A stretch of DNA of 64,000 bases. Origin: Escherichia phage vB_EcoM_G2133. The position numbers and the translations under genes are program-made. The stretch's first letter is position 1. Every line of letters starts with the position of its first letter. The notes beneath the pieces were generated by a model. The model saw only the letters and a program-made list of their open reading frames with translations, was not told where the DNA came from and did not search any database. The stretch is taken from sequence record MK327928.1; one strand, given 5' to 3'. This document shows, piece by piece, positions 1 to 64,000 of the stretch.

Positions 1-11
1 AATTTTCCTTA

Positions 12-2244
12 TTAGGCCGCAAGGGCCTTCATAGTTTTAGCGATTTGGGAAACTTCATCATCGCTTAAAGAATTACGATAACCGATGAAGTCGGAAACAA
101 TACGGAATTTCTTGGTAAACTCAGCAACCATTTTATCACTATTTTTTGAAGCATTACGTGATAATTCATCAAAGAGATTAGTTACTGTCCAGATATCATG
201 ACCGATGGTATCTTTTCCACCATTGAAATACACACCGCGTAATGAACTAACCATATTACCAAGTCGTGTATATTCTTCAGAAACTTCATCTGTACTGAAG
301 TACTTCATCATAAAATCTAGTTCAGGATACTTGATAATTTTATCAATATATCGTTGAGCTGAACTTGAATAACCTACATACTTATCATAATCTACATCAT
401 CAAAAGCATCTACATATAAATCACGCAAAGCTTCAAAAATACATTGGCACTGACCGAGTTCTTTTACCTTTTTCTGTAAAAGCGGACGAATAACATAAAA
501 TTCATTAATGCCAATAAGATTAGCCATACGAATCAAAATATTCATAGATGGATGACAAAGTGATGTAGTACCATCCAGCCATACGAATCAAAATATTCAT
601 AGATGGATGACAAAGTGATGTAGTACCATCCATAGAGAAAATATCAGAACGATGCATATACGCTACATAACCAGTAATTTCATCTGCTTCTGACGTAAGT
701 GTAAATAGTTCCTCTTTTTCCCAGCGCCCGTCTTTAATTTCAAACTTAAATGCTGTAGCAGCTTTAGGACGAGGAGCTTTACTTTTAACTACCTTTGGAA
801 TATAGCTTTTAACTAAAGCTTCAATTTCTGACAAATAATGAATGTTAACTTCATCACTTTCAAACATCGCTATAATATCAGGAAGCAAATCAATCTGCGA
901 TTCTACTTCTGGATTAATAAACAGAAGGCGTTCGTTGTGATGAATATTCAAAGCGTTATTAAATTCACTATCATCTAACGCACGTGCTAATCCACGGACA
1001 ATATTAACACGATTTTTAATATTATCAATAACAATATTAATTTTTGTTGTATTAATACCAAACAGACGATAGCTTGATGCAACGGCTGAAGTTTCATGAC
1101 TTTGCTTAATGCGTTTCAGTCGAGGGTCAAGATTTACTTCATACACAACTCCTGCATTGCATAACTTACTATCAGGTTCAAACATACTCTGCATCTTTTT
1201 ATATGACAGATTTTTAGTCGTGAATTTGACTGAATTACTAATCATATAATCTCGAGCAGAATACCCCATCTTCATCAATTCACGATATGTGTGACGAGGA
1301 GATGTAGATTCTTTAAATCGTTTTACATCTTCATTAAATGCTTTCTCACTGAGTTCTTTAACACGCTCAATAATATTTTTACGAGTACGATCATCCAGCG
1401 AAAGAGCCTCGCGAGATGGAGCAATATCAAGTGAACCCATTGGAAACTTAATGTAATTCACTTCATTGCGAATGCTTAGCCAGTTACGGTCTCTAATAAC
1501 ACCATCGATAGGATAAACAATACCGCCATAGATAGCATATAATCCACCACGATCAGGCCAGTATCTTTCTGGATTTACACCGTAATAGTCATCAAAATCC
1601 GGAAAATAATCAATTTCGCGGTCAAGACCGTTAATGATAGCCAAATCTTTGAACGGTCGCATGATATAAGAAACTTCATAAGCAAAGTTTCTAAAGTCTT
1701 TTTCTTCAACTGGAACTACGATTTCAATACCAGTTTTATCATCTGGACCCATTTCTTTTACGAATGTAGGTTTAATCTGTGGGCCATCGCCATCCATGTA
1801 AGCTACATAACCACGAATTTCACCTTTATGGTATGAAGTAATACTAAACGTATCAGTATAACTAAACGGAGATTTAGAACCTAAACCAAATCCGCCAATG
1901 AAATCGTTAGATTCAGCCTTAGATGAACTGAAGTATGAATTATACAGACCAGGAGAATTATCATCACCCTGAATATCAAAATCACTCATACCCGGACCAA
2001 AATCTCGGCAAACAAATCGTGGATCTAAACGTCCAGGAACTTGAATGATAAATTTTTCAGGATTTCCATTGAGAGCATGGGCATCAATCATGTTGGTAAT
2101 CAATTCACGGACTACTGCGCGAATTTTGTTTGTATACAAATCAGATGACAGAATTTTAAATACTTTAGGAGATGCTGTGATGCTAAATGCTTTTGATTTA
2201 GAACCATTACCAAGAATTGTTTCTTTTTCAGTGGTGATAATCAT
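12..2244 (-). pseudogene. rIIA: rIIA rapid-lysis gene, frame broken by a 55-bp tandem duplication (574-codon ORF 520..2244 plus stranded 3' part 12..545)
   Basis: N-terminus [20 protein letters not shown]; both ORFs encode MNILIRMA at the junction; removing one 55-bp copy gives a single 725-codon ORF. Confidence 0.85.
522..631. repeat. perfect 55-bp direct tandem duplication (2 copies) inside rIIA
   Basis: 522-576 and 577-631 are identical: agccatacgaatcaaaatattcatagatggatgacaaagtgatgtagtaccatcc. Confidence 0.95.
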
Positions 2245-2254
2245 AATTTCCTCA

Positions 2255-2458
2255 TTAATTCATATTACGCTTAATAACTTCAGCAACTTCTAGTAGTTCA
2301 TCTTTAGTTGCGGTGTCGGATTGAATTTTATCTCTAATATCTTTAAAGCGGTTTTTAAATTCTTCGGCTTCTCCCATATCGAAAAAGCGTTGAATGATTC
2401 TATATTCTCGATGAACTGCTTTATCAAAAAGTTCTAAATTTACTTTATATGATTTCAT
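2255..2458 (-). CDS. hypothetical small protein (rIIA.1-like)
   Basis: 67-aa ORF between early promoter 2484..2513 and rIIA. Confidence 0.5.
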
Positions 2459-2483
2459 TTCAATATCCTCATTTGCCCAATTA

Positions 2484-2513
2484 ATTATACCACATCCTTG
2501 TGGTAAAGTAAAC
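2484..2513 (-). promoter_or_regulatory. T4-type early promoter (GTTTAC, 18-bp spacer, TATAAT)
   Basis: minus strand GTTTAC (2513..2508) and TATAAT (2489..2484) preceded by tgg. Confidence 0.6.
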
Positions 2514-4333
2514 TACTGGCTCATCCATTCTTTACGAAGGTCAGCATTATCTCCCATAAGCATTTCAAAAAGCTCTTTCCAATTCTCAGGAAGTTTAACA
2601 ACATCATATACTGGGTTTTGAATCATCTCACGATATTCAGATTTTTCCAAAGAGCCAAGTCCTTTAATATAACGGATGCTATGTTTAGGTAGAGCATCTT
2701 TGGCACTCTCATATTCAGCGACTGTATAAAACCATTCTTGTTTTTTACCGACCTGAGCGATGATTACAGGAGTTTTGACAAAGCGAATTCGTCCTTGTTC
2801 AAATAGTTCTGGCCAATTACTAAAAAATCCGAGCAGAGAAGGATAAATGCTTCCTAGACCATCATGGTCAGCATCAGTCATAATAGCAATATTGCGATAA
2901 TTCAAGTTTTCAGCTTTTTCACCAAGAACTAGACCAGTGATTGCGCAAATATCAAATAGTTCTTTGTTTTTAAGCATATCAGCATATGACATACCCCAAC
3001 TGTTGAGAACTTTACCACGTAATGGATAACCACCATGAAGTTCTTTATCACGAACATCAATAAGATAGCCGATAGCAGAATCACCCTCAGTCAAGAAAAG
3101 AGTAGTATCAGCATCTTTACCGCAAAGATTCGCTTTAATATGTTTATGAACCTTAGCTTTAGAAGCCTTTTTAGCTGCTTTAGTTTCTGCTGCTTTTTCT
3201 GCCGCCAATTTACGAGCCAAAGCAGCTTCAATAATCGGCATTAGAATTGCTTCATTATTTAGAATAGCGCGTGAAATCTTTTTAGCATCAAGCTGAATAT
3301 GACTACGAATTTCGCCAAATGGAGAAGTCAAACACTCTTTAGTTTGAGAATCAAATCGCATGTTTTTCATATCACGAACAAACATAACGATAATCAAACA
3401 TTCTTTGACACGCGCTTTAGTTACATCAATTTTGAACTTACGTTTGATTTGTGGAATAAGGTCTTCACAAATATCATCCATAACACAATCAATGTGATGG
3501 CCACCATTCTTAGTGTGAATGTTATTCACATAAGTTAATTGACGAAAACCATCCGGTGAACGACCAACCGCAATAGAACAATTTTCTTGCTCTTGGACGA
3601 TAGCATGCTCATCATATTGGCGTGCATATTTCTTAAAATTGCCCTGAACCTTTTTACCATTAAAGGTAAATTGAATATCAGGATAAACAACAGCAAGTGT
3701 CTGGAGACGATCCAGTGTAATGTCAAGATAAACTTGGGACAGCTCATTAGTTTCAAATGACATAAAATCAGGAATGAAAGTAACACGAGTTCCTTTCCAT
3801 TTTCCAGGAATATCTTCCCATGATTTATTTTCCATGCCATTTGAACAACGAACTACAATATTATTTTGACCATCACCAGTTTCACCGACAAACATCACAG
3901 AAAAAATGTTTGTCAAACTAGAACCAACACCGTTCATACCACCAGTGACGCGTTCTTTATCATCACCAAAGTTACCACCTGCTTTTGGAATAGTCCAGGC
4001 AGCAACTGGACCAGGAATTTCTTCACCGGTAGGTGTTTTAACCATCGCCTGTGGAATACCACGACCGTTATCTTCAACTGTTACTTGATTGTTTTTAATA
4101 GTAACATTAATTTTATTTGCGAATTTAAACTTAGTACGAATACCTTCATCTACTGAGTTATCGATAATTTCATCAATAAGCTTAACAAGACCAGGTACAT
4201 ACTGAACACTTTCCCATTTACCAAACAGAAAGCGCTCATGCATTTCATTAGCAGAAGAGCCAATGTACATGCCACTACGCTTTTTGATATGTTCAATATC
4301 GCTCAGAATTTTAATTTCATTCTTAATCATCAC
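2513..4333 (-). CDS. 39: DNA topoisomerase II large subunit gp39 (ATPase plus Toprim), uninterrupted
   Basis: 606-aa ORF; N-terminus MIKNEIKILSDIEHIKKRSGMYIGS; Toprim LTEGDSA; DNGRGIP ATPase motif. Confidence 0.85.
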   Translation of the reverse strand: MMIKNEIKILSDIEHIKKRSGMYIGSSANEMHERFLFGKWESVQYVPGLVKLIDEIIDNSVDEGIRTKFKFANKINVTIKNNQVTVEDNGRGIPQAMVKTPTGEEIPGPVAAWTIPKAGGNFGDDKERVTGGMNGVGSSLTNIFSVMFVGETGDGQNNIVVRCSNGMENKSWEDIPGKWKGTRVTFIPDFMSFETNELSQVYLDITLDRLQTLAVVYPDIQFTFNGKKVQGNFKKYARQYDEHAIVQEQENCSIAVGRSPDGFRQLTYVNNIHTKNGGHHIDCVMDDICEDLIPQIKRKFKIDVTKARVKECLIIVMFVRDMKNMRFDSQTKECLTSPFGEIRSHIQLDAKKISRAILNNEAILMPIIEAALARKLAAEKAAETKAAKKASKAKVHKHIKANLCGKDADTTLFLTEGDSAIGYLIDVRDKELHGGYPLRGKVLNSWGMSYADMLKNKELFDICAITGLVLGEKAENLNYRNIAIMTDADHDGLGSIYPSLLGFFSNWPELFEQGRIRFVKTPVIIAQVGKKQEWFYTVAEYESAKDALPKHSIRYIKGLGSLEKSEYREMIQNPVYDVVKLPENWKELFEMLMGDNADLRKEWMSQ

Positions 4334-4357
4334 TTATCCTCGTTTGGTTTCGGGAAT

Positions 4358-4382
4358 ATTATACTCCAATATTCATAAAGCT
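4358..4382 (-). promoter_or_regulatory. MotA-dependent middle promoter for gene 39 (aGCTTTA box, 12-bp spacer, TATAAT)
   Basis: minus strand aGCTTTA-tgaatattggag-TATAAT, about 25 nt upstream of the gp39 ATG with GAGGA ribosome-binding site. Confidence 0.5.
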
Positions 4383-4400
4383 AAAGGCCCGAAGGCCTTT
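4383..4400 (-). terminator. stem-loop with UUCG tetraloop (aaaggcc-uucg-ggccuuu)
   Basis: 7-bp stem and 4-nt loop at the 3' end of ORF 4400..4669. Confidence 0.5.
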
Positions 4401-4669
4401 TATTTAAAACGGATAGTCGAATCCTTAAAGAACAGCCCAGAACATACTGTTCCTTCTACTTTCTGCCCGGTAGGTCCAATAGCACGAAATCCAGTATGTT
4501 GGAAATCATTTTCAGAGCAACCGAACCAGTTATATCCAGTGATTTCAATATTAGTAAAACCGCTTGAAGATAAAACTTTGGTTGCATTATCAGCATCAGT
4601 ACATCCTACTAAAGATACTGCTAATACTAATGCTGCGATAGAACGATTAATATATTTCATAATTTTCAC
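4400..4669 (-). CDS. predicted lipoprotein
   Basis: 89 aa; signal peptide with lipobox LVGC. Confidence 0.5.
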   Translation of the reverse strand: MKIMKYINRSIAALVLAVSLVGCTDADNATKVLSSSGFTNIEITGYNWFGCSENDFQHTGFRAIGPTGQKVEGTVCSGLFFKDSTIRFK

Positions 4670-5037
4670 TTAAATTTAATGGCTTGAAGAAGACTAATAA
4701 CTCTCAAGCGACTTCTTTCATCTTTAACTGTAAAGGAAAGAGGGTCACCAGATTTCATAGTGATAGTACATGCAAAATCAAAATCTTCTGTGATTTCTTC
4801 GAAGAAGTCAAATTCTTCATCATAAATTAGAACACTACTTTGCAGACTGTGAAGAGTTTTTCCAGCATTTCCAGATGCTGTACCAATCATTGTAACATTA
4901 TGACCTTTCATATCTTCAACGATAAATTCACTAGTCAATATTACAGCATTAATAGAACTATTCCTATTACTAGCAGAAAGTAGAAATTTCTGTTCTTCAC
5001 CTTCGCGAATACGATATTTCTTACCCATTTTAAACAT
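4666..5037 (-). CDS. hypothetical protein
   Basis: 123-aa ORF in the operon, stop abuts next start. Confidence 0.45.
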   Translation of the reverse strand: MFKMGKKYRIREGEEQKFLLSASNRNSSINAVILTSEFIVEDMKGHNVTMIGTASGNAGKTLHSLQSSVLIYDEEFDFFEEITEDFDFACTITMKSGDPLSFTVKDERSRLRVISLLQAIKFK

Positions 5038-5039
5038 AA

Positions 5040-5216
5040 TTATCCCTTAAGTAAGTCGTAAAATCCGCCATTCACATGCTTAGGAGCAGAAGGCCGACGA
5101 GTAGACAAACGATGACATTTAGGGCAAACATCATTTTCTCGTTCAGAAATCTTTTTAATTTTTTCATATTCATGCCCACAATCTTCGGATTGGCATTTAT
5201 AATCATACATTGGCAT
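5040..5216 (-). CDS. small zinc-ribbon protein (FmdB-like CxxC...CxxC), 58 aa, not in ORF track
   Basis: translation MPMYDYKCQSEDCGHEYEKIKKISERENDVCPKCHRLSTRRPSAPKHVNGGFYDLLKG; stop overlaps next ATG. Confidence 0.5.
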   Translation of the reverse strand: MPMYDYKCQSEDCGHEYEKIKKISERENDVCPKCHRLSTRRPSAPKHVNGGFYDLLKG

Positions 5217-5218
5217 AA

Positions 5219-5644
5219 TTATTCCTTAAAGTGTGCTTTCAGCATCTGATACAAAGACCATGCCTGTTCATTATTTTCAATAGTAACTTTCATGACCGGG
5301 AATTCTGTGAAATCTTCTATTTGTTCTTGCTCTTTCTCTTCCTGCTCTTGCTCTCCAGATGCCTGATATGGATTTTCCACTTCATCAAAGAACCCAGCTT
5401 CGTTAGTAGAAAGCCAGATAAAGTTTTCGTCAAGGATATCACCATGTGTTGCGTATCCAACCATGCCAGTAGATGTCACAATTTTAGTAGGACGCCCAAG
5501 ATAATCAGCATCTAAAATTTTAAAAGGTTCCATACCTAAACGCCGTGCGTAGATTCCGTTATCAGTATGGTCTTTAATAAAATTTTCTTGAGCTTGTTTA
5601 TTTTTAAATTGATACCATTTATTAACTTCAAATTTAATAGCCAT
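5219..5644 (-). CDS. hypothetical protein (goF-like by size and position)
   Basis: 141-aa ORF, acidic [11 protein letters not shown] stretch. Confidence 0.4.
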
Positions 5645-5859
5645 TAATAAATTTCCTTCCAGTAAGTTGTGCCATCTTCAGTAATTTCACGAAATACACC
5701 GTAAATTGGCTGTTTATCACCGACTTTCTCATACACATAAACCGAAGTCAAGTGAGTAAACTTAACAGTATGTTCCTTTTTAACCACTACCAAATCTGGA
5801 TCAAATAATACATCTTCAAATTCGTCATTAGTGCAATTCTGAACAATTTTACGTTTCAT
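5644..5859 (-). CDS. hypothetical protein (cef-like by size and position)
   Basis: 71-aa ORF. Confidence 0.4.
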
Positions 5860-5872
5860 TACAATTTCCTCA

Positions 5873-6142
5873 TTAATTAAACAGTGGAGCGATACGTTTC
5901 AGAAGAGTAGCAGCACCTTTAGCGAATTTTACATCATGAAAAACAGTTTCTTCTTCTGTAACAACTCGAACTTTAATATTTTCACAATCCCAATTTTTAC
6001 GAACAATCTTCAAAAGCTGCAGTAAATCTTTACATTCAGCAATATCGATAACACATCCACGAGAATCTTCCATTATCGCACGATAACCGTAAGCCATACC
6101 ATAATCGTTGAAAGATTGCTCGATGATAATTAAGTTTTCCAT
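5873..6142 (-). CDS. hypothetical protein (likely start at ATG 6142; track start 6154 is TTG)
   Basis: GGAG 8 nt upstream of ATG; leader shared with ORF 51169..52137. Confidence 0.45.
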   Translation of the reverse strand: MENLIIIEQSFNDYGMAYGYRAIMEDSRGCVIDIAECKDLLQLLKIVRKNWDCENIKVRVVTEEETVFHDVKFAKGAATLLKRIAPLFN

Positions 6143-6166
6143 TTTATTCTCCAAGTTGTTTTCTGT

Positions 6167-6209
6167 ATCAGTAGTTGATATTGATATAGTACCATAATCA
6201 ACTACTGAT
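6167..6209. repeat. perfect 13-bp inverted repeat (atcagtagttgat / atcaactactgat) around a promoter -10-like box
   Basis: arms 6167-6179 and 6197-6209, 17-bp spacer containing tatagtacc. Confidence 0.8.
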
Positions 6210-6239
6210 GTATATAGTTTTATGAAAAAATTTTAAACT

Positions 6240-6728
6240 TTATGCATAGAGAGCATTGCTATAGTGTTTAATCCAACTTTCAGGAATGACTTTGTATGTT
6301 CCTAAAAATACCACGTTGTACAACTTAACGCCATCTTCTACCCATTGATCGGTAATGTATGCACACATAGCGCGAGTATAAACAGCCTTTCCATCATCTT
6401 TGATAAATTTAAATTCGCAAGGAGCAACGAACTTAATAGCTTGACCGAGTTTCCACTTAAAGTCTACACCTACATGCGAAGTATCAATCGTTTCAATTCC
6501 TTTAGCAGGAACAGCTTTCAAAAACGCAGACTCAAGAAATTTCGCACGAACATAGCCAAACTGAGGTTTAGACTTTCCATCTTTAGGAATGATACGCACT
6601 TTTACTTCAGAATCTTCATCTTTAACACCGTGTTTAAGCTGAATGCTTACAATTTCGACCAATTTTCCTGCTGCTTTAGAACGGGATTTATCAGATACAC
6701 GAGCTAATTCACCAATATTAATAATCAT
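6240..6728 (-). CDS. motB: MotB-like protein
   Basis: 162-aa ORF at the T4 motB position; C-terminus paralogous to ORF 6805..7338. Confidence 0.55.
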   Translation of the reverse strand: MIINIGELARVSDKSRSKAAGKLVEIVSIQLKHGVKDEDSEVKVRIIPKDGKSKPQFGYVRAKFLESAFLKAVPAKGIETIDTSHVGVDFKWKLGQAIKFVAPCEFKFIKDDGKAVYTRAMCAYITDQWVEDGVKLYNVVFLGTYKVIPESWIKHYSNALYA

Positions 6729-6772
6729 AGTTATCTCTCACTTGTTAAAAAGATTTTATACTCCGCGGGACC

Positions 6773-6802
6773 ATTATACTCTGGTCCCAAGAGTTTGTAA
6801 AC
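6773..6802 (-). promoter_or_regulatory. T4-type early promoter
   Basis: GTTTAC (6802..6797), 18-bp spacer, TATAAT (6778..6773). Confidence 0.6.
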
Positions 6803-6804
6803 TA

Positions 6805-7338
6805 TTAATTTAAAATAGCTACCACCGCACTACGAGGTACTACGCTAAAATCACCTGCATGAACAACATTCAGAAGTTCAACGCCATCTTCAATCCATTG
6901 GTCTGTTACCCAACCACAGACCGAAATAAATGGAGTCTTGATAGCTACCGCACGAGTCAGAAGGTCAGTAGGATCGCATTCTTGGAAGAGGATGAATTCA
7001 TCTTCATAAACCAGATTTTTCTCTATTTTGTTATTATCTAAACGACGACCGTGGACAATATAAGATTTAGTAAACCATTTACTTTTTTCAAAGTCTTCAA
7101 CAATAAATTCGCCTTCGCCAAAAACATCAGTCAGAATTTTATGGCCGGAAATCAAGGCATTAGTTTTAATTTTAGGTTCAACTAGTTTGTAGGTTTTGCC
7201 GATTTCAATAGCGGTAGTCATAATAGGTTCCTTAATTTCCAGTGGTTTAACAGGGCATACATAAGTACTTACAACATCAAAATCAACCAGTTTAGCTGCA
7301 GGATTTGGTGTGTATTCAGGATTATAATTAAATTTCAT
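6805..7338 (-). CDS. hypothetical protein, MotB paralog
   Basis: 177 aa; C-terminal TDQWIEDGVELLNVV matches motB TDQWVEDGVKLYNVV. Confidence 0.5.
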   Translation of the reverse strand: MKFNYNPEYTPNPAAKLVDFDVVSTYVCPVKPLEIKEPIMTTAIEIGKTYKLVEPKIKTNALISGHKILTDVFGEGEFIVEDFEKSKWFTKSYIVHGRRLDNNKIEKNLVYEDEFILFQECDPTDLLTRAVAIKTPFISVCGWVTDQWIEDGVELLNVVHAGDFSVVPRSAVVAILN

Positions 7339-7340
7339 AA

Positions 7341-7841
7341 TTATCTCATTTCAATAAAATCTACAAGTTCAGCATGGGATTTACGGAACATTACTTGATG
7401 CCCACCAATGATAACTTCATCTTCAGGAACTTCATATATAGCGAGATAAAATCCTTTAGAAGCTAATTCTTCACGCTCTTCTCGTGTGAACCATCTCATC
7501 ATATCATATTCGCTAGCAAAAGCAAAATGATAAAGAGCTATAAACCATCCTGGAATATGATATTCTACTCCAACATAATCTTTCTTGAACTTAGTATTAA
7601 TTACTATATTAGCGTTTTTAACTAATAGTTTATCTTCGTGCGGTAAAGGAATTCTTTTATTATTATCGCTATGATGCATAAAATTAGGTCTGTCATAACC
7701 TACGTGTAATAGCCACTCTTCGCTCCATGAATCTATTATACTCCTGTACGGCGTTATTTGAACACAAAGATTTCGACGTATTGTTATAGCATCTTCATAA
7801 TCAAGAATACTAAACGATGATTCAACACGATAAATTTTCAT
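7341..7841 (-). CDS. hypothetical protein
   Basis: 166-aa ORF. Confidence 0.45.
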   Translation of the reverse strand: MKIYRVESSFSILDYEDAITIRRNLCVQITPYRSIIDSWSEEWLLHVGYDRPNFMHHSDNNKRIPLPHEDKLLVKNANIVINTKFKKDYVGVEYHIPGWFIALYHFAFASEYDMMRWFTREEREELASKGFYLAIYEVPEDEVIIGGHQVMFRKSHAELVDFIEMR

Positions 7842-7869
7842 TTTTATTATCCTCAGTAGCTATGGTGTT

Positions 7870-7899
7870 ATAATACCATAACTAACCGAGGAAGTAAAC
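7870..7899 (-). promoter_or_regulatory. T4-type early promoter (-10 TATTAT)
   Basis: GTTTAC (7899..7894), 18-bp spacer, tggTATTAT. Confidence 0.45.
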
Positions 7900-7905
7900 A
7901 ACTTT

Positions 7906-8589
7906 TTATCGTTTAGTTGGAAGAGACAGAGGATCGCAATCTTCCTCTGACGGAGCATCTTCAAGACCCATAGCGTATCGCAAAGCATACTTCATCATCA
8001 GGATGTCTTTCGCACAGTCATGAATAGAATCATGCGCAACGAATCCATCTAAAGTTCCTTTTGGAAGAGGACACGTGGTCATATCACGAACAAGCAGAAG
8101 TGCTTCAATTCTGGTACGAATATCACGCTGATTCCAGAATTTACATGGTTCTAACTTAAATGTGTCAAGTTCATTCTCAGAAACACCATTAAGACGTTGA
8201 ATATCACGAATTAGATCGACTAAAATTGGAAAATCAAACGACATTCCACGGCACCAGCCTTGAGATTTCCAAGGATCGATATTATGCGCATTGATGTAAT
8301 CATTAAATTTTACAATACCATCGATAGTGCTTACATCTTCATCTGATGGTGCAATATTTTTTCGAGCTTCAGGAGACTGATTTTTCCACCATTCGATAGT
8401 GCTTTTAGTAAAAAGACGATGTCCTTTTTGGCTTTTTAAATCAAATTTGATTTTAATGCCACGTGAAACTAGTTCATCGAATGTTTCAACCACTTCTGGA
8501 TTAGGGTCAAAAGCAATTACAGCTAAATCAATAACCGCTGCTTTTTCACCGCTTCCCATTGTTTCAAAATCTATAATAAAATCAAACAT
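7906..8589 (-). CDS. dexA: exonuclease A (DEDDh 3'-5' exonuclease)
   Basis: 227 aa; N-terminal FDFIIDFETMG exonuclease motif. Confidence 0.7.
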   Translation of the reverse strand: MFDFIIDFETMGSGEKAAVIDLAVIAFDPNPEVVETFDELVSRGIKIKFDLKSQKGHRLFTKSTIEWWKNQSPEARKNIAPSDEDVSTIDGIVKFNDYINAHNIDPWKSQGWCRGMSFDFPILVDLIRDIQRLNGVSENELDTFKLEPCKFWNQRDIRTRIEALLLVRDMTTCPLPKGTLDGFVAHDSIHDCAKDILMMKYALRYAMGLEDAPSEEDCDPLSLPTKR

Positions 8590-8846
8590 TAAATTTTCCT
8601 CGCTAAATCACGAATTTGACCTACAGTATAGTCTTGAATATAAACTTTATTGATAGGCTCATCAATAAATTTTGCCATAGATTCAATGTCTTTTTGTATT
8701 TCTTCAAGACTGTATACTATCTTTAAAGCTTTTTCGCGAATAGTAATATTTTCAGGACCCTGATTTTCTTCAATGACAGCTTTAACATTTGTCATAAGAG
8801 ATTTAAATTGGTACCAACTTAATTCAATCATTAATAATCGCCTCAT
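8589..8846 (-). CDS. hypothetical small protein (paralog family 1 of 3)
   Basis: 85-aa ORF; similar to the next ORF (LEEIQKDIESM vs LEEIERDLIAL). Confidence 0.45.
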   Translation of the reverse strand: MRRLLMIELSWYQFKSLMTNVKAVIEENQGPENITIREKALKIVYSLEEIQKDIESMAKFIDEPINKVYIQDYTVGQIRDLARKI

Positions 8847-9084
8847 AAAGATAGCTAATTTCGCCTAAAACATAATCATTAATTGTAACAGTTTTCACTT
8901 CACCGCAAAAGAATTCTAACGCAATTAAATCTCGTTCAATTTCTTCTAATTGAAGCATCAACTTACTAGATTCAATTTTTACAGTTTCACGATTTTTACC
9001 ATGAGCAATTTCATAAATTTCGCTAACTTTATCCTGAAGAAGATAAAACTGATCTTTAGTTATTTCCACGAATAGCTTCCTCAA
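8824..9084 (-). CDS. hypothetical small protein (paralog family 2 of 3)
   Basis: 86-aa ORF. Confidence 0.45.
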   Translation of the reverse strand: MRKLFVEITKDQFYLLQDKVSEIYEIAHGKNRETVKIESSKLMLQLEEIERDLIALEFFCGEVKTVTINDYVLGEISYLYEAIIND

Positions 9085-9316
9085 ATTTAATTAGTAATTT
9101 ACAGACACTTTCATCTAGTGTAATTACCGTATCTGTATTACTGTGATATGATTGTTTTTCAATTCGTTTAATTGCTAATATAGTATCACTTATAAGATAA
9201 AGCTTATGAAGGAGCTCAGCTCCTGTTACCATAACATTAAGATTATCTTGCTTATTAGTATGCTTCCTTATACCATCTATTAGACGATTTAAATATTTTG
9301 AATTGATGTTAATCAT
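9056..9316 (-). CDS. hypothetical small protein (paralog family 3 of 3)
   Basis: 86-aa ORF. Confidence 0.4.
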   Translation of the reverse strand: MININSKYLNRLIDGIRKHTNKQDNLNVMVTGAELLHKLYLISDTILAIKRIEKQSYHSNTDTVITLDESVCKLLIKFEEAIRGNN

Positions 9317-9322
9317 ATATCC

Positions 9323-10642
9323 TCACACATAAAACACATCATAACGACCACGAGTGACACCAACATAAAGAAGCTGCTGAGCTAATTCAGCATCTGCATA
9401 ATGAATACAAGGCGTATAAATGAAAGCACGGTCTACAGACATACCCTGCGCTTTATGGAATGTTGATGCAGGAAGTGCTTTCACTTTACTGAACTGTGAT
9501 TTAGCATCCCAAAAATCACTCCACGGAGCTTTTCCGCCTTTGTTCCAATTTTTATAAGTTTCTGCCGTTTTACCTAAAAATAGGTTAAACTTATACAATT
9601 CTTCATCGGATGAAATTATTTTAATCTTTTCACGATAATATTCATCATCGCCGTAAGTTTCTACTGTTAAATCCCAATGACGAATTAGATATTCTCCAGG
9701 AACACCACGAGCTTTAACAAACGTCGATGTATACTCTGCTTCTATAATACGAACTAATTGTCCGTTATTAAAAATAATTTCTGACACAGGCTTTCCATCA
9801 ATTTTATATGTTTTAATTAATGGTTCCTGCATTACAATAATTTCACCGACAATAAAATCTTTATCAGTTTCAAAAATCTTTTTACGAATAATGCTATTTA
9901 ACTTATCAACAGATTTATTCGTAAATGCCATTACACGATTTTCAAACAAATCATCTAGAGATTTGACGATTGAAAAATAATTTACCATAAAATCGCGTAA
10001 AGCGGTATCACCTGTAAATCCACGTACTCCATGCCCGTCAACAACTTTATCATAAATCCACTTACCGTTACGAACATCAGTAGCTACATCAATAATAGGA
10101 GCATTACTGCGTTTAACTTCAGTAAGTTCACACTGATAAAAATCTTTGTGTGTAAAGAACGGACTGATATAAGCAGTGTTTTCTCCTGGGTCAACAGGTC
10201 TAATTTGCTTATTATCACCTATTCCAATTATAGTACACCACGGCGGGATAGTTGAAAGCAGAATTTTAAATAGCTTTCTATCATACATTGACACTTCGTC
10301 GCAGATTAATACCCTGCATTTAGCTAAATCTGGTACTTCCTTCTGCTCGAAGAGGACATTTTCTTCATATGTTACTGGGTTAATTTTAAGAATACTATGA
10401 ATAGTACTTGCTTCTTTCCCTGATAGTTTTGAAAAAATCTTTTTAGCTGCATGAGTAGGAGCTGCTAAAATAATACCAGTTTCACCCGTAGATATTAAAG
10501 CTTCAATGATGAACTTAGTAAGAGTAGTCTTACCGGTACCGGCAGGTCCATTAATAGTTACATGGTGTTTCTTTTCTTTAATAGCCTTCATAACAATGTT
10601 AAAGGCATTTTTCTGGCCTTCGGTCAAATCATCAAATGTCAT
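9323..10642 (-). CDS. dda: Dda DNA helicase (SF1B)
   Basis: 439 aa; Walker A GPAGTGKTT; Walker B LICDEVSM. Confidence 0.8.
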   Translation of the reverse strand: MTFDDLTEGQKNAFNIVMKAIKEKKHHVTINGPAGTGKTTLTKFIIEALISTGETGIILAAPTHAAKKIFSKLSGKEASTIHSILKINPVTYEENVLFEQKEVPDLAKCRVLICDEVSMYDRKLFKILLSTIPPWCTIIGIGDNKQIRPVDPGENTAYISPFFTHKDFYQCELTEVKRSNAPIIDVATDVRNGKWIYDKVVDGHGVRGFTGDTALRDFMVNYFSIVKSLDDLFENRVMAFTNKSVDKLNSIIRKKIFETDKDFIVGEIIVMQEPLIKTYKIDGKPVSEIIFNNGQLVRIIEAEYTSTFVKARGVPGEYLIRHWDLTVETYGDDEYYREKIKIISSDEELYKFNLFLGKTAETYKNWNKGGKAPWSDFWDAKSQFSKVKALPASTFHKAQGMSVDRAFIYTPCIHYADAELAQQLLYVGVTRGRYDVFYV

Positions 10643-10950
10643 CGTAAATTCCCTGCAATTGGTATACTAACAATACGCCCAGTATCTAAAATTCGCTGAT
10701 ATAATCTTTGCGTGTCTACGTCAGGCTTAACATGTTTAACTTCTATTTTATTAAACCAAAATTTACGTGGAGTCTCAACTAATCTTGGAATTCCTTTACC
10801 TAAAGCTAGTCGATACTGCTCTTTAAGAGTGGTAAATACTTTATCAGCAATCTTCCATTCAAAAAATACAGCAGGACGATGTTCATCAAGCGGAACTGGC
10901 GCCGTAAATCCGTCTTTGTCTCGGTAAACTATCGCGTATACATAAACCAT
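10639..10950 (-). CDS. hypothetical protein (dda.1-like)
   Basis: 103-aa ORF overlapping dda start by 4 nt. Confidence 0.45.
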   Translation of the reverse strand: MVYVYAIVYRDKDGFTAPVPLDEHRPAVFFEWKIADKVFTTLKEQYRLALGKGIPRLVETPRKFWFNKIEVKHVKPDVDTQRLYQRILDTGRIVSIPIAGNLR

Positions 10951-10951
10951 A

Positions 10952-11698
10952 TTATCCTCGGATAAGTTTAAAAATTGAACAATTTAGCGGGTATCCTCTT
11001 TTCAGTTTAAGTTTATCAATAAAAGACAAATTTTGATACCGCTCTACACCTTGAATAATTTTATCACACATATCATATTGCATTTCTGCTTCTGACAGCT
11101 TTTTCACAATTTTCCAATCCGAGCCTTTAAGAAGAACGTTCAATTTAACAACTTCAGCGCCTTCTGCTATGCGAGAACCATCAATACGAGCTTTAAGCGC
11201 TATAATCCTTAGCTTAATGTCAGAGGTCTGTTTTGATTTAGAAAGCTGAGAAATGTGTTCAATTCGGTTTTCACGTTTTTTCTGTATAGCTTTAATTTGA
11301 TTATAAGTCTTTTTGATTTTAGCCCATTTCTTTTCATCTAAATTTAGTTTATGAACTTTTTTCGCAGATGAACGACCAATTCGCAAAGCAAATAAATCAC
11401 GCTTTTCAATCAACTCTTCTAAAGTATAATCAGAACGAAATGTATTATACTTTTTCTTTACTGCAATAACATTCCCTTTAATGTATCCAACGTTATTATC
11501 AAAACGTTCTAATGATAATTTCTCTCCTTCAACACGATTATCAAAAGGTTCTCCTGAGTAAGCACAAACTTTCTGATCTAAAATGTTCTTAATGTAATTG
11601 AAGTCTAAGTTAAAATCTTTAGAACGTCTTTTTGCAGATGCCTGGGTATGCTCTAGACGACGTTTAATTTTACGAATTTGGTTATTAGACAGCTTCAT
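10952..11698 (-). CDS. hypothetical basic protein (Srd-like by position)
   Basis: 248-aa lysine/arginine-rich ORF. Confidence 0.4.
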   Translation of the reverse strand: MKLSNNQIRKIKRRLEHTQASAKRRSKDFNLDFNYIKNILDQKVCAYSGEPFDNRVEGEKLSLERFDNNVGYIKGNVIAVKKKYNTFRSDYTLEELIEKRDLFALRIGRSSAKKVHKLNLDEKKWAKIKKTYNQIKAIQKKRENRIEHISQLSKSKQTSDIKLRIIALKARIDGSRIAEGAEVVKLNVLLKGSDWKIVKKLSEAEMQYDMCDKIIQGVERYQNLSFIDKLKLKRGYPLNCSIFKLIRG

Positions 11699-11734
11699 AT
11701 TTTTCTCACATCTTACGGACGGTTAACTACTTAT

Positions 11735-11764
11735 ACTATAACATTTTTACTTTAACTTGTAAAC
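11735..11764 (-). promoter_or_regulatory. T4-type early promoter (-10 TATAGT)
   Basis: GTTTAC (11764..11759), 18-bp spacer, TATAGT. Confidence 0.5.
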
Positions 11765-11820
11765 AACTTTATGAAAAATGCTTTAAAACTTTCATGGTAT
11801 AATGAATCTAAGTCCTTCCA

Positions 11821-12423
11821 TTATAGATTAAATCCTTCAAAATCAAGAGTATAGATAGTGTATGTTGAATACTTTTTGTACTCATATCTATCTGCAATTC
11901 TAAATACACTTCCAGCTGGTATCATTACTTCTTGTTCATCTGAAACTAATTCCATATTACGATAACGATGGCTATCTGGAAACTTAAAGTTTGGATTGTA
12001 TTCTTTACAGCGTAGAGCTTTTATAGCATACTCCTGGAAATTGAATACCATAGGAGCTTTGAATTCAAAAATAACTTGTGTGTTATATTCTAAACCAGAA
12101 GCAAAATGTAGAGCTATATTTTTATCATATGAAGCTGATACTACTTTATCAAATGTAATAATATCAATTCCTTGATTTAACACCTGCTTAGTCTCAGCTG
12201 GAACACCTCTCCAAAGAGGTTTATCGTTTGGAACCAAACGAGATTTGATTATTTCATTTAACCAAGTATGGTCATCTGGTTTATTAGTAATACAATGAAT
12301 TAAAAGTTCAATTTCAGATAAATTAAACCCTTCAGAAAGTAATTCTTCACGAATAGAAGCACGCACCGATGCATCCATTGATTTTATTTTAAAATCTTTT
12401 AGTTGCATTACCGAGTATTTCAT
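11821..12423 (-). CDS. modA: ModA-like ADP-ribosyltransferase
   Basis: 200 aa, size and position match T4 modA; paralog of the next ORF. Confidence 0.55.
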   Translation of the reverse strand: MKYSVMQLKDFKIKSMDASVRASIREELLSEGFNLSEIELLIHCITNKPDDHTWLNEIIKSRLVPNDKPLWRGVPAETKQVLNQGIDIITFDKVVSASYDKNIALHFASGLEYNTQVIFEFKAPMVFNFQEYAIKALRCKEYNPNFKFPDSHRYRNMELVSDEQEVMIPAGSVFRIADRYEYKKYSTYTIYTLDFEGFNL

Positions 12424-13043
12424 TCAACTACCTCAATATCATAAACTTTAAATGTTCCAAATGAATCGTGTAATTTTTCTTTTGAAATAGAAGTTATTCT
12501 ATACTTTCCAATTGGAATCATCCATTCCTGTTCACGCACAATCATCATTAAGTTATCAGTACGCTCTGAATCTAATCCATCAGTATCTTCATACGTGTAC
12601 TTAAACTCAGTATTAGGAGAAGAAAGTATAATATCGCTGATATGGTCAGAATAATTAAAAGCTTTATTAGTTTTTAAGCGAAGTATTATTTTAGTAAAAT
12701 ATTCAGCGTAAGAAAAAGAACATGCTGTGAGCAAACTAGTAGTAAATGAATCTACTCTATTCGTTGAAAACACTTCTCCAACTTGTAAATCTTTAATAAG
12801 TTCTTCTGTTGATTTTGATATACCACGATATAACTGATATGGTGATTTAGTTAAATGCTTTTTAATGATTTTATTCAATTGCCGATGAAGAGCTTCATTC
12901 TTTTTGGCTTCCATACATTGCCAAAGAACTGACTGCTCAAAGTCAGTAAATTTTTCACAGACCTTTTTATACATATCATATTGAAAATCGACGCTTTCAG
13001 CTTTTATAGATAACTGTTCAACATCTGCAAGATTAATAATCAT
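12420..13043 (-). CDS. modB: ModB-like ADP-ribosyltransferase
   Basis: 207 aa, 4-nt overlap with modA. Confidence 0.55.
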   Translation of the reverse strand: MIINLADVEQLSIKAESVDFQYDMYKKVCEKFTDFEQSVLWQCMEAKKNEALHRQLNKIIKKHLTKSPYQLYRGISKSTEELIKDLQVGEVFSTNRVDSFTTSLLTACSFSYAEYFTKIILRLKTNKAFNYSDHISDIILSSPNTEFKYTYEDTDGLDSERTDNLMMIVREQEWMIPIGKYRITSISKEKLHDSFGTFKVYDIEVVE

Positions 13044-13110
13044 GATAGCCTCCGTATACTTCAGAAGCTATCATATCATCGTTAGAAAGGAAAGTAAACA
13101 ACTTTTTGAA

Positions 13111-13293
13111 TTATTTTGCCCAGGGAGCCCAAGGCGGAGGGTCAAGATGGTATGAAGCTAGTTCTTCTAGAAGAGCATCTGGGGCTTCAATTCCATAATT
13201 CTGTAATACTATACGGTACTCTTTCTTATAATCACTAGAATCATTCTGGATATTCGTAGAATGATTATCTTCTAACATCTCAAATAAATCCAT
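13111..13293 (-). CDS. hypothetical small protein
   Basis: 60-aa ORF. Confidence 0.4.
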   Translation of the reverse strand: MDLFEMLEDNHSTNIQNDSSDYKKEYRIVLQNYGIEAPDALLEELASYHLDPPPWAPWAK

Positions 13294-13301
13294 ATTAATT
13301 C

Positions 13302-13772
13302 CTAGCGATAAAAACCAAATTGACGATTAGCTTCAATAATCTTTCTTTCTTCTTCGGACATTCTCCATCGTAGTCCAACATCAAAATGAGCCCAGACCAT
13401 CCTAACAAATGCATTTATATCTTTAATATCTTCAATAATGAATGTTTTACTTTTAGAAGGTTGACTCGCTAATTTAACTTTATCGTCTTCAAACATGTCA
13501 AAAAGACCATATTCATGAGCTCTTTTATAGCCTTTAATAGTTAAAGCTTCAGAAGAAGAAAATGGTGAATCTGTATTCTGCAAAATATCTTCAGTATGCT
13601 TTATAATTAGAATAATATTTTCTGGATATTTTCTTTCTTTTATATCTTTAATTAAAATATCCGGATTTTCTGCTAAAGGAATAATTAATGAGCATTTTTT
13701 ATCAAGTGTATTTACTGATTTACCTTCTTTAGACATAAATTCTATTGAATAATGTTTTGCTACTTCAATCAT
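13302..13772 (-). CDS. hypothetical protein
   Basis: 156-aa ORF. Confidence 0.45.
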
Positions 13773-13917
13773 GGGATTTCCTTTTGCCTACTAATGGACC
13801 ATCGGGAATTTTGTTTTCCTGGATATATTTCTCATTTTCTTCCATCATTTTACTGCCAATTTTAAGAAGCAAATCCAGTGCTTCATTTGCTTTAGCTTTA
13901 GCCTCTTCCAGCGTCAT
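13765..13917 (-). CDS. hypothetical small protein, 50 aa, not in ORF track
   Basis: [50 protein letters not shown]; stop overlaps next start (ATGATTGA). Confidence 0.45.
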
Positions 13918-13925
13918 ATCTTTGT

Positions 13926-14129
13926 TCACGATTTATCCCCATAGATGTCTCTCATCAATTTAAGCGCTGAGCGTTCTAATTTCTTTTCTTTCTCAGCACT
14001 AATCATTGATTTCATCCATTCTTCTGATTCGTTCTGCATTTCTTTATTTGCTTGTTCAACCCAACCATCATCAATGTACATTGAGTTTGGTCTATTGAAC
14101 CATTCAAGAATCTTCTTGAGAGCTTTCAT
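13926..14129 (-). CDS. hypothetical small protein
   Basis: 67-aa ORF. Confidence 0.4.
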
Positions 14130-14601
14130 TTATTTTACCTAAAACAATAGTAGGAGCATTGTCAAATTTATGAATTTTTAGCAAATTTGGATTTAAATTA
14201 TTCCATAAAGAGGTAATAAAATATGATAGCGCACTTTCGTCCGTAATTATAAATTTATTTCCTTTATCTATTTTCCAATCATATATTGAATCATATGAAT
14301 AGAAGGATAACGGTTTATTATTATAATATGCTTCAGCAACATCAATATAGTTAGATTTAGTAAATGCTTGAATTGCCATAAATGGAGAATTTTGTACAGT
14401 TTCAATAATTCCGATCTTTTTAAGTTTTATTTCAACATCTTCTGGAATTGGCATTGAAATAAAATCTTCTACTAGATACATGTTATTGTCATATCTTTTA
14501 TCAATCATTACTGCTACGGTAATTGGAACATCCTTGACAAACGCCATACTAATGCTATTGATAGACATTTCAAACAAAATTGCTTCCATAATTTTCCTCA
14601 A
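14104..14601 (-). CDS. hypothetical protein
   Basis: 165-aa ORF. Confidence 0.45.
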
Positions 14602-14939
14602 TCACAAGATGTAGATGAACAACTAGAATCACAAGAACTTCCACATGAATCGCCCGTCCATACATAAACAGGAACATTTGTATCATATGAATCAGAACTA
14701 GACTGTGTTTTCTGTGCATTAGATGATGTAGTAGGTGTTGACCAGCGCCAAGGATTTTTATAATATTCTTGGGCTTCTTCATAAGTCATAGTAACTGCTT
14801 CTACTGTTCCATCTCCCATATAAACATACTCAACTACAGTTAAAGGAAGGTAGTCATTTGAAATAGGAACTACACCTTCTCCGGGAGTTGTAGAGAAAAA
14901 ATCTGTAAAGAAACTTTTAAACCAATTAAAGATAAACAT
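14598..14939 (-). CDS. hypothetical protein with Cys/Ser-rich C-terminus
   Basis: 113-aa ORF ending [18 protein letters not shown]. Confidence 0.45.
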
Positions 14940-15145
14940 TACAAAAAGCCTCTCTTGAATTCGACTTGCTTTTCGCCATAATCATATCGAATCTCTGCAT
15001 TAAATTCGACAGAACCATCTGCGTACATCATAAATGAATGAACAACAACTTCTGTAGACCATGGTTGCAGTTCATATTTCTTCATTACATGCCGTGAAAT
15101 GATAATATCTAAATCTTCATTTGGTTTAATCCAACGATTTAACAT
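14939..15145 (-). CDS. hypothetical small protein
   Basis: 68-aa ORF. Confidence 0.4.
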   Translation of the reverse strand: MLNRWIKPNEDLDIIISRHVMKKYELQPWSTEVVVHSFMMYADGSVEFNAEIRYDYGEKQVEFKRGFL

Positions 15146-15171
15146 AGTGCTCTCCTCTATAAGATAATTCT

Positions 15172-15201
15172 ATTATACCATACTCATTTTGGAAAGTAAA
15201 C
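15172..15201 (-). promoter_or_regulatory. T4-type early promoter
   Basis: GTTTAC (15201..15196), 18-bp spacer, tatggTATAAT. Confidence 0.55.
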
Positions 15202-15215
15202 CGTTTAAATGAAAA

Positions 15216-15237
15216 AAGGACTCCCGAAGGAGTCCTT
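15216..15237 (-). terminator. stem-loop with UUCG tetraloop downstream of soc
   Basis: aaggactcc-cgaa-ggagtcctt, 9-bp stem. Confidence 0.55.
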
Positions 15238-15241
15238 GAAT

Positions 15242-15487
15242 TTATTCACCAGTTACTTTCCACAAATCTTCATTTGCAGCAATCCATTCAGTACGTTGAT
15301 TTTCTTCATATACTGTAGAATATGCTGCTTTTTCTGAAGGGAATGTCTGGTAATGAGCGCCAGAAATTTTGTGAACGTCAGAATAAAGAGGGAAAGCTAC
15401 GGAAATTTCCTTTCCTTCAATTTTCTTATTTCCATCTAATTTCTGCTCAAATGTTTTGATATTAACATAACCGCGAGTACTAGCCAT
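15242..15487 (-). CDS. soc: small outer capsid protein Soc
   Basis: 81 aa, MASTRGYVNIKTFEQKLDGNKKIEGKEISVAF; own late promoter. Confidence 0.8.
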   Translation of the reverse strand: MASTRGYVNIKTFEQKLDGNKKIEGKEISVAFPLYSDVHKISGAHYQTFPSEKAAYSTVYEENQRTEWIAANEDLWKVTGE

Positions 15488-15503
15488 GTAATTCTCCTTT
15501 TAT

Positions 15504-15713
15504 TTAAATTACATGATTATTTATAATAAATTCTCGCGGAACGGTAAAATATCCAATTTTAGTTAATATAACAACATCGCCGTTAATAATTACCGGAGAA
15601 TAATCGTCTGGAGCATTAAATTTCCAATGGGCTCTAATATTATATCCATCAGAACCAAATGCTCGACTAGCCGGTCTCCCGGCTTTTTGCCATGCATAAA
15701 AATCAAATTTCAT
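15504..15713 (-). CDS. hypothetical small protein
   Basis: 69-aa ORF. Confidence 0.4.
   Translation of the reverse strand: MKFDFYAWQKAGRPASRAFGSDGYNIRAHWKFNAPDDYSPVIINGDVVILTKIGYFTVPREFIINNHVI
15518..15525 (-). promoter_or_regulatory. late promoter TATAAATA for soc
   Basis: exact TATAAATA on minus strand about 30 nt upstream of the soc ATG. Confidence 0.55.
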
Positions 15714-15916
15714 TTTGAATGCTCTATAATTAATTTTAAGGCTTCTTCACGCACCAACTTGCCTAATGGTATATGACCAGTTTTAATTGTGTAAGCTTTG
15801 TGGAGCTGATTAGATAAGAGCTCGTATGTGAGCTCTTTGTCATAATTTTTAAATAGCTGGTCAATACGTTTCTTGCGGGCTTTCTTAAGCTGGCGTTTAT
15901 TTAAACGAGCCATCAA
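15710..15916 (-). CDS. hypothetical basic small protein
   Basis: 68-aa ORF. Confidence 0.4.
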   Translation of the reverse strand: MMARLNKRQLKKARKKRIDQLFKNYDKELTYELLSNQLHKAYTIKTGHIPLGKLVREEALKLIIEHSK

Positions 15917-16431
15917 TAACCTCGGTCTTGACGAGCGAAGTTTTCAGCATTTTTCAGATAATAAAGTTTAAAGATTTCTTCAGCTGACATTCCAAGAGCA
16001 ATGAATTTATTCATGAAAAAGTGAAATTGGTCAATCAGTTCAAATTTAATTTCAAGCTGATCTTCAGGAGATAAGTCTTGAATTTTCTTGGATTGCATTT
16101 CAGAATAACGTTTCTTCCAAGGTTTCCATACGGCAGAAGCTTCTTTTTCACCATTACTCATACCACCAAGAGAAGTATATAGCTCGCGAGTTTCGTCTGC
16201 GATATAATCGTCTTGGTTTCGCAGCCAAGCAAGAACTTCTCCTGCGGTTTCAAGTGAATCAGGATGACGATTTGTTTCTGGTTTATCATTAGCCAAACGA
16301 ATCTGTAAATGCCGCTGCATATCAAGCATAACCTGCAGTGGGTCAATATTGTGCATAATATTCTCAGCATATGCACGATTTGCTTTATCAACACCTTCGA
16401 TCAAATGAGCACATTCATTAAAGTGAGCCAT
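15913..16431 (-). CDS. 56: dCTPase/dUTPase gp56 (MazG-like); start at ATG 16431
   Basis: 172 aa from MAHFNECAHLIEG with AAGGA ribosome-binding site; track ORF extends upstream through the promoter. Confidence 0.7.
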   Translation of the reverse strand: MAHFNECAHLIEGVDKANRAYAENIMHNIDPLQVMLDMQRHLQIRLANDKPETNRHPDSLETAGEVLAWLRNQDDYIADETRELYTSLGGMSNGEKEASAVWKPWKKRYSEMQSKKIQDLSPEDQLEIKFELIDQFHFFMNKFIALGMSAEEIFKLYYLKNAENFARQDRGY

Positions 16432-16465
16432 TATTTTTCCTTTCAATTCATGGGTTAGTAGATTA

Positions 16466-16490
16466 ATTATACAATAAATATATAAAGCAA
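16466..16490 (-). promoter_or_regulatory. MotA-dependent middle promoter for gene 56
   Basis: minus strand TTGCTTTA, 11-bp spacer, TATAAT. Confidence 0.45.
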
Positions 16491-16502
16491 TAAGGAGGAC
16501 AT

Positions 16503-16703
16503 ATGGTACAAAAATTAATGGCACTTGTTAATGCCATCAAAGGTAATAAAAAGCGTATAGCTTTTACTATTTCTGCTATGGTAGGAATTTTACTCTGGAA
16601 CTTTATTTTATCACCTGTTGCAATTGCGCATGGTATTAATATTCCAGTAGTTACTCTTGATACATTCGTAGATTTAGCATTTGCTTTAGTTGGGTTAATT
16701 TAA
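16503..16703 (+). CDS. small hydrophobic protein (two predicted transmembrane segments) on the plus strand
   Basis: 66-aa ORF in the gp56/gp61 intergenic gap; AAGGAGG 5 nt upstream of ATG. Confidence 0.45.
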   Translation: MVQKLMALVNAIKGNKKRIAFTISAMVGILLWNFILSPVAIAHGINIPVVTLDTFVDLAFALVGLI

Positions 16704-17728
16704 ATCTTAGCATATTTAGATAGCCGCATTTTAGCCATCAACCCCTGAGCAATATTATTTTTCATATATTCCATAATTTGTTCAGGGGTTGCACCTTCCT
16801 TTCTAATCATATCATTAACATCTTTTGATTTCCAGGGAGATTTATCCCAAAACATAACCCTTTCTCCTGCATCAACTAATTTAGTCATTCGCTTAATAGT
16901 GTCAGGATGACGAGGTTCATTATCTAAAACCCACACGCGTCTATCTTTAAATGGAACAACTTCTAGGTCTAATTGACCACCAGTAATAGCTATACCATTT
17001 TCAATAAAAAGTGAATCTATAGGTCCTTCTAGAACATATACATCACCATCTTTAACTCGTTCAACTCCATAGATTTTTGTTGCTTCAGGATAAGCTTTGA
17101 TGGTGATATATTTTTGAGGAGCATCTTTCTTTAATGCACGTCCTTGAAACGACTCAGCTTTTCCGTTAGCATTATAAATTGGAATAATAAGACGAGGCTC
17201 AGAAATTTCCTTTTTGTATGTTCCTGGTGCTATGCTATTAACTAATTTAGGCCATTCGGTTGTAAACCAAAGATATTTCCATTTATCTTTTGGAATACAA
17301 CGAGCTTTTACGTATTTTATAATTGGATGGTCTTCCGCCAGTTTATCTAATCTAACACATGACGGAAGAGATTTAATTATTTTCTTCTCAGGTTGTTTAG
17401 GAAGTTCTTTAGGTTTTTCTACTGGACGACTTTTACCTTTTTCTTTTCTTATTTCAAAGATATACTCACGATATAAATCAGGTTCAAACTCCTTTAAATA
17501 TATTCCGATTGGTGCATGATAGTTACAGTTATAACAATGAATATTTCCTTCATTATTATCACCATAATACCATCCACGAGCTTTATTCTGGTCGGTTTTT
17601 GAATCTCCACAAACAGGGCATCTAAACCGTAATTTAAAAGTTGAACTATTATTTACTTGTGTGAATTTAGGTAAATGAGCTAATGCACGGTATGCAAACT
17701 CATTATCAATCCAAGGTATTGATGACAT
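16700..17728 (-). CDS. 61: DNA primase gp61
   Basis: 342 aa; N-terminal zinc ribbon CPVCGDS...CYNC; Toprim-like core. Confidence 0.85.
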   Translation of the reverse strand: MSSIPWIDNEFAYRALAHLPKFTQVNNSSTFKLRFRCPVCGDSKTDQNKARGWYYGDNNEGNIHCYNCNYHAPIGIYLKEFEPDLYREYIFEIRKEKGKSRPVEKPKELPKQPEKKIIKSLPSCVRLDKLAEDHPIIKYVKARCIPKDKWKYLWFTTEWPKLVNSIAPGTYKKEISEPRLIIPIYNANGKAESFQGRALKKDAPQKYITIKAYPEATKIYGVERVKDGDVYVLEGPIDSLFIENGIAITGGQLDLEVVPFKDRRVWVLDNEPRHPDTIKRMTKLVDAGERVMFWDKSPWKSKDVNDMIRKEGATPEQIMEYMKNNIAQGLMAKMRLSKYAKI

Positions 17729-17730
17729 TT

Positions 17731-17895
17731 TTACTCTTCTTTTTCTTTAGATTCCTCTTTTTTCTTTTTAGGAATCTGTTCAGGACCTTTATTTACTACA
17801 GCGCCTGATGTTGTTCCAGTAGAGATATTTTCAGGACTACCACCTGAATCTCCAGCAAGCATATCTTCTTTGATAAATTCTTTATATGTTTTCAT
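17731..17895 (-). CDS. small protein with internal-protein-like capsid-targeting N-terminus, 54 aa, not in ORF track
   Basis: MKTYKEFIKEDMLAGDSGGSPENISTGTTSGAVVNKGPEQIPKKKKEESKEKEE; N-terminus matches MKTYQEFI of ipII/ipIII. Confidence 0.5.
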   Translation of the reverse strand: MKTYKEFIKEDMLAGDSGGSPENISTGTTSGAVVNKGPEQIPKKKKEESKEKEE

Positions 17896-17896
17896 A

Positions 17897-18523
17897 TTAA
17901 CCTCTATTCATAAAAGCATTAAAAATTTGGTCATCAATAGAAACATTTACTTTAGACTGTTTTTCAGATGGCAATTCATATCCACATATTACAATTTTAT
18001 GATCAATATCAAAATACACAGAAGCAATATGATTAATGATGTTTTCAGTAAAGTCTAAATCAACATCAATATCTTTTTGACCACAGCCCAAAGGATAAAT
18101 AATGCGAGTAATTCGATTATCTTTAACAAAGATTCCACCGACATACTCTGTGCTGCGTTTAAAGTCTACACGCCGACGAAATGAAAAATATTCAGGCTCT
18201 TTATGAGCTCGGCTCATAGGGCACAACGAATAACTAGAATAAGAGATGTCAAATCCTACGCCTTCAATATGAACTAAATTGTCATGATTAAACCAATTAT
18301 AATCATATGCCAAGTCCATTAGACTGTCATATGTGAAAGACACCGGATTAACATCATTGGTCATAAGCATATAATTAGCAACTGCTATAATTTCATTATT
18401 TTTAACGAATACAAACCGTGATTGATGCGAATGACCTGGACCTGCGTTTTCACGATTAATGATATAACACTGGGCACCTTTATATTTGTACGTGTCTTTA
18501 CACTTGTGCATTTGATAAAGCAT
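17897..18523 (-). CDS. hypothetical protein
   Basis: 208-aa ORF. Confidence 0.5.
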   Translation of the reverse strand: MLYQMHKCKDTYKYKGAQCYIINRENAGPGHSHQSRFVFVKNNEIIAVANYMLMTNDVNPVSFTYDSLMDLAYDYNWFNHDNLVHIEGVGFDISYSSYSLCPMSRAHKEPEYFSFRRRVDFKRSTEYVGGIFVKDNRITRIIYPLGCGQKDIDVDLDFTENIINHIASVYFDIDHKIVICGYELPSEKQSKVNVSIDDQIFNAFMNRG

Positions 18524-18816
18524 TATTCACCTACTACTTCAGCGATGATATTTTTATTATTAAAGTTTTTATCGCAATACAGAACATAATTATACTGCAT
18601 TACACCACCAGACTTAAGCTGTTTTTGCACTTCAGCTTTCATTTCAGGGCGATCGCGCTCAACGATATTCATAATATCTGCTTCAATTTGAGTTTCAACC
18701 TCAGTCTGATCTGCCGTCATAGACCATTCGCACAAATCTTTATCATAACCTGCCATAGCAGGCTGAGCAGCACAAGAAGCTAAAGCAAAAATTGTGGCAA
18801 AGATAAATTTTTTCAT
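18523..18816 (-). CDS. sp: Spackle-like periplasmic protein
   Basis: 97 aa with cleavable signal peptide MKKFIFATIFALASCAAQPAMA. Confidence 0.65.
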   Translation of the reverse strand: MKKFIFATIFALASCAAQPAMAGYDKDLCEWSMTADQTEVETQIEADIMNIVERDRPEMKAEVQKQLKSGGVMQYNYVLYCDKNFNNKNIIAEVVGE

Positions 18817-18844
18817 GATAATCTCCTCAGTAGTTTATGTTTAT

Positions 18845-18874
18845 ATAGTATCTCAATTTCCAACAAAAGTAAAC
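18845..18874 (-). promoter_or_regulatory. early promoter variant (-10 TACTAT)
   Basis: GTTTAC (18874..18869), 18-bp spacer, TACTAT. Confidence 0.4.
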
Positions 18875-18876
18875 AG

Positions 18877-19134
18877 TTATTTTAAAACTTCTGCGTAATC
18901 ACATGTTACAAACTGTTTCTCTAACTTGACGATTTTACGAAAGTATCTTTTGCATTGGCGAATCTGCCGCTTCGTAGGGCGAACAGCAAACTTAATAAAT
19001 TCCACTCGACCAAATGGAGGGATTTCTTCTGCTGGAATATCTAACACCAATTCCCACGTATCTGCAATAAGTGCTTTGAATTGCGTATTTTTCCTGACGT
19101 TATACGGAGTAGGTTTAAATAAAACAATATGCAT
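18877..19134 (-). CDS. hypothetical protein (likely start ATG 19134, TAATATG junction with dmd)
   Basis: 85 aa from MHIVLF; track ORF 18877..19176 overlaps dmd. Confidence 0.45.
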   Translation of the reverse strand: MHIVLFKPTPYNVRKNTQFKALIADTWELVLDIPAEEIPPFGRVEFIKFAVRPTKRQIRQCKRYFRKIVKLEKQFVTCDYAEVLK

Positions 19135-19135
19135 A

Positions 19136-19318
19136 TTATCCTCGGCAATCCACTTCACATACTTTCTTGTCATCAATGAAAGCTTTAACTACTGCTTTAT
19201 TAACTTCAGCATATTGAGTAGTAGCCCATTGAACGTCATCTTTCATCATTGTGATTTCTTTAGTAAACATGCTTTCATTCTTAAACCACCCCATAAAAAC
19301 TACCTTTACCAATTCCAT
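19136..19318 (-). CDS. dmd: Dmd antitoxin
   Basis: 60-aa ORF MELVKVVFMGWFKNESMFTKEITMMKDDVQWATTQYAEVNK, immediately downstream of gp41. Confidence 0.65.
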   Translation of the reverse strand: MELVKVVFMGWFKNESMFTKEITMMKDDVQWATTQYAEVNKAVVKAFIDDKKVCEVDCRG

Positions 19319-19347
19319 AACAATCTCCTCATTTAACCAACAAGACT

Positions 19348-19377
19348 ACTATACCATAGTCTTGTCAGCTTGTAAAC
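19348..19377 (-). promoter_or_regulatory. T4-type early promoter (-10 TATAGT)
   Basis: GTTTAC (19377..19372), 18-bp spacer, tatggTATAGT. Confidence 0.5.
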
Positions 19378-20804
19378 TAAAATTTTAATTCATTCGCCAA
19401 AGCATCTAACTGAGCTCGAGTGGATTCATTTCTTTGATAGCGATTCTGCTCAGTCTGAATCTGTTGTGAACCTGCTACTTCGTTCACTTCAGTTGGAGTA
19501 GAATCTTGTTCAATTTCTACCCATTTTTGATTTCCTTTTTGAACACCCATCAAAAACTTATTCCACTTATTCTTATCACCGTATCGTGATTTGATTTGCT
19601 TAATGAGTTGTTGTTCAGCAGCTGCTAGCTCCTCGGTTTCAATGACCGCAAGCATAAAATCAGCTGTTGCTGGAAGACCGGCAGATTCTGCAATATCGCT
19701 CATGTTAACATCGGAAGAGTCCCAAGCTTGTTTACCAACCTGTGCTGCAGTCCAAAGAACAGTTTCGGTTTCAACAGCCAAAGCACGCAATTCCTCTGCA
19801 ATAGCTTTAACAGTTGTGTAACTATTTTCTGAATAAACTCTAATGCGGCAAGATTTACAAATACCCAGATAGTCGACAATAATGATTGTTGGAACAAAAT
19901 TCTTTTTGAGCTTCAATTCGTTTAAAAGTGATCGAAATGTATTAGCGTCTGCTCCACCAGTTGGATACTGTTTAACGATTAAACGACCGAGAGTAGATTT
20001 CTCACGCCATTTTTCCATTTTTCCTTTATACTCAGCGTAAGAAATATGCCCATCATCAATGTCATCAAGAGAAACATCAAGCATATTAGCATCAATACGT
20101 TTCGCACAGACTTCTTCTGCCATTTCCATGGAAATGTAAAGAACATTATGTCCGAGCTGCAAATAATCTGCTGCCAATGAACACAATCCTAATGACTTAC
20201 CAACGTTAACGCCAGCCATTAAAACGTTCAGTGTTCCAGTCTCAGCTCCGCCTTTAGTAATTTTGTTCAGAATTCTGAGTTTAAATGGAACCTTACGAGC
20301 TTTATTCATATAAGATAGCCAACGTGCTTCGTAGTCATCCATCCAATCATGACCAACGTAACTATCAAATGAAATTGATAATGCTTGGCGCATGATGTCA
20401 GGAATAGCACCAACATCCGGCATTTTCTTATTTCGTTTTTCCGGAGGAAGTTCAGCATTAGTTTGAATTTCGATTATTTTAGACGTAGCATTAAACATCG
20501 CCCTTTGCTGAACATATTTTTCTGTTTCTTTTATTAACCAACTGTGGTCTTCCGGAGAATCAGCCAGTTTTGAAATAAGTGTTTTTACACCAGAATATTC
20601 TGTTTCAGTAAATGAACTATTTTCTAATGCAACATTTAACGCATTAATAGATGGAACGCTATGATACTCATTGACATGAGATTTAATTAATTTGAATGTA
20701 TTTTTAGCTGGACCACTTTCAAAATATTCTGAATCCATATATGGCCAAACTTTTGAAAAATAAGCTTGATCAAATATAAGATGAGAAAGAATAATTTCTA
20801 CCAC
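19377..20804 (-). CDS. 41: replicative DNA helicase gp41 (DnaB-like)
   Basis: 475 aa; Walker A GVNVGKS. Confidence 0.85.
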   Translation of the reverse strand: MVEIILSHLIFDQAYFSKVWPYMDSEYFESGPAKNTFKLIKSHVNEYHSVPSINALNVALENSSFTETEYSGVKTLISKLADSPEDHSWLIKETEKYVQQRAMFNATSKIIEIQTNAELPPEKRNKKMPDVGAIPDIMRQALSISFDSYVGHDWMDDYEARWLSYMNKARKVPFKLRILNKITKGGAETGTLNVLMAGVNVGKSLGLCSLAADYLQLGHNVLYISMEMAEEVCAKRIDANMLDVSLDDIDDGHISYAEYKGKMEKWREKSTLGRLIVKQYPTGGADANTFRSLLNELKLKKNFVPTIIIVDYLGICKSCRIRVYSENSYTTVKAIAEELRALAVETETVLWTAAQVGKQAWDSSDVNMSDIAESAGLPATADFMLAVIETEELAAAEQQLIKQIKSRYGDKNKWNKFLMGVQKGNQKWVEIEQDSTPTEVNEVAGSQQIQTEQNRYQRNESTRAQLDALANELKF

Positions 20805-20813
20805 ACTTACTCC

Positions 20814-21176
20814 TTAAAAGAATTTAAACTTTTTCTTTGACCTTTTATTAAATGCATCTTGTAGTTGCATTGTAATACATTTTTCTACATGAGGAGCTAA
20901 CTCAGCTTTTCTTTCTTGGTCAAGAACAGCAAAGTCCATTACAACCTTTCCATCAACCCAATCCAGTTTAGTTACATACACTATATGTGTAGAACCATCT
21001 TCTAGTTTAATGACAATCTCCTGGATAACATTTTCCATGGCAGATTTAATTATCTTAAGAGACTCATTAAAAAGATGTTCTTTTCTTTCTTCTTCCCCCT
21101 CCGAAGAGGGGGATTCATCGATAATTTCTAGATCTAAATCTAAATCATCTTTATTCATTAAATTCTTCCATATCAC
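20814..21176 (-). CDS. 40: gp40-like protein
   Basis: 120-aa ORF between gp41 and uvsX; acidic N-terminus. Confidence 0.55.
   Translation of the reverse strand: MIWKNLMNKDDLDLDLEIIDESPSSEGEEERKEHLFNESLKIIKSAMENVIQEIVIKLEDGSTHIVYVTKLDWVDGKVVMDFAVLDQERKAELAPHVEKCITMQLQDAFNKRSKKKFKFF
21095..21112 (-). other. GC-rich perfect hairpin with UUCG loop inside the gp40 coding region
   Basis: ccccctc-cgaa-gaggggg; 7-bp G/C stem in codons 22-28 of gp40, about 40 nt 3' of the uvsX stop. Confidence 0.5.
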
Positions 21177-22332
21177 TTAACTGCTCGAGGTCAGTTTCTA
21201 AATCAGCTGCTGATTTACTTTTGCTTTCTGGAGATTTAAATTTTTCAACCTTTGAGTTAATCAATTCATCAACTTCAGCTTCAACAATTTCATTACTATC
21301 AATAGCACCTAACTGATAAGCACGTTTAATAGCATCTCGGAATGGTTGATGCTTAAATAAAGGACCCCAGAATGTAGTGCAGTTAGTATCTTTTGCACGC
21401 CAAGATTTTTCTTCGCGAATCATCTCGCCGGTTTCTTCATCAAGAAATTCACGAGCATACCAACCATTTTTAGGTTTTACTACAAATCCTAATTCTAGAG
21501 CCATATCTAACAATCCAGAATAAGGATCGATACCACCGTCAAATTTAACATCAATAAAGAATTTACTTTTTTCTTTAACGGTACGAGATTTTTCTACATT
21601 TAGAACAAATTGATACCCCTGAAGATCAGAACCATCTTTAATCTGACGTTTACCGATAATGAATACGGTATCAGCCGAATACATTACGCCTGTACCACCT
21701 GTCATCACGGTTTTACTAAACATTTCAATGGTTTCAATTGTATGGTTAACCGCAACACATGGAATATTTTTAATGCTAAAATAAGGAGTAACAATACGGA
21801 ATAATGACTTCAGTGATTTAGCACGAGTCATATCTGCCACAGATTTTTCATTCAAGGCATCTTCCGTTTCTTTCTTGGAAGCCATATTACCAATTGAGTC
21901 GATGAATACAATAACCTTTTCACCACGCTCAATAGCTTCAAGCTGGTTCACCATATCAATTTTCAGCTGTTCAACTGACTGAATTGGCGTATGAATTACT
22001 CGTTCCGGGTCAACTCCCATGGATCGCAAATAAGCTGGAGTAATACCAAATTCACTATCATAGAATAGACAAACTGCATCAGGATATTTGTTCAAATATG
22101 CCGCAACCATAGTCAAAGACATATTTGATTTAAAGTGTTTAGAAGGTCCTGCGAAAATAGTTAAACCAGACTGCATACCACCATCAATTGCACCAGAAAT
22201 AGCAATATTAAGCATTGGGATTTTTGTACGGATTACATCCTTTTCATTAAAGAATTTAGATGTAGTCAGTTCAGCAGTCATTTTAGAAGTGGAAGCTTTA
22301 ATCAAACGGGATTTTAAATCTGCAATAGACAT
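21151..22332 (-). CDS. uvsX: UvsX recombinase (RecA/Rad51 family)
   Basis: 393 aa; MSIADLKSRLIKAS; Walker A GPSKHFKS. Confidence 0.85.
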   Translation of the reverse strand: MSIADLKSRLIKASTSKMTAELTTSKFFNEKDVIRTKIPMLNIAISGAIDGGMQSGLTIFAGPSKHFKSNMSLTMVAAYLNKYPDAVCLFYDSEFGITPAYLRSMGVDPERVIHTPIQSVEQLKIDMVNQLEAIERGEKVIVFIDSIGNMASKKETEDALNEKSVADMTRAKSLKSLFRIVTPYFSIKNIPCVAVNHTIETIEMFSKTVMTGGTGVMYSADTVFIIGKRQIKDGSDLQGYQFVLNVEKSRTVKEKSKFFIDVKFDGGIDPYSGLLDMALELGFVVKPKNGWYAREFLDEETGEMIREEKSWRAKDTNCTTFWGPLFKHQPFRDAIKRAYQLGAIDSNEIVEAEVDELINSKVEKFKSPESKSKSAADLETDLEQLSDMEEFNE

Positions 22333-22409
22333 TCATTTTTTCCATAGGCATCATTATATTTTCCTCACTGGTTAAAGATAGAGTAATTATAACACAATAA
22401 ATTTAGGCA

Positions 22410-23252
22410 TTAATCAACTGCTATTGGATGAATAGCATTAAACTTATGAAATGCTTCTGATTTTTCTTTACGCGAAACACACATGCGAAGAACCTTTAAT
22501 GGCTCGTCTTCTTCACCCAACGATTTTCGTTTTTCAATATTTGATGTTTTCCAACGAGCTTGCTCTGGAAACTCTCTATTGATTTGCTCAAGCGCTCTAT
22601 TATGTTTAGAATTACTACGAATTGAACTACACCCACCGGGAGCGTGTGATTTTCCAGATACAACTAGATATTTGAACAAGGCCAAATGCGGATAACCTTG
22701 ATTAATTAAATTGAGAAATGCATACATATCTTCGCATAAATCAATTTTTCCATACCCAATTTGTTCTGTCGTAAGTTTTCCGAGGTCATACCATGTATTC
22801 GTGAATCCATATGAGTTTTCACGATAATTACCCCAAGATGAAGTAATTTTAAAAATTGGTAGACGAGCATGACCGTGATAATACCCGCAATCCATGGCAT
22901 CTTCAACGTATTGAATCAATTCATAGAACTGTTCACGAGTTAATTGATTAATTTTATCTACACGCCGTTTATCGTCTCTCTTTCGTATTGAACTCATACG
23001 AATAGTAGTATCATCATCAATCATCCAGATTCGTTGACCTGCATACATATCAGTAATTGCTTTACGAGTACCGGCAATTCCATTAACATCATCAGGAATA
23101 GTTATAATTTTAGCTCTAGACCCATAAGCATCATAATAAGCTTTTTCTTCGTGTTCACGCACTACAATATGGGGTTCATAATCAGTCGGAAACATATTAA
23201 GGGCAGAAACTGCCCCTGCACGTTGATAGCTCGGAATTACGAATTGAATCAT
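22410..23252 (-). CDS. GT-A fold glycosyltransferase at the beta-gt locus (possibly beta-glucosyl-HMC-alpha-glucosyltransferase)
   Basis: 280 aa; DxD motif in IWMIDDDTTI; much shorter than the 351-aa T4 beta-gt. Confidence 0.45.
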   Translation of the reverse strand: MIQFVIPSYQRAGAVSALNMFPTDYEPHIVVREHEEKAYYDAYGSRAKIITIPDDVNGIAGTRKAITDMYAGQRIWMIDDDTTIRMSSIRKRDDKRRVDKINQLTREQFYELIQYVEDAMDCGYYHGHARLPIFKITSSWGNYRENSYGFTNTWYDLGKLTTEQIGYGKIDLCEDMYAFLNLINQGYPHLALFKYLVVSGKSHAPGGCSSIRSNSKHNRALEQINREFPEQARWKTSNIEKRKSLGEEDEPLKVLRMCVSRKEKSEAFHKFNAIHPIAVD

Positions 23253-23890
23253 TTAAGTGCCTTGCATTTGTCAAAATGGTATCTTGTCATATTTGGCCCA
23301 CGTCCTTTTAGTCCGCAATGCGGACATATTTTTTCTATCAAATTATGAGGTTTTCCTTTACGATTTTTAGACATCGTTTCTTTAATTATTTTAGCTTTTT
23401 CTGCGCCAAAAATTTCTTCATAAGTTTTACCAGAATTTTCCTTTGCTCGATTTATAATTCCATATGCCTGCTCATTTTTACCATACATTGGATTACCTTC
23501 GCCTTTCATTCTTTTAGAATGATCAGGACGCTTGATTCCACGAAAGGCATTTCCGCACTTATATCTTTCTTCTGGAGATAGTTTTTTACCGTACATTCCA
23601 TTTAATTTGCCTGGAAAACTTCCTCCCCATGCTTCATTCTTTAAATTATATGAATCCGGACAATTAGCAGCATCTAAACAAGTTAAAATAATTTCTTCAA
23701 CCTGTCTAAACATTGGTCCTTCATATAATATTTCTTTATTAAAGGATTTTATTCCATATTTCTTTTTAGCATGTTGCCAAACTACACCCGAACCATCATA
23801 ATTCGGGTTGTGACCATCATGACTTCCTATATACCACTTTTTAGTTTTAGGATGTTTATACTTATAAACATGTGGCACATTTACTTCCAT
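23249..23890 (-). CDS. GIY-YIG homing endonuclease (Seg-like)
   Basis: 213 aa; HVYKYKH...KWYIGS motif; C-terminal zinc finger CPHCG. Confidence 0.6.
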   Translation of the reverse strand: MEVNVPHVYKYKHPKTKKWYIGSHDGHNPNYDGSGVVWQHAKKKYGIKSFNKEILYEGPMFRQVEEIILTCLDAANCPDSYNLKNEAWGGSFPGKLNGMYGKKLSPEERYKCGNAFRGIKRPDHSKRMKGEGNPMYGKNEQAYGIINRAKENSGKTYEEIFGAEKAKIIKETMSKNRKGKPHNLIEKICPHCGLKGRGPNMTRYHFDKCKALK

Positions 23891-24621
23891 TTTCCAGTAT
23901 AATCCTTTTTAGCAATATGAGTTTCACCAGTGTTCCACCAATGGTCAACTAAATAAAACTGATTTTCGTACACATGAAGACTTCCAACGTTCCATATAAT
24001 AGAACCTGCTTTATATTGCCGCGATGGGTCGCCTGCATTCAAATCAGATACTAATTTATCTAATACGTATTTTTGCCATGCATAGTCATTACGATAGCCT
24101 GCCCAGCAATCATTGCTTCTCATGTTAACAACCGCATTAATTTTCTTGTCACGAATCAGATACTGCACGGTATTCGTACACATGAAATCTGACATACCAT
24201 CTTTATTGTAGTCAAACTGCATAGATGGACGAGTATAAATCATGATACCGCGCCGAGAATCAGGATTTTGACCAAGTTCAGCTAAACACATATCATACTG
24301 GGCATAGTTATCTTCTGACCAGATAGCCCAACCATAATTTGAGTTAATTTCACCTTTAGAAGATGCTACTTGTTGCCAAATCTTCGGTGTTTCACCCGGA
24401 ATATCTTTAACGAACAAGCTTTTAGATTTATACCATTCAAGTTCACGCTGAATGTATTCATCATTAAGAGCGCCAAAAATAAACGGTTCATCTGCTACAA
24501 ATGATGCGCCAATAATTTCAATAGTTTTAACACCTGTTTTATCAACTACGAAATCTTTTTCCTTTAATGCAAGCCCCAAATGAAGACGGATTTCTTCAAC
24601 TGTCATAGAGTCACTAATCAT
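23881..24621 (-). CDS. 42: dCMP hydroxymethylase gp42
   Basis: 246 aa, thymidylate-synthase-like fold, T4 gene position. Confidence 0.8.
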   Translation of the reverse strand: MISDSMTVEEIRLHLGLALKEKDFVVDKTGVKTIEIIGASFVADEPFIFGALNDEYIQRELEWYKSKSLFVKDIPGETPKIWQQVASSKGEINSNYGWAIWSEDNYAQYDMCLAELGQNPDSRRGIMIYTRPSMQFDYNKDGMSDFMCTNTVQYLIRDKKINAVVNMRSNDCWAGYRNDYAWQKYVLDKLVSDLNAGDPSRQYKAGSIIWNVGSLHVYENQFYLVDHWWNTGETHIAKKDYTGKWK

Positions 24622-24628
24622 TTAAACC

Positions 24629-24778
24629 TCAATTGATGCATTCATATTTAACTTGTAACAGTAATAAGCTCCAACCTAAAATAACAGTTGGAATCATAAG
24701 AGGAACCGTTACACTATAGTATATACTTATTATAATCATCAAGATTAAAAGCAATGCTGCTATAATTTTGCTTTTCAT
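24629..24778 (-). CDS. small hydrophobic membrane protein, 49 aa, not in ORF track
   Basis: MKSKIIAALLLILMIIISIYYSVTVPLMIPTVILGWSLLLLQVKYECIN; ATG overlaps imm stop (ATGA). Confidence 0.4.
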   Translation of the reverse strand: MKSKIIAALLLILMIIISIYYSVTVPLMIPTVILGWSLLLLQVKYECIN

Positions 24779-25026
24779 TCCTTCTCTCTGATGATAATTA
24801 CTTGATTTGGTTGTGCAGACTTTTTAGTTTCACCAGCAATTGACCAAATAAATGTAATAAACCAACCAATAATTGACCAGTTAAACAGTAAAGACGTGAA
24901 AAAGATTCCTACTGTCGATTTTGACCCACGCATCAAGGCGATAAACCATGGAAGCATGTATATAATAATAGCCAACACACCTGAAACTAAAACCATAAAA
25001 ATTGAACCTGCTACTAAAGTTTCCAT
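24775..25026 (-). CDS. imm: immunity (superinfection exclusion) membrane protein Imm
   Basis: 83-aa ORF with two hydrophobic helices. Confidence 0.7.
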   Translation of the reverse strand: METLVAGSIFMVLVSGVLAIIIYMLPWFIALMRGSKSTVGIFFTSLLFNWSIIGWFITFIWSIAGETKKSAQPNQVIIIREKE

Positions 25027-25033
25027 GTTTTCC

Positions 25034-25414
25034 TCACTTAGTCAAATTTTTTACACATGAATTATAAGAATTTACTACATACTCCATCGGAGCATTTTTA
25101 CCAGTACGCCATTGGTAATTATTAGCCCAATTAGCCCAAAGTTCGGCGCAGTAGTTTTCAATTTTTTCTTCGCGTGTAATTACATCCGAATTACGATATG
25201 CTTGAACAGATTCATCTGGACGAATAGCTTCGTCAAAATTCGCCTGCATTTGTTCTACTGTTTGCTTTGGAGCTTCTTTATAACACTTGACATTAGGATT
25301 ATAAAATTTGCTTGAACAGTTTACAATTTTTCCTACATCAGACTGATTTACTACCGGTCCTTGAGCTACACAACCAGTAAGACCTAATGCAATAACCAAA
25401 ATAGCGATTTTCAT
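25034..25414 (-). CDS. predicted lipoprotein (imm.1-like)
   Basis: 126 aa; signal peptide with lipobox LTGC. Confidence 0.5.
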   Translation of the reverse strand: MKIAILVIALGLTGCVAQGPVVNQSDVGKIVNCSSKFYNPNVKCYKEAPKQTVEQMQANFDEAIRPDESVQAYRNSDVITREEKIENYCAELWANWANNYQWRTGKNAPMEYVVNSYNSCVKNLTK

Positions 25415-25448
25415 TTCATTCTCTAAATCCGTATCAGTTGATAGTTGT

Positions 25449-25478
25449 ATAGTACCACAGAAGAACAGTCTTGTAAAC
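25449..25478 (-). promoter_or_regulatory. early promoter variant (-10 TACTAT), member of a repeated promoter-leader family
   Basis: GTTTAC (25478..25473), 18-bp spacer, gtggTACTATAC. Confidence 0.45.
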
Positions 25479-25566
25479 AGTTTTGTGAAAAATTTTTTAG
25501 GGAATTCTAAAGGTCCAGAATCATCTGTTTTTCATAAGTATAGATTTATATTACTTGTATGAAAAA

Positions 25567-25582
25567 GGGACCCGGAGGTCCC
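25567..25582 (-). terminator. stem-loop gggacc-cgga-ggtccc downstream of gene 43
   Basis: 6-bp G/C stem, 4-nt loop, 14 nt after the gp43 stop. Confidence 0.5.
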
Positions 25583-25595
25583 TAGATTTATTCTA

Positions 25596-28292
25596 TCAGC
25601 CAAACAGGAAGTCTAACGAAGCTTTTTCTTCATAGTCCATACCAGCCGATTCACACATACCTGCAAGCGGTTTAACAAACGATTTTTGGAACAAAGTTGA
25701 GTAGTCAATCCAAGATAGTACATCAGAACGAATTTCTTTTGGAAGTTCTGTACCTGATGGCCAAGCAATGCACTTGTCACCAAATGGATTTCCTTCACGT
25801 AATGGAAGAACCATTACTTTATTTCCATCCAAAATTGGAGCTACACCTAAACCGTTAACAGCTCGACGATAAGTTAGCACACCACGAATATGGAACGGGC
25901 ATTTAAATCCTGGCCAACCTTTATCATCATATTTCGCTATATCGTTCGCAGTTTTTACTTCAGCAATAACTTTATAGTCAAGTTGACGATATTCTTTCTC
26001 GAAGTTCTTGTAATATTCTTGGACAGACTCTTCACCTTCCTGAAGAATACGACGAATACTTTCTTCGAGAGCTTCTTGTACTGCTTTTGGTGTTGAACTC
26101 TGTTGAGTTTCCATACCCATGATTTTTAGATGCGGTTCAGCAAATCGCTTATCTTCCATATCATAAACGTTCAGAGCATAACGTTTTTTCGCTTTCCAAA
26201 ATCCGCCAACGCCCTTTGAACCAAGTGGAGGACAAGAAATAGCTTCACGGTCCATATGCATCAGATGCTCGCGGTTATTCATATAATCACATAACTCACG
26301 ATATGCAACATCAATCATAGGTTCCATCTTTTTCTTACCGAACTGATTCATGAATTCAACTAAATCGTTCTGCTCTTTAAAACGGTCAAGACCAACTTTT
26401 TCAATAACTTTATCTACGCAAACATATACCGAATCAGTATCACCTGCTGCGATGAAATCTTCACCGTTAGTTCCGCATACTTTATTCAGATATTCATTAA
26501 TTTTACGAGCAATCCACTGAATACCGACTTGACCAAAAATTGTGATAGCAGTAGCATTTCGCAAATCATAGTAACGGAAATGAATATTACCAAGAGCACC
26601 ATAAAGACTGTTAATAAGAATTTTACGGTTCAGCTGATTTGTATTAGCAAGTGTAGCCGCTTTTTCACATTCCTCAATCAGACTATTGAGAACAGATTCG
26701 GTGTAATTCGACAGTTCATTTAAAAAATCATCAGTGAACTTAACATATCGTTCAACTTCTGGTTTAGTTGAACAAGACCCTGCGCCTTTCATAATAATCT
26801 TTTTAATAGCTTCGGCATTCATTTCTTCAGCGAACATTTTCTTTTTCCAATCTTTACGCTGGAAAAATACTTTAGCGATTTCCTTTGGAATGATACCTTC
26901 TTGGTGCTTATCATACATCCATCCATTCGGAGAGCAAGAATATTCATCACTTGGCTTAGGAGCCGTTCCTGCGATATATTCATGAATTGGATGAACTTTA
27001 AACTGCCCACGAATAGTCTCAGGACTAATGTTAACCTGACGAATAATGCTAGGATACAGAGACGTCAAGTCAAAACTCATAATGTATCGACGAGCAATCG
27101 GTTTAGGTTCAAATACAAATGCACCTGGAAAACTCTGTTTAACGTGCGAACCTTGTTGAGGAATAACCTTATGTTCACCTTTCAGTGAGTTAAAAATAAT
27201 AGCATCCCAAGTTTTAATAGGACTCATTACACCAGAAAAAGGCATTTTAGCGTAATAAGACATACTTAAAACTAGATCGATAAACCCGCGAATTTTATCA
27301 ATTGCTTGAACTGATTCTACGTCAATGATGTTATAACTAATGTATCGTTGATGATTAGTCTCACGAAGTTTATTAATAGGACCGTCGTATGGTAATTTAC
27401 CTTTTTTGGTTTCATGTTGAGCAACTGATTCCAAAGAGAATGACGGCAAATTAGTAAAAGCAAATTTCTTGTACAAATCTAAATAATCAAGAATAGATAC
27501 GCCATCAATAGAATAAATTTCTTTGCTACCGTACATATTTTGAATTAGTTTAGATTTTACCCGACCGATTGGAGAGAAACGTTTCATACTGCGTTCACCT
27601 AGAATCATTTTAACACGATTCATGATATATGGAACGTCAAACCCCTCAATATTCCAACCAGTAAAAATAGCAGGTCGTTTCTGTTCCCAGAGATTGATAT
27701 ATTCCATGAGCATATCACGCTCATTATCGAATGGCATATAAATTACTCGGTCAAGAATTTCTTGAGGAACTTCATCACCACCTTCACAGTCAAGCTTAGC
27801 AGCTAACTTTGCATCCCATTTTGATACTGAACCATACATTGAATTCAAAAGGTCGAAAACATAAAAACGATCATCAATTGAATCATAATGAGTGATAGCA
27901 TCAATTTCATATTCAGCTTTCATTGGGTCAGGAAATTTATCACCAGTAACCTCAATGTCACAGTTAGCTACACGAACAAATTTTCGGTCATAAACAATTT
28001 CTGAACCATACGTATCACTGATATAAGCGAGTTTAAAATCGTTCATACCGAGAGCTTCGAGACCGATGTCTTCCATTCGCTTCATCCAATCTCGAGCATC
28101 TTTCATTGATGGAAATTTTTGAGGAGCGCAGTTTTTACCGTAGATGTCTTTGTATTTTGACTCTTCCTTACAATGCCTAAACATAGTCGGAAGATATTCT
28201 ACTTCACGAGTACGTTCCTTTCCGTTTTCATCAATATAACGTTCAACAATGTTATTTCCGACTGTTTCAATAGAGATATAAAATTCTTTCAT
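25596..28292 (-). CDS. 43: DNA polymerase gp43 (family B)
   Basis: 898 aa; MKEFYISIETVGNNI; 3'-5' exo motifs and polymerase motif AAGDTDSVYV. Confidence 0.9.
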   Translation of the reverse strand: MKEFYISIETVGNNIVERYIDENGKERTREVEYLPTMFRHCKEESKYKDIYGKNCAPQKFPSMKDARDWMKRMEDIGLEALGMNDFKLAYISDTYGSEIVYDRKFVRVANCDIEVTGDKFPDPMKAEYEIDAITHYDSIDDRFYVFDLLNSMYGSVSKWDAKLAAKLDCEGGDEVPQEILDRVIYMPFDNERDMLMEYINLWEQKRPAIFTGWNIEGFDVPYIMNRVKMILGERSMKRFSPIGRVKSKLIQNMYGSKEIYSIDGVSILDYLDLYKKFAFTNLPSFSLESVAQHETKKGKLPYDGPINKLRETNHQRYISYNIIDVESVQAIDKIRGFIDLVLSMSYYAKMPFSGVMSPIKTWDAIIFNSLKGEHKVIPQQGSHVKQSFPGAFVFEPKPIARRYIMSFDLTSLYPSIIRQVNISPETIRGQFKVHPIHEYIAGTAPKPSDEYSCSPNGWMYDKHQEGIIPKEIAKVFFQRKDWKKKMFAEEMNAEAIKKIIMKGAGSCSTKPEVERYVKFTDDFLNELSNYTESVLNSLIEECEKAATLANTNQLNRKILINSLYGALGNIHFRYYDLRNATAITIFGQVGIQWIARKINEYLNKVCGTNGEDFIAAGDTDSVYVCVDKVIEKVGLDRFKEQNDLVEFMNQFGKKKMEPMIDVAYRELCDYMNNREHLMHMDREAISCPPLGSKGVGGFWKAKKRYALNVYDMEDKRFAEPHLKIMGMETQQSSTPKAVQEALEESIRRILQEGEESVQEYYKNFEKEYRQLDYKVIAEVKTANDIAKYDDKGWPGFKCPFHIRGVLTYRRAVNGLGVAPILDGNKVMVLPLREGNPFGDKCIAWPSGTELPKEIRSDVLSWIDYSTLFQKSFVKPLAGMCESAGMDYEEKASLDFLFG

Positions 28293-28350
28293 AGATATTC
28301 CTTAGTTTATAGCCCGAGTTATTAGGCTCTTGATATATTATACTCCAAAT

Positions 28351-28368
28351 AAGGGGCCGAAGCCCCTT
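28351..28368 (-). terminator. stem-loop aaggggc-cgaa-gcccctt downstream of regA
   Basis: 7-bp stem, 4-nt loop, followed on the minus strand by ggagTATAAT. Confidence 0.5.
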
Positions 28369-28370
28369 GC

Positions 28371-28739
28371 TTAATTACCAATCGTATATTTAGGAACGAG
28401 ATTCCATTCATGTTTTTGTTTAAAAGAAATAACTCGGAAGTTATTAGTTAAATCTTTCATAAAAGTTCTTTGACCAGGAACGATTTCAATCAGTCCCCAA
28501 TCTTCTAATAGCCATGCAATCGAATCACGACGAACTTCATCTTCTTCTGTCATTTCAACTTGGCGACCATCCATACGAAGCATTTCTTTAAAATGAACGA
28601 TATAGTATAGTCCTTTTTTCTGAAGAATATGACAGGACTGATACAGAACTTTATCTTTATTATTAGCAATTCCCATACGAGTCAAAGTTTCTTTTACTTT
28701 CAGAAAATCTTCAGGTTTTTTAAGAGTAATTTCAATCAT
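28371..28739 (-). CDS. regA: translational repressor RegA
   Basis: 122-aa ORF at the T4 regA position. Confidence 0.75.
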   Translation of the reverse strand: MIEITLKKPEDFLKVKETLTRMGIANNKDKVLYQSCHILQKKGLYYIVHFKEMLRMDGRQVEMTEEDEVRRDSIAWLLEDWGLIEIVPGQRTFMKDLTNNFRVISFKQKHEWNLVPKYTIGN

Positions 28740-28740
28740 T

Positions 28741-29325
28741 TTACCATTCCAATGCTAGTTTTTTGAGTTGTTTCTGTTCTTTTACGTTCTTAGTCACTTC
28801 TTTCAAAAAATCATCCGTGACTAATCCTTTAAGTTCTTTTAATACTAAAGGTAGTTTTCCATTTTTAGTAAGAATTGATTTATAGTTAATTGCATCATTT
28901 GTATTAACTTGATACCGCTTAGCAAGTAACTTAATAATCAATACTTCGGTGGAATCTTCAACTAGTTTTGCCCATTTACCATATCTTTTACCACGAGGAA
29001 CTGCAGCCATTAGATAATTAAAATGAGCTTCATCACTTAAGCCTGATCCAATTAAATTCATAGCATATACAGCTGGCATGCACTCCGGAAATTGCGATAA
29101 TGCATTCTCAACCATGTATTTTGAATAATCTTTTTGAGCAATAGAGCATTTAGTTTTATTATTAATAGCTCCAATTATTTCAAAAAACTCATTTTCAGCT
29201 TTTTCTTTAAAAGAATCGGCAGCGGATTGGACAGCTGTCCAATCTTTAGAATACCAAGCAACTTGATGCTCGTTTAATTGAATATCATCTTCAAATAAGC
29301 TCATATCACTTCCACTGCATTTCAC
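28741..29325 (-). CDS. 62: clamp loader small subunit gp62
   Basis: 194-aa ORF between gp44 and regA. Confidence 0.7.
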
Positions 29326-30280
29326 ATGCTAATTGAATGAAAAGATAAGCTAAATGTAATTCAGTGTTAGCTGCAATTCCATGATACTGATTATTTTCAC
29401 CAACAATTTCGTACATACGAATAATACTTTGCGGAGTTACACGTGAATAGATTTCTTCGGCAAGTTTACCCACGAACCACGAATAATCAGCCGCATATTT
29501 TGGTGCTAAAGCTCTGAGTTGTTTAACATCTTTATTTTTGAGAGACTCAAGAACATCATCAATAGCACCACGATCGTTAGTAACCAGTGATAAAATACCA
29601 GCATCCAAAACACCTTTAGATGAATAACTATCGAGCTCGCCAATAGTTTTACGAAAATCAGGAAAATTCTTTTTAACCAAAGCTGCTACAACTTTCATAT
29701 CAGCTATAGCAATTCCTTCATGCTTACAGATTTCAGTCAATCGACGAATCATCTGCTTCATCATTTCAATTTTATCTTCATCGGTCGGTTGACCGAACGT
29801 AATAACTCGGCAGCGTGACTGAAGCGGTTTAATAATACCATCAATATTATTAGCAGTAATAATAATACTGCAGTTTGAACTATAAGCTTCCATAAAGGAA
29901 CGAAGATGTCGCTGAGACTCTGCTAACCCTGAGCGGTCAAATTCATCAATAACGATTACTTTTTGACGACCATCAAATGAAGCAGCGCTGGCAAAATTAG
30001 TCAAAGGACCACGAACGAAATCAATTTTACAGTCTGATCCATTCACAAACATCATATCAGCATTTACATCATGACACAATGCTTTTGCTACAGTTGTTTT
30101 ACCTGTTCCTGGAGAAGGAGAATGAAGAATAATATGTGGAATCTTACCTTTACTTGTAATAGATTTAAAGGTTTCTTTATCAAAGGCGGGAAGAATACAT
30201 TCATCGATAGTAGATGGACGATATTTCTGTTCAAGAATGTGTTCTTTTTCATTTACGGTAATCATAATTTCCTCATTCAA
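29306..30280 (-). CDS. 44: clamp loader ATPase gp44 (AAA+)
   Basis: 324 aa; Walker A GTGKTT; Walker B VIVIDEFD; SRC motif. Confidence 0.85.
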
Positions 30281-30297
30281 GTTTTAGTGTAAATTAT

Positions 30298-30315
30298 AAA
30301 GGGCCGAAGCCCTTT
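30298..30315 (-). terminator. stem-loop aaagggc-cgaa-gcccttt downstream of gene 45
   Basis: 7-bp stem; identical hairpin sequence at 35885..35902. Confidence 0.5.
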
Positions 30316-30316
30316 A

Positions 30317-31003
30317 TTAAAAATCGTGGGTAGAATCAGCTTCAAGAGCTACTACATAATTCGCATGTTCACCTTCAAATTTAGCAGCACCTTGTTTACC
30401 TTTTGCCCAGAGCAGAAGTTTATAATTTCCTGGTTGCATTTTCATATTTGCCATATTGATAATGAAATTAAATGTATTTTCACCATCATAATCACCAAGA
30501 GTCAAAGAATATTTAACACGGGTCAAAGCAGAATCTTCTACTTTATTAAAACCGTTAATTACGATTTTACCTTCTTTTACTGTGATAGCAATTGTATCAA
30601 TTTGCAGACCACGAGATACACGCAATAGTTGTTGAAGGTCTTCAGCTTTAATTTCAGTAACAACAGATGCTACCGGGAATGGAATTGGTTTATTAGGAGC
30701 AACTACTGTACTCGGATCGGCTGCTGGCCAAAAAATTGTTGAACGAGCATCAGCAATTTTAATATTTCCATCTTCTGACTGGGAAATTTCTGCATCATCA
30801 TTAACTAGAGACAGAATACCGAGAAAACCGTTCAAATCGTAAATTGCTACATCAAAATCAATAACGTCAGAAATATTTGCTTCCGCATAAGTTGTACCAT
30901 TAACTGCGCGAGTCATAATAAATTGACCTGATTTAAGCATAATACCGGAGTTAATAGTAGCAAAATTTTTAAGCAGAGCAGTAGTATCTTTAGACAGTTT
31001 CAT
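30317..31003 (-). CDS. 45: sliding clamp gp45
   Basis: 228 aa; MKLSKDTTALLKNFATINSGIML. Confidence 0.85.
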   Translation of the reverse strand: MKLSKDTTALLKNFATINSGIMLKSGQFIMTRAVNGTTYAEANISDVIDFDVAIYDLNGFLGILSLVNDDAEISQSEDGNIKIADARSTIFWPAADPSTVVAPNKPIPFPVASVVTEIKAEDLQQLLRVSRGLQIDTIAITVKEGKIVINGFNKVEDSALTRVKYSLTLGDYDGENTFNFIINMANMKMQPGNYKLLLWAKGKQGAAKFEGEHANYVVALEADSTHDF

Positions 31004-31058
31004 GTAATTTCCTTCAATTCAAATGAGATTTAATTTTATAACTAATTTAATAAAGCAA

Positions 31059-31448
31059 TTAACGATTAAAATCAGCCGCAATTGTTTCCGCAACAATTTG
31101 AGCAGCAACAATTAGACGTTCATCTGCATTGCCGCAATAATCATCTTCAAGGCGTTCACCACATGAAGTCATAATAAATTTAGCACCGGCGTTTAGGGAT
31201 TCTGTAGTATGTTTGCGCATTAGTTCAATCCATTTATTACTTACTTCACGATCGATAGCTTCATAATATGCATGACGAGCAGGTGCAGATTTAATTTTGT
31301 TCTGAATAACTTCCATTGCGTTATCAGAAAGAGACAAAACCCATGCTCGACGAATTTTATTTTGGTTTTGTGGATTTGATTCAGAACGCACGTGTTTTGG
31401 CTGAATATCTTTTACGTCAACAGTATAATTCACAGTAATTTTAGTCAT
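31059..31448 (-). CDS. rpbA: RNA polymerase binding protein RpbA
   Basis: 129-aa ORF directly upstream of gene 45. Confidence 0.6.
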
Positions 31449-31457
31449 AATACACCT

Positions 31458-31646
31458 TTAGTCATAATAATCAGTAACAGTCCAAGATTCATTTCTATTG
31501 GACATTATTTTTGTATATTCTGCTTTAAATGCATTCCTAAGCATAGATTCAGTAACTATATGCTCTTCATTAGAAAAATTATTTCTCAGAATATATCGTT
31601 TTATTTCAGGAATAGTTAATAGATGCTGTCCAGTTGAATATTCCAT
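31458..31646 (-). CDS. hypothetical small protein (45.2-like)
   Basis: 62-aa ORF. Confidence 0.45.
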   Translation of the reverse strand: MEYSTGQHLLTIPEIKRYILRNNFSNEEHIVTESMLRNAFKAEYTKIMSNRNESWTVTDYYD

Positions 31647-31663
31647 GTTTTTCCTCCATAGAG

Positions 31664-31687
31664 ATTATACTCTAATAAATTAAAGCA
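31664..31687 (-). promoter_or_regulatory. MotA-dependent middle promoter (TGCTTTA, 11-bp spacer, TATAAT)
   Basis: minus strand tatGCTTTAatttattagagTATAAT upstream of the 45.2/rpbA/45 block. Confidence 0.45.
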
Positions 31688-31701
31688 TAATCTCTTATAA
31701 A

Positions 31702-33384
31702 TTAAACCATTACAGTAAATCGACCAACTTTCTTCATTTGAAGATGCTGACCGTATGCTTGCGGGTCATGGTCTCTATGTGAAATAACAAAAACGTTAGT
31801 ATTTTTTAAACTATCTAAAATAGTTGAAATAGCTTTTACACCTTCAACGTCGGTCGCTGAATCAAAAACTTCATCAAGAATTAGTGTGTTTATTTTAACA
31901 CCTGAAACTTTTTCAGCAATATCACGCCAAGTAAATAAAAGAGCAATATCAATTCGTGCTTTTTCACCTTGACTGAATGAAGCATAACTAAAATCTTCAC
32001 GACCACGGGATTTAATTGTCTCATTAAATTCTTCATCTAATGTAAACACATAATCCGCTTCCATTATTTTAAGATAATGGTTAATCTGCTTATTAAATAA
32101 TGGAATGTACTTTTTAATAATAGCACCTTTAATACCAGAATCTTTGAGCATATCAGTCAAAATTCCTCGGTGGTATTTTTCCATTACTAAATTAGTTTTT
32201 GTCTTAACAATTTTATCAAGTTCTTCTTGAAGCAGTGCTATTTCATCAGCATGGTCAATAAACTCAGAAGATGCTTTTTCTATAGCCGCTTTAACCTTTT
32301 TAGCTTTATCTACCGTCGTGATTAGAGATTGCTTTTTATTGCGAATATCATTTGCCAACGACTGTTGGGTTTTAATATTATCTCGGTATTCATCAACAAG
32401 AACTCTTAAATTATCACGATGTGTTGAAAGCTGTTCAAACGAATGCGTACATTCAGAAACTTTATCTTTAATTTTAGAAACAACTTTATCACCGGAACTT
32501 AATTGTGACAAACAGGTTGGACATAATCCACCTTCGTGATACATATTAATGACTTTATTATACGAGTCAATTTTTGATTTAATTAAAAATGCTTCTTGAC
32601 CGATTTTATTAAATGCATCAGTCGGGTCTTCATCCAAAACAATATTAACTAATCTTTCATTAGCTTCTTCTATTTCCGATTTTAGCGTTCTAGCTTCTTT
32701 TGCCAAATCATCATACATATTTTGAAGACGAGTAAGGTTGTCACCCGTTAATTTTTTCTGGCGTTCAACGTTATCATTATATATTTTAATTTGTTGGATA
32801 ATACTATCTTTTTTAACATCAAGCACTTGGTTTTGTGAGTTTAATTCACGTATTAGTGCTTTATTAAGCTTATCCATTTCAGCTAATGTTCCTACCTCGA
32901 GCAGGTCTTCCACAAGCTTTCTTCGCGCAGGGGTCGACAAACCCATGAAAGGGGTATACCCTGCTGTACCAAGGACAACAATCTGCTTGAAACTGGCATA
33001 TGACATTCCGATAAGCTGTTCAAATTCTGCTTGGAAATCTTTACTGCTGGCAGATTCATTAAGACGTGTATCGTTAACGGTGATTTCGAAAACGTTTGGT
33101 TTTTGTCCTCTTTTGATATAGTACTTTTTCTCATCATATTCCATCCACAGTTCAACTAAAAGTTCTTTCTTATTTGTGCTGTTTATTAATTGACCTTTCT
33201 TTACATCGCGAAATGGCTTACCAAAAAGCCCAAATGTGATGGCTTCTAACATAGTAGACTTACCACCGCCATTTCGGCCAGTAATAAGAGTTTTTTGAAC
33301 CTTATCTAATTGAATGTCAACTCCATTTTGACCAACTGACATTATATTTTTATATTTTACTCTATTAAGTTTAAATGATTTCAT
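31702..33384 (-). CDS. 46: recombination nuclease subunit gp46 (Rad50/SbcC-like ATPase)
   Basis: 560 aa; Walker A GRNGGGKST; coiled-coil middle; C-terminal LILDEVFD. Confidence 0.85.
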   Translation of the reverse strand: MKSFKLNRVKYKNIMSVGQNGVDIQLDKVQKTLITGRNGGGKSTMLEAITFGLFGKPFRDVKKGQLINSTNKKELLVELWMEYDEKKYYIKRGQKPNVFEITVNDTRLNESASSKDFQAEFEQLIGMSYASFKQIVVLGTAGYTPFMGLSTPARRKLVEDLLEVGTLAEMDKLNKALIRELNSQNQVLDVKKDSIIQQIKIYNDNVERQKKLTGDNLTRLQNMYDDLAKEARTLKSEIEEANERLVNIVLDEDPTDAFNKIGQEAFLIKSKIDSYNKVINMYHEGGLCPTCLSQLSSGDKVVSKIKDKVSECTHSFEQLSTHRDNLRVLVDEYRDNIKTQQSLANDIRNKKQSLITTVDKAKKVKAAIEKASSEFIDHADEIALLQEELDKIVKTKTNLVMEKYHRGILTDMLKDSGIKGAIIKKYIPLFNKQINHYLKIMEADYVFTLDEEFNETIKSRGREDFSYASFSQGEKARIDIALLFTWRDIAEKVSGVKINTLILDEVFDSATDVEGVKAISTILDSLKNTNVFVISHRDHDPQAYGQHLQMKKVGRFTVMV

Positions 33385-33399
33385 TTTGTATCCAATTGT

Positions 33400-34261
33400 T
33401 CACAATGAAGAAAATTCTTTAACTAAAGCCTGTAATGAAGCCTCTATTGGATATCCATTCTTAACTAACATTTTCCTAAACATCACATGTTTAGGACGAT
33501 TATATGATATCCACAATTCATACAATTTATCTTTATTATCCCAATGATAACCTTTTCGTCGAGATGCTATATGAGCTTTTCTAATCTCCGGATTTTTCCA
33601 ACTAGCAGCTACTGAATTTGATATAGCTATTTTATATTCAGGTTTTGATAAAGCAGCACGAACAGCCTTTTGGTGTTTAATTTTATTTTCTTCGTTATTA
33701 AACCATTCCCTTGAAGCCATTGAAATTTTTTGTTTTGTTTTAAAATTATTTAATCTTTCTTTGTTATCTTTCCTATTTTTTGCTACTGAAAAATATTTTA
33801 ATGCCCTTTCTCTAGCAGCATTTCTATTTTGCGGATTTGAATAATACTGTTGAAGCCTTTTTGATATTGTGTCACTTACATCTTGTTTTATAAAACTATA
33901 CTCAGCAGCTATTAAATCAACTTCGGCTAAAGATAAATTTTTATATGTTTTTCCTGACATCATTCTATTTAAAGCATTTAGCATTTAGCATTTTTCCATT
34001 TTTACCTTTTGCTAATAAGAAATGTGCTTTAAAATGATTAAAATGACTTAAATTAACTAAATTCCATGTAGATTTTAAATATTCAGGAAATATTGATTTA
34101 GGAAGCACGTGGTGTGCTTCCGTTTTACCTGGAGTTTTAACAGTTGAATTCATAGAAATAAAATTAATGTAAGACTTGGCGTCTTCTTCACTCAACGCTA
34201 ATTTTTCAACTAATTCCTTTATTAAAAATTCATCATTAATGTCAAGTTTAAAATTCTTCAC
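33400..34261 (-). pseudogene. HNH homing endonuclease (Mob-like) split into two ORFs by an extra copy of a 7-bp repeat
   Basis: ORF 33965..34261 carries HNH motif EAHHVLPKS...NLVNLS...HFKAHF; ORF 33400..33984 matches the C-terminal half of the intact HNH ORF 53868..54647. Confidence 0.65.
33973..33993. repeat. heptamer agcattt x3 (minus strand aaatgct) at the HNH frameshift point
   Basis: three exact tandem copies; two copies would give a continuous reading frame. Confidence 0.9.
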
Positions 34262-34473
34262 AAAAGATTCCTTTTAATGTATCTTTTAGACCATTCTATC
34301 ATATCATCATAATCTAAAAAGTATTCATCAAATTCAGCCATGCAAACAACACCTTGTGCTGTTTTTGATGTAATATAAATTATTCCAACATATCTAGAAT
34401 CTTCTTCGGTATAATCAATGTTTGCTATGAATTCATCATTAATGTCAAATGTCGAAAACTTCACAGTATGCAT
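34258..34473 (-). CDS. hypothetical small protein (likely start ATG 34473)
   Basis: 71 aa from MHTVKFSTFDINDEF; N-terminal coding sequence repeated at the HNH start. Confidence 0.4.
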   Translation of the reverse strand: MHTVKFSTFDINDEFIANIDYTEEDSRYVGIIYITSKTAQGVVCMAEFDEYFLDYDDMIEWSKRYIKRNLL

Positions 34474-34708
34474 CCTTAATACAAGATACAGCCATATCTC
34501 GTAATGATTTAGGCGTGTCATTATCTAAAATGTTGAAGTTAAAAGATACAGCCCAATCAGTGCAGACTGTAACCTTTTTAATATAATTATCTTCAACCTC
34601 TAGTGGTTCAAACCAGTATTCAATAATTTCTTTATGACCAATATCATCTTTTACTTCGCATTCAAAATGCTGACTCATCATAACATTTTTAAATTCATCA
34701 AAAGTCAT
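34445..34708 (-). CDS. hypothetical protein
   Basis: 87-aa ORF immediately downstream of gene 47. Confidence 0.45.
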   Translation of the reverse strand: MTFDEFKNVMMSQHFECEVKDDIGHKEIIEYWFEPLEVEDNYIKKVTVCTDWAVSFNFNILDNDTPKSLRDMAVSCIKDAYCEVFDI

Positions 34709-35724
34709 TGTGTTGCCTCTACATATAACTGATTTGCATATTGAATAAGTGCTTCACGGTCAGAATCAGTGATGTCTGGAATTGCATTAATGTATTCTTC
34801 CATCAATGTCTGAAGCGATTGAACTTCAACTTCTTCACTGTTATCTGACTCGACAGAGTTATCAATCTTTGACACAACTCGTAATGAATGCACAACTTTT
34901 TCTAGTTCAGATTCGAACTTCGTCAGATTTTTGTCTACTTCAGTTACTATAACACGTACTGATAGATTTGTAAAATCTTTATAGTCAATTTTTCCTTTAA
35001 ATGGATAATGAATTCTACGATGCCAGGTAGTATTGTTTGGAATAAATTCCATTCGTTCTGTTTCTGTATCAAACATCCAGAACCCGCGAGGGTCATTCTC
35101 GTCACCTGCTGTTAGTGTCCATGGTGTCCCAATATATCTGACGTTAGCAGCCTCAGAAATAGTATGGAAGTGACCAGACCACACTTCTTTATAAGTCTTA
35201 AGGAAATCAGGTTCAAGACCATGAGATTTCATTCCTTTATAAAAATAAAATCCATTCAGTTCCCAGTGACCAACACAAAAAGAAGCAGATGAAGTTTTGA
35301 TGTGCTCAAGAATTTCACCAGTATTTTCTTCGCACATCCAAGGAATCAAATCAATCAAACACCCGTCAAAATCTACTGTAGTAGGCTTATCATATACTTT
35401 AACATTAGGATATTTAGCCAAAAGCTCAGTAGAAGCATTTGGAGTTAAAGTATTTTTAAAGTGCATATCATGGTTTCCTACAACAGTATGTAGGGTAATA
35501 CCAGCATCATCAAGCATTTGAACTATTTCACGAGCGAACTCCATAGTTTTATGCGTGATTGCTTTTCGCACATCAAAAATATCGCCGTATTGAATCCATG
35601 TAGTAATTTCATTTTTCTTAGAATATTCTATGGCTTGTTTAATTCCATCCAACTGAATGGATTGAACCCACTCATCATCGGCTTTAACGCCTAAATGCCA
35701 ATCACCTAAATTTAAAATTTTCAT
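34705..35724 (-). CDS. 47: recombination nuclease subunit gp47 (Mre11/SbcD-like)
   Basis: 339 aa; phosphoesterase motifs LGDWHLG, GDIFD, GNHD. Confidence 0.85.
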   Translation of the reverse strand: MKILNLGDWHLGVKADDEWVQSIQLDGIKQAIEYSKKNEITTWIQYGDIFDVRKAITHKTMEFAREIVQMLDDAGITLHTVVGNHDMHFKNTLTPNASTELLAKYPNVKVYDKPTTVDFDGCLIDLIPWMCEENTGEILEHIKTSSASFCVGHWELNGFYFYKGMKSHGLEPDFLKTYKEVWSGHFHTISEAANVRYIGTPWTLTAGDENDPRGFWMFDTETERMEFIPNNTTWHRRIHYPFKGKIDYKDFTNLSVRVIVTEVDKNLTKFESELEKVVHSLRVVSKIDNSVESDNSEEVEVQSLQTLMEEYINAIPDITDSDREALIQYANQLYVEATQ

Positions 35725-35859
35725 ATATCAAGAACCGTCATTGAAATGCAAAATAAAATTATTGAAATAAATCCATCTGGAGTGCTAAAGAACCCAATCC
35801 AACATGCTCTAGTGAATAGATAAAATGCAAGAAAAAGTATCACATATCCAAGAAATATC

Positions 35860-35883
35860 ATTATATCAAACTCCGTATAAAGC
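35860..35883 (-). promoter_or_regulatory. MotA-dependent middle promoter for gene 47 (aGCTTTA, 12-bp spacer, TATAAT)
   Basis: minus strand aGCTTTAtacggagtttgaTATAAT immediately 3' of hairpin 35885..35902. Confidence 0.45.
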
Positions 35884-35884
35884 T

Positions 35885-35902
35885 AAAGGGCCGAAGCCCT
35901 TT
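35885..35902 (-). terminator. stem-loop aaagggc-cgaa-gcccttt at the alpha-gt stop
   Basis: 7-bp stem, UUCG loop on the minus-strand RNA. Confidence 0.5.
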
Positions 35903-37103
35903 ATTTTGTAATAATGTCAAACTGTTCTTTAAAGCAGAAGCTTGAATCTTGATGTTGATACAAAAATTCATACGCTTTTTCACGTTCGCGGTCATAAAGA
36001 GCTCGGTCAGATGACAGTTCTTTAATACGCTCAAACGTTGATTCCATATCATTTTCATCAAACCAAATGATACCGCTATCATGCGAGGTCAAAGGAGTAT
36101 TATCAACACGGAATTTTAAATTTTCGCCAGTAGATTTCCAAAATACCGGAATTGTTCCACATGCACCAAGCTCGAGATGAGTATATTCTAAAGAACGCTG
36201 TAGATATTTTTTATCCAACTTACTCAGCTGATAACCAAATCCGGATTTACTCATGCGTTCAAGCATTTCGCTATTTACATAACGGTCAAGAATTTGCGTT
36301 GGCAAATTAGGAGCAATTTTAATTTGGTCTACTTGATGAAGACGATAATACTCGTATGGAATTCCTTTTTCTTTAATAGGAATGAACGCTGGAGAACGTT
36401 CCAGACCTTCCATAATAGTACTTAGTCCTGCAGGTTTAAGATGTTTTTCATGAAAATCAAACATCTGATAAAAACCTTTCCATGTAGTCGTACGACCAAT
36501 CCAACGGTTGATATTCATGTTAATTTCAGAAACATCTTTCCAGTAGGTTGATCGAACCTTCGCAATATCCATAGGAGGCTGAAAGTTATATACTGTCGGC
36601 GCTTCTTCAATATCATCAAACAGAGAAACTGTTTCCGGATACCATTCTTTCATCAGAACTTTATTAAAATCGCCATTATCAGAATGGCTAAAAATAACAT
36701 CAGCTCGACGAACAGTTTCTTCTAATCCCAAATTTCGACGCAAAGAAAGAGAAGAATGGTCATGCTGATAAACTACAACACGAACAGAAGGTTTAATGTT
36801 ATCAATAATTTTTTTATAGTTATTAATAGTGTCTTCTTCAACCGAAGTAGCAGGAACTGAATTGATAATTAGAATATCACAATCATTTACCAGCTTAAGT
36901 GTTTTATCGTATTCTTTTGCCAATAAAACCGGAATTGAAAATGATTTATAATCATGCGCGCAATTACGAGTAAATGATTTATCTTTAGCATAAACCAAAG
37001 TCACTTCATGACCATTTTTAATAAACCAATCACGTTGCTCGAGTGAGAATTTAGTTACACCACAACCTTCAAGACCTCGAGCCATAAAAATACATACTTT
37101 CAT
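35901..37103 (-). CDS. agt: DNA alpha-glucosyltransferase
   Basis: 400-aa ORF, MKVCIFMARGLEGCGVTKFSLEQRDWF. Confidence 0.75.
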   Translation of the reverse strand: MKVCIFMARGLEGCGVTKFSLEQRDWFIKNGHEVTLVYAKDKSFTRNCAHDYKSFSIPVLLAKEYDKTLKLVNDCDILIINSVPATSVEEDTINNYKKIIDNIKPSVRVVVYQHDHSSLSLRRNLGLEETVRRADVIFSHSDNGDFNKVLMKEWYPETVSLFDDIEEAPTVYNFQPPMDIAKVRSTYWKDVSEINMNINRWIGRTTTWKGFYQMFDFHEKHLKPAGLSTIMEGLERSPAFIPIKEKGIPYEYYRLHQVDQIKIAPNLPTQILDRYVNSEMLERMSKSGFGYQLSKLDKKYLQRSLEYTHLELGACGTIPVFWKSTGENLKFRVDNTPLTSHDSGIIWFDENDMESTFERIKELSSDRALYDREREKAYEFLYQHQDSSFCFKEQFDIITK

Positions 37104-37153
37104 TTAATATCCTCTTTGTTTTGGTTTATTTTACCAAAAATTTATAAAGCAAT

Positions 37154-37173
37154 ATAGGAGCCGAAGCTCCTAT
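37154..37173 (-). terminator. stem-loop ataggagc-cgaa-gctcctat
   Basis: 8-bp stem, overlaps stop of small ORF 37170..37286. Confidence 0.5.
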
Positions 37174-37286
37174 CCACATAATACGCCATACAGAGGCTCG
37201 TTAGAACTTTTAAATTTTATGCGCTTATATTTTATAGTTCCTTCTGCTTTAGCTTTATCATGAGACTCTTTAAAGCGTCTCATCAT
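37170..37286 (-). CDS. hypothetical basic small protein, 38 aa, not in ORF track
   Basis: MMRRFKESHDKAKAEGTIKYKRIKFKSSNEPLYGVLCG; AAGAGGA ribosome-binding site. Confidence 0.35.
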   Translation of the reverse strand: MMRRFKESHDKAKAEGTIKYKRIKFKSSNEPLYGVLCG

Positions 37287-37346
37287 TTCCTCTTTAGAGG
37301 AACGAATTTTATTATAATCTATTTCAGAAGTCTGGGTGTTCATCTT

Positions 37347-37553
37347 TCATAACTGCCACCATTTTTTGACTTGATAAGAATCAACCCACACTTTCATATT
37401 AGGGTCTGCTCTTACAATAGGAGAATTAACTTCTTTAATTGAACTATCATGGTATTCTTTTTCAGAAATTTTCACACAAAGATGACCATTCAAAGATTCA
37501 GTAAATCCTGCATTAATTTTAAGACGCTTGAATTTTACGTGTGTAAGCATCAA
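37347..37553 (-). CDS. hypothetical small protein
   Basis: 68-aa ORF. Confidence 0.4.
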   Translation of the reverse strand: MMLTHVKFKRLKINAGFTESLNGHLCVKISEKEYHDSSIKEVNSPIVRADPNMKVWVDSYQVKKWWQL

Positions 37554-37836
37554 TCATATCCTCAATCTGCGATCTAGTAGTCTTCCAAAGAATACTGATG
37601 AGTTCATCGTTATATGGCTGTTTTAGAATATCCCGACTTTTCTTGATAGCATATTCGTATTGAGCAAAATTATTATTTTCAGCTGCAATCTGAGCGTGCT
37701 TATAAAGACGATTCAGTTCGCGTTTGTTTTTAGACAATAACTTATTTGCTTTTCTTTCTGCTTCAAGACGGTTCTTTTCTTCAATAGAAGAAATAAGCTT
37801 TTCCACTTCATCATTAATTTCGGGTTTATCAGTCAT
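37519..37836 (-). CDS. hypothetical protein
   Basis: 105-aa ORF. Confidence 0.45.
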   Translation of the reverse strand: MTDKPEINDEVEKLISSIEEKNRLEAERKANKLLSKNKRELNRLYKHAQIAAENNNFAQYEYAIKKSRDILKQPYNDELISILWKTTRSQIEDMIDAYTRKIQAS

Positions 37837-37837
37837 A

Positions 37838-38056
37838 TTATTTCTCTAATATAAAATAAAAATCATCATCTGTTAAATGATACCGATAGTTTAATTCTAC
37901 ACCATTAGATTTAAAAGCGGTATCATACGGATTTTCTGGATCAATATCAATGTCAAGAGCTAAAACTTCCCTGAGATACATTTTAAGTAAATAGGGAATA
38001 GCTTCAACTTCAGGTATTTCTTCCAAGAATCCGGAGAGGTTAATCGTTAGCCTCAT
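37838..38056 (-). CDS. hypothetical small protein
   Basis: 72-aa ORF. Confidence 0.4.
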
Positions 38057-38603
38057 ATAAAAAATCCAAACTAGGAGAATCGTCTACAACACTTTTCTTT
38101 TCAGCCCCCGGTGTTCTATAGGTTGATTCTTCGTAATGCGTCATTTTATCGTAGATGTCTTGAATAAAAGTTTCATCTACTAACGCAACCATATCGTCGT
38201 CACGGCTGTCATAGACATTGTGAACGAAGTAACTATATTTCTTTGCAACTTCCTTACGTTCTTTTTTAATACGTTGGACGAATGCATTAAAACAAGCTTG
38301 AGTTATATACGCATGTGGGTTTTTATATTTCGTTTCATCAAAATTGTGAAGCCCCTTAATAGAAGCTTCTATACCATCTGCAATCATTTCTTGTTTCCAA
38401 GACTGGGTGTATCCTGAAAAGTTGAAACGTTTAGATAAGCCTTCTGCAATAAGCATAATGGCTAATCCGATAGTATCATTCTGACGAACTACTTTATTTG
38501 GGTCTTTATTATTTGCTAATTCTGTTTTCCAATCAATAATAGCTTGTAAAAGCTCTTTATTGTTTACGTAATTATATTTAGGCTTAGTTTCTGACATTTT
38601 CAC
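38040..38603 (-). CDS. 55: late transcription sigma factor gp55
   Basis: 187 aa; [26 protein letters not shown]. Confidence 0.8.
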
Positions 38604-38675
38604 CTCTTAGCTCAATTCATAGATCTATTATATCATAATATTTGAAGATCTATCTTAAAGCATAGAGGATATCAG

Positions 38676-38945
38676 TTATCTAAGTAAGCAGTATGCTTGG
38701 AACACTTTCTCCATCATCTTTTTAAATTCATGAATATCTATGTAATGATCATTAATATCAGCGCGATATAAAAAGTCTAAAAACTTTTTATGGGTATTAG
38801 AATATTTACTTCCAGTTAATTCAGAAACATGGCTTTCCCAATATCCAACACCAGTTTTATTTGGGAAAAATGAAATTTTCATGTATTGGTCAACATAGAA
38901 AATACCAAAATTTTCAATAGCAATAGAAATATTAATTAATTTCAT
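38676..38945 (-). CDS. hypothetical protein
   Basis: 89-aa ORF. Confidence 0.4.
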   Translation of the reverse strand: MKLINISIAIENFGIFYVDQYMKISFFPNKTGVGYWESHVSELTGSKYSNTHKKFLDFLYRADINDHYIDIHEFKKMMEKVFQAYCLLR

Positions 38946-39157
38946 ACATTCATCAACTTAGCCGCTTCGAGAGCTGCATCTAGTGAATCAAATTGGTCAA
39001 CATATTCAATCAATTCGCCGTAATTAGCATATAACCACCATTGGCTAAATTCATACTCAAGGATGAATCCGTTTCCTTCAATTTGAGTTAAACCAATGCC
39101 ATTTGTATTTACTTCATATCCAGCAAGACGCAAATCGTTAATAAGAGCTTCGTTCAT
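38942..39157 (-). CDS. hypothetical small protein
   Basis: 71-aa ORF. Confidence 0.4.
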   Translation of the reverse strand: MNEALINDLRLAGYEVNTNGIGLTQIEGNGFILEYEFSQWWLYANYGELIEYVDQFDSLDAALEAAKLMNV

Positions 39158-39159
39158 AA

Positions 39160-39486
39160 TTATACCTTAGTAATTTTCAGGTCTGCAAATTTTTTCTTGC
39201 GTTGATTTTTCATACGACGAATAGTCTTATCGGAAATTTCATGCTTTTGATAAGCTTTAGATTCTACACCAAAAGCTTTAACATCAAATTCTGACAAGAT
39301 ATATTGAACCAACAATTCACGGACAGTATTGCGTCCAATCTTCTGATCATTCTGTTTCATCGTCTGATGAAGCTCTTTTTCCCATTTATCCAAAATTTGA
39401 GGAGTTACAATATCGCCTTTTTCTAGCAAAGAAACTACTTTATCATATGCGTAAGAATTGATGGCGTTTTTAATTTGAATAGTCAT
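39160..39486 (-). CDS. hypothetical protein
   Basis: 108-aa ORF. Confidence 0.45.
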   Translation of the reverse strand: MTIQIKNAINSYAYDKVVSLLEKGDIVTPQILDKWEKELHQTMKQNDQKIGRNTVRELLVQYILSEFDVKAFGVESKAYQKHEISDKTIRRMKNQRKKKFADLKITKV

Positions 39487-39525
39487 ACATTATCCTCAAT
39501 TACGTTAAAATTTTATTATCCAAAA

Positions 39526-39541
39526 AAGGGCCGAAGCCCTT
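39526..39541 (-). terminator. stem-loop aagggc-cgaa-gccctt
   Basis: 6-bp stem, UUCG loop. Confidence 0.5.
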
Positions 39542-39740
39542 AGCTAAACTTTTTGGCACCCTTCCAGCCTTCATACATCATTGCGGCTGATATTAATATT
39601 GCTCCTGAGCAACTTGAATATTTGTGATTCCAAAACCAGTTCAGAAAAACTTCGTCATCAATACCTTGTGCTATCATATTTTCAAAGAACTGACGACGAG
39701 CTTCGGCAATTCGCTGCGATAATTTAGATTCAGGATTCAT
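39540..39740 (-). CDS. hypothetical small protein
   Basis: 66-aa ORF. Confidence 0.4.
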   Translation of the reverse strand: MNPESKLSQRIAEARRQFFENMIAQGIDDEVFLNWFWNHKYSSCSGAILISAAMMYEGWKGAKKFS

Positions 39741-39872
39741 TTAAATTTCCCAATTACCGTTTTCATCAATAAATTTAATCCAGTCATTTACTGACCACTT
39801 AGTTGTATCACCCTTTGGAGTAACATTTAAAGTGTATAGCCCTTGCTTAAAAAGCATGCGTTTGATATTCAT
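39741..39872 (-). CDS. hypothetical small protein (start ATG 39872, GAGGA site)
   Basis: 43 aa MNIKRMLFKQGLYTLNVTPKGDTTKWSVNDWIKFIDENGNWEI. Confidence 0.35.
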   Translation of the reverse strand: MNIKRMLFKQGLYTLNVTPKGDTTKWSVNDWIKFIDENGNWEI

Positions 39873-39879
39873 ATTTTCC

Positions 39880-40173
39880 TCAGCTGTAACGATAACACTC
39901 GTTTGATTTACGTTTAGCGACTCGTTGAGAAGTATTATAATCAAAATCATCGTCAATGTAAACTGATTTTTTCAACTTTCTTACTTCACCGCGTAATTGA
40001 CGATTTAACTCATCTTTAACTTCTGAATCAATACCTTTCATTCTACGCCATTTATCTGAGCGAAAAATGTTTTCAACCATATCTTTATGACTTACACCGT
40101 CAGGAGCTTTACGCTTTCCGAAATAGTCATAATCACGCACTTTCAAGTCTTTACGACGATACGTTTTACCCAT
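39880..40173 (-). CDS. hypothetical basic protein (start ATG 40173)
   Basis: 97 aa from MGKTYRRKDLK. Confidence 0.45.
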   Translation of the reverse strand: MGKTYRRKDLKVRDYDYFGKRKAPDGVSHKDMVENIFRSDKWRRMKGIDSEVKDELNRQLRGEVRKLKKSVYIDDDFDYNTSQRVAKRKSNECYRYS

Positions 40174-40348
40174 GGAGTTTAATTTCCTTAGCAACTGAAC
40201 TAAATGCAGCACGATCACAAATCATGCGTTTATGTAACTTGAGTATAATATAGCAAACTTCAAAACTATTTACATGAGTAACACGAACAGCATTACCATT
40301 AATGAGATAATACTGTCCCTTTTTAATTTCTTTATCAACCATAACCAT
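40166..40348 (-). CDS. hypothetical small protein
   Basis: 60-aa ORF directly downstream of early promoter 40378..40407. Confidence 0.4.
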   Translation of the reverse strand: MVMVDKEIKKGQYYLINGNAVRVTHVNSFEVCYIILKLHKRMICDRAAFSSVAKEIKLHG

Positions 40349-40377
40349 ATCAATTCCTCAAAGGTAATTCATATGTT

Positions 40378-40407
40378 AATAATACCACGGTTTGAACTTG
40401 TTGTAAA
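40378..40407 (-). promoter_or_regulatory. early promoter (-10 TATATT)
   Basis: GTTTAC (40407..40402), 18-bp spacer, gtggTATATT. Confidence 0.4.
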
Positions 40408-40489
40408 CAACTTTGTGAAAAATATTTTAGGGAATGACAAGAAGGGAACGATAGCTTAGAATGGTAATATACAGAATGTAAGAAAGAAA

Positions 40490-40502
40490 GGCCCAGAGGG
40501 CC
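40490..40502 (-). terminator. short G/C stem-loop downstream of nrdH
   Basis: ggccc-aga-gggcc. Confidence 0.3.
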
Positions 40503-40506
40503 CGCC

Positions 40507-40815
40507 TTAGTCTTCTATGATATCTCTATCATATCCAAGTGAAATGAGAGTTTCTTTGAAGTGTTTAATGTTCTTTTGTCTAGAATCATTGATGAAAATG
40601 ACTGGATAACGAATGTTAAGAGATGTGAATCCAGCGCGTTTAGCAAGAGATACAATCAGTGGACGATCATACTCAATCTTACCATTATTTGTAAGAACTT
40701 TATAGAAAGTAAAAGGAGCATTGAGCTCCTTTAGAAGTTTTGTAACTGATTGACATCCAGGACAACGACCTACTTCATCTGGAATTCCATAGACTTCAAT
40801 CTTATTTTGTTTCAC
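40507..40815 (-). CDS. nrdH: glutaredoxin-like protein NrdH
   Basis: 102 aa; redox motif CPGC. Confidence 0.6.
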   Translation of the reverse strand: MKQNKIEVYGIPDEVGRCPGCQSVTKLLKELNAPFTFYKVLTNNGKIEYDRPLIVSLAKRAGFTSLNIRYPVIFINDSRQKNIKHFKETLISLGYDRDIIED

Positions 40816-40817
40816 AA

Positions 40818-41030
40818 CTATTCCTTACTAAGAGCAGCATTCAGCTTGTTAGTAATTTTATCCAGACGCTCATTGAACTCACTAGAAGATAAGCCCTTTT
40901 CTGGAGAAATCAAACTAATCACGAAAAATATAGCAATAAAAGGAATAAGGAAAATAGCTCCAACTGCCATAAACAGAAAGAATGTTACAGTTGTAAGAAA
41001 ATCAGCTAAACCTTTACGAAATTTATACAT
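40818..41030 (-). CDS. small membrane protein
   Basis: 70 aa with central hydrophobic helix. Confidence 0.4.
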   Translation of the reverse strand: MYKFRKGLADFLTTVTFFLFMAVGAIFLIPFIAIFFVISLISPEKGLSSSEFNERLDKITNKLNAALSKE

Positions 41031-41145
41031 ATTTTACCCTTAATTGATTAACCAAGCATTGATAAGCACTAAACTATACTGTGAATAAAATTCTGGACCA
41101 AAATGAAAAATCATATCATTTATAGTATCCATAATATAATTCAAT

Positions 41146-41616
41146 TTAATCATGTTTCCACACCCCATCGGTATTTGACCAAAGCCGCTGATTATCTGAT
41201 CCTCGCCACAGCTTTTTAGTCGGAAGATTTTTCTCATACTTCCCATCAATAATAACATCAACATATTTAAGCATTTCTAGTTGTTTAATATCTTCAAACT
41301 TATATCCTGTCCACAACCAAATGCTTTTATTGGGATAAAGATTTTTTACTGTTTGAACAATACAATGAATAACATCTCGATTGTCAGGATAGAGAGGGTC
41401 TCCTCCAGTTATAGTCAATCCTTCTATATAATCATTATTCAAACATTCAATTAATTGTTCTAGTGTTTCACCAGTGAATGGAATACCATTTCTAGCATTC
41501 CATGTTGATTTATTATAACACCCTTCACATTTATGCAAACAACCTGTAACGAAAAGAACGACCCTGCAACCAGGGCCATTCACAAAATCGCAAGGATAAA
41601 ATCTATCATAATTCAT
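41146..41616 (-). CDS. nrdG: anaerobic ribonucleotide reductase activating protein NrdG (radical SAM)
   Basis: 156 aa; CLHKCEGCYN cluster motif. Confidence 0.8.
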   Translation of the reverse strand: MNYDRFYPCDFVNGPGCRVVLFVTGCLHKCEGCYNKSTWNARNGIPFTGETLEQLIECLNNDYIEGLTITGGDPLYPDNRDVIHCIVQTVKNLYPNKSIWLWTGYKFEDIKQLEMLKYVDVIIDGKYEKNLPTKKLWRGSDNQRLWSNTDGVWKHD

Positions 41617-43430
41617 TGGTGTTTAACCCTATGCATGATTTCTTTATTTTTGCCGAGATTAAATCCGCGTTCGTTCGGATTTCCCAAATAACCACATGTT
41701 CTTCTTATGGTATTCATCTTTTTAGGATCAGTTTCTCCACAAATAGAACAAACAAATCCGTTTTCAGTAGGAGTCATTTCATGGGTACTTCCACATGTAA
41801 AACATTTATCTACCGGCATGTTAACACCAAAATAATCTAAATGTTGTGCAGCATAATCCCATACAGCCTCAAGACCTTTTAGATTATTTTTCATATCAGG
41901 AAGTTCAACATAAGAAATGTGACCACCTGTCGCAATGAAATGATATGGCGCTTCACGAGAAATCTTTTCAAACGGAGTAATATTTTCTTCTACTGAAACA
42001 TGGAAACTGTTAGTGTACCAGCCTTTATCAGTAACATCTTTTACACTTCCATATTTTTCTGTATCGAGTTTACAGAAGCGATAACAAAGGTTTTCAGCAG
42101 GAGTAGAATATAAACTAAAAGCAAATCCGGTTCTTTCAGTCCACTGTTTAAGATGGGCATTCATTTTAGTTAAAATTTCCTGTCCAATATCACGACCGAC
42201 AAGAATATTCAATTCGTGAATACCAATGTATCCTAGGGACACTGAACTTCTACCGTTTTTAAATAACTCAATTATGTCGTCATCAGGTTTAAGACGAACC
42301 CCGAATGCACCTTCTTGGTAAAGAATAGGAGCAACAGTAGCTTTAACTCCTTTTAAGGAACTAATTCTACACATCAAAGCTTCAAAACATAAATCCATTC
42401 GTTCATTGAATAATTCAACAAATTTCTGTTCATTGAACTGTGTTCCAATATAAGAATCTAACGCTATGCGAGGAAGATTCAATGTTACAACACCAAGATT
42501 ATTACGTCCATCAAGAATTTCATTACCAGTCGAATCTTTCCATACGCTCAAGAAACTACGGCAACCCATTGGAGAAACAGGAACAGATGAACCAGTGATA
42601 GCTTTATTGTTCTTAGCTGAAATAATATCAGGATACATTCTTTTGCTTGCGCACTCTAAAGCAAGCTGTTTAATATCATAGTTCGGATCGTCTTTATAAA
42701 GATTAACACCTTCTTCAACGAACATAACAAGCTTAGGAAAAATAGGAGTTATCCCATCACGACCGAGACCTTTAATACGATTTTTCAGAATTGCTTTCTG
42801 AATCATTCGTTCAGTCCAGTCAGTTCCCGTACCAAATGTAATTGTTACAAAAGGTGTTTGTCCGTTTGAACTAAAGAGAGTATTTACTTCATATTCATAA
42901 GCTTGGAATGCATCGTATACGTCTTTTTCTGTTTTAGATTGAGCATAATTCAGTGCATCGGCGATTTGCCATTTTTCTGCATCCTCAATATGTTTTGCAT
43001 AGGTACGTTTAACATAAGGAGAAAGTACTTTATCTACATTCGCAAAAGTCGTTCCGCCGTACTGGTGTGAAGCAACCTGTGCAGTAATTTGTGCCATAAT
43101 TGCAGTAGCAACACCGATTAATTTAGGAGTTTCAATCTGCGCATTACCAAGCTTAAATCCGTTCTCAAGCATTCCTTTTAAATCTACTAAACAACAATTA
43201 GTAAATGGAAGAGCAGGGGAATAATCAATATCATGGAAATGGATAATTCCGCTTTCATGCGCTTTCATAATAAAAGACGGGACCATATTTTTGGCAATGT
43301 GTTTAGACACAATACCAGCCATAAGGTCCCGTTGAGTTGGAAAAACACGAGAATCTTTATTAGCATTCTCGTTTAAAAGGTCTTTATTAGTTTTATGAAT
43401 CAATCCTTCAATTTCTTTTTCAATTGTCAT
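41613..43430 (-). CDS. nrdD: anaerobic ribonucleotide reductase NrdD, uninterrupted
   Basis: 605 aa; C-terminal glycyl radical motif RRTCGYLG; zinc ribbon CFTCGS...CSICG. Confidence 0.85.
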   Translation of the reverse strand: MTIEKEIEGLIHKTNKDLLNENANKDSRVFPTQRDLMAGIVSKHIAKNMVPSFIMKAHESGIIHFHDIDYSPALPFTNCCLVDLKGMLENGFKLGNAQIETPKLIGVATAIMAQITAQVASHQYGGTTFANVDKVLSPYVKRTYAKHIEDAEKWQIADALNYAQSKTEKDVYDAFQAYEYEVNTLFSSNGQTPFVTITFGTGTDWTERMIQKAILKNRIKGLGRDGITPIFPKLVMFVEEGVNLYKDDPNYDIKQLALECASKRMYPDIISAKNNKAITGSSVPVSPMGCRSFLSVWKDSTGNEILDGRNNLGVVTLNLPRIALDSYIGTQFNEQKFVELFNERMDLCFEALMCRISSLKGVKATVAPILYQEGAFGVRLKPDDDIIELFKNGRSSVSLGYIGIHELNILVGRDIGQEILTKMNAHLKQWTERTGFAFSLYSTPAENLCYRFCKLDTEKYGSVKDVTDKGWYTNSFHVSVEENITPFEKISREAPYHFIATGGHISYVELPDMKNNLKGLEAVWDYAAQHLDYFGVNMPVDKCFTCGSTHEMTPTENGFVCSICGETDPKKMNTIRRTCGYLGNPNERGFNLGKNKEIMHRVKHQ

Positions 43431-43900
43431 TTTAAACTCTTTCTAAGCTGCTTCTTAAATGAAGCTATTAACTGTGTTTTGGTGTCAGATTCATTATATT
43501 CAAATCCTCTTTGAAGCATCTCAGCCATCATTTCCTCTTTTCCTAAACGAGAAAATTCCTTTGATTTATCTCCAACAAAGTTAGGGTGAATATTATTTTG
43601 GGTGTAATCGGATTTTAAATAAGTAAGTAAATTTTCTAACCATTCAAGATAATCAACACCTTGTCCCTTTAAGCCAGAACGATTAAATTTATGCTTCATT
43701 TGACCTTCTGCGGCATTGCAGAGATTACAAAGCAATCCACGTACCTTTCCTGCTTTTGGTCCATTTAATTCATGGTCATGGTCGAGGTGATTAGCTTGAA
43801 CATCAGGATTTAGTTCTCGTTGGCAAATTAAGCATTTACCGTTTTGTGCATCATAAAATTTCTGTTTTTCTTCTTTGTATAATTTGCCAGTCAATAACAT
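43427..43900 (-). CDS. 49: endonuclease VII (Holliday junction resolvase) gp49
   Basis: 157 aa; CLICQ...HLDHDHELNG...CNLCN. Confidence 0.8.
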   Translation of the reverse strand: MLLTGKLYKEEKQKFYDAQNGKCLICQRELNPDVQANHLDHDHELNGPKAGKVRGLLCNLCNAAEGQMKHKFNRSGLKGQGVDYLEWLENLLTYLKSDYTQNNIHPNFVGDKSKEFSRLGKEEMMAEMLQRGFEYNESDTKTQLIASFKKQLRKSLK

Positions 43901-43941
43901 AATAAACCCTTACCTTAAATAGATAAGGGTATTTATTATTT

Positions 43942-44427
43942 TCAAGTATTGTAAAACATTTGATTCAATCGCTTATATTGCCGAATCTTTTGGTCAGAAA
44001 AAGAAATTTGGGTTTCAAGCCATTCAATATATTCTGCCGCAGCTTGCATCAAATTTCCTTCATAGCCATCGTTATTTTCTTGTGCAGCTAATTTAGCTAA
44101 TGCGTATGAAATACGTTCACCTTGAAAATCAGCTTTAGGCTTCTGAACAACTTGATTAGTTCTCTCTACAACTTCTTCAATTTCGCCATTTTCTACTGAT
44201 TCAGTATTCCACAAGCACCAATACGTAATTGGCTTATCGTAGATGTTAATAATCTTTCCATCAGAAAGTTCAATTTCAATAATTCCAGTATCAGGCTCTA
44301 TATCATCTTCACATTCTTTTGCAAGTTCACGAACTTTAAAGACAGTACCTGCACTAAGTTCCGGCCAGTAATTACACAGTCCTGTATCAGCACGATTAAT
44401 TCTAAACCACTTATCTACTGTAATCAT
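43942..44427 (-). CDS. pin: protease inhibitor Pin-like (start ATG 44427)
   Basis: 161 aa from MITVDKWF; track start 44445 is TTG inside the promoter leader. Confidence 0.55.
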   Translation of the reverse strand: MITVDKWFRINRADTGLCNYWPELSAGTVFKVRELAKECEDDIEPDTGIIEIELSDGKIINIYDKPITYWCLWNTESVENGEIEEVVERTNQVVQKPKADFQGERISYALAKLAAQENNDGYEGNLMQAAAEYIEWLETQISFSDQKIRQYKRLNQMFYNT

Positions 44428-44467
44428 GTCCCATCTCCATATCAATTAAGTCATTTATCGTTGGTTC

Positions 44468-44497
44468 ATTATATATTGTTTCTTCATCAGTGTAAAC
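44468..44497 (-). promoter_or_regulatory. T4-type early promoter
   Basis: GTTTAC (44497..44492), 18-bp spacer, TATAAT (44473..44468). Confidence 0.6.
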
Positions 44498-44517
44498 CGG
44501 TTCTTCCTGCTCTGGCT

Positions 44518-44760
44518 CTACAGTTTCCCATCTAGCCGCCCACCAGGGTTTAACCCCCGAAGCTTATTAAGTTCTTCATAATCAATCCAGGATTCTAATC
44601 CTGATGGCAAATCAGATTCAATTTCCCAAAGAAGCTCTTCAATTTTCTGAAGACGATCTAGTTCTTCAGCTGGAATAGTAACCATTGATGGAGTTCTTGA
44701 TACACTAATATCGTAAATCATATTTACCCCAGTTTGACCATGCAATCGCCGTATTTCCAC
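44518..44760 (-). CDS. hypothetical protein
   Basis: 80-aa ORF; C-terminus encoded by an unusually GC-rich patch. Confidence 0.4.
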   Translation of the reverse strand: MEIRRLHGQTGVNMIYDISVSRTPSMVTIPAEELDRLQKIEELLWEIESDLPSGLESWIDYEELNKLRGLNPGGRLDGKL

Positions 44761-44939
44761 TTAGAAATAGACTTTTCGCCATTAGAATAATAAACTTCGA
44801 GTTTAGCACGGTTATTTTTAATTTGAATAATCTTTGCTGTCATCAAAGTTCCATACCCATAATAAACTGCAACTTCATCACCTACATATACCGCGCTTCC
44901 GCGGTAATCATGGATATAGTCAGTTCCTTCGAGCATCAT
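44724..44939 (-). CDS. hypothetical small protein
   Basis: 71-aa ORF. Confidence 0.4.
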   Translation of the reverse strand: MMLEGTDYIHDYRGSAVYVGDEVAVYYGYGTLMTAKIIQIKNNRAKLEVYYSNGEKSISKWKYGDCMVKLG

Positions 44940-45199
44940 TTAAAGTATTCCCGCAATTGGTCAAATCCACCAATATGACTTCCATCAGGAGCAAATACCT
45001 GAGGCATTGTCAATCCAATTTGAGTATCACGACCTAGTTTAGTCAGAAGCTCAGCGATTTTCTCATCATCAAAAACACTTTTTTCCGGCATAATGTTGAT
45101 AAATTCAAACGTCTGTTTCTTCACGGTCAAAAGACGTTTTGCATTATCACAATACACACATTTGTGGATGTTGCTATCATAACCATATACTTTAAACAT
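44936..45199 (-). CDS. nrdC: thioredoxin/glutaredoxin NrdC
   Basis: 87 aa; MFKVYGYDSNIHKCVYCDNAKRLL with CVYC active site. Confidence 0.8.
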   Translation of the reverse strand: MFKVYGYDSNIHKCVYCDNAKRLLTVKKQTFEFINIMPEKSVFDDEKIAELLTKLGRDTQIGLTMPQVFAPDGSHIGGFDQLREYFK

Positions 45200-45200
45200 A

Positions 45201-45443
45201 TTATTCCTTAATTCCTAGTACTTGTTTAAAAGTCTCGTCGTAATCAAGACTTTGGCCCGTTTGTTCTTTATGTTTGTATATAATATCACTTACTTCTGAT
45301 AGCATATTTTTATATGAACGAGTTAAAGCTGATTTAAGCACGCTGTATCTATCAGGAAATTTACCATGTTCATTATAATAAGCTATTGCTAATTCACGGA
45401 CTGCCTTTTCAGCAGTCTCCATATATTCTTTACGCTTTGTCAT
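45201..45443 (-). CDS. hypothetical protein (start ATG 45443)
   Basis: 80 aa from [13 protein letters not shown]. Confidence 0.4.
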
Positions 45444-45744
45444 TTTCTTCTCGGTCAAATCGGTGTTTACAATGGCGACATTTATAACGAAGATTACTAG
45501 TCTGCCAATGGACCAATTGCACCTGTTCAGTTCCACATTCAGGGCAATTAGGAACGTTTTTAGAAGCACGTTCGCGGCGTTCAACCATGACCATTACAGA
45601 ATCCCAATTAATAGGGCTGCTATAATCATCACAACCATGAATCTTTCCACGCATTTCCAAATCGTCTTCTTCACCGGCCATAATAATTTTAATTAAACTG
45701 GAATTACTTGAAGCTGCAATGTCTTCTAATAGACGCTTTTTCAT
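45430..45744 (-). CDS. zinc-ribbon protein
   Basis: 104 aa; CPECG...CRHCKH. Confidence 0.45.
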
Positions 45745-46673
45745 TTCAATATCTCAATAGCATTACGTAAACCATTTGCTTTTGCATTAAGAGCTTTTAA
45801 CAATTTGGTGTGTTCTGCAATTTGGGCTTCAACTTCAATCAAACGAGCATTGAGATATTCGCGTTCTTCACTCAGATTATCAGCCTTTTCTGCTTTAGGT
45901 TCTTTTACAACTTGCTTATATGTATTAGGGTTCTTCAGTTTAATTAGAATGCGTGAACTGTACAGCATTGAACCATTATCTTCGGTTTCGTCATACATTT
46001 CCACTACGTCCATCATCTCCACCATCGTGCAGAGTTTATAAGACAACGAACGAATAATTTTGTTGTGCTTATTAATTTCTCTAGCTGTCATGGTGCCGAG
46101 ATTACGTGAGTAATAATAAGGAACCTGGATATTAATTAATACTGATGAACCACCTGGCTTGTGTGTTACTTCATCAGCAATAACCCAATCCTTAACATGA
46201 ACTGTATTTGTACGGTCATCTCCCGCGGTAAATAGTTTACGAGCATGCTTAAAAAGCATATTCACTTGGTCATTGAATTGACAAGCGAATTTATCAGCAA
46301 ATTTAGTTTCGGGAATGGTAGATAACCAATCAGCCAAATGGGTCTTTTTAACATCGTTAACAATAGTAAATTCAACCAAATCGGTTATAGATGTCTCAGA
46401 TTTAATGAAGCTCGGCTTCATAAAGTTTTTAATGTTATCACTAGCTACAGTAGAAGATAACAGACGAGAACGTTTAAACCATTGAAGCAAATTGCCTAAC
46501 GAATGAGAATAAGCGTTTTGAGTATCTTTACAGATATGATTTTCCTGGCCAACATATTGAAGGAAATCACGAAGAATATTATTATTGATTACTGCCCTGT
46601 GTCCTATCTGATAATTACGATGTTTAGTAATAAGACTGTCAAAATAATCAATATAATGTTTACGAGTTTTCAT
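45741..46673 (-). CDS. coiled-coil C-terminus protein, paralog 1 of 4
   Basis: 310 aa; shared FRxxLKxIL/ASxL motif and C-terminal heptad-repeat helix. Confidence 0.5.
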   Translation of the reverse strand: MKTRKHYIDYFDSLITKHRNYQIGHRAVINNNILRDFLQYVGQENHICKDTQNAYSHSLGNLLQWFKRSRLLSSTVASDNIKNFMKPSFIKSETSITDLVEFTIVNDVKKTHLADWLSTIPETKFADKFACQFNDQVNMLFKHARKLFTAGDDRTNTVHVKDWVIADEVTHKPGGSSVLINIQVPYYYSRNLGTMTAREINKHNKIIRSLSYKLCTMVEMMDVVEMYDETEDNGSMLYSSRILIKLKNPNTYKQVVKEPKAEKADNLSEEREYLNARLIEVEAQIAEHTKLLKALNAKANGLRNAIEILK

Positions 46674-46725
46674 GTTCTTCTCACTTTGTTAATGATTTGT
46701 ACTCCGAGCCATCCTTGGCTTTAAA

Positions 46726-47727
46726 TTACTTAATTAACTGTAAAGCTTGTTCAAGACGATCAAGACGATTAACAGATTCTTCCCAAATCCTTTTAGCCTG
46801 CTCATATTCTTTCTGCGCTTTATTAGAAATTTCTAGAACTTCTTTATAAGCTTTTTCTAGTGCAATAACTTCTGGACGAATTTCTACCGATTCAGGTGAA
46901 TCATCAAGATTATCCATTAGTTCCTCAAGGGTAGTTTCTTCTTTAGGAGTATTCACAATTTCATCACATTTTTGCTGGTAAATTTCTTTATCAGTCGGTG
47001 AGTACGCACACTTTACTTCACGAAGACTAATTACAATTTTATATCCTTCCCAACCACCCATATTTTTGAAAGGATATGTATGAATACTTTTTACAGTTTC
47101 CATACAATCCAAAGCCGTCTCTAATTGATGAGTTATAGTGCTAGCAATTGAGAAAAATTTATTAATATTCTTTTGGTTAGCTTCTGGTGTAAAAAATTCG
47201 TAATTCACAAAAATAGCTACTTTATTTTTATCAAGCTCATATTCTTTTACGATAATCATATCAGAAGCCAAAGGATGAATTTGACGATAATCGCCATAAC
47301 ATAATTTAGAAGCTGATTTTAGAATTTGTCCTTTAAAAAGTCTGAAATTACTAATCCAACGACGAGTAAAAATATTCTTAGGGTCTTCTTTGATATTAAG
47401 ATGATAAGAATTAACATCACCGAACCAATTGTATCCTATTACACCTTTAGTTCGTTTAATTTCTTTCCCAAAATTACCAAGAATATCCCGATTAACTAAA
47501 TATGAAAGAAGACGAGACCCTTTAAAGATTATCTTAATATCATCTTTATCTACACGGCTAGAAATTTCACGAACTTCATGAATAAATTTACTGGAAGAAA
47601 CAATACTTGCATCAATACTACTGAGCCATTGATTGATAATAGAAAGAACAGCGTTCTGACTAGACATGGGTTTAACTTTATCATCAATAACGCTATTGAA
47701 TGATTTGATATATTCGTTACGAGTCAT
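46726..47727 (-). CDS. coiled-coil C-terminus protein, paralog 2 of 4 (start ATG 47727)
   Basis: 333 aa from MTRNEYIKSF; GAGGAG ribosome-binding site. Confidence 0.5.
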   Translation of the reverse strand: MTRNEYIKSFNSVIDDKVKPMSSQNAVLSIINQWLSSIDASIVSSSKFIHEVREISSRVDKDDIKIIFKGSRLLSYLVNRDILGNFGKEIKRTKGVIGYNWFGDVNSYHLNIKEDPKNIFTRRWISNFRLFKGQILKSASKLCYGDYRQIHPLASDMIIVKEYELDKNKVAIFVNYEFFTPEANQKNINKFFSIASTITHQLETALDCMETVKSIHTYPFKNMGGWEGYKIVISLREVKCAYSPTDKEIYQQKCDEIVNTPKEETTLEELMDNLDDSPESVEIRPEVIALEKAYKEVLEISNKAQKEYEQAKRIWEESVNRLDRLEQALQLIK

Positions 47728-47755
47728 ATTAATCTCCTCAGTAGAAAGTAAGAAC

Positions 47756-47785
47756 ATTATACCACATCCTTGTGGCAAAGTAAAC
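47756..47785 (-). promoter_or_regulatory. T4-type early promoter, near-identical to 2484..2513
   Basis: GTTTAC-tttgccacaaggatgtgg-TATAAT. Confidence 0.6.
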
Positions 47786-48807
47786 TAGTTCAGTGCATTT
47801 AGTGCATTGTTCAGTTTAGAACGTTGCTTTGTCAGATTTTGAACCCTTGACTGAGCTTGTTCTAACGCCTTTTCAGCTTCTAGCACTTCATTGGTCGCTT
47901 TAACGAGTTCATCATCTACTGCCTTAAGAGACTTCTCAATCGCGTCAGCGTGCCATTTTTCTACAGGTTTAAAATTTGAATTTTCAGTAGGAAGAAAACT
48001 CACTTTATTAAGTTTACATGCATCTTTATTACCTGAACTATACATCCAAAATTTAGGATCGTTTGATAAGTAATTAGATAAATTTAAGTTATCTTGCACT
48101 TCCTGCTTTTTCTCTTGTGTAACTTCGTCCTTTCTCAAAAAATCATATTTAAATGAAACGATCATATCAAGTTCATATGTTGTCGTATCTAATTTAAATC
48201 GTTCGAAATGCTGCGAAATCTTAGACTGAACAGCAGAAACAACATCCATATACTTAAATGCTTCTGTCAACTGTGATTTAAGGCATTCACAAATTGAAAG
48301 AGAATTTTTTGTATTAGGTTTAAAGCTAATTCGTGCAGTTCTATTATTTTCTTTTAATGGTCTTACTTCCATCTGAAGAGTATAACCATCAAATTTCAGG
48401 TTCTTTAAGTTAATATCAGAACCTTTTAATCGACTCGCAGTTGATAAAATTTGCTTTAATTGTCTACGGAACAGAGCAATAAATCTCCATTCAATACGAT
48501 AATGATTTGGATTGAAAAATCCAGATGATAAATCGACCTTACTTTGACCAACGCCTTGAACAAATAGAGGATTTTTATAATCAATAGTTTTACAGAAATC
48601 GGTGAGCTGCTCACGAGCAGTCATTTGTGTAATATACCCTGCTTCATTAAAATTACGCACCCATTCACTGCTGTTCAGATGTTTAAAGGCGTGAATGGAA
48701 CAATTAACTTTATTAAGGTCTAAATTATTTTCACACAAAAATGTCATAGCATCACGAGTATAGCTTGCATTACGAACCATATCTTCAATTTGAGAACGAG
48801 TTTTCAT
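47785..48807 (-). CDS. coiled-coil C-terminus protein, paralog 3 of 4
   Basis: 340-aa ORF. Confidence 0.5.
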   Translation of the reverse strand: MKTRSQIEDMVRNASYTRDAMTFLCENNLDLNKVNCSIHAFKHLNSSEWVRNFNEAGYITQMTAREQLTDFCKTIDYKNPLFVQGVGQSKVDLSSGFFNPNHYRIEWRFIALFRRQLKQILSTASRLKGSDINLKNLKFDGYTLQMEVRPLKENNRTARISFKPNTKNSLSICECLKSQLTEAFKYMDVVSAVQSKISQHFERFKLDTTTYELDMIVSFKYDFLRKDEVTQEKKQEVQDNLNLSNYLSNDPKFWMYSSGNKDACKLNKVSFLPTENSNFKPVEKWHADAIEKSLKAVDDELVKATNEVLEAEKALEQAQSRVQNLTKQRSKLNNALNALN

Positions 48808-48815
48808 AGTGTTCC

Positions 48816-49727
48816 TTAAGATTTAAGTAAATCAACAATTTTAATTAATTTTTCACGTTCAGATTTAGCTTTACTACTCAATCCAGATAGTCTAAAGATT
48901 TCATCGTCATATTGTTGAATAGAAATATTCAGCTCTTCAATCTGTTTATTAAAATAATCAATTTGTTCAGAATGTTTTTCATTACTACGAACTGATACAG
49001 GTTTTGTAGGCAATTTAGTTGAACTAGATTCATCCGGGCGATAAATTAAAATACAACTTGAACCAATTGGACATTTTGCACCAGATGAATATTCTAATGT
49101 TCCGGCTTCTTTTAAAACTTCAAAAGCTAAACAGAGATGATGCCCCATATTAACATAATCAGTAGAGCGAGCTCTGATGTAATAATCATCTCCGCGAATA
49201 CTAAATTTAAAGCATTTAAGGTCTTCTGTATTATTGGTCTTAAAAATCATTTGTTTATTTAGACCTTTAGCTAATCGAGCGCCTAATGCTAATAATCGTC
49301 GTTGATTTTCCCACAAATCTGCGATCATTTGGTCAAATGATAATTTCGGCATTAGTCGACCATAAAGGTCGTATCCTTTATTATAATTGCGAAGGATTTC
49401 ACTCGCGTTAATACGGGACAATGCTCCAATTTTATTAAGGGCTTTCATAATGCGATTAGATAAACTCATTCCAGACCCGTTTGTTCGCTGTAAATGTTTT
49501 TCTAATCCAAATCCAATATCAACTTTAAATTTATCTAAAATTTCAGCATGAACATCTCTGTCAATAACATTCAAATCCAGAGTTGGGTTAAATCTATGAA
49601 AAAATTTATCTGGCTCTCCACGACGAAGTACAGTCCATTCATTCATCATTTTTTTATTAACTAAAGATTTAATTACTGCATTGACATTATTAATTACGAC
49701 TGACATATTTTCCTCACTCAATTTCAA
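48816..49727 (-). CDS. coiled-coil C-terminus protein, paralog 4 of 4
   Basis: 303-aa ORF. Confidence 0.5.
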   Translation of the reverse strand: MKLSEENMSVVINNVNAVIKSLVNKKMMNEWTVLRRGEPDKFFHRFNPTLDLNVIDRDVHAEILDKFKVDIGFGLEKHLQRTNGSGMSLSNRIMKALNKIGALSRINASEILRNYNKGYDLYGRLMPKLSFDQMIADLWENQRRLLALGARLAKGLNKQMIFKTNNTEDLKCFKFSIRGDDYYIRARSTDYVNMGHHLCLAFEVLKEAGTLEYSSGAKCPIGSSCILIYRPDESSSTKLPTKPVSVRSNEKHSEQIDYFNKQIEELNISIQQYDDEIFRLSGLSSKAKSEREKLIKIVDLLKS

Positions 49728-50121
49728 TTTTACTAAATATACAGAATAAGATGGAACAGACTATATAAGCACCACACACAGATTGAACTAATACCATTCC
49801 AAAGAACCAAACAATATTATCAAACAATGTCTGTTTTACGTCGAAAGGACGTAAACTTACAGTAATATTATCGCCTTTTTCTATTGATGAATACATCTCT
49901 GGTGAAATATATTCGCTAAATCTATAACCGTCTTTGAGTTCATATACAGCAATAAACGATAAACTAGACCCCTTTCCTTGAGTTCCTGTAAGGGTATTAA
50001 CTACAGTAACATCATAATCTTTATAATGCATATAATCATTAATTGCGTAATAACCATATGCAATTGCTATACATAAACAACATATCAATAAATTCAATCT
50101 TTTAATTATCAACTGTTTCAT
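49714..50121 (-). CDS. membrane protein (two predicted transmembrane segments)
   Basis: 135-aa ORF. Confidence 0.45.
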   Translation of the reverse strand: MKQLIIKRLNLLICCLCIAIAYGYYAINDYMHYKDYDVTVVNTLTGTQGKGSSLSFIAVYELKDGYRFSEYISPEMYSSIEKGDNITVSLRPFDVKQTLFDNIVWFFGMVLVQSVCGAYIVCSILFCIFSKIEIE

Positions 50122-50176
50122 AATAATCTCAATTAAAAGGGCTTAGAACCATTATACCATCCTTGGTATAAAGCGG

Positions 50177-50704
50177 TTATGCGAGTACCGTCTTTAACCG
50201 TTCTTCAAACTTCCGAAGAGTATTCTGGCGTTCAGCTCTTTGCTTTTTGTAAGTTTCAATACGCTCTGAAATGAGAGTGTATCGTTCATTTACTGATTCT
50301 TTCATAAAATCAGGAATTTCACGAGAAGCTTTAATCTCGTCAAATTTATCAATAACAGCTTGCTCTTCAGCAATTAAGTTATCATACATCAAAATATCTT
50401 TCTTGATGAACTCAATATCTTCTTGAGTTACACGAGATAATTTAGATGCTTTATCCTTTTTGTACTGTTCGTTAGTATCACGAGACCAGTGTAATGTACG
50501 ATTTTTATTCGTATTCTTGTAAATTTCTACAATACCAATCTCATCGATAATAACGATCCAATTCCAACGGGATTTGTAAATTTGTCCTCCATCAACAGTG
50601 ATTTCACCTCCAATTGAGATGTCATTAAAGAACTTGCTTTGTGCTTCAGATTTAAATTTACCATCGTTGTAATTTACCAGGTTGAAAATATCTTTAGCGT
50701 TCAT
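50177..50704 (-). CDS. hypothetical protein (start ATG 50704)
   Basis: 175 aa from MNAKDIFNL; GGAGG ribosome-binding site. Confidence 0.45.
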   Translation of the reverse strand: MNAKDIFNLVNYNDGKFKSEAQSKFFNDISIGGEITVDGGQIYKSRWNWIVIIDEIGIVEIYKNTNKNRTLHWSRDTNEQYKKDKASKLSRVTQEDIEFIKKDILMYDNLIAEEQAVIDKFDEIKASREIPDFMKESVNERYTLISERIETYKKQRAERQNTLRKFEERLKTVLA

Positions 50705-50732
50705 TTTGTGTTCCTCCGTAGTTGATAGTTGT

Positions 50733-50762
50733 ATAGTACCACAGAGGAACAGTCTTGTAAAC
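50733..50762 (-). promoter_or_regulatory. early promoter variant (-10 TACTAT), repeated promoter-leader family
   Basis: GTTTAC (50762..50757), 18-bp spacer, gtggTACTATAC. Confidence 0.45.
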
Positions 50763-50764
50763 AA

Positions 50765-51067
50765 CTAAAAGAAACTTCTTTCACAATTTTTTCCACTGAA
50801 CCAAGCGCTCACTGCTTTCTTAGTCTCAGGAGCAGTGTTATCCATAAACCATTCAAAGGCAGCCTTTTTATGATTCTGGAGGGCTTCTCGGGCTTTAATC
50901 TGCTCACGGTCTATTAACACTAACATATGAGCCTTTCTTGTCACCAGGGGCTTCTTATGATTTTTTGAATACTCCCAATCATTTGTCCATCGCATCGTTG
51001 TTGCGAACTGAAATACTGCTTCTTTAATTTTAGTTTCGTAAATTTCACGAGCCTTTGAGTATAACAT
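50765..51067 (-). CDS. hypothetical protein (start ATG 51067)
   Basis: 100 aa from MLYSKAREIYE; GGAGG ribosome-binding site. Confidence 0.4.
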   Translation of the reverse strand: MLYSKAREIYETKIKEAVFQFATTMRWTNDWEYSKNHKKPLVTRKAHMLVLIDREQIKAREALQNHKKAAFEWFMDNTAPETKKAVSAWFSGKNCERSFF

Positions 51068-51168
51068 CACTACCTCCATTTACCAGTTTAATTCTAATCA
51101 TCTTTTTGATGGCAGTCCATATAATCTATTTCTGAACTGCCTTTTTGTCATAGAAGGCCTCTTATGAA

Positions 51169-52137
51169 TTATTTCAGAAGAGTAACCTCAGCAATTTCTT
51201 CCCAACCGTTTTTGTCGGTCATAATAAAGTCAGCAAGATAAAGTGCAGTACGCAGTGAAACATTGCGTAAACGGTTAACATTGACTTTCATCCATGATAA
51301 TGCTTTATAAGTTTCTTCATCAGAAAGACCGCGCTTTTGCATCATGTCGGTTGAAAGAATAACATCTTCAACCCTGACCATAATTTCTTCATTAGTGTGA
51401 ACACCCAAATCTAAATAAACTGAGCGGGACACTAATGCTTGTAAATGTGGAGCAAGTTTAGTACCACGGTCTAATTCGCGGTCAATATCAACGTTTGTGA
51501 TAAAAACAATCGTTCCTTTAAATTCAAACTCACGCTCAATGCCTTTTTCTTCTAAGTAAGAAGATGCAGTGCTCCAGCAGACTTTACGGGTCTCTCCAGT
51601 GTCCAGAGCAGCTTTCAGAAGATTAAGAATGTCCATATCAGAGAAAACATCCACATCATCAATCAAAAGGACAGAATTCTCTTCACGATTATTCCAGAGC
51701 TGTTCATAAAGACCGATACCAGAGATTTTACCGTTAATGCTTTTATATTCAATGTATCCAATATCATTTGCTTTATTTAAAGCTTTATCTAAAGAATACG
51801 TTTTACCAATACCTGCTGCTCCCGAGATAATTAATGAACGAATGTTTCCGTTAATAATACCATTCGTCATCATTCCCATAACATTAAATCTTTTATTAAT
51901 GCGGGTTTTCATATCTTCATATGATTCTTTAACTTCTTCAACTTTTACACCATCATATGAAATGTCTGATTTGTAAACCCAAACACCGCGACGTTTACCG
52001 TCAATTTCAACAAAAACTTTACCATCTCCTTGTGCATCTACTGGAGCATTATCTGGGAACCATTCGCCTAAGAGCTCAAAAGTTCCAGAGATTTCTTTAC
52101 CGAAGTAGATACCCTTATTGATAGTTACAGTTTTCAT
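51169..52137 (-). CDS. P-loop ATPase (AAA-like)
   Basis: 322 aa from MKTVTINKG; Walker A GAAGIGKT; Walker B LLIDDVD. Confidence 0.55.
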   Translation of the reverse strand: MKTVTINKGIYFGKEISGTFELLGEWFPDNAPVDAQGDGKVFVEIDGKRRGVWVYKSDISYDGVKVEEVKESYEDMKTRINKRFNVMGMMTNGIINGNIRSLIISGAAGIGKTYSLDKALNKANDIGYIEYKSINGKISGIGLYEQLWNNREENSVLLIDDVDVFSDMDILNLLKAALDTGETRKVCWSTASSYLEEKGIEREFEFKGTIVFITNVDIDRELDRGTKLAPHLQALVSRSVYLDLGVHTNEEIMVRVEDVILSTDMMQKRGLSDEETYKALSWMKVNVNRLRNVSLRTALYLADFIMTDKNGWEEIAEVTLLK

Positions 52138-52174
52138 TTTATTCTCCAAATCTGTATCAGTAGTTGATAGTTGT

Positions 52175-52204
52175 ATAGTACCATAAAGCTTTATGCTTGT
52201 AAAC
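52175..52204 (-). promoter_or_regulatory. early promoter variant (-10 TACTAT), repeated promoter-leader family
   Basis: GTTTAC (52204..52199), 18-bp spacer, TACTATAC. Confidence 0.45.
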
Positions 52205-52235
52205 CGTTTTGTGAAAAAATTTTTGAAATAAAAAA

Positions 52236-52253
52236 GGGGACCTCTAAGGCCCC
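52236..52253 (-). terminator. G/C stem-loop with one bulge
   Basis: ggggacc-tctaa-ggcccc after the stop of ORF 52263..52748. Confidence 0.4.
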
Positions 52254-52262
52254 TTTATGCTT

Positions 52263-52748
52263 TTATTCCATTTCTATTATATGCATGTTCTTTTTGCTAT
52301 CAAAATATATGTTTTTAACTGTTAACTCCGAATTAATTGGCAATAAAAACTCTCTTTCATAATCTACCATACAAAGGTTATCATAAAGCTTGTTAAGCTT
52401 ATCATCGTCAGTTTGGCCAGATTCTTCAATTGCGATTAAATTTTCTAAAATGTCAATCATAGCAGTCGAATAGTCAAAAACGTTTGCATTTTTTAACACT
52501 ACTAAAACATTAGTCATATAGCGTTCTGCAGCAAACGTTTCAGCTATATGAGACTCACTGCTAAAGGAAGTTATTCTTTTAAATTTGATTCTCCTATTAA
52601 CTTCAAACTTATAAGATAGCACTTCCTCTATTGTAAGTCCTCTAAAAAGTGTGTCTTTAATCTCAAGTTTGTCTTTAATGTAATCATTAACACGCTTATG
52701 ATTAAAATTATTAATTTTGTTGCCAAGGCATTGCATTAAAATATGCAT
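52263..52748 (-). CDS. hypothetical protein
   Basis: 161-aa ORF. Confidence 0.45.
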   Translation of the reverse strand: MHILMQCLGNKINNFNHKRVNDYIKDKLEIKDTLFRGLTIEEVLSYKFEVNRRIKFKRITSFSSESHIAETFAAERYMTNVLVVLKNANVFDYSTAMIDILENLIAIEESGQTDDDKLNKLYDNLCMVDYEREFLLPINSELTVKNIYFDSKKNMHIIEME

Positions 52749-52794
52749 TGTATTCTCCTCAATTTTTAAAGAGCAATTAATTAACTACACGTAT

Positions 52795-52824
52795 ATTATA
52801 ATATGCTTTGCGGCAGAAGTAAAC
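52795..52824 (-). promoter_or_regulatory. T4-type early promoter
   Basis: GTTTAC (52824..52819), 18-bp spacer, TATAAT (52800..52795). Confidence 0.55.
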
Positions 52825-52854
52825 AACTTTGTGACGTCATTTTAAACAAAAAAA

Positions 52855-52870
52855 GGAGCCCGAAGGCTCC
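52855..52870 (-). terminator. stem-loop ggagcc-cgaa-ggctcc
   Basis: 6-bp stem, UUCG loop, after the stop of ORF 52874..53884. Confidence 0.5.
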
Positions 52871-52873
52871 CTA

Positions 52874-53884
52874 TCATTTATAATAACTTCGATGGTTTTC
52901 AAGATAGACTTTCTCAAGGAAGTCATCCCAAAAACCCATGTCCACTTTTTGCTGCATACCGTTCTTAGAAGCTTCAGTAGATGCTGCTTCTACTTGATCG
53001 ACCACATCTTCCAAAAACTCTTGAACGGTTTTAAATGGATGTTTACCCAACTTCACGTCGAGAATAAATGGAGCGTCTTGAAGTGGATAAACCAAGTCGC
53101 CAGTTTTGTAAATTTCCAATAGTTGAAGTCCACCACGACAGGCATGGCTCAGAGCTTTCCAGTCAATACCTTCATTGGCTTCGGCCTTACGAGCACGTTC
53201 ACCATATTCAGCATCTAATTTGTTCAGTGACTGCTTAAGCTCAATAAGAGAAAGAGTTGTCTGATATTTACGACCCAACACTGTGTAAAACGTTTGTGGG
53301 CCTGTTTTCTCATGATTATGGAACACCCATTCACAGAATTCGTTTTCTGGAAGACGATGCTTAATATCTTCAACTTTAGTACGACGCTGCTTAATGGAAC
53401 CGTCTTCTTGGTAATCAACCCATTGCTCAGGGATTTGATTAACTACTTTCAATACATCACGTAATGCAGCCAAACGAGAACCCTTGACACCGTATTTAGA
53501 AGCTTGCTTGCGGACATATCCTAAATAGGATTTCATGTTAGTCGTATAAAAACGAGAACGGTTGTCTTGAATAAACTTCCATACATCAGGCAAATCGGAT
53601 TTAACCACTAGTTCAGGTGGAGTGTGAAGCATATCCAACGCTACAGTTTCACCATCTGCCGCTAATTTAAAGAAATATTTAAGACTGTATAGTTCATGGT
53701 CAATATCATCTTTAGTGTTTTTAGATGATGTGTTGTTAGTGTTTTTACTCATGTGCTCTTTGACATTTCCGATAAGAATATCACGAGCAGGAGGAACAAA
53801 AATTTCTTTAAAATCTACATCAGATTCTGGGGTAGAAGTTCCATAAAGATGACTACCAAAATAAGACTTAACTACAGTTTTCAT
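52874..53884 (-). CDS. predicted nucleotidyltransferase (pol-beta superfamily fold)
   Basis: 336 aa from MKTVVKSYFGSHLYGTSTPESDVDF (GS-x10-DxD signature). Confidence 0.45.
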   Translation of the reverse strand: MKTVVKSYFGSHLYGTSTPESDVDFKEIFVPPARDILIGNVKEHMSKNTNNTSSKNTKDDIDHELYSLKYFFKLAADGETVALDMLHTPPELVVKSDLPDVWKFIQDNRSRFYTTNMKSYLGYVRKQASKYGVKGSRLAALRDVLKVVNQIPEQWVDYQEDGSIKQRRTKVEDIKHRLPENEFCEWVFHNHEKTGPQTFYTVLGRKYQTTLSLIELKQSLNKLDAEYGERARKAEANEGIDWKALSHACRGGLQLLEIYKTGDLVYPLQDAPFILDVKLGKHPFKTVQEFLEDVVDQVEAASTEASKNGMQQKVDMGFWDDFLEKVYLENHRSYYK

Positions 53885-54647
53885 TATTAGACCTTTCATA
53901 ATCTTCATTAAATTGTACAATCAATCGATGATAATTAGATTTTGGATATCCTAATTTACTTATATAAGTTCCGAATGACCCACGTTTAGGTCTATTTAAT
54001 TTAATCCATAACTTATAAAGTAAGTCATAGTCTTGCCAATGTTTACCAGTTCTTTGTCTAATTTTAGATGAATTTGATTGTTTCTTTTTAGTTTCAAAAT
54101 TATTCAAAGATTTTTTGACTGCAGCAGAGTGTTTTTCTTTAACTCCCGGTCGTTTAAAAGCAGCTTTCACCCCTTTAGATATTTTTTCTTTAACTTCCGG
54201 TTTGTTTTGTGCTTCTAACTGGGATTCTGAAATTTTAGCCCTTATTTCAGGAAGACTTAATGTTATCGAACGTTTTTCTCTGTATTCATTAGACTTCCAC
54301 ATTTCTTTCATTGTATTAGAATGTATTTTTGAAAATTTTTCTCTAACTAACTGATATCCTCTTGAAGTTAATTTGAGATTTCTTCCTAAAGAATCTTCTC
54401 CAAAATTATAAAATGACCACCATGCATAAATTAATCCAGGCGAATTATAATGAATTTTAGCTAAAAGCCAATGGGCTATAAAATGCTCTCTAGCTGTTAA
54501 TAAAACTAGATTATCAGAATCATCATTACCACCAATACAAGATGGAATAATATGATGCTTTTCCGTATAAAAATTTAATTTAGATTTATCTAATTTTCTG
54601 AGTTTTCCTTTCTTAATTAAATTATTATATACTTTAGTATAATTCAT
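53868..54647 (-). CDS. HNH homing endonuclease (Mob-like), intact
   Basis: 259 aa; EKHHIIPSCIGGNDDSDNLVLLTAREHFIAHW. Confidence 0.65.
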   Translation of the reverse strand: MNYTKVYNNLIKKGKLRKLDKSKLNFYTEKHHIIPSCIGGNDDSDNLVLLTAREHFIAHWLLAKIHYNSPGLIYAWWSFYNFGEDSLGRNLKLTSRGYQLVREKFSKIHSNTMKEMWKSNEYREKRSITLSLPEIRAKISESQLEAQNKPEVKEKISKGVKAAFKRPGVKEKHSAAVKKSLNNFETKKKQSNSSKIRQRTGKHWQDYDLLYKLWIKLNRPKRGSFGTYISKLGYPKSNYHRLIVQFNEDYERSNNENCS

Positions 54648-54721
54648 TGGTTCTTCGTCTCATTTAATTTTGCTTTGCATTTATAACACATGTCTGTTCC
54701 ACTTGAAATAAACATATTTCC

Positions 54722-55255
54722 TCACTTCGAAATCATAGTTGGAATGACAGAATCAAGATAAGTCTTTAGCGCAATAGCTTCGTCTTTGGTAAATGTGACA
54801 ATATGTGATCGAAAATCGTCAATTTGGCGAATAGTTAAGACATCTCCCTCTTCATAACATTTTGATACATTTAAAAGAGTTTCATCATTCTGATTGCAAG
54901 CGTTAGTAATAATAGCATTGCAATTTTTGAGCCATTTTAAACTATGTTTTCTTTCATTAGAATAATAAAAATATTTAATCTTAGCTATAAAACTATCCCA
55001 ATGGATAACTGATAAACACATTGACTCACTTTTAATATTAAATCCTGGGCATGAAGAATAAAAATGAATTTTGTGCTCATCATTGATGCTTACAATTTTA
55101 TCAGTATAAGGATATTCAATTTGGGTTAAATGAATAATTTCACTAGATGTAAAATACAGCATATCGTCTTCTTGCGTCAAACGATACATATTATTTACTT
55201 TTTCTATAGCCAATTCACCAAAAAGTGGACTAACTTCTAATACTAATCGTTTCAT
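54722..55255 (-). CDS. hypothetical protein
   Basis: 177-aa ORF. Confidence 0.45.
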   Translation of the reverse strand: MKRLVLEVSPLFGELAIEKVNNMYRLTQEDDMLYFTSSEIIHLTQIEYPYTDKIVSINDEHKIHFYSSCPGFNIKSESMCLSVIHWDSFIAKIKYFYYSNERKHSLKWLKNCNAIITNACNQNDETLLNVSKCYEEGDVLTIRQIDDFRSHIVTFTKDEAIALKTYLDSVIPTMISK

Positions 55256-55256
55256 A

Positions 55257-55535
55257 TTAATCCTTTTTATTTGCGCTGATTTGTTCTAAAATTTTAGAGT
55301 ATTCCTTTGTATCAGATTTACGTACAATCGATACGCTATACGGCATACTATCGGTGTCTTTTATAAAGCGTTCCAAATGACACTCTAATAAAATTTCTGG
55401 ATTATAAATCGTGTACATCAAATTACCTGTTGCTCCACGATATTGACAGATTTCTACTGATTGAACATCATTCCATAATTTTGTTAAGACCAAATCACCT
55501 ACTTCTAATTTAGGAAAGCCCATGTTATTCACCAA
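55257..55535 (-). CDS. hypothetical protein
   Basis: 92-aa ORF. Confidence 0.45.
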   Translation of the reverse strand: MVNNMGFPKLEVGDLVLTKLWNDVQSVEICQYRGATGNLMYTIYNPEILLECHLERFIKDTDSMPYSVSIVRKSDTKEYSKILEQISANKKD

Positions 55536-55710
55536 TTAAAGTTTCAATATAAGAATCAAGATTTACTTTAGCTTCTTCCATAAGAGTTTTGTATTTAATC
55601 TTGTTGGCATGTCCGGAGAAAGCTGATTCATCAATAATTGTTGATGTATGAACAGCTTTACTATACGTCTCAATTAATTCTCTTAATTTAAAAGCCTGCT
55701 CACTTGTCAT
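55525..55710 (-). CDS. hypothetical small protein
   Basis: 61-aa ORF. Confidence 0.4.
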   Translation of the reverse strand: MTSEQAFKLRELIETYSKAVHTSTIIDESAFSGHANKIKYKTLMEEAKVNLDSYIETLIGE

Positions 55711-55842
55711 TACATACTCCTTTGAATAATATCAATAATGTTGTTCACTAGATTATAAGTAAACATTGGGTAATTATATTGAATCATCACATACACAACA
55801 AACAAAACTTTCATTCTCTTCTCCTTGACAGTTGACAAGATT

Positions 55843-55872
55843 ACTATACCATAACCTTGCCAACTTGTAAAC
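55843..55872 (-). promoter_or_regulatory. T4-type early promoter (-10 TATAGT)
   Basis: GTTTAC (55872..55867), 18-bp spacer, tatggTATAGT. Confidence 0.5.
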
Positions 55873-55874
55873 CG

Positions 55875-56030
55875 TTAAATGTTGTTTTCAATAAAATTTT
55901 GAAGCTTTGTGTGAGCATCAACCATGATTTTCATTTCTTCTTTGGCGAAAGCTGTGCCTCTTTCACGAGAAGAACATTCATAGTCAGAAACTGCATTAGC
56001 ATATTCTTCAATTAGTTTCATTAAAAACAT
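55875..56030 (-). CDS. hypothetical small protein, 51 aa, not in ORF track
   Basis: MFLMKLIEEYANAVSDYECSSRERGTAFAKEEMKIMVDAHTKLQNFIENNI. Confidence 0.35.
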   Translation of the reverse strand: MFLMKLIEEYANAVSDYECSSRERGTAFAKEEMKIMVDAHTKLQNFIENNI

Positions 56031-56037
56031 CTGCTTT

Positions 56038-56232
56038 TCAGTTTTCATTATTCCACCTAATCATTTCAAGATATTGAACTAACTTAGCTTTGGATTTATC
56101 CAAATCCTTTTTAGCTGCTTCTATACCGTCGTATGAATATCCTTCACAATGCTCAACTGCTAATTGATATGAATCTATTTCAATATCACGTGCTAATTTA
56201 ATGATTTTTTCAAACTGTTCGCGTGTTAGCAT
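56038..56232 (-). CDS. hypothetical small protein
   Basis: 64-aa ORF. Confidence 0.4.
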   Translation of the reverse strand: MLTREQFEKIIKLARDIEIDSYQLAVEHCEGYSYDGIEAAKKDLDKSKAKLVQYLEMIRWNNEN

Positions 56233-56234
56233 AA

Positions 56235-56438
56235 TTAAACTCTCGTATTATGATCGATAATTTCATCAAGAAACATATCTAACGCTTCTAAAGCATTATC
56301 AACTTTAGCTTCAAGTTCATCAGCACCTTTATTTGCAATGCCTGACGAAAACCAAGCAAAGTCACTAAGTTCCTCGTCTGCCTTGCGAATTGAAGCCACT
56401 AATTCCTTGATTTTATCCGCTTGCTCTACACTAATCAT
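56235..56438 (-). CDS. hypothetical small protein (start ATG 56438, TAATG junction)
   Basis: 67 aa from [14 protein letters not shown]. Confidence 0.4.
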   Translation of the reverse strand: MISVEQADKIKELVASIRKADEELSDFAWFSSGIANKGADELEAKVDNALEALDMFLDEIIDHNTRV

Positions 56439-56626
56439 TATTCCACCACATATGAAAGAGAGAATATTGCACACGCCATGTGAGTTGCAACTTCATCACA
56501 CATATTATAACGTTTCTTAAGAAGTTCTACAAGTTTTTCACTGGTAACTTCATCCATGTTGACGAAAAAATCACCATTAATGATGACGTAGATATTTCCT
56601 TCTTGATTAAGTGCTTCAATTTTCAT
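56438..56626 (-). CDS. hypothetical small protein (start ATG 56626)
   Basis: 62 aa from [11 protein letters not shown]; GAGGAG ribosome-binding site. Confidence 0.4.
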
Positions 56627-56654
56627 GATGTTCTCCTCTTTATCCGATGGTTGT

Positions 56655-56684
56655 ATAGTACCACGGCTCAAACGAAAAGTAAAC
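56655..56684 (-). promoter_or_regulatory. early promoter variant (-10 TACTAT), repeated promoter-leader family
   Basis: GTTTAC (56684..56679), 18-bp spacer, gtggTACTATAC. Confidence 0.45.
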
Positions 56685-56699
56685 AGGTAAAATGAAAAA

Positions 56700-56717
56700 A
56701 GTCTCCCGAAGGAGACT
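56700..56717 (-). terminator. stem-loop agtctcc-cgaa-ggagact
   Basis: 7-bp stem, UUCG loop, 5 nt after the stop of ORF 56722..57108. Confidence 0.5.
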
Positions 56718-56721
56718 AATG

Positions 56722-57108
56722 TTATTCGAGGGAAAGAAGATATTTACTCTGGTAAAACATTCCAGTAATATCATCTATAGTGCTTTGGATGGCTGGAGGC
56801 ATTTCTTTATAAATGCTGTTAGATTGGTCTAATATGCGATCAATCATTTTAATTGTGTCGGTAGGAAGTTTACTGGCATCTGGAATTGAAGGTGTGTATT
56901 TTCTACCAGAATACCCCAAATACTGCTCACCAAATTTGTCAATCAAATCTGGTAACTCGGAGAAAATAAAATCGTATGCTTTATGTCTAGCATAACTTTT
57001 AGTTTCAAAATGTGCAGAATGAAAATAAGCTTGTGCAGCCATTAATAAACCTAAGTATTCATCTGCCTTTGAAGGTTTTCCACTTTGTGAAAAGTCGCTG
57101 AATTTCAT
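56722..57108 (-). CDS. hypothetical protein
   Basis: 128-aa ORF. Confidence 0.45.
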
Positions 57109-57398
57109 TCAGTCTCCAATTTAATGTTCATAATTCTAGCGTATGATTGTGCCATCTCCGCGCCTCGTTCTATACATTCAAAATCAGAAGAGCACGGGTC
57201 ATTTTTATAGGTCGTTCTCATAAAACTATAGAATTGTTCAGACGATTCTACGCTTTTATTTTCAAAAAGCATATAAACATGTCTAATACCAGATTCCATA
57301 AATTTATCAAAATGAGGATCGACATTCGCTTCAATTGGTGGAGATAAAGCAAATGACAATCCTAGCATGGCAAATAGTGCCGTTGCTTTTAAGGCCAT
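57105..57398 (-). CDS. rI: lysis inhibition regulator RI
   Basis: 97 aa; MALKATALFAMLGLSFALSPPIEANVDPHFDKF with N-terminal signal-anchor. Confidence 0.7.
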   Translation of the reverse strand: MALKATALFAMLGLSFALSPPIEANVDPHFDKFMESGIRHVYMLFENKSVESSEQFYSFMRTTYKNDPCSSDFECIERGAEMAQSYARIMNIKLETE

Positions 57399-57410
57399 AA
57401 AGGCCTCCTA

Positions 57411-57623
57411 TCATTTTTGTCCTGTATTTACTTTATGCCGGTGCACGGCCTTAACTTTATCAAGGTATTTTTCAAAATTTCGCAATCTAGTATAGTCTGC
57501 CGGAGATTGGTTGAGTGATACTTCTCGACGCAAAGCTGAAATGATATTTCCAACTTCCCTACGAATTTCATCTAATTGAAGCACAGTAAGATTGCGAAGT
57601 TGCTTTTCAGTTAATTGTAGCAT
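57411..57623 (-). CDS. hypothetical small protein
   Basis: 70-aa ORF preceded by a late promoter. Confidence 0.4.
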
Positions 57624-57648
57624 ATATACCCCTTTAGTTAGATAAACC

Positions 57649-57656
57649 TATTTATA
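57649..57656 (-). promoter_or_regulatory. late promoter TATAAATA
   Basis: exact TATAAATA on minus strand about 30 nt upstream of ATG 57623. Confidence 0.4.
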
Positions 57657-57665
57657 ACTTTTGCA

Positions 57666-58247
57666 CTAACCGAGCTTTTTAGTTAATTCATTCCAATGTT
57701 TTCTACACAAAGAAACATAAATTTCATCACCAATACAGATTTGATTACCTTCTTTAACTGGTGTTCCATCTTCCATTAATCGAGCTGTCATAATCGCTTT
57801 TTTGCCGCAATGACAAACTGCCTTTAGTTCAATAAGTTTATCTGCAATCGCCAAAAGTTCTTTAGAACCTTCAAACAATTTTCCAGCGAAATCAGTCCTT
57901 AGACCATAAGCCATAACAGGAACATTATATGTATCAACAATTCGACTTAATTGATGCACCTGTTCAGTTTTTAAAAACTGAGCTTCATCTACAAATACGC
58001 AATGAATATCTTTTTGTGCTTCAGCCCATTTATAGAACTCAAAAATATCCATATCATCTGTAATAATATTCGCTTCCTGTTTAATTCCAATGCGAGAAAC
58101 GACTTCGCAGACAGAATCGCGAGTATCAATAGCAGGCTTAAGAACTAATACACTCATTCCACGCTCTTTATAATTATGCGCAGCAGTCAAAAGAGAAGCA
58201 GATTTTCCAGCATTCATTGCTGCATAAGTAAAAATTAAACTCGCCAT
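57666..58247 (-). CDS. tk: thymidine kinase
   Basis: 193 aa; P-loop AAMNAGKS; zinc motif CHCGKKA. Confidence 0.8.
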   Translation of the reverse strand: MASLIFTYAAMNAGKSASLLTAAHNYKERGMSVLVLKPAIDTRDSVCEVVSRIGIKQEANIITDDMDIFEFYKWAEAQKDIHCVFVDEAQFLKTEQVHQLSRIVDTYNVPVMAYGLRTDFAGKLFEGSKELLAIADKLIELKAVCHCGKKAIMTARLMEDGTPVKEGNQICIGDEIYVSLCRKHWNELTKKLG

Positions 58248-58256
58248 ATCACCTTC

Positions 58257-58442
58257 TTAAAGCGTATTCACATAAGCTATTAATTCGTTTTCTTTCTTAT
58301 CAAACCGATCAGCAAATTCTTCCTGCTGTTCGGGAGATAACGGGCCGTATTCATCATAAAAGGTGTTTGCTTCTGTATGCTCATCTAGAAGTTCATGGAT
58401 AAGCTCAAACAATTTATCTTTTTGTTCTTTTCTTAGACTCAC
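58257..58442 (-). CDS. hypothetical acidic small protein, GTG start
   Basis: 61-aa ORF with no internal Met; GTG overlaps upstream stop (GTGA). Confidence 0.4.
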   Translation of the reverse strand: MSLRKEQKDKLFELIHELLDEHTEANTFYDEYGPLSPEQQEEFADRFDKKENELIAYVNTL

Positions 58443-58615
58443 AGTATGTCAATCCCCAAAAGTTTTAAAATGACTCGTTTCTGATTCATAACCGCTACGA
58501 TTGAATGACCGTTAGGGTCTTTTTGACCCGATCCAATTATAAATCCTTTTTGTGCAGAAAGTTCAATCAAAACATCAAGTTCACGTAATAATTGATATTT
58601 TAAATCATCATTCAT
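58439..58615 (-). CDS. hypothetical small protein, 58 aa, not in ORF track
   Basis: MNDDLKYQLLRELDVLIELSAQKGFIIGSGQKDPNGHSIVAVMNQKRVILKLLGIDIL; ATGA overlap upstream, GTGA overlap downstream. Confidence 0.4.
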   Translation of the reverse strand: MNDDLKYQLLRELDVLIELSAQKGFIIGSGQKDPNGHSIVAVMNQKRVILKLLGIDIL

Positions 58616-58839
58616 TTTGGTTTGCCTTCTTTAACGAAATCAGGATAAGGATAAAATCCCGAATAAAATCCTTCACCTTTATGATTGATGCATCCTTTAT
58701 TAGAACAATAGCACCAATAATCGAAATCACAAGCCATTTCATCATTACATAAAGCAAAAACAACAGGCCATTTACACTTTTCACAATGGGCATTTTTAAG
58801 AATACTAGTTTGGCTCATAACCATGTAACCTTTAAGCAA
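58612..58839 (-). CDS. Cys-rich small protein
   Basis: 75 aa; CEKCKW...CYCSNKGC. Confidence 0.4.
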   Translation of the reverse strand: MLKGYMVMSQTSILKNAHCEKCKWPVVFALCNDEMACDFDYWCYCSNKGCINHKGEGFYSGFYPYPDFVKEGKPK

Positions 58840-59042
58840 TATTCTTCTACGTGCTGTTTACGACCTTTCTTATCAATAAAGGTATATTCAACGAATGTTC
58901 CAATGTAGTCTTTATCTACATCATGTGGACTATTAATTGGACATTTAGTACGGCAAATGCGTTCCCATTGACGGATAATTACTGCCTTATTCTTTGGGTC
59001 ATACGGATGTGGATAATGTATATTCATAATAATGGTTCCCAA
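58815..59042 (-). CDS. hypothetical small protein
   Basis: 75-aa ORF. Confidence 0.4.
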   Translation of the reverse strand: MGTIIMNIHYPHPYDPKNKAVIIRQWERICRTKCPINSPHDVDKDYIGTFVEYTFIDKKGRKQHVEEYCLKVTWL

Positions 59043-59491
59043 TCAACAATCACAATTTCTAATTTAGAAGAATATGTATCTAAAATCCCCTCAATAATAT
59101 CCCAGTTCCCTTTACCTATGCCTGCACCAATCCTAGGCATATAGATTGTAGGTTTAATCAGTTTATTTTCACCAAACTCATTTAATTCTAACATACAATT
59201 CATTAAAGCGGAATACTCAAAATTTGGCCCTGGTTGAAATTGAGTATAAAGGTTGAAGCAATACGCTTTATGAGTCCTAAAGTATTTTTCATAGACTGAG
59301 TAAGAACCGAGTTTAGTTACATCACCCCATTCAGTCTGTAATTTATCAGCTTCCAAAATTTTAGGGAAAGCTTTGGTTAATTGACCTGCGACTCCAGCTT
59401 TCATCGTGTGAAAACAATTACATCCATGCGCAATATTTTTACCTTCAGCGAAAAGGGCGACAATATCGCCCTTAATATATTTTACAATCAT
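59024..59491 (-). CDS. macro-domain-like protein (tentative ADP-ribose binding or hydrolysis)
   Basis: 155 aa; IVALFAEGKNIAHGCNCFHTMKAGVAGQ resembles the macrodomain N-x-x-N / G-x-G core. Confidence 0.4.
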   Translation of the reverse strand: MIVKYIKGDIVALFAEGKNIAHGCNCFHTMKAGVAGQLTKAFPKILEADKLQTEWGDVTKLGSYSVYEKYFRTHKAYCFNLYTQFQPGPNFEYSALMNCMLELNEFGENKLIKPTIYMPRIGAGIGKGNWDIIEGILDTYSSKLEIVIVDWEPLL

Positions 59492-59835
59492 CTAGTACTC
59501 AATCCTCGATTATAAGAATCTACCAAACGGTCAACCATTGAATGACAAGCGGCTTTATCTTTCTCCTCCGCAACTGAGCATTCTAAGGTATTCCACTTTT
59601 TAGCATATCGTTTTAACAATGTATCGTTTTTGTATCTGCTTGATTTATCTCTTTCTCCGTCTTTATATGCATATATTAATTTCTGCGCAAATTCAGCTTG
59701 GCATGCTTTATTTTTCCCACAATAATCTGCCGCAGTGCGGTTTACATATTCTCTAATTTCAGTATATGATGTATCTGCTGACGCAGAAGCAGAAAATGAA
59801 ATTAATCCTATACATAAAACCAAAATTTTAGTCAT
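59488..59835 (-). CDS. secreted small protein (Vs-like by size and position)
   Basis: 115 aa with signal peptide MTKILVLCIGLISFSASASA. Confidence 0.4.
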   Translation of the reverse strand: MTKILVLCIGLISFSASASADTSYTEIREYVNRTAADYCGKNKACQAEFAQKLIYAYKDGERDKSSRYKNDTLLKRYAKKWNTLECSVAEEKDKAACHSMVDRLVDSYNRGLSTR

Positions 59836-60373
59836 TTACTATTTCCAAAAGTTTATTATTTTTAAGGTAGTTAGCCTTTTCTAGGACTTCAGAAGCATAT
59901 TTAGAACCTGCTTTAACATTCCATCCCGAATTATAAGAGGATATTGCTTTTCTTATATCACCCTTATGTATATTTAACCAATAAGAAAGTTCAATGTACG
60001 CCCAGGAAGCTGAATTGGATCGTTTATTCAACATTCTTTTTATTTCAGCATCGGTCATATTATAACCAAGTTCCTTAACTCTCGCTCGCATAGTAGGCAA
60101 ATAATTTTGGAACATTCCGTAGGCGTGATGCTTTGGTTTAGATTTTAAATTAACTCCGCCAGAGCTTTCTTGCCATAAAATAGCAGCCATTATATGACCT
60201 AATCCGCTCTTGTGGATATTTTTGTGTGTTTTATATTTTCCATCCTTAGAAAATTGTTCCCCGAATTGATACGCGTAACGCATGTTATCGAGTTGGACAT
60301 TACTGAAAGTATGCTCGGAGCTATGTGCCATCATTGAAATGGCCAATAGACCAGCGAGTAGTGCTTTTCTCAT
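59828..60373 (-). CDS. periplasmic lytic-transglycosylase-like protein
   Basis: 181 aa; signal peptide; LWQESSGG ... GMFQ ... SYNSGWN. Confidence 0.45.
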   Translation of the reverse strand: MRKALLAGLLAISMMAHSSEHTFSNVQLDNMRYAYQFGEQFSKDGKYKTHKNIHKSGLGHIMAAILWQESSGGVNLKSKPKHHAYGMFQNYLPTMRARVKELGYNMTDAEIKRMLNKRSNSASWAYIELSYWLNIHKGDIRKAISSYNSGWNVKAGSKYASEVLEKANYLKNNKLLEIVND

Positions 60374-60380
60374 GCTTACC

Positions 60381-60842
60381 TCATTGAGTTTTAATTACTG
60401 CTTTAGAAGCCTTTCCTGGTAAACGACGACTGTTGATAATTGCCATCCTACATTGAAGTGACGGGTCTTTGAACTTCGCGTTAGGTTTACAAACTGTAAA
60501 TCCAAGCCAAAGATTTCCATCTGTGATTTCTAAACGTCCAGGACGATATTCAACCCCATCAATAAAATCCTCGTCAATGTCAGGACGCGGAGGCATACTC
60601 AGGAATTCATTAACTTCTAAAACATGGTCTTTTATTTTATGGAATAATTCAAAAACGTATGTCTCATCAATCTCCCGTTGAATTGCGCGATCAAGAAGAT
60701 GCTGAGAATATTTTAGATGAAACGATGAGACTCCTGCTGCTTTTGATGCCTCACGAATCTCATTGTTAATTTGACGAAACTCCGACTCAAAGTGACGACG
60801 AAGCTTATTTCGACGGATAAAAACTTCTGTATTGATAGTCAT
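60381..60842 (-). CDS. regB: endoribonuclease RegB
   Basis: 153 aa; MTINTEVFIRRNKLRRHFESEF. Confidence 0.7.
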   Translation of the reverse strand: MTINTEVFIRRNKLRRHFESEFRQINNEIREASKAAGVSSFHLKYSQHLLDRAIQREIDETYVFELFHKIKDHVLEVNEFLSMPPRPDIDEDFIDGVEYRPGRLEITDGNLWLGFTVCKPNAKFKDPSLQCRMAIINSRRLPGKASKAVIKTQ

Positions 60843-60869
60843 GTTATTCTCCTCTTAACTGATAGAAAA

Positions 60870-60899
60870 ATTATACCACAGTCAAGAGGAAAAGTAAAC
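60870..60899 (-). promoter_or_regulatory. T4-type early promoter for regB
   Basis: GTTTAC (60899..60894), 18-bp spacer, gtggTATAAT. Confidence 0.6.
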
Positions 60900-60901
60900 A
60901 G

Positions 60902-61222
60902 TTATTCTTTAAATCTGATCAATTTATTCATAGACTTTGAAACTTCTGCACGAACCTCATGTAAGTTTTTAAGCTGTTCAAGACGCTGTTCATAGTAAGC
61001 AATTTCATCTTCTTCGAGACAGTCCTGTGAATCTTCTTTAAGATAGCGTGCATAGTCCTGGAAAGCTTTACGGACTACTTCCTGGAAGTCATCAAGACTT
61101 TGAATTTTCTTAGGAGCAACAGATACACGACGAGGGGCAGTATAATACTCATAACCAAACCCTGCGCTTAATTGAGCCATTAGTATTTTTCCTCTGGTTG
61201 GAACACTGCGCGACAAGCCCAC
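60902..61222 (-). CDS. hypothetical protein
   Basis: 106-aa ORF. Confidence 0.45.
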
Positions 61223-61482
61223 ATACTGGCTTCTTTGAGTTTCGTTTTAGCAATAGTTAACTGATCGAGGCTTTCGGCATAATTCTTCGCGAATTCACAG
61301 TCTTCACAATTATCTAGTGCTTCCCAAAATTCATCGTATAAAGCGTCAAAGATAAGTCCTAAACGAACTTCAGCATCTTTGATAGCATTCACTTTACCGA
61401 TTTTCTCTTCAGTATGTGGCTTATAACCTTTAATATCTTCAATCATATTTGACTTCCTCACCAGTACATAAATCATATTCAA
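61180..61482 (-). CDS. hypothetical protein
   Basis: 100-aa ORF. Confidence 0.45.
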
Positions 61483-61660
61483 CTAAACGAATAGGTTCAT
61501 GAATGCCATATCCTTGAACAGAAATTTCTGTCGTAGGATAAATTCCATCAATATCACCCATGGTCCACGCTTCATTAAATTGCTGTTCGCCTGAATTACT
61601 AAACCACTCGGCGAAAGCATTTAGCACATCTTTAGAACCTTCAATAATTATCTTTGCCAT
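61439..61660 (-). CDS. hypothetical small protein
   Basis: 73-aa ORF. Confidence 0.4.
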   Translation of the reverse strand: MAKIIIEGSKDVLNAFAEWFSNSGEQQFNEAWTMGDIDGIYPTTEISVQGYGIHEPIRLVEYDLCTGEEVKYD

Positions 61661-62022
61661 TACAAACTCTCAGTAAAGGTACGAGCGATAACGTCGCGCT
61701 GCTGTTCCGGAGTCAGAGAGTTAAAGCGAACTGCATAACCGGATACACGGATGGTCAGCTGCGGATATTTTTCCGGATGCTTAACTGCATCTTCCAGAGT
61801 TTCACGACGCAGAACGTTAACGTTCAGGTGTTGACCACCTTCAATTTTAACTGTAGGCTGTTGCTCAATTTCAATTTCACGGGCATGCAAACCGTAGAAA
61901 ATTTCTGGGTCTACAAAAGAGTCCTCTTTAAAGGTTTTAGAGACAATAATTCGTGCTTGAATACCATCTTCAAAATAAATAGTACCTTTATGTGTGCCTT
62001 CAAGAATTTGATATGCTTTCAT
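61660..62022 (-). CDS. autonomous glycyl-radical cofactor (GrcA/YfiD-like)
   Basis: 120 aa; C-terminal 60 aa [59 protein letters not shown] with RVSGY glycine-radical motif. Confidence 0.7.
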
Positions 62023-62029
62023 ATAAACC

Positions 62030-62361
62030 TCAATTAGAAAATAAATTTATCCAAGATTGTTCTTTAATTAAAAACGGCTCAGAATCATATGCCATTAAAC
62101 TCTGTGTGATTAGTCCTTTAAAAGGTCCATCAATAAATTCCATGGTAAAATATGGAATTTTATTCATTAGCCGTGCATTAGGAGCAGTACATAAAACTCT
62201 GCATCCTTTGAATACGCCTTTTTGTAATTTGTATTGCTTGGGATAAAATTCGCTCAAAATATTATTATTCGCTAAAATTTCAAAATGATTCACCAATTTA
62301 TTTTTAATAGTTTTTGGCGAAAAATAAAGATATTCGAAAAGCTGAGTGTCTGTCATCATTG
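62030..62361 (-). CDS. hypothetical protein (start ATG 62361, ATGA overlap)
   Basis: 110 aa from [10 protein letters not shown]. Confidence 0.4.
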
Positions 62362-62943
62362 CATTCCGATTACGAAAAACTGTGGACGAGTAATACCACC
62401 AATACAACAGTTAATATTACAGCAGCAGTGTACAGTGTCAATATGGACACTATAAATCTTATCCATATCAGGAGATTTGACAGGCTCATCAATTATATAC
62501 AAAATTCGCGAAAGCGATAAACCTCTGAACTTGCTTCCTTTATTACCTATAAAACTGCGCACAGAATCAGTAAATAAACGAAAACGTATATCATCATTAG
62601 AATAACGCGAAAATTCCTTTTTAATGTTATTTGCAGAAATTTTAGCGTAAGCTGAAGTATTAGAAAGAACAATAACTGTTCCGCCATCATACAGCCAATT
62701 AGCAGCAAAGTTAGTCACAGCAATTGATTTACCGGATTGACGTCCACCATCTAGTCGAAGTGTGCAATACTGTTTAAGTAAATCTTCAAATGGCGGAATA
62801 TATTCGTTTTTACAAATTTCTTCTACTCTAGCATCAGAATGGTGTGTAAAAGCATTCATCAGGGATAGATAAGGTCCAGTTAAAAATGTTCTCATTTTAT
62901 TCTCTCTAAATTTGGGCCATTCCATGGCGCATGAATTGTCCAT
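62356..62943 (-). CDS. P-loop NTPase with Cys-rich C-terminus (start ATG 62943)
   Basis: 195 aa from MDNSCAMEWPKF; Walker A GGRQSGKS; Walker B ILYIIDEP; tail HCCCNINCC. Confidence 0.45.
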   Translation of the reverse strand: MDNSCAMEWPKFRENKMRTFLTGPYLSLMNAFTHHSDARVEEICKNEYIPPFEDLLKQYCTLRLDGGRQSGKSIAVTNFAANWLYDGGTVIVLSNTSAYAKISANNIKKEFSRYSNDDIRFRLFTDSVRSFIGNKGSKFRGLSLSRILYIIDEPVKSPDMDKIYSVHIDTVHCCCNINCCIGGITRPQFFVIGMQ

Positions 62944-63008
62944 TTCTGTATTTACCCCCTCCAAGTAATTATGATTATACTATCACAATTCTAGGAGAAA
63001 GTAAACTG

Positions 63009-63311
63009 TTATTTACCTTTAATTACTTTAGCTGCTTCGATAGCCGCTTGCTGAAGGTCATCCATAGACATACCGAATTTAGAAGCAAAGTTATCAATTT
63101 TCTTTTCGACAGCATTCAAAGGCTTGGCCTGTTTACCTTCATTAGCGCCAGGAAGAGCGAGAATACGCTCTTTGTCAATATAAAGGCTTACAAGTTTCTT
63201 ACGGTCTTTATCGGACAAATCATGAAATGAATGGGCCTTTTTATTTATAGCGGCTTCTAATTTACCTGCACTCACTCGCGCTTCAGTAATAAATTCTTGA
63301 TATGTTTTCAT
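63009..63311 (-). CDS. ipII: internal protein II (packaged in capsid)
   Basis: 100 aa; N-terminal capsid targeting sequence MKTYQEFITEA. Confidence 0.75.
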   Translation of the reverse strand: MKTYQEFITEARVSAGKLEAAINKKAHSFHDLSDKDRKKLVSLYIDKERILALPGANEGKQAKPLNAVEKKIDNFASKFGMSMDDLQQAAIEAAKVIKGK

Positions 63312-63352
63312 ATGTTTCCTTTAAATGTAAATAGGTCTGAGTATTAGCTTTA

Positions 63353-63931
63353 TTAGGAATTACGGGCTGCATTAGCAACGGCGTAAGCGTACTGAACATT
63401 AGCGTCTTTAAACGTACCTTTAGAGGTATCTAGTTCTGCCTTAAAGCCGCCTTTAGTCATAACATCGGCAAATTCTTTACGGAAAGCCATTGCATCAAGA
63501 CTTCTCCATAATGATTTGTGCTTGGCGAATTCAAGACCAGCGTAGTTGACAGCCTTAGCTAATTTGTTATCAATAACCCATTTACCAGCTTTAGGCACAA
63601 ACACCGGGCCTTTCTGTTTAGAGAACAGTTTTAAATTCCAGCGACGAAGGTCACCGTCGGCTTTAACAAAAGCTGCGTCTAAGTTACTAGCAACAACATC
63701 CTGAATATGGCCAAATTTAAGCCCATCAACTTCAATATTTAGATCGGTACGCCAGCGAAGTCCTTCCCAAGCGAAAGCTTTAAAGTCGGAAGCCTTTGTA
63801 GCTAAGTACCGTTCAATAGGAGCTGTTTTAGGGTCAAAGCCGTTTCCCGATCGGTAGGTCCACTCATCTTTATTAATGCCTTTGGCCTTTACTACAGAAG
63901 CTTCGGCAATAAATTCTTGATATGTTTTCAT
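63353..63931 (-). CDS. ipIII: internal protein III (packaged in capsid)
   Basis: 192 aa; N-terminal capsid targeting sequence MKTYQEFIAEA. Confidence 0.75.
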   Translation of the reverse strand: MKTYQEFIAEASVVKAKGINKDEWTYRSGNGFDPKTAPIERYLATKASDFKAFAWEGLRWRTDLNIEVDGLKFGHIQDVVASNLDAAFVKADGDLRRWNLKLFSKQKGPVFVPKAGKWVIDNKLAKAVNYAGLEFAKHKSLWRSLDAMAFRKEFADVMTKGGFKAELDTSKGTFKDANVQYAYAVANAARNS

Positions 63932-63959
63932 GTGTTTCCTTGTTTGTTTTGATAGAGTA

Positions 63960-63989
63960 ATTATACCATATTAATACTTAAGCGTAAAC
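63960..63989 (-). promoter_or_regulatory. T4-type early promoter for ipIII
   Basis: GTTTAC (63989..63984), 18-bp spacer, tatggTATAAT. Confidence 0.6.
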
Positions 63990-64000
63990 CGTTTAAGCTT

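What the first reader, a model, noticed from the sequence alone, without database searches (positions are those of the whole stretch)
33973..33993. HNH homing endonuclease gene split by an extra heptamer copy
Three exact tandem copies of agcattt (minus strand aaatgct) sit at the point where the HNH ORF (33965..34261, motif EAHHVLP...NLVNLS...HFKAHF) stops and a second ORF (33400..33984) begins in another frame. The second ORF matches the C-terminal half of the intact HNH ORF at 53868..54647 (KDKLYELWISYNRPKHV vs YDLLYKLWIKLNRPKRG). With two copies the frame is continuous (...GKNGKMLNALNRMM...), so this is either a slippage-generated pseudogene or a repeat that could toggle expression by slippage.
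Basis: seen in the sequence. Interest (0 to 1): 0.65.

Follow-up and report, generated by a model that had tools for sequence, protein, structure and literature searches.

The report
Frameshifted Mob-like homing endonuclease pseudogene
One T4-like phage genome (Escherichia phage vB_EcoM_G2133) carries a selfish HNH homing-endonuclease gene broken in two by a recent 7-base tandem duplication, which is the ordinary way such genes decay rather than a switch.

Summary
AGCATTT occurs three times in exact tandem at 33973..33993. On the minus strand this ends a 98-aa ORF carrying the HNH motif and opens a 194-aa ORF in the +1 frame.

Deleting one heptamer gives a 284-aa protein identical to an annotated "homing endonuclease" found on 41 other contigs. 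All 70 phage records that carry this gene have exactly two copies. The two split ORFs occur as exact sequences on only one contig, that of Escherichia phage vB_EcoM_G2133, which is therefore the source of the window.

The gene is a free-standing, Mob-like HNH homing endonuclease gene. It is a 30%-identical paralogue of T4 mobD, which is intact at 53868..54647. It sits between genes 46.1 and 46 and is present in about 71 of 517 related records.

Two other independent frameshifts disrupt the same gene elsewhere: -1 in RB51/RB68/Ac3 and -2 in T2/SV76.

The best explanation is a recent slipped-strand duplication that made a pseudogene. I found no support for a slippage switch or programmed frameshift: only 2-3 repeat units, no copy-number polymorphism, no slippery site and no RNA structure.

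The finding is ordinary and of low interest. In passing, a 55-bp exact duplication that splits rIIA at 522..631 looks like an assembly artefact.

The parts
33973..33993 (-). Three exact tandem heptamers (AAATGCT on the coding strand, AGCATTT on +). Relatives have two, so one copy is a 7-nt insertion that shifts the frame by +1.
   Evidence: the only indel in the gene against KMB40, T6 and C2-3; 70/70 records have two copies.
33400..34261 (-). The whole disrupted Mob-like HNH homing endonuclease gene: 862 nt here against 855 nt (284 aa) when intact.
   Evidence: phrog_655 'homing endonuclease' E=7.8e-45; repaired protein identical to P0001.
33965..34261 (-). ORF1, 98 aa. It holds native residues 1-94, which include every residue invariant across the family (Y31, H50, H51, P54, N67, H76, H80), then KCFK and a stop. 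GenBank QBO60798.1.
   Evidence: The AF2 model has strands 47-51 and 68-72 and helix 73-84.
33965..33967 (-). Premature TAG stop created by the frameshift.
33400..33984 (-). ORF2, 194 aa, equal to native residues 91-284: the helical C-terminal part, presumed to bind DNA. It starts at the ATG inside the second heptamer. GenBank QBO60797.1.
   Evidence: (phrog_655 positions 93-265).
33958..33963 (-). ATGATG (native M98 M99) in ORF2's frame, one nucleotide after ORF1's TAG. It is a possible termination-reinitiation point; this is an inference only.
   Evidence: Read directly.
34244..34261 (-). The first 18 nt of the endonuclease gene (GTGAAGAATTTTAAACTT) are identical to the first 18 nt of gene 46 in T4, which lacks the insert. 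The gene therefore uses the ancestral gene-46 start, which overlaps the 46.1 stop.
31702..33384 (-). Gene 46 (SbcC/Rad50-like nuclease subunit), immediately downstream. Its 5' end is rebuilt (ATGAAATCATTTAAACTT), and TTTAAACTT is repeated at both junctions of the insert.
34258..34464 (-). Gene 46.1 (DUF5487), immediately upstream. Its stop overlaps the endonuclease GTG start.
   Evidence: coordinates transferred from L001.
53868..54647 (-).
   Evidence: 99.7-100% nucleotide identity to mobD of T4 and RB3.

Best explanation
The window comes from Escherichia phage vB_EcoM_G2133, a Tequatrovirus. Between genes 46.1 and 46 it carries a free-standing, Mob-like HNH homing endonuclease gene found in only a minority of T4-like phages.

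In this one genome, a pre-existing direct repeat of two heptamers (AAATGCT AAATGCT, encoding ...K-M-L-N-A-L...) has gained a third copy. This is most likely replication slippage of the Streisinger type. The +7 insertion shifts the frame after residue 94 of 284, in the helix that follows the predicted beta-beta-alpha core, and a TAG stop follows four codons later.

The catalytic module (98 aa) is thereby uncoupled from the C-terminal, presumed DNA-binding module (194-aa ORF), so the endonuclease is most likely inactivated. This is a recent event in the usual decay of a selfish homing gene.

Shown here: the insertion, its uniqueness, the intact ancestor, the family assignment and the independent lesions in other phages. 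Inferred: the slippage mechanism, the loss of function, and that the change is real rather than an error.
For: - **Identity of the window.** The 98-aa and 194-aa ORFs exist as exact sequences on only one contig, QBO60798.1 and QBO60797.1 of phage G2133. The repaired 284-aa protein is identical to P0001, seen on 41 contigs and named homing endonuclease.
- **Two copies is the norm.** All 70 phage-collection records with this gene span 194 nt against 201 nt in the window. They match the two-copy version over the full 194-nt span at 97.9% or better.
- **Intact relatives.** KMB40, T6 and C2-3 have an intact 855-nt ORF.
- **A recent event.** Apart from the heptamer, the G2133 allele differs from KMB40 at only 2 of 855 nucleotides.
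- **The same gene decays elsewhere.** It carries a -1 frameshift at codon 175 in RB51, and two-piece matches of the same span in RB68 and Ac3. It carries a -2 frameshift at codons 203-204 in T2, and two-piece matches of the same span in the other T2 records and SV76.
- **Family.** phrog_655 E=7.8e-45 and phrog_12434 'HNH endonuclease' E=4.4e-15. It is 30% identical to mobD in the same window. The invariant H50, H51, N67, H76 and H80 are retained. NUMOD3 is found in 23 of 76 relatives. Matches to predicted viral structures include MobD-like, Mob-like and MobE proteins, plus a borderline match to T4 MobC at E=1.1e-3.
- **Sporadic presence.** About 71 of 517 records that match the flanks hold the gene, and T4 lacks it.
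- **Assembly quality.** Over 15.4 kb at 97.5% identity to C2-3 there are only two indels: this one and a 1-nt intergenic A.
- **Literature.** Phage homing endonuclease genes are described as unstable through frameshifts, including an HNH gene followed by a separate DNA-binding-domain gene read as one frameshifted homing gene (PMC10448857). T4 I-TevIII is inactive through a deletion (PMC2988022).
Against: - No sequencing reads are available, so a sequencing or assembly error, or a minority variant in the stock, cannot be formally excluded.
- Loss of function is inferred, not measured. All invariant catalytic residues survive in ORF1. ORF2 keeps an ATG, and an ATGATG lies one nucleotide after ORF1's stop, so both halves could still be made.
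- The intact protein has never been shown to cleave DNA. I found no literature on this gene at the 46.1/46 position.
- Pfam does not call an HNH domain in it, and PDB fold searches did not recover an HNH structure.
Confidence: 0.85

Rival explanations
1. Sequencing or assembly artefact: the real G2133 genome has two heptamers and an intact gene, and the third copy was introduced in silico.
For: - The allele is a singleton, seen on one contig.
- The same record carries what looks like an assembly artefact: an exact 55-bp duplication in rIIA whose length equals the stated SPAdes k-mer.
Against: - A 21-nt array lies inside a single 55-mer, so a de Bruijn assembler cannot add a unit that the reads do not contain.
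- Neither Illumina nor PacBio consensus errors typically produce a clean 7-nt tandem duplication (my own knowledge of the platforms).
- There are no other frame-breaking indels in the surrounding 15.4 kb.
- The rIIA duplication has a specific mechanical cause, an untrimmed overlap of a circular contig, which does not apply here.
Confidence: 0.07
2. Slippage switch (contingency locus): the heptamer tract changes copy number at a useful rate, turning the endonuclease on (2 copies) and off (3 copies).
For: - The repeat is exact and lies inside the coding sequence.
- A gain or loss of one unit does change the frame.
Against: - All 70 independent records have exactly two copies, with no 1-, 3- or 4-copy alleles.
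- The three-copy allele occurs on one contig only.
- Two or three units is far below the tract lengths of known phase-variable loci (my own knowledge).
- Other null alleles of the same gene arise at unrelated positions, as expected for random decay rather than a dedicated switch.
Confidence: 0.03
3. The split gene is still expressed. Either a +1 ribosomal frameshift restores a near-full-length protein, or termination-reinitiation at UAG-A-AUGAUG yields two polypeptides (HNH module and DNA-binding module) that act together or separately.
For: - ORF1 keeps all invariant catalytic residues.
- ORF2's frame has ATG codons one nucleotide after ORF1's stop and 17 nt before it.
- No further mutations have accumulated downstream of the frameshift.
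Against: - The lack of further mutations is equally expected for a very recent lesion.
- By eye I found no recognisable +1 slippery motif or Shine-Dalgarno-like stimulator.
- The RNA around the site is no more structured than shuffled controls (z=+1.25).
- The frameshifted arrangement is not conserved in any relative.
- The break falls inside a predicted helix (89-100) rather than in a linker.
Confidence: 0.05

Closest known systems
Intact orthologue in phage T6 (YP_010067209.1), SHFML-11, KMB40 and others: the 284-aa 'homing endonuclease' between genes 46.1 and 46
   Same: Same locus, same flanks and 99-100% protein identity once one heptamer is removed.
   Different: Those genes have two heptamers and one continuous ORF. 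The window has three heptamers and two ORFs.
T4 MobD and the T4 Mob family (MobA-E), free-standing HNH homing endonucleases
   Same: An N-terminal HH...N...H motif, a helical C-terminal region, the shared family phrog_655, the same orientation as neighbouring genes and use of upstream expression signals.
   Different: Only 30% identity to MobD, a different insertion site (46.1/46 rather than nrdC.11/mobD.1), and disrupted here. Cleavage activity is unknown for both MobD (listed as ND in PMC2988022) and this gene.
Other decayed phage homing endonuclease genes: T4 I-TevIII (deletion; intact in RB3), ICP1 gp115-gp116 (HNH gene plus AP2 gene read as one frameshifted homing gene), and the RB51 and T2 alleles of this same gene
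   Same: A selfish endonuclease gene inactivated by a small lesion while close relatives keep it intact. The nuclease and DNA-binding modules end up in separate ORFs.
   Different: The lesion here is a 7-nt tandem duplication rather than a 1-2-nt indel or a large deletion.
Phase-variable simple-sequence contingency loci of bacteria
   Same: A tandem repeat within a coding sequence whose unit length is not a multiple of three.
   Different: Only 2-3 units and no copy-number polymorphism among 70 relatives, so it is not a member.

Membership tests
Mob-type free-standing HNH homing endonuclease | HNH catalytic motif (His-His ... Asn ... His) on a beta-beta-alpha core | tested here: met
   H50, H51, P54, N67, H76 and H80 are invariant in a 76-sequence family alignment and are present here. 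The AF2 model (pLDDT 95.7) has strands 47-51 and 68-72 and helix 73-84. phrog_12434 'HNH endonuclease' scores E=4.4e-15.
Mob-type free-standing HNH homing endonuclease | Recognised by curated HNH domain models or by fold similarity to solved HNH nucleases | tested here: inconclusive
Mob-type free-standing HNH homing endonuclease | C-terminal modular DNA-binding region (NUMOD-type modules) | tested here: inconclusive
   NUMOD3 is found in 23 of 76 relatives and I-HmuI_NUMOD-like in 3, but not in this protein itself. The model shows a run of helical hairpins over residues 109-283.
Mob-type free-standing HNH homing endonuclease | Stand-alone gene between conserved phage genes, sporadically present among close relatives | tested here: met
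   Present in about 71 of 517 records that match the flanks. Absent from T4, where 46.1 abuts 46 directly.
Mob-type free-standing HNH homing endonuclease | Site-specific nicking or cleavage of the allele that lacks the gene, and over-inheritance in mixed infection | not testable with these tools
   Needs biochemistry or phage crosses. I found no literature on this gene.
Slipped-strand tandem-duplication frameshift (pseudogene) | The insertion is an exact extra unit of a repeat already present in intact relatives, and it breaks the frame with an early stop | tested here: met
   Two copies in 70/70 relatives and three here. The insertion is +7 nt, with a TAG stop four codons later.
Phase-variable contingency locus | A long repeat tract with copy-number polymorphism among closely related genomes | tested here: not met
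   Only 2-3 units. There is no variation among 70 records, and the three-copy allele is on one contig only.
Programmed ribosomal frameshift site | A conserved out-of-frame arrangement with a slippery motif and a stimulatory element | tested here: not met
   The arrangement is unique to one genome. I saw no slippery motif by eye, and the RNA fold z-score is +1.25.

The most novel reading that the evidence does not exclude
The three-copy allele is not dead. One possibility is that ribosomes finishing the 98-aa HNH fragment reinitiate at the AUGAUG one nucleotide downstream, giving a two-piece endonuclease, or a free DNA-binding module that regulates or protects the gene-46 start region. The other is that the heptamer tract slips often enough to act as an on/off switch for a selfish nuclease in a phage.
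Probability: 0.04. Interest if true: 0.45.

Novelty: already known. Interest (0 to 1): 0.1.

Why it matters
It matters little beyond annotation. The two 'hypothetical proteins' of phage G2133 (QBO60798.1 and QBO60797.1) should be merged and flagged as one disrupted homing endonuclease gene.

The case is a clean, datable example of the degeneration step in the homing-endonuclease life cycle. With the RB51-type and T2-type alleles it gives three independent null alleles of one Mob-like gene. These could serve as natural controls if someone tests whether the intact gene homes into the gene 46 region.

Tried and rejected
- **Pattern scans outside the phage collection.** I scanned for TATTTAAAGCATTT-N{0,28}-AGCATTTTTCCATT in IMG/VR, JGI metagenomes and GTDB genomes. 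None returned a hit, even for the common two-copy allele, although the pattern works on the fetched loci. These collections say nothing about copy-number variation.
- **Short megablast query.** A 41-nt query centred on the repeat found nothing. This is uninformative, most likely because the low-complexity filter masks the repeat.
- **MotA-dependent middle promoter.** The heptamer junction AAATGCTTTA resembles a MotA box. I rejected the idea by eye because no TAnnnT lies 11-13 nt downstream.
- **Programmed +1 frameshift.** Rejected: no slippery motif, no structure and no conservation.
- **Rfam.** A scan of the whole window found nothing.
- **Promoter and terminator scan around the gene.** It found no more promoter-like sites than in shuffled sequence.

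Full report
**Observation.** The plus strand reads ...tttaa AGCATTT AGCATTT AGCATTT ttcc... at 33973..33993. Tandem Repeats Finder reports period 7, 3.0 copies and 100% matches. On the minus strand, ORF 33965..34261 (98 aa) carries TEAHHVLP...WNLVNLSHFNHFKAHF and ends ...GKMLNAKCFK*. ORF 33400..33984 (194 aa) starts MLNALNRMM at the ATG inside the second heptamer, in the +1 frame. The intact 259-aa ORF at 53868..54647 is present. An exact 3x7 array occurred in none of 300 dinucleotide-preserving shuffles, but some exact three-copy array of period 5-11 occurred in 19% of them. The repeat is real, but it becomes meaningful only through comparison with relatives.

**Where the window comes from.** The region is a Tequatrovirus, about 97-99% identical to many T4-like coliphages. 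An exact-sequence look-up finds the 98-aa and 194-aa ORFs on only one contig, as QBO60798.1 and QBO60797.1 of Escherichia phage vB_EcoM_G2133, 168,959 bp. That genome is not in the phage BLAST collection, since the best identity over 24 kb was 97.5%. It was published in Korf et al. 2019. In that study phages were sequenced by PacBio RSII with HGAP3 or by MiSeq with SPAdes using a "55kmer", and T4-like contigs were rotated to match published genomes (PMC6563267).

**What the gene is.** The ORFs lie between gene 46 (31702..33384) and gene 46.1, upstream of gene 47 (34705..35724), all on the minus strand.
- The repaired protein hits phrog_655 "homing endonuclease" at E=7.8e-45 and phrog_12434 "HNH endonuclease" at E=4.4e-15. 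ORF1 and ORF2 map to the N- and C-terminal parts of the same profile.
- The comparison ORF at 53868..54647 is mobD itself, 99.7-100% identical in nucleotides to mobD of T4 and RB3.
- An exhaustive HMMER search found 967 relatives at E<=1e-3, and most of the 150 best hits listed share only the N-terminal 100-130 residues.
- In a 76-sequence alignment, Y31, H50, H51, P54, N67, H76 and H80 are invariant, and all are present here.
- Among those relatives, 23 of 76 carry NUMOD3 motifs, 3 carry Pfam HNH and 3 carry the I-HmuI NUMOD-like domain.
- AlphaFold2 with that alignment gives pLDDT 95.7. It shows strands 47-51 and 68-72 and helix 73-84, the expected beta-beta-alpha arrangement around the His/Asn residues. 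Helix 89-100 and a long series of helical hairpins follow.
- Searches of predicted viral structures return MobD-like, Mob-like and MobE proteins, HNHc and NUMOD proteins, and a borderline match to T4 MobC at E=1.1e-3.

I therefore file it as a Mob-like free-standing HNH homing endonuclease gene on sequence grounds. Its activity is untested. [quoted passage not shown]

**Comparative evidence on the heptamer.**
- Seventy records in the phage collection carry this segment. In the 60 listed, the 201-nt query spans 194 nt of the record, and the best identity is 96.5%, which equals 194/201.
- When I searched with the two-copy version instead, all 70 matched. In rows sampled from best to weakest the span was 194 to 194 nt, and identity ran from 100% (KMB40) down to 97.9%. 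Two copies is therefore universal apart from this genome.
- KMB40, T6 and C2-3 have an intact 855-nt ORF.
- The repaired window protein is identical to P0001, which is found on 41 contigs.
- Apart from the 7-nt insertion, the G2133 allele differs from KMB40 at only two nucleotides. The lesion is therefore young.

**Other null alleles of the same gene.** RB51 lacks one A at codon 175, and T2 lacks two bases at codons 203-204. The tblastn survey shows two-piece matches of the same span in RB68 and Ac3 (like RB51) and in the other T2 records and SV76 (like T2). The gene is present in only about 71 of 517 records that match its flanks and is absent from T4. This mix of sporadic presence and repeated independent inactivation is what the literature describes for phage homing endonuclease genes. 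It includes a case where an HNH ORF followed by a DNA-binding-domain ORF was read as one frameshifted homing gene (PMC10448857).

**Is it an artefact?** Against C2-3, window 25401..40806 (15.4 kb, 97.5% identity) contains only two indels: the heptamer and a single A at 39522. The latter is intergenic, next to a GGGCCGAAGCCC hairpin. The record does contain one probable artefact, described below, and its 55-bp length implies a SPAdes k=55 assembly. In such an assembly a 21-nt array sits inside a single k-mer and cannot be expanded unless the reads contain it. I rate the artefact explanation at about 7%. Only reads can settle it.

**Is it a switch or a recoding site?**
- There is no copy-number polymorphism among 70 relatives.
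- Two or three units is well below the tract lengths of known contingency loci (my own knowledge).
- The other null alleles lie at unrelated positions.
- For recoding, the only region where a +1 shift could rescue the protein is AUG CUA AAU GCU AAA UGC UUU AAA UAG. By eye I see no known +1 slippery motif or upstream Shine-Dalgarno-like stimulator there.
- The surrounding 141 nt fold no better than shuffled sequence (z=+1.25).
- One feature keeps a small door open. ORF1's UAG is followed after one nucleotide by AUGAUG in ORF2's frame (33963..33958), so termination-reinitiation could produce the C-terminal module separately. The break lies inside predicted helix 89-100 rather than in a linker, which argues against a functional two-piece enzyme.

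**Mechanism, with the status of each step.**
- The two-copy direct repeat pre-exists in the intact gene. This is shown.
- Strand slippage during replication added a unit. This is inferred, following the classical Streisinger model, which was itself established in T4 (my own knowledge).
- The frame shifts after A94 and terminates at KCFK*. This is shown.
- The nuclease module is separated from the presumed targeting module, so homing is lost. This is inferred.
- The phage suffers no cost because the gene is selfish and dispensable. This is inferred from its absence in T4 and most relatives, which is shown.

**Anatomy noticed on the way.** In T4, gene 46 starts GTGAAGAATTTTAAACTT|AATAGAGTA and overlaps the 46.1 stop. 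In the window and in KMB40 the endonuclease gene begins with exactly these 18 nt and then diverges. Gene 46 has a rebuilt 5' end, ATGAAATCATTTAAACTT|AATAGAGTA, so TTTAAACTT flanks the insert on both sides. The homing gene has thus taken over gene 46's translationally coupled start and supplies a substitute start for gene 46.

**Verdict.** The kind of event is already known, and interest is low.

Noticed in passing
window 522..631 (ORFs 12..545 and 520..2244, minus strand): An exact 55-bp tandem duplication splits rIIA into 574-aa and 177-aa ORFs, and deleting one copy restores a single rIIA ORF of about 725 aa. In the 12 best-matching of 494 relatives listed, this 361-nt stretch spans 306 nt, which is 55 nt fewer. 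The period equals the SPAdes k-mer (55) stated for this phage set, and the T4-like contigs were rotated by hand. It is therefore most likely an untrimmed overlap of a circular contig, not a real rII mutation.
   Followed up: yes
window 34244..34261 and 33367..33384; T4 locus L005 about 3968..3985: The homing endonuclease gene starts with the same 18 nt (GTGAAGAATTTTAAACTT, MKNFKL) as gene 46 of T4, which lacks the insert. It has therefore captured gene 46's start codon and its overlap with the 46.1 stop. Gene 46 in phages that carry the insert has a substitute 5' end (ATGAAATCATTTAAACTT, MKSFKL). TTTAAACTT is a 9-bp direct repeat at both junctions of the insert.
   Followed up: partly
L003 (RB51) and L006 (T2), within the orthologous gene: The same gene carries independent frameshifts: -1 in an A-run at codon 175 in RB51 (same tblastn span in RB68 and Ac3) and -2 at codons 203-204 in T2 (same span in the other T2 records and SV76). 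RB51's annotation simply leaves the region empty.
   Followed up: yes
window 33958..33967, minus strand: ORF1's TAG stop is followed after one nucleotide by ATGATG in ORF2's frame (UAG-A-AUGAUG). This stop-start juxtaposition could allow translational reinitiation of the C-terminal fragment. It was read from the sequence only.
   Followed up: no
window 34101..34121: A 9-bp-stem palindrome (GGAAGCACGTGGTGTGCTTCC) lies exactly over the codons of the catalytic T-E-A-H-H-V-L-P motif. The scan flagged it as terminator-like on the plus (antisense) strand. Its significance is unknown.
   Followed up: no
window 39522: A one-base longer A-run than in phage C2-3, in the intergenic gap next to a GGGCCGAAGCCC hairpin. 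It is the only other indel in 15.4 kb of otherwise collinear sequence.
   Followed up: partly
window 52874..53920 and 53868..54647, minus strand: The intact mobD ORF, 100% identical to RB3 mobD, overlaps by about 53 nt the longest reading of the downstream nrdC.11-like nucleotidyltransferase ORF (TTG start). The overlap probably just reflects an over-long ORF call.
   Followed up: no
window 2513..4333, minus strand: A single 606-aa ORF lies where T4 has gene 39, mobA and gene 60. By ORF length alone this suggests an unsplit topoisomerase large-subunit gene without the gene-60 bypass element. I did not check it by homology.
   Followed up: no

Follow-up and report, generated by a model that had tools for sequence, protein, structure and literature searches.

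A 19-bp repeat at a putative homing endonuclease gene in the start of T-even phage gene 46 is a probable recombination scar copied from gene 46.1

Insertion of a Mob homing endonuclease gene (HEG) within a coding sequence can leave the function of the host gene preserved: the mobE insertion of Aeromonas phage Aeh1 splits nrdA, and mobA of phage T4 lies between genes 39 and 60. Other free-standing HEGs of T4, MobE at nrdB, SegG at gene 32 and SegF at gene 56, cleave an essential gene next to them, with co-conversion of flanking markers (compare Edgell et al. 2010, PMC2988022). A further arrangement is found at nrdD–nrdG, where T4 MobC (MNYDRIYSNLV...) and NrdG (MNYDRIYPCDF...) have their first seven residues in common. 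Phage Jbel has a mobC-like HEG whose ORF opens with 13 codons of the resident nrdG, which itself starts anew on a diverged duplicate of 40 nt; the DNA analysed here lacks a mobC-like gene of the Jbel type, and its collinearity with Jbel ends precisely at the fusion point. These mobC and nrdG comparisons rest on alignments made in the present analysis. Neither a full-text literature search nor the Edgell 2010 review turned up a description of a HEG between genes 46.1 and 46 or of start duplication.

The window, a 64,000-nt stretch of Escherichia phage vB_EcoM_G2133 (MK327928.1), comes from a T6-like T-even phage (Tequatrovirus), and its interval 33200–34900 shares 98.6% identity with ECML-134 and 98.3% with T6. 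All genes of the locus, and all features given below, lie on the minus strand. In the direction of transcription they are a-gt (35901–37103), 47.1 (35721–35861; named by position, as in T4), gene 47, which encodes an Mre11/SbcD-like subunit (34705–35724), gene 46.2 of the T4_Y03C family (34445–34708; Pfam PF25721, E=1.6e-42), an intact gene 46.1 encoding a 68-aa DUF5487 protein from a GTG start (34258–34464; PF17589, E=2e-49), the endonuclease gene (33400–34261) and gene 46, which encodes the 560-aa Rad50/SbcC-like recombination nuclease subunit (31702–33384). The TGA stop of 46.1 overlaps the next GTG start. A preliminary description had placed a 71-aa ORF upstream of an HNH ORF; the former corresponds to gene 46.1 with the ATG at 34473 taken as its start, whereas the GTG at 34464 gives the 68 aa of the T4 annotation, and the latter is a 98-aa part of a 284-aa gene.

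In the window the endonuclease gene is broken in two. The 98-aa N-terminal ORF (33965–34261) carries an HH..N..H motif, EAHHVLPKS...NLVNLSHFNHFKAH, and the 194-aa C-terminal ORF (33400–33984) is presumed to be the DNA-binding part; a tandem 7-bp duplication, ATGCTAA twice (33978–33991), shifts the frame. Neither T6 nor T2 has this duplication, nor does any of the 40 best matches in the database, and in T6 the gene is a single 284-aa ORF annotated in RefSeq as a homing endonuclease. PHROG 655 ('homing endonuclease') matched the N-terminal ORF at profile positions 2–96 (E=6e-26) and the C-terminal ORF at positions 93–265 (E=7e-15), contiguous with the N-terminal piece, and PHROG 12434 ('HNH endonuclease') matched the 98-aa ORF with E=4e-15. 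Within EAHHVLPKS...WNLVNLSHFNHFKAH, residues H50, H51, N67, H76 and H80 were invariant across five homologues. By tblastn, the protein was 36.5% identical to mobC of phage PST (E=4e-22) and 30% identical over residues 47–281 to the genes annotated mobD in RB3, RB6 and VR26 and to the matching unannotated region of T4 (E=3e-11 to 2e-13). Searches of Pfam, NCBIfam and PDB sequences returned no significant match, so that neither a curated HNH model nor a structure supports the assignment; we consider this more likely a failure of sensitivity than evidence against HNH membership. The protein matched 5 clusters only in the protein database, and the AlphaFold model, built from a 7-sequence alignment, had a pLDDT of 52, too poor for a fold search. 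The gene is free-standing, co-oriented with its neighbours and present or absent among collinear relatives, as expected of the Mob family. Together, these matches identify the inserted gene as a free-standing, Mob-type HNH HEG with a predicted homing function. Being frameshifted, the window copy is probably inactive. T2 carries its own 2-bp deletion, and the RB68 and MLP2 genes match in two pieces; these independent frameshifts resemble the decay that homing endonuclease genes usually pass through.

Alignments of the window, T6 and T2 with HEG-less T4 and RB3 placed the insertion point after codon 6 of gene 46. In T4, 46.2, 46.1 and 46 are contiguous, and the 46.1 stop overlaps the GTG of gene 46, CTTTTGTGAAGAATTTTAAACTTAATAGAGTAAAATAT (MKNFKLNRVKY), annotated in T4 record M10160 as 'g46 (gtg start codon)'. 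The window matches T4 through GTGAAGAATTTTAAACTT (MKNFKL; 34244–34261), the ancestral gene 46 start, which matches the T4 46.1/46 junction and has an AGGA ribosome-binding site upstream; it then runs GACATTAATGATGAATT into the endonuclease gene and rejoins T4 at TTTAAACTTAATAGAG, following a new ATGAAATCA. Relative to T4, the insert spans 33367–34243 (877 bp; 870 bp in T6) and consists of 17 nt derived from 46.1, the HEG body, an 18-nt tail (a TGA stop plus a 15-nt spacer) and a replacement gene 46 start. Read from the sequence, the HEG ORF now starts on the original ribosome-binding site of gene 46, its GTG, which overlaps the 46.1 stop, and its first six codons, and gene 46 restarts at the far end of the insert on ATGAAATCATTTAAACTT (MKSFKL; 33367–33384). 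This replacement belongs to a cassette-borne initiation region (33367–33399) made up of the spacer CAATTGGATACAAA and ATGAAATCATTTAAACTT, and gene 46 of RB69 begins with ATGAAATCATTTAAA, the same as the replacement start in the window.

The insert itself is bounded by a different direct repeat, TTTAAACTT, the left copy of which (34244–34252) is the final 9 nt of GTGAAGAATTTTAAACTT and the right copy (33367–33375) the final 9 nt of ATGAAATCATTTAAACTT; it is exact over 9 bp, and 14 of 18 nt are identical across the six codons. Because TTTAAACTT is part of an 18-nt imperfect duplicate of a gene start whose right copy has cassette-specific substitutions, it does not have the pattern of a staggered-cut target-site duplication. 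In these alignments it is gene 46, and not 46.1, that has been displaced, and its start was duplicated separately from the 19-bp repeat described below. Only six codons remain upstream of the HEG, and those are duplicated, so full-length gp46 should still be made. The locus thus resembles Aeh1 mobE and T4 mobA in holding a Mob HEG within a coding sequence with host gene function preserved, and differs from them in that gene 46 is not split into two polypeptides.

The 19-mer, AATTCATCATTAATGTCAA, occurs as two exact copies in the window, at 34227–34245 and 34430–34448, as first reported, and 100 dinucleotide-preserving shuffles yielded no match even with up to two mismatches allowed. In a repeat search, similarity between the two sites extended over 45 nt (78% identity; family D1), the copies being spaced 203 nt apart. 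On the minus strand, either copy encodes (F/L)DINDEF, codons 6–12 of an ORF starting GTG AAG, and each copy sits 11 nt past a GTGAAG. The copy at 34430–34448, which includes the TGA stop of 46.2, encodes FDINDEF in gene 46.1 (coding strand GTG AAG TTT TCG ACA TTT GAC ATT AAT GAT GAA TTC); it is native and is present in HEG-less T4 and RB3. The copy at 34227–34245 encodes LDINDEF in the HEG ORF (GTG AAG AAT TTT AAA CTT GAC ATT AAT GAT GAA TTT), and makes up the first bases of the DNA that HEG-less relatives lack. The shared DINDEF peptide of the preliminary description thus stands, within codons 6–12 of both genes. The GTGAAG before each copy is likewise real, but it was not made by the insertion: in T4, which lacks the HEG, 46.1 and 46 both natively begin with GTGAAG.

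The repeat does mark the site of HEG insertion, as had been proposed: the HEG copy lies at the boundary, collinearity with HEG-less genomes ends at 34244/34245, and the first 17 inserted bases, together with the two shared bases before them, are identical to codons 6–12 of the untouched 46.1. In a BLAST search with the T4 junction, the 46.1/46 junction was uninterrupted in 446 of 517 related phage records, leaving no room there for a second copy of the 19-mer. A search with the left junction gave 71 records that span it and 446 that end at query position 56–57, which corresponds to 34244/34245 of the window, and the right junction gave 70 full-length matches. T4 and RB3, the two HEG-less relatives read directly, hold one copy of the 19-mer each, in 46.1, in agreement with the expectation that relatives lacking the gene would keep exactly one.

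Several observations bear on the direction in which the 19-mer was copied. The DEF of DINDEF is homologous to HEF at the same place in the 46.1 proteins of RB69 and S16, and the Pfam DUF5487 model covers the 46.1 N-terminus, indicating that the segment is native to 46.1. When the endonuclease was aligned with its paralogues, conservation began after residue 12 and the first 12 residues had no counterparts; the seven members with N-termini read from an 85-sequence cluster of the endonuclease all start MKNFKLDINDEF. Residues 1–12 are, on this alignment, a leader composed of gp46 residues 1–6 followed by gp46.1 residues 7–12. Both proteins have EED after DINDEF, but in the HEG these residues align with paralogues, and we rejected this apparent additional similarity as coincidental. 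We conclude that the 19-mer is not the duplicated start of a displaced gene but a scar of recombination, its sequence copied from gene 46.1 next to it. It is improbable that it has a function beyond coding for HEG residues 6–12, and recombination between the two copies could produce a 203-bp deletion of 46.1.

In two other genera, too, an endonuclease of the same lineage (42–44% identical) lies immediately ahead of gene 46. Counted by record, the HEG occurred in 71 of 517 in the Tequatrovirus-like group, in 10 of 156 in Mosigvirus and in 5 of 16 in Gelderlandvirus, and in every case it lay directly upstream of gene 46. Among the Mosigvirus records, 146 of 156 have the order 46.2-46.1-46 (RB69 type), and in the remaining 10 (AV112 type) the HEG replaces the body of 46.1. 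The AV112 HEG ORF matches the beginning of the local 46.1 for 22 nt (MTKTDYE) and then diverges, and its fusion point relative to the HEG body falls within about one residue of that in T6. This arrangement is a living example of an allele in which the 46.1 start is fused to the HEG. In Gelderlandvirus, the N-terminus of the HEG has nothing in common with the local 46.1-like gene, showing that fusion to 46.1 is not universal.

These comparisons lead us to favour, as the probable history, a reading of the 19-mer as a junction scar at the HEG 5' end, left over from an older allele that joined the HEG to the start of 46.1. An earlier allele in a Tequatrovirus background would have had the body of 46.1 replaced by the HEG, as in Mosigvirus today. 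An illegitimate crossover or microhomology-primed repair would then have linked the sixth codon of a resident gene 46 to that of the 46.1 start in the fusion, placing the cassette behind an intact 46.1 and leaving six 46.1 codons as the 19-nt repeat. The initiation regions of 46.1 and 46 have TGTGAAG in common and agree at 5 of the 11 nt that follow, in T4 as well; the microhomology proposed for this crossover is weak (12 of 18 nt), with only TT at the exact join. The predicted intermediate, codons 1–12 of 46.1 fused to the HEG, was absent from all 71 HEG-positive phage records and from the 7 cluster members read. Exact-pattern scans for this fusion in IMG/VR, JGI metagenomes and GTDB genomes found none; a control scan of IMG/VR and the JGI metagenomes for the T6-type junction also found none, indicating that T6-like phages are not represented there and that the fusion negatives from these two collections say nothing either way. 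A profile search of IMG/VR with the HEG recovered 6 distant loci only, none of them at the 47–46 interval.

We weighed other routes to the same sequence. A tandem duplication of a 203-bp unit, from codon 7 of 46.1 to codon 6 of gene 46, might have come first, with the HEG then replacing the second 46.1 body. The spacing of the copies is exactly one such unit, and the Mosigvirus HEG does replace the body of 46.1 after its first codons. However, tandem 46.1 genes were found in none of the 517 records, all of which have either a single junction or the HEG, and the number of events required equals that of the favoured history; we regard this route as unlikely. Short-patch ectopic gene conversion, in which a HEG with a similar N-terminus acquired 19 nt from the 46.1 start during recombination-dependent replication, is suggested by the intense recombination of T-even phages and by the similarity that already exists between the flanking initiation regions (12 of 18 nt). 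A paralogue at another locus, in phage DK-13, starts MDINF, which counts in its favour and leaves some room, against the fused-allele history, for DIN being native to the HEG. Yet the sharp boundaries of the repeat coincide exactly with the insertion boundary, and in Mosigvirus, too, the HEG has the start of the local 46.1 at the corresponding point, a pattern that the relic of a homology arm fits better than a series of independent conversions. More weakly, no HEG-positive variant with diverged, non-46.1 codons 7–12 was seen among the 71 records. Conversion therefore seems distinctly unlikely.

Selection for a cis-element common to the two genes, such as a translational operator or downstream box, an RNA structure or a promoter -35 element, would account for the equal distance of the repeat from two GTG starts that are each coupled to an upstream stop, and the 19-mer does include TTGACA. 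Against this, no promoter or terminator was called at either copy and the regional count of promoter calls equalled the shuffled expectation; the RNA folds of the two initiation regions were unalike and not significant (z = -0.7 and -1.4); the T2 counterpart of the HEG copy has TTGATA in place of TTGACA; the segment shared in Mosigvirus is a different sequence, at codons 1–7; and one copy suffices in HEG-less phages. We therefore consider a selected element improbable. The origin put forward in the preliminary description, in which insertion duplicated the start of the upstream 71-aa gene in the manner of a target-site duplication and so kept the displaced gene expressible, accommodates the two exact copies, each 11 nt past a GTGAAG, and the one copy in T4 and RB3. 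It is nevertheless highly improbable and, in its specific form, refuted by the T4 and RB3 alignments. A target-site duplication leaves identical repeats at both ends of an insert, whereas both copies of the 19-mer lie upstream of the HEG body and the insert is flanked instead by TTTAAACTT, inside the six-codon start of gene 46; moreover, 46.1 is not displaced, being nearly identical to that of T4 over its whole length, and the GTGAAG by the HEG copy is the start of gene 46. The general idea that a duplicated start keeps a displaced gene expressible does fit this class of element, but the gene concerned is gene 46 (GTGAAGAATTTTAAACTT/ATGAAATCATTTAAACTT), downstream of the HEG. Chance repetition in an AT-rich genome is excluded by the shuffles and by the coincidence of the repeat, to the base, with the insertion boundary.

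The presence of the HEG was also associated with sequence variation inside gene 46. Past nt 66, gene 46 clusters by genus (98–100% identity within and 67–79% between genera), whereas nt 16–66 (33319–33369), with a core at codons 12–21 (about 33322–33351), cluster by HEG status and not by genus, a pattern seen in three genera. Over this patch, identity was 73% between T6 and RB3, 76% between AV112 and RB69 and 53% between Melville and S16, compared with 80% between T6 and Melville, which belong to different genera. The patch encodes YQNIMSVGG(N/S)PID in HEG-less alleles and Y(K/S)NIMSVGQ(N/V)(G/F/P)(I/V)D in HEG-linked ones. All 70 HEG-positive Tequatrovirus records (plus Ac3) have the HEG-type patch, as do 74 HEG-less records, T4 included; about 372 HEG-less records have the other patch. 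In Mosigvirus there were 10 HEG-positive records, 5 HEG-less records with the HEG-type patch and 133 HEG-less records with the other. Phage WFK is a recombinant that is HEG-type only at codons 12–21. This pattern is as expected of a recognition or immunity site or of a co-conversion tract, and makes the patch a candidate for one of these. To spread, the HEG probably cleaves gene 46 of HEG-less phages close to codons 12–21, its own copy of the patch having diverged.

In several respects the locus resembles MobE, SegG and SegF: a promoter-less cassette is coupled to an upstream ORF, adjoins a conserved essential gene of DNA metabolism, is present or absent among close relatives and is accompanied by a short stretch of strong divergence in the gene next to it. 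It differs in that cleavage is known for those enzymes, whereas the gene 46 HEG is known here from its sequence, and in that it sits inside the coding start of its target and not in an intergenic spacer. The locus also resembles that of T4 mobC. The two HEGs belong to the same protein family (36% identity to genes annotated mobC, E=4e-22), and in both cases the HEG ORF opens with the first codons of the gene that it precedes and that gene restarts on a diverged duplicate. The locus and the target gene are different, and the gene 46 HEG, unlike mobC, has an extra layer, the six codons copied from upstream 46.1.

That mobC at nrdG has the same layout as the HEG at gene 46 suggests a recurrent design, one that has apparently not yet been spelled out. 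As a tentative generalization, to which we give somewhat less than even weight, Mob HEGs may follow a 'start-capture' design: in-frame fusion to the resident start of the following essential gene (ribosome-binding site, start codon and first 6–13 codons), together with a cassette-borne replacement 5' end that carries a cleavage-immune patch. Here the target would be codons 12–21 of gene 46, and the 5' end of T4 gene 46 would be a HEG footprint. If this is true, expression of the HEG would be guaranteed and its imprecise loss would be lethal, and at gene 46 the target would be the Rad50-like nuclease on which homing itself depends.

The case is a new and tidy instance of known mobile-element biology that leaves the general picture of homing endonucleases unchanged. 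A tidy-looking repeat has been reread: the captured start belongs to the gene for an essential recombination nuclease, gene 46, and not to a small upstream ORF. The HEG-linked patch in gene 46 offers a concrete candidate recognition site for the uncharacterised endonuclease of T2 and T6, and its presence in T4 suggests that the textbook gene 46 start region of that phage is a relic of the HEG element. Together, these comparisons illustrate how a selfish endonuclease gene can borrow the translation signals of a host gene while providing a substitute.

Within the endonuclease gene of the window, a Mob-type HNH homing endonuclease gene lying between 46.1 and 46, a 7-bp tandem duplication (ATGCTAA ATGCTAA ATGCTTT; 33971-33991, minus strand) breaks the coding sequence into ORFs of 98 and 194 aa. 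One unit fewer is present at this position in T6, in T2 and in the 40 best-matching database records. The 194-aa second ORF starts on an ATG within the duplicated unit, suggesting that the catalytic and presumed DNA-binding parts of the window endonuclease would be made as two separate polypeptides. A palindrome with a 9-bp stem, GGAAGCACGTGGTGTGCTTCC (34101-34121), covers the stretch that encodes the catalytic EAHHVLP motif; a terminator scan scored this palindrome as terminator-like on the non-coding strand.

The C-terminal end of the endonuclease also varies. In the variant P0019, a protein cluster member ending in ...KEFLHCEQLDTK, the TGA stop overlaps the ATG of gene 46 (ATGA; corresponding window interval 33385-33405), whereas the T6 and window genes contain an additional T and end 6 codons sooner. 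Since the C-terminal length of P0019 equals that of the Mosigvirus and Gelderlandvirus endonuclease homologues, the form coupled to gene 46 through the ATGA overlap is probably ancestral.

Comparison of gene 46, which encodes a Rad50/SbcC-like recombination nuclease subunit, revealed a patch at nucleotides 16-66 (window 33319-33369) whose sequences group according to whether the endonuclease gene is present, not by genus. This clustering was seen in Tequatrovirus, Mosigvirus and Gelderlandvirus (compared loci L008, L011, L013-L015 and L023). The patch type linked to the endonuclease gene also occurs in records lacking that gene, comprising T4 and 73 others, as well as in 5 such Mosigvirus genomes. 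The patch may act as a recognition or immunity site.

In RefSeq, gene 46 of RB3 (L008, NC_025419.1) is annotated from codon 15, an internal ATG. RB3 conserves the GTG that overlaps the 46.1 stop and serves as the gene 46 start in T4; the RB3 protein as annotated therefore probably lacks 14 residues. The phage Ac3 record (OK040907.1; L010, L022) contains, at about 31,900-35,230, a 3.3-kb block of 47% GC (versus 33% in its flanks) that begins exactly at the 46.1 stop and holds gene 46, the 46.1/46 endonuclease gene and an extra, opposite-strand Mob-like HNH ORF. Because the first 498 codons of Ac3 and window gene 46 differ by 340 synonymous but only about 4 non-synonymous changes, the Ac3 gene looks like the product of codon recoding (synthetic sequence or artefact) rather than natural divergence.

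An endonuclease paralogue in phage DK-13 (L006; 30% identical) occupies a different locus, downstream of an NTP pyrophosphohydrolase gene; its N-terminus, MDINFKS, resembles the DINDEF leader that the endonuclease shares with 46.1, a resemblance too short to separate chance from a carried-over leader. At the nrdG locus (start at window 41616, minus strand), mobC is missing from the window. The first 13 residues of the window nrdG N-terminus, MNYDRFYPCDFVNG, are the N-terminus of the mobC-like endonuclease of phage Jbel (L007, L012), and MNYDRIY is common to T4 MobC and T4 NrdG. These matches indicate that here, as at gene 46, the endonuclease ORF is fused to the start of the resident gene that lies downstream of it.

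Follow-up and report, generated by a model that had tools for sequence, protein, structure and literature searches.

The 38-codon open reading frame (ORF) to which an earlier note had drawn attention, in the 64,000-nucleotide stretch of Escherichia phage vB_EcoM_G2133 DNA analysed here (record MK327928.1; hereafter 'the window'), amounts to a known gene, wrongly delimited, and to punctuation elements known from T4. When identity, boundaries and anatomy are taken together, this ORF corresponds, with high probability, to the 3' two thirds of a-gt.2. It was found where it had been described, in the a-gt.2 frame of the minus strand (37170-37286): from an AUG at 37286-37284, the first codon of an internal Met20-Met21 pair, to a TAG at 37172-37170, it encodes MMRRFKESHDKAKAEGTIKYKRIKFKSSNEPLYGVLCG. 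The frame does not begin at this AUG, however, but continues upstream without a stop for another 19 codons, as far as an ATG at 37343. The full coding sequence (37170-37343, minus strand) consists of 57 codons plus TAG, and its product is MNTQTSEIDYNKIRSSKEEMMRRFKESHDKAKAEGTIKYKRIKFKSSNEPLYGVLCG. The ORF had been reported as unlisted, but a-gt.2 is already annotated in T4-like phages; the gene, the class of hairpin to which its 3' end belongs, and the promoter are all known elements, described for T4 decades ago.

The importance of the 38-codon ORF as such therefore goes little beyond annotation hygiene. The analysis nevertheless fixes the likely start of a-gt.2, amid the differing versions found in databases, and it defines a 34-residue core, made of an amphipathic basic helix and a G-T-I-x-Y strand, for a protein family confined to T4-like phages of Enterobacterales.

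Identity and setting of a-gt.2

The window belongs to a Tequatrovirus (T4-like) genome. Its positions 36900 to 38100 share 99.9% DNA identity with Tequatrovirus genomes, and 502 phage records span at least 80% of this region. Every gene of the region lies on the minus strand, and four small ORFs separate α-gt (35901-37103) from gene 55 (38040-38603). By the RB51 and T4 annotations, these four are a-gt.2, a-gt.3, a-gt.4 and a-gt.5. On the other side of α-gt, the ORF list places 47.1 and then gene 47 (34705-35724), both on the minus strand as well. The order 55, a-gt.5, a-gt.4, a-gt.3, a-gt.2, followed by α-gt or 47, is the same in the window and in RB51, T4, JS98, PEi20, APCEc01, Cronus, Marfa and STML-198; a-gt.2 is the final cistron of this block.

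At the homologous position, a-gt.2 is annotated in RB51 (174 nt), in T4 and in JS98. The T4 gene is T4p061 in RefSeq (63 aa, NP_049675; UniProt P13328, Y03F_BPT4), and it is the 'orf C' of a 1985 record, X01804 (Gram & Rüger). The product encoded in the window matches the Pfam family DUF5486 with 135.8 bits, for a cut-off of 27 (E = 4.5e-40), the alignment covering model positions 1-53 of 53 and a-gt.2 residues 5-57. A match to phrog_2140 extends over residues 1-57 of 57 (E = 5.5e-38). A Pfam E value of this order places the a-gt.2 ORF far beyond chance. Searches of the main texts of the literature for 'a-gt.2', 'DUF5486' or 'agt.2' returned nothing relevant. The possibility of a gene on the opposite strand was also considered and rejected: the plus strand contains just a 30-aa ORF (37260-37352), of which there is no trace in the conservation pattern.

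That the stretch codes for a small basic protein, as had been suggested, was confirmed. The 57-aa product has a mass of 6.7 kDa, a pI of 9.6, and 13 K+R residues versus 8 D+E, and its T4 orthologue is both transcribed and detected by mass spectrometry. The T4 a-gt.2 transcript is classed as early, while the protein (P13328) was detected and classed as late (Wolfram-Schauerte et al. 2022, PMC9697503 Tables S2 and S3). This detection is sporadic and weak, the LFQ values being low, non-zero in 6 of 24 samples, and well below those of a-gt.3 and a-gt.4 (PMC9697503). In the CRISPRi-ART screen, knock-down of a-gt.2 was scored 'Not Fit' (-1.1, P = 0.93), which corresponds to no fitness effect; a-gt.3, a-gt.4 and a-gt.5 were likewise 'Not Fit', and gene 55 was 'Fit' (PMC11879866 supplement). 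We conclude from these T4 transcript, protein and knock-down data that a-gt.2 is expressed and that it is dispensable in laboratory E. coli. As to ribosome profiling, which had been proposed as a check, the literature search found no T4 dataset.

Translation start and the internal AAGAGGA site

Conservation was analysed over residues 9-42 (34 codons) on 27 loci, including that of the window, which reduce to 19 distinct DNA versions. These residues form a gap-free block common to at least seven genera, and the core D-Y-x-K-I-R-x-x-K-x-E-M-M-R-R-F-K-x-x-Y-D-K-A-K-A-E-G-T-I-T-Y-K-K-I could be aligned without gaps with 26 loci and 22 database proteins. By tblastn, matches in Mosigvirus and Dhakavirus span a-gt.2 residues 5-57, and matches in phages of Klebsiella, Erwinia, Salmonella and Edwardsiella span residues 8-42. 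The pooled pN/pS for the 19 DNA versions was 0.42 over codons 9-19 and 0.30 over codons 20-42, and synonymous variation was seen at the conserved D9, Y10, K12, K17 and E19. None of the 26 loci examined beside the window had an in-frame stop upstream of Met20. Conservation in related genomes, the other check that had been proposed, reaches beyond the proposed start. The protein is conserved and under purifying selection from a point 10 to 15 codons upstream of that start, where the predicted helix (residues 10-34) also begins, and initiation at Met20 would halve the helix.

Upstream, the stop codon of a-gt.3 (TGA, 37349-37347) and the ATG of a-gt.2 (37343-37341) are separated by the three nucleotides AAG (37341-37349, minus strand). 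In Tequatrovirus, the Shine-Dalgarno (SD) sequence belonging to this long-form AUG is weak, with a duplex of -4.9 kcal/mol and poor spacing. Because the AUG is only 3 nt away from the a-gt.3 TGA and its own SD is weak, we infer from the sequence that AUG 37343 is probably where translation of a-gt.2 begins, with coupling to a-gt.3 as the main route. In Mosigvirus, Dhakavirus and a further group of loci (L022-L024), the long-form AUG is preceded, at 6 to 9 nt, by a good SD (GAGGTG, AAGAGG or AGAGGA). At codon 4/5, a 1-nt indel distinguishes T4 from the window; the T4 frame is rescued by an upstream ATG or GTG, which lies in the other frame and overlaps the end of a-gt.3, so that translation of the conserved block, from Thr5/Ser6 on, is preserved.

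The methionines at which the 38-codon ORF was made to start are not universal: most family members have Met as residue 20 or 21, but one (P0039) has Leu-Leu. Almost all a-gt.2 gene calls in public assemblies are of the long form, and the databases carry versions of 37, 57, 59 and 63 aa. A minority of records use the 37-aa form, from Met21 (G2540-3; phrog_20549). The choice of start made in the earlier note repeats, in this respect, an inconsistency that exists among public annotations.

The AAGAGGA motif that had been presented as a strong ribosome-binding site (RBS) is present (37288-37294, minus strand), but the qualification 'strong' could not be retained, as the site is poorly placed, base-paired, and a by-product of lineage-specific codons. 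It reads AAA-GAG-GAA, for Lys17-Glu18-Glu19. From the end of its GAGG it is 2 nt to the first AUG and 5 nt to the second, and both the MFE fold and a palindrome scan pair this SD look-alike within a 6-bp hairpin, UUCCUC-UAAA-GAGGAA (37287-37302, minus strand, -6.8 kcal/mol). Other Tequatrovirus variants, and every other genus, have AAAGTAGAA, AAAGCAGAA or similar sequences where AAGAGGA stands here. Of the 23 family members, 14 carry Val or Ile as residue 18, and only three carry Glu. Around half of the Tequatrovirus clusters at 90% identity read KVE, KAE or KKE at residues 17-19, which means that GAGG is absent from them. Inside the other long ORFs of the window, whose coding interior amounts to some 52.8 kb, GAGG with an ATG 2 to 9 nt later occurs 10 times, 6 of them in frame; the AAGAGGA-AUG site is therefore unremarkable. 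What looks like a strong internal RBS is an artefact of lineage-specific codons, and the AAGAGGA-AUG-AUG succession is probably a coding by-product of Lys-Glu-Glu-Met-Met, with no dedicated start.

Two competing explanations of the 38-codon ORF have to be confronted with these data. Initiation at Met20 or Met21 via AAGAGGA might produce a separate isoform of 37 or 38 aa, either alone or beside the 57-aa protein. The duplex of AAGAGGA with the anti-SD reaches -6.0 kcal/mol, 5 nt separate GAGG from the second AUG, the start is used by some deposited annotations and by phrog_20549, and T4 offers precedents for internal starts, such as the annotated one in gene 21. Such an isoform is nonetheless very improbable in our estimation, as GAGG is missing in about half of the Tequatrovirus clusters and in every other genus, residue 18 was ancestrally Val or Ile, and the SD is sequestered by the 6-bp hairpin; the shorter protein would lose half of the conserved helix together with the D-Y-x-K-I motif, and SD-plus-AUG pairs of this kind arise 10 times by chance in the other genes of the window. 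The alternative of a chance open frame in AT-rich DNA, left untranslated, is effectively refuted by the conservation data, and its probability is negligible: the protein is conserved over at least seven genera with a pN/pS of 0.3 to 0.4, which, together with the Pfam family match, the conserved synteny and the detection by proteomics, outweighs the shortness of the ORF, the weak mass-spectrometry signal in T4 and the dispensability of the gene in the laboratory. The reading as the 3' part of a 57-codon a-gt.2 is retained in what follows.

The 3' hairpin and the predicted promoters around it

The ORF had been said to end inside a UUCG hairpin, and this proved to be exact. A C(UUCG)G hairpin, AUAGGAGC-UUCG-GCUCCUAU (37154-37173, minus strand), recovered by folding as well as by a palindrome scan, holds the a-gt.2 stop codon (37172-37170) in its 5' arm. 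It is a G+C-rich, terminator-like stem-loop, with an 8-bp stem, 4 G-C pairs and a predicted energy of -12.6 kcal/mol. A hairpin recurs after every homologue examined, with differing stem sequences. In a loop-centred alignment of 10 lineages, for which the register was chosen by maximising the stem, 93.8% of cells pair, and changes on both sides, that is, compensatory changes, are observed at 6 of the 8 pairs. This covariation was equalled in none of 500 shuffles, and no slid register was as good. The stop codon begins 7 to 9 nt before the loop in 9 of the 10 lineages, and lies within the loop in JS98.

The tail that follows the hairpin in the window (AUUGCUUUAU) passes a lenient terminator scan, its U-tract being interrupted. 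This interruption, found in Tequatrovirus (AUAUUGCUUUAU), is explained by the fact that the tail merges into a MotA box; in Mosigvirus, Dhakavirus and other genera, the stem is followed by 5 to 10 U without a break. The hairpin may serve both as terminator and as 3'-end stabiliser of the transcription unit that would start at Pαgt.4 (see below).

Such punctuation is frequent in the window. CTTCGG occurs 29 times, for 11.75 expected, and 11 C(UUCG)G hairpins with stems of at least 5 bp were counted, 9 of which come right after the end of a minus-strand ORF. With a stop in or beside the stem after nine ORFs of the window, the arrangement seen at a-gt.2 is a generic one for this genome. A MotA-like box 3' of a UUCG hairpin was noted at two sites. 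One of the nine hairpins stands at the end of α-gt itself and is followed by GCTTTA, which is presumably the equivalent of P47.

The MotA box has the consensus (a/t)(a/t)(a/t)TGCTTtA and lies 12±1 bp upstream of a σ70 -10 element, TAtaaT (Hinton 2010, PMC2988021). A search for the MotA-promoter pattern gave 10 matches, for 1.76 expected. Among them is a predicted middle promoter at 37128-37153 on the minus strand, which adjoins the 3' end of the hairpin and agrees with the consensus and its spacing: it is composed of the box ATTGCTTTA (37153-37145), an 11-nt spacer and the -10 element TAAAAT (37133-37128), with a predicted start near 37121. The RBS (GAGGA, 37114-37110) and the start codon (37103-37101) of α-gt come next on the same strand (37101-37114). 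In T4, PmobB, or Pαgt.1, is a MotA/AsiA-dependent middle promoter with a mapped start site at 38682 (PMC2988021). On sequence grounds, the 37128-37153 element is its predicted equivalent and the predicted promoter for α-gt; as the window is devoid of mobB, it stands directly before α-gt.

A second promoter could be placed by identity with T4. Around the mapped Pαgt.4 start site, 39447, the window sequence is identical to that of T4, and the Pαgt.4 equivalent (37887-37920, minus strand) comprises CCGCTTTTA, a 12-nt spacer and TAGAAT, with a start near 37887. Its position upstream would make a-gt.2 the last cistron of a unit formed by a-gt.4, a-gt.3 and a-gt.2.

The protein, its possible role and known systems

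A word-indexed homologue search gave only close relatives, and the diversity of the family was explored with an exhaustive HMM search. The family turned out to be tiny: of 1.84 billion proteins searched, only 18 representatives were obtained after clustering at 50% identity, and every named phage match infects Enterobacterales. The AF2 model, built on a 23-sequence alignment, has a mean pLDDT of 76.5 and contains a single helix at residues 10-34, with pLDDT above 90. This predicted helix of 25 residues is basic and strongly amphipathic. Its conserved hydrophobic face is made of Y10, I13, M20/21, F24, Y/H28 and the invariant A31; among the near-invariant lysines, K17 falls within this face, and K12, K25 and K30 on its flanks. 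The almost invariant G35-T36-I37-x-Y39 that follows is predicted to be a β-strand. Short-form homologues stop at Y-K-K-I. Those of Tequatrovirus, Mosigvirus and Dhakavirus add a conserved 15-residue tail (F-K-S-S-N-E-P-L-Y-G-V-L-C-G), present in the T4, RB69 and JS98 groups and predicted to complete a β-hairpin. Some homologues also bear an N-terminal CxxC...CxxC extension.

With the AF2 model as query, Foldseek found no match at E < 0.7 in the PDB or in BFVD; the sequence search of the PDB gave insignificant matches only, and nothing meaningful came from the PADLOC and NCBIfam scans. Matches to Cmr1 (E = 0.0027) and to a Type I S subunit (E = 0.042) were discarded as coiled-coil noise.

As a helix and one strand cannot bury the hydrophobic face alone, the model suggests that the a-gt.2 product most likely works by self-association or together with a partner. 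Other small early proteins of T4, namely AsiA, Dmd, Arn and Stp, are precedents for an accessory factor of this kind. Considering these precedents, the restriction of the family to phages of Enterobacterales and the dispensability of the gene in K-12, we give about an even chance to a-gt.2 being a dispensable factor, accessory to the early/middle (pre-replicative) transcription units, that would bind a host protein specific to Enterobacterales. Taken together, the core and the dispensability in laboratory E. coli point to a host-specific accessory role.

Nucleic-acid binding and a leader-peptide function, the two roles that the earlier note had put forward, were weighed against this accessory role. 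In the former case, a-gt.2 would be a small basic nucleic-acid-binding protein, possibly GapR-like, whose oligomeric helix would use its conserved lysines to lie against DNA or RNA. A net charge of +5, the pI of 9.6 and the near-invariant K12, K17, K25 and K30 are in keeping with such a role, as is the CxxC...CxxC extension of some homologues. The PDB search moreover yielded weak matches to GapR/UPF0335 (hmmsearch E = 0.74-0.79), and hhalign against a single GapR sequence gave a probability of 58%, with none of 300 shuffles as good. This match, however, was selected from an insignificant list, its probability went down to 18.8% against the GapR family profile (hhalign), no member among 23 matched Pfam DUF2312 (PF10073) at E values up to 10, and the fold searches were without match. 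The GapR match was therefore rejected as a sign of homology, having been cherry-picked from an insignificant PDB list and being weaker with a better profile. A basic charge being common among small phage proteins, we regard nucleic-acid binding as rather doubtful. A role as attenuator appears more unlikely still. It supposes that a ribosome finishing a-gt.2 occludes the terminator hairpin and increases read-through into α-gt, so that translation would tune downstream transcription. Ribosome footprints reach some 12 to 15 nt 3' of the A site; this, the distance of 7 to 9 nt from stop to loop in 9 of 10 lineages (with the JS98 stop inside the loop) and the covariation of the hairpin are what can be counted for it. 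Yet purifying selection acts on the amino-acid sequence across genera (pN/pS of 0.30-0.42), unlike in classical leader peptides, and a leader peptide is an unlikely main role for this reason; the MFE and centroid folds both keep the terminator hairpin, with no competing anti-terminator pairing; a stop in the stem is generic in the window; and α-gt has its own predicted middle promoter right after the hairpin, so that read-through is not needed. A bolder combination, with a core acting as a minimal oligomeric DNA/RNA-binding module, remotely akin to the DNA-clamping helix of GapR, and a translation-sensitive termination of the Pαgt.4 unit, is highly improbable. If it were true, a-gt.2 would be a tiny nucleoid- or transcript-associated factor of T4-like Enterobacterales phages, and, with the stop inside the terminator stem, translation of a-gt.2 would itself influence where the Pαgt.4 unit is terminated.

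Compared with GapR, a nucleoid-associated protein of Caulobacter (DUF2312, UPF0335), a-gt.2 has a local motif reminiscent of a portion of helix 1, K-x-E-x-M-x-x-(F/I)-K-E-x-(Y/H)-x-x-A-K-x-x-G, but it is without helices 2 and 3, in place of which a β-strand is predicted. With the leader peptides of the trp and his attenuators, it has in common a short ORF ending at or inside a terminator hairpin; it differs from them by a conserved peptide, by the absence of regulatory codon runs and of an anti-terminator fold, and by the downstream gene having a predicted promoter of its own.

The closest counterparts are those of T4 itself. T4 a-gt.2 is an orthologue, with a core about 91 to 95% identical and the same C-terminal tail and hairpin, and it too sits between a-gt.3 and the hairpin/PmobB promoter. 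Its first 4 to 10 residues differ (MVATVKDEHP, versus MNTQ in the window) because of the 1-nt indel. T4 PmobB and the promoter element of the window share a TGCTTTA box, a spacer of 11 or 12 nt and TAAAAT, and the start predicted from the element coincides with the T4 site, 38682. The difference lies downstream: in T4 the homing-endonuclease gene mobB is inserted between this promoter and α-gt, whereas in the window, which has no mobB, the element directly precedes α-gt. Lastly, it was in T4 mRNA that hairpins of the C(UUCG)G type were originally described (Tuerk et al. 1988, recounted in PMC4371310). The hairpin of a-gt.2 shares with them a UUCG loop closed by C:G, a position just after an early-strand cistron and an unusual stability, and is not different from them in any essential respect.

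Variant starts and lengths of a-gt.2

Genomes of the T4 type are set apart from those of the window type by a 1-nt indel in a-gt.2, at codon 4/5 (window 37325-37349; about 3395-3423 in the T4 locus, L028). In the former, the gene starts at an ATG or GTG that overlaps the end of a-gt.3, and the N-terminus reads MVATVKDEHP, whereas in the latter the start is an ATG lying 3 nt past the a-gt.3 stop, with N-terminus MNTQ. Because of this difference, one and the same gene is listed as 37, 57, 59 or 63 aa in public annotations.

A shorter variant, of 42 aa, was found in Escherichia phage FL23 (P0026; homologous to window 37170-37343), where residues 19-33 have been lost by a 45-nt in-frame deletion bounded by two near-repeats, AAAGTAGAA and AAAGCAGAA. 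The conserved helix is thereby mostly taken out, a loss that fits with a dispensable gene.

Other homologues are longer. Those of two Klebsiella-phage loci (L008 1123-1305 and L020 1417-1605) carry about 27 extra amino acids at the N-terminus, and this extension is 40-43% identical to residues 40-69 of the T4 prohead protease gp21 (pairwise E 2e-5 to 3e-5), passing directly into the 'I-D-Y' motif of a-gt.2. The resemblance explains how these small ORFs came to be wrongly labelled 'head maturation protease' (phrog_17354); it may also be a clue to where the family came from. Among the proteins P0036, P0038 and P0041 from the database search, two distant homologues have CxxC...CxxC extensions, possibly zinc ribbons, joined to the core at the N-terminal side. 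A 163-aa protein of this same set matches the family weakly (E 1.6e-4); it contains E-M-x-x-R-R-N-R-E-A-F-x-R-A-x-A-x-G-T-F-A-R-M in three tandem repeats, similar to the a-gt.2 core.

Transcription signals and the gene 55 neighbourhood

The equivalent of Pαgt.4 (37887-37920, minus strand) consists of CCGCTTTTA, 12 nt and TAGAAT, exactly the sequence of the middle promoter mapped in T4. It sits within the a-gt.5 coding region and heads a unit made up of a-gt.4, a-gt.3 and a-gt.2.

CTTCGG is enriched over the whole window (29 occurrences for 11.75 expected). There are eleven C(UUCG)G hairpins with a stem of at least 5 bp; nine of them stand directly 3' of the ends of minus-strand ORFs, whose stop codons are 7-16 nt ahead of the loop. 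Examples on the minus strand are at 35895, 39535, 28361 and 30308. After the first of these, which follows α-gt, GCTTTA occurs again, presumably as the equivalent of P47.

Gene 55 (38040-38603, minus strand) has a GTG start and 187 aa in the mechanical ORF list; in deposited annotations it begins 2 codons further downstream, at an ATG, and measures 558 nt (185 aa). Its 3' end overlaps the start of a-gt.5 by 17 nt. Between genes 55 and 55.1 lies an 89-aa ORF (38676-38945, minus strand). T4 lacks this ORF, while the RB51 annotation has it under the name RB51ncORF071c, with the description 'similar to RB69ORF072c'.

The slot downstream of PmobB

In T4, an inserted HNH homing-endonuclease gene, mobB, separates the PmobB middle promoter from α-gt (L028 2328-3231). 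The window has only a 66-nt intergenic region here (37104-37169), and the PmobB-equivalent promoter therefore adjoins α-gt. In other genera the position is occupied by α-gt, 47.1, 47 or unrelated ORFs; given such varied occupants, the slot after PmobB-type promoters looks like a variable cargo site.

Follow-up and report, generated by a model that had tools for sequence, protein, structure and literature searches.

Gene content and organisation of the locus

The window analysed here, a stretch of 64,000 nucleotides of Escherichia phage vB_EcoM_G2133 (MK327928.1), carries, as an earlier sequence-only reading had described, four consecutive open reading frames between positions 45741 and 49727; all are on the minus strand. 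By sequence comparison these are the orthologues of the T4-like phage genes nrdC.3 (45741-46673, 310 aa), nrdC.4 (46726-47727, 333 aa, with GAGGAG preceding the ATG), nrdC.5 (47785-48807, 340 aa) and nrdC.6 (48816-49706, 296 aa), with protein identities to T4 of 60%, 89%, 93% and 98%, respectively, and a gene order around the block that is syntenic with T4. The block is flanked by nrdC.2 on one side and nrdC.7 on the other, and does not adjoin nrdC as had been supposed; nor is it an undescribed module, the genes having long been annotated in T4 and nrdC.5 having a published role. The lengths first given for the ORFs hold for nrdC.3, nrdC.4 and nrdC.5, while the 303 aa given for nrdC.6 is an artefact of a mechanical extension of the ORF to a TTG at 49727. 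The gene in fact starts at the ATG of position 49706; this codon is preceded by GAGGAAAAT immediately after the nrdC.7 stop codon and yields a protein of 296 aa, matching the homologues of 295-296 aa.

The four proteins fall into three annotated families. NrdC.5 matches the Pfam family DUF7235 (PF23882; 383.6 bits against a cut-off of 30, E 1e-114), to which nrdC.3, nrdC.4 and nrdC.6 show no match. The PHROG 1435 profile matches both nrdC.3 (3e-114) and nrdC.4 (1.9e-165), and homologues of nrdC.4 down to 39% identity carry the precomputed Pfam annotation PF26897. PHROG 2257 matches nrdC.6 (3.3e-150), whose homologues are all annotated with PF26899. Searches of Pfam, NCBIfam and PADLOC gave no functional hit for any of the four, with NCBIfam and PADLOC, as also the PDB sequence searches, returning only sub-threshold noise.

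A match to the sigma-70 consensus with an extended -10 element (TTTACT, 17 nt, TG-TATAAT) lies just upstream of nrdC.4 (47756-47784, minus strand); this putative promoter, a consensus match only, resembles T4 early promoters. Together with the classing of nrdC.5 as early in PMC9391042, it suggests early rather than late expression.

Sequence relationships and predicted structures

Pairwise BLASTP and phmmer comparisons among the four proteins recovered only the relation between nrdC.3 and nrdC.4 (blastp E 2e-5), which are clear paralogues by sequence, a HMM of the nrdC.4 family matching nrdC.3 at E 7e-18 and both belonging to the same PHROG. A first hhalign comparison with shallow profiles was negative for nrdC.5 (Prob 7%). 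Only once the profiles had been enriched in distant members did its similarity to the nrdC.3/nrdC.4 family reach significance (Prob 91% local and 97% global, P 9e-7 to 4e-10). Removal of the coil left P at 8e-5, and the score was reached by none of 40 block shuffles. An exhaustive HMMER search with the nrdC.5 profile retrieved 13 representatives, none of them from the nrdC.3, nrdC.4 or nrdC.6 families. A deeper nrdC.5 alignment takes in Mosigvirus, Gaprivervirus and Dhakavirus-like members. The profile-profile alignment places in register the central motif quoted in the sequence-only reading, which is indeed present in nrdC.5 (WRFIALFRRQLKQILSTASRL, aa 107-127, 48427-48489) and nrdC.4 (RRWISNFRLFKGQILKSASKL, aa 122-142, 47302-47364), in both as a helix motif, and in nrdC.3 (LFKHARKLFTAG, aa 140-151, 46221-46256), all on the minus strand. 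NrdC.5 is probably a distant homologue of nrdC.3 and nrdC.4.

The position of nrdC.6 is less clear. Its sequence has the layout and the C-terminal helix of the others, and homology to them is not demonstrable: hhalign gave no significance against any of them (P 0.004-0.25, Prob <=4%), and with the coil trimmed the score was reached by 2 of 40 shuffles. That nrdC.6 lies outside the family, its helix motif ending in A-R-L-x-x-G and its C-terminal helix being alike by convergence or chance, is a serious possibility rated a little short of even, in keeping also with its separate PHROG and Pfam families, different N-terminus and slower rate of evolution. Against this stand a colinear layout whose global score exceeds those of all 40 block shuffles (z 4.2), the adjacency of nrdC.6, nrdC.5 and nrdC.3/4 kept across genera, a Mosigvirus nrdC.6 linker that aligns in register with the nrdC.4 linker (E 2.5e-4 in a 3-sequence search) and a natural in-frame hybrid of nrdC.6 and nrdC.4. 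The earlier view of four paralogues stands for nrdC.3 and nrdC.4, probably extends to nrdC.5 and is not demonstrable for nrdC.6. Nor is the block a recent local amplification to four copies: the nrdC.6-nrdC.5-nrdC.3/4 trio is conserved across Tevenvirinae genera, nrdC.3 and nrdC.4 alone being close paralogues. There was no support for counting nrdC.8, whose C-terminal tail is likewise helical, as a fifth member.

The AlphaFold2 model of nrdC.4 is confident and comprises a helical bundle, an alpha/beta domain, a linker and a C-terminal helix (about aa 285-333, 46729-46875, minus strand), the last being the best-conserved segment among the nrdC.4 orthologues. The model of nrdC.5, built from a shallow alignment, is poor overall (pLDDT 50.6), with a C-terminal helix predicted at about aa 281-340 (47788-47967, minus strand; pLDDT 72-92). 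Corresponding segments are the C-terminal helix of nrdC.3 (aa 263-310, 45744-45887) and the helical tail formed by the last 48 aa of nrdC.6 (48819-48962), both on the minus strand. In most comparisons of orthologues, conservation is highest in the C-terminal helix, and all four proteins share the ending ...L..[AI][LIV]..L[KN]. Heptad repeats were previously ascribed to all four C-termini; a crude heptad score exceeded that of shuffled sequences for nrdC.3 and nrdC.5, and not for the nrdC.4 and nrdC.6 tails. Searches with the confident nrdC.4 model found neither an enzyme-like structural match nor a confident match to a known housekeeping family. A match to the tail terminator/tail completion fold (lambda gpU, T5 p142, DUF3168) fell below confident thresholds; NrdC.4 differs from these proteins in its extra helical bundle and long C-terminal helix, and in being dispensable and probably early-expressed.

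Variation, loss and selection

The block is subject to frequent change in natural phages. ACG-C40 retains nrdC.6 alone, Pinarejo is without nrdC.6, Manna carries the in-frame nrdC.6::nrdC.4 hybrid and the contig with loci L004/L015 has a split nrdC.4. The T4 reference nrdC.6 has a 1-nt frameshift by which the C-terminal tail (last 48 aa) is lost, whereas the copy in the window is intact. The nrdC.3 allele of the window differs from that of T4 (60% identity, dS about 1), indicating ancient nrdC.3 alleles. The dN/dS values for nrdC.3, nrdC.4 and nrdC.5 are 0.15-0.32, as against <=0.1 in most comparisons for the flanking genes nrdD, gp49, nrdC, nrdC.8 and nrdC.10; nrdC.6 evolves slowly (0.02-0.17). 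The deletions, hybrids, frameshifts, replacement of nrdC.3 alleles and raised dN/dS show the genes to be dispensable and fast-evolving; since dN/dS is below 1 throughout, positive selection is not established. The arms-race or host-interaction reading proposed earlier is right in outline, drawing support from these changes and from the published anti-Dsr1 role of nrdC.5.

Two unusual proteins were also recorded. In P0056, nrdC.5 is joined at around residue 267 to nrdC.3 at around residue 138, a junction that excludes its origin by in-register recombination between paralogues. P0230 is a head-swapped protein.

Probable role in counter-defence

When T4 nrdC.5 is expressed, a T4 deletion clone regains its plating on hosts with Dsr1, a SIR2 NAD-depleting defence (PMC9391042; Srikant, Guegler & Laub, eLife 2022). 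Dsr1 uses a TPR sensor to detect the major capsid protein (PMC12803255). The laboratory deletion clone lacking nrdC.5 still plates on MG1655, and the deletions of evolved T4 clones hit none of 62 essential genes (PMC9391042). With 93% identity over its full 340 aa and the same neighbours, nrdC.5 of the window is, judged by sequence, the orthologue of this anti-Dsr1 gene, the activity itself being documented for T4 NrdC.5 alone. Among the four genes nrdC.5 is the only one with experimental support, which is genetic and comes from T4. The literature searched yielded no binding or biochemical data on NrdC.5, nothing newer than Srikant et al. on nrdC.3, nrdC.4, nrdC.6, DUF7235 or the anti-Dsr1 mechanism, and no link of nrdC.3, nrdC.4 or nrdC.6 to any defence system.

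On balance, the block probably represents an early, dispensable accessory region of a Tequatrovirus, encoding a non-enzymatic counter-defence family. NrdC.3, NrdC.4 and NrdC.5 would be diverged copies of one scaffold, in which an N-terminal helical bundle beginning M(K)TRxxYI is followed by an alpha/beta domain at the centre, which begins with the conserved helix motif, then by a disordered linker, often acidic, and by a conserved amphipathic C-terminal helix some 50 residues long; NrdC.6 follows the layout of this scaffold, and its common origin is not provable. Since neither an enzymatic family nor a catalytic motif was detected, these proteins probably work by stoichiometric binding. An immune protein of the host would be contacted by the variable head (in the case of NrdC.5 perhaps Dsr1, at its SIR2 domain or its TPR sensor), and the conserved C-terminal helix would serve in oligomerisation or docking. 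NrdC.5 would be made early in infection, ahead of the capsid protein. More speculatively, NrdC.3, NrdC.4 and NrdC.6 may act in the same manner against further host defences or variants of these.

T4 has many early genes that it can do without, and nrdC.5 alone might act in counter-defence. The products of the other three genes would then serve early in host takeover or regulation, binding either housekeeping proteins or nucleic acid of the host or the phage, and their dispensability on laboratory hosts would have other causes. The basic character of NrdC.3, NrdC.5 and NrdC.6 (pI about 9) would also suit proteins that bind nucleic acid, and the lack of a defence link for the three in the literature searched and the dN/dS below 1 point the same way. 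This explanation is nevertheless rather unlikely, in view of the scaffold and gene block that the three have in common with the experimentally supported nrdC.5, and of the frequent natural loss and allelic replacement, which are more typical of host-range genes.

The weak fold resemblance to tail proteins allows a virion or otherwise essential housekeeping role to be considered. A tail terminator is a late-expressed virion part that caps the tail tube as a hexamer, a role against which the dispensability of the genes and their place in a block with an early nrdC.5 argue; such a role is extremely improbable, given natural phages without one to three of the genes, the behaviour of the T4 deletion clones and the indications of early expression. 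In another reading, considered very unlikely, the central domain mimics or derives from a tail-terminator-like structural protein and acts as an early decoy that occupies host sensors of phage structural proteins. A wider scheme, itself very unlikely, would have the T-even phages diversify one ancient scaffold of variable head and conserved C-terminal helix into multi-target blockers of immune receptors, with a central domain derived from or mimicking a tail terminator, early decoys that pre-occupy sensors (the TPR sensors of Dsr1/Avs7 and others) and heads swapped by recombination in the linker or coil, as in the Manna hybrid and P0230.

The advance is incremental and a new kind of system is not claimed. 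Descriptions of Dsr1 still call it poorly characterised. Should NrdC.5 prove part of a scaffold family of three to four members conserved across the Tevenvirinae, and should this family have structural relatives in T4-like phages that infect other hosts, nrdC.3, nrdC.4 and nrdC.6 become candidate counter-defence genes, a domain map (head versus C-terminal helix) becomes available for mutagenesis and the natural hybrids can be put to use; the host range of T4-like therapeutic phages might then be predicted and engineered.

Among known systems, DSAD1, an inhibitor of DSR2 from a SPbeta-type phage, offers a functional analogy: a defence-associated sirtuin is blocked by a protein of phage origin, reportedly through binding to DSR2. 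Its target differs from that of NrdC.5 (DSR2 as against Dsr1 with a TPR sensor for the capsid protein), and for NrdC.5 binding is only a proposal. Sequence and fold comparisons showed no resemblance of DSAD1, solved in complexes with DSR2, to the NrdC proteins. The dmd-tifA-adfA 'anti-TA island' of T4 is likewise a cluster of small, early and dispensable genes directed against host immunity; its proteins are unrelated to those described here, where neighbours are themselves paralogues.

Gene identity and organisation

The phage is a T4-like member of the genus Tequatrovirus; 650 phage records match the 3,987-base region (best identity 96.5%), and the four ORFs are labelled nrdC.3, nrdC.4, nrdC.5 and nrdC.6 in gene-naming records. 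All lie on the minus strand: nrdC.3 at 45741-46673 (310 aa), nrdC.4 at 46726-47727 (333 aa; ATG start with GAGGAG ahead), nrdC.5 at 47785-48807 (340 aa; Pfam DUF7235) and nrdC.6 at 48816-49706, with protein identities to the T4 reference of 60%, 89%, 93% and 98%, respectively. The 303 residues earlier given to the fourth ORF include a TTG extension; the true start is the ATG at 49706, preceded by GAGGAAAAT, itself immediately past the nrdC.7 stop codon, and the homologues are 295-296 aa long. A consensus match to an extended -10 promoter (TTTACT, 17 nt, TG-TATAAT) occurs at 47784-47756, just upstream of nrdC.4, and is one that we take to resemble the T4 early promoters.

In tblastn searches of 50,697 phage records, nrdC.3 was found in 653, nrdC.4 in 553, nrdC.5 in 548 and nrdC.6 in 741. 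The gene order is C6-C5-C4-C3 in Tequatrovirus, C6-C5-C3 type in Mosigvirus and C6-(71-aa membrane ORF)-C5-C4 type in Gaprivervirus (UPEC07), the three-gene order of the latter being also observed in the more divergent IMG/VR loci. Recurrence of the C6-C5-C3/C4 order across genera implies that the trio is old; among the genera compared, both the nrdC.3 and nrdC.4 types are retained only in Tequatrovirus. The annotated 71-aa ORF of UPEC07 (locus L007, 5763-5978), probably a membrane protein, is absent between nrdC.6 and nrdC.5 in Tequatrovirus, and a gap of similar size separates the homologues in the divergent loci L012-L021.

Relationships and predicted structure

NrdC.3 and NrdC.4 are clearly paralogous as judged by sequence comparison (blastp E 2e-5), with PHROG 1435 taking in both and the NrdC.4-family HMM matching NrdC.3 at E 7e-18. 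No link of NrdC.5 to the other members was detected by pairwise methods or with shallow profiles. Its profile was enriched with distant members from an exhaustive search (P0225, P0228 and P0235) and with orthologues from Gaprivervirus, Mosigvirus and the IMG/VR loci, and then matched the NrdC.3/NrdC.4 family in both local (Prob 91%, P about 1e-6) and global (Prob 97%, P 4e-10) hhalign alignments. On removal of the coil, the local alignment gave P 8e-5, and none of 40 block shuffles attained its score. The central motif noticed in the sequence-only reading lines up in register, and an N-terminal M(K)TRxxYI is common to the three proteins. No profile comparison of NrdC.6 with the other families reached significance (P 0.004-0.25, Prob at most 4%); thus, the tandem paralogy claimed for all four genes holds for NrdC.3 and NrdC.4 and probably for NrdC.5, so that three of the four make up a probable family with which NrdC.6 shares only the layout. 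The colinear global alignment of NrdC.6 with NrdC.3/NrdC.4, which pairs look-alike landmarks, scores above every one of 40 block shuffles (z 4.2).

The confident NrdC.4 model (pLDDT 84.6, pTM 0.69) predicts a helical bundle (residues 3-84), a beta-meander (88-110), the motif helices (119-148), a strand-helix-strand sandwich (158-235), a further helix (246-259), a disordered linker (260-284) and the C-terminal helix (285-332). When orthologues of the proteins are compared, the C-terminal helix is in most cases the best-conserved segment. For NrdC.5 the model is poor (pLDDT 50.6), but its elements, starting with the motif helix, come in the order seen in NrdC.4. Among predicted viral structures, NrdC.4 matches only uncharacterised proteins, all from phages and most of 300-370 aa, two of which are labelled "thioredoxin, phage-associated". 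The hosts named are Enterobacter, Acinetobacter, Pectobacterium, Klebsiella, Erwinia, Serratia, Yersinia and Aeromonas, and the phages, going by their names, are largely T4-like.

Natural variation and substitution rates

Natural variants of the block are frequent. The sole gene kept by ACG-C40 is nrdC.6, with nrdC.5 reduced to a stub of 71 aa and nrdC.3 to a remnant of its tail (L023, 4805-5216), whereas of nrdC.6 Pinarejo retains just the last 47 codons (L025, 4001-4141). In Salmonella phage Manna, nrdC.5 is deleted and an in-frame hybrid, C6(1-262)::C4(251-333), joined at a shared DEI (L024, 3215-4252), combines the NrdC.6 head with the linker and coil of NrdC.4. The metagenomic protein P0056, occurring without nrdC.4, fuses NrdC.5 residues 147-267 out of register to NrdC.3 from residue 138 to the end, and in a 169,650-bp IMG/VR contig nrdC.4 is broken into ORFs of 193 and 158 aa (L004/L015, 9054-10086). 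The T4 reference nrdC.6 (NC_000866; L001, 9996-10200) carries a 1-nt deletion relative to window 48800-49010, and this frameshift cuts the annotated protein to 275 aa and removes the tail, the conserved C-terminal helix being still encoded in the +1 frame. In P0230, a 173-aa protein directly upstream of nrdC.4 in an 803-bp ENA contig (L022, 120-641), an unrelated N-terminus of 118 aa is combined with a C-terminal helix nearly identical to that of NrdC.5; the head may have been swapped, or else the contig is a chimera of assembly.

Pairwise dN/dS between the window and seven relatives is 0.15-0.32 for nrdC.3, nrdC.4 and nrdC.5 and 0.02-0.17 for nrdC.6; nrdD, gp49, nrdC, nrdC.8 and nrdC.10 give 0.1 or less in most comparisons. 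The nrdC.2 (45430-45744) and nrdC.3 alleles are ancient (dS about 1), being 57-79% and 60% identical, respectively, in Tequatroviruses otherwise roughly 95% identical, and the nrdC.3 allele of the window is closer to Mosigvirus (~75%) than to T4 (~60%). Such deep divergence in otherwise similar phages indicates cassette-like allelic exchange of the two genes.

Probable function and neighbouring genes

T4 NrdC.5 has been demonstrated genetically to overcome Dsr1, and an evolved T4 deletion clone is unable to infect ECOR17 (Srikant, Guegler and Laub, eLife 2022, PMC9391042). Dsr1, a SIR2 NADase still termed poorly characterised in 2026 (PMC13464706), has a TPR sensor, common to Avs7, which recognises the phage major capsid protein (PMC12803255). 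Literature searches returned no paper on the NrdC.5 mechanism and none on nrdC.3, nrdC.4 or nrdC.6. The host-interaction role suggested in the sequence-only reading is borne out in part: the four are T4 genes already on record, one of them with a published counter-defence function. The family relationship and the domain map are modest additions.

On balance, we favour nrdC.3-nrdC.6 as an early, dispensable counter-defence block built on one scaffold, with lower confidence in the mechanistic details and in the place of NrdC.6. Neither a catalytic family nor a catalytic motif was found in the four proteins, and they may therefore be non-enzymatic binders, in which the variable head would touch a host immune protein and the conserved C-terminal helix would oligomerise or dock; NrdC.3, NrdC.4 and possibly NrdC.6 might be aimed at other defences. 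Alternatively, these three could be host-takeover proteins unconnected with immunity, the published counter-defence role being that of NrdC.5, or, less probably, the proteins could act as structural-protein decoys. A further alternative is that NrdC.6 is unrelated to the other three, as its profile scores would allow, the colinear layout pointing the other way. A housekeeping or virion role is effectively excluded because the genes are dispensable.

Further features were observed around the block. In the window, nrdD (41613-43430) is one uninterrupted 605-aa ORF with gene 49 directly after it, whereas the T4 reference nrdD carries the I-TevII intron and mobC sits between nrdG and nrdD. The product of nrdC.8 (50177-50704) likewise has a long helical tail at its C-terminus but resembles none of the four proteins, and that of nrdC.10 (51169-52149) has weak AAA/STAND-like NTPase matches, sub-threshold in Pfam. 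Just past nrdC.10 lies a 161-aa ORF (52263-52748, minus strand) with no Pfam match and no T4 counterpart at that position; an ACG-C40 ORF of equal size and position is annotated as a ModB-like ADP-ribosylase.
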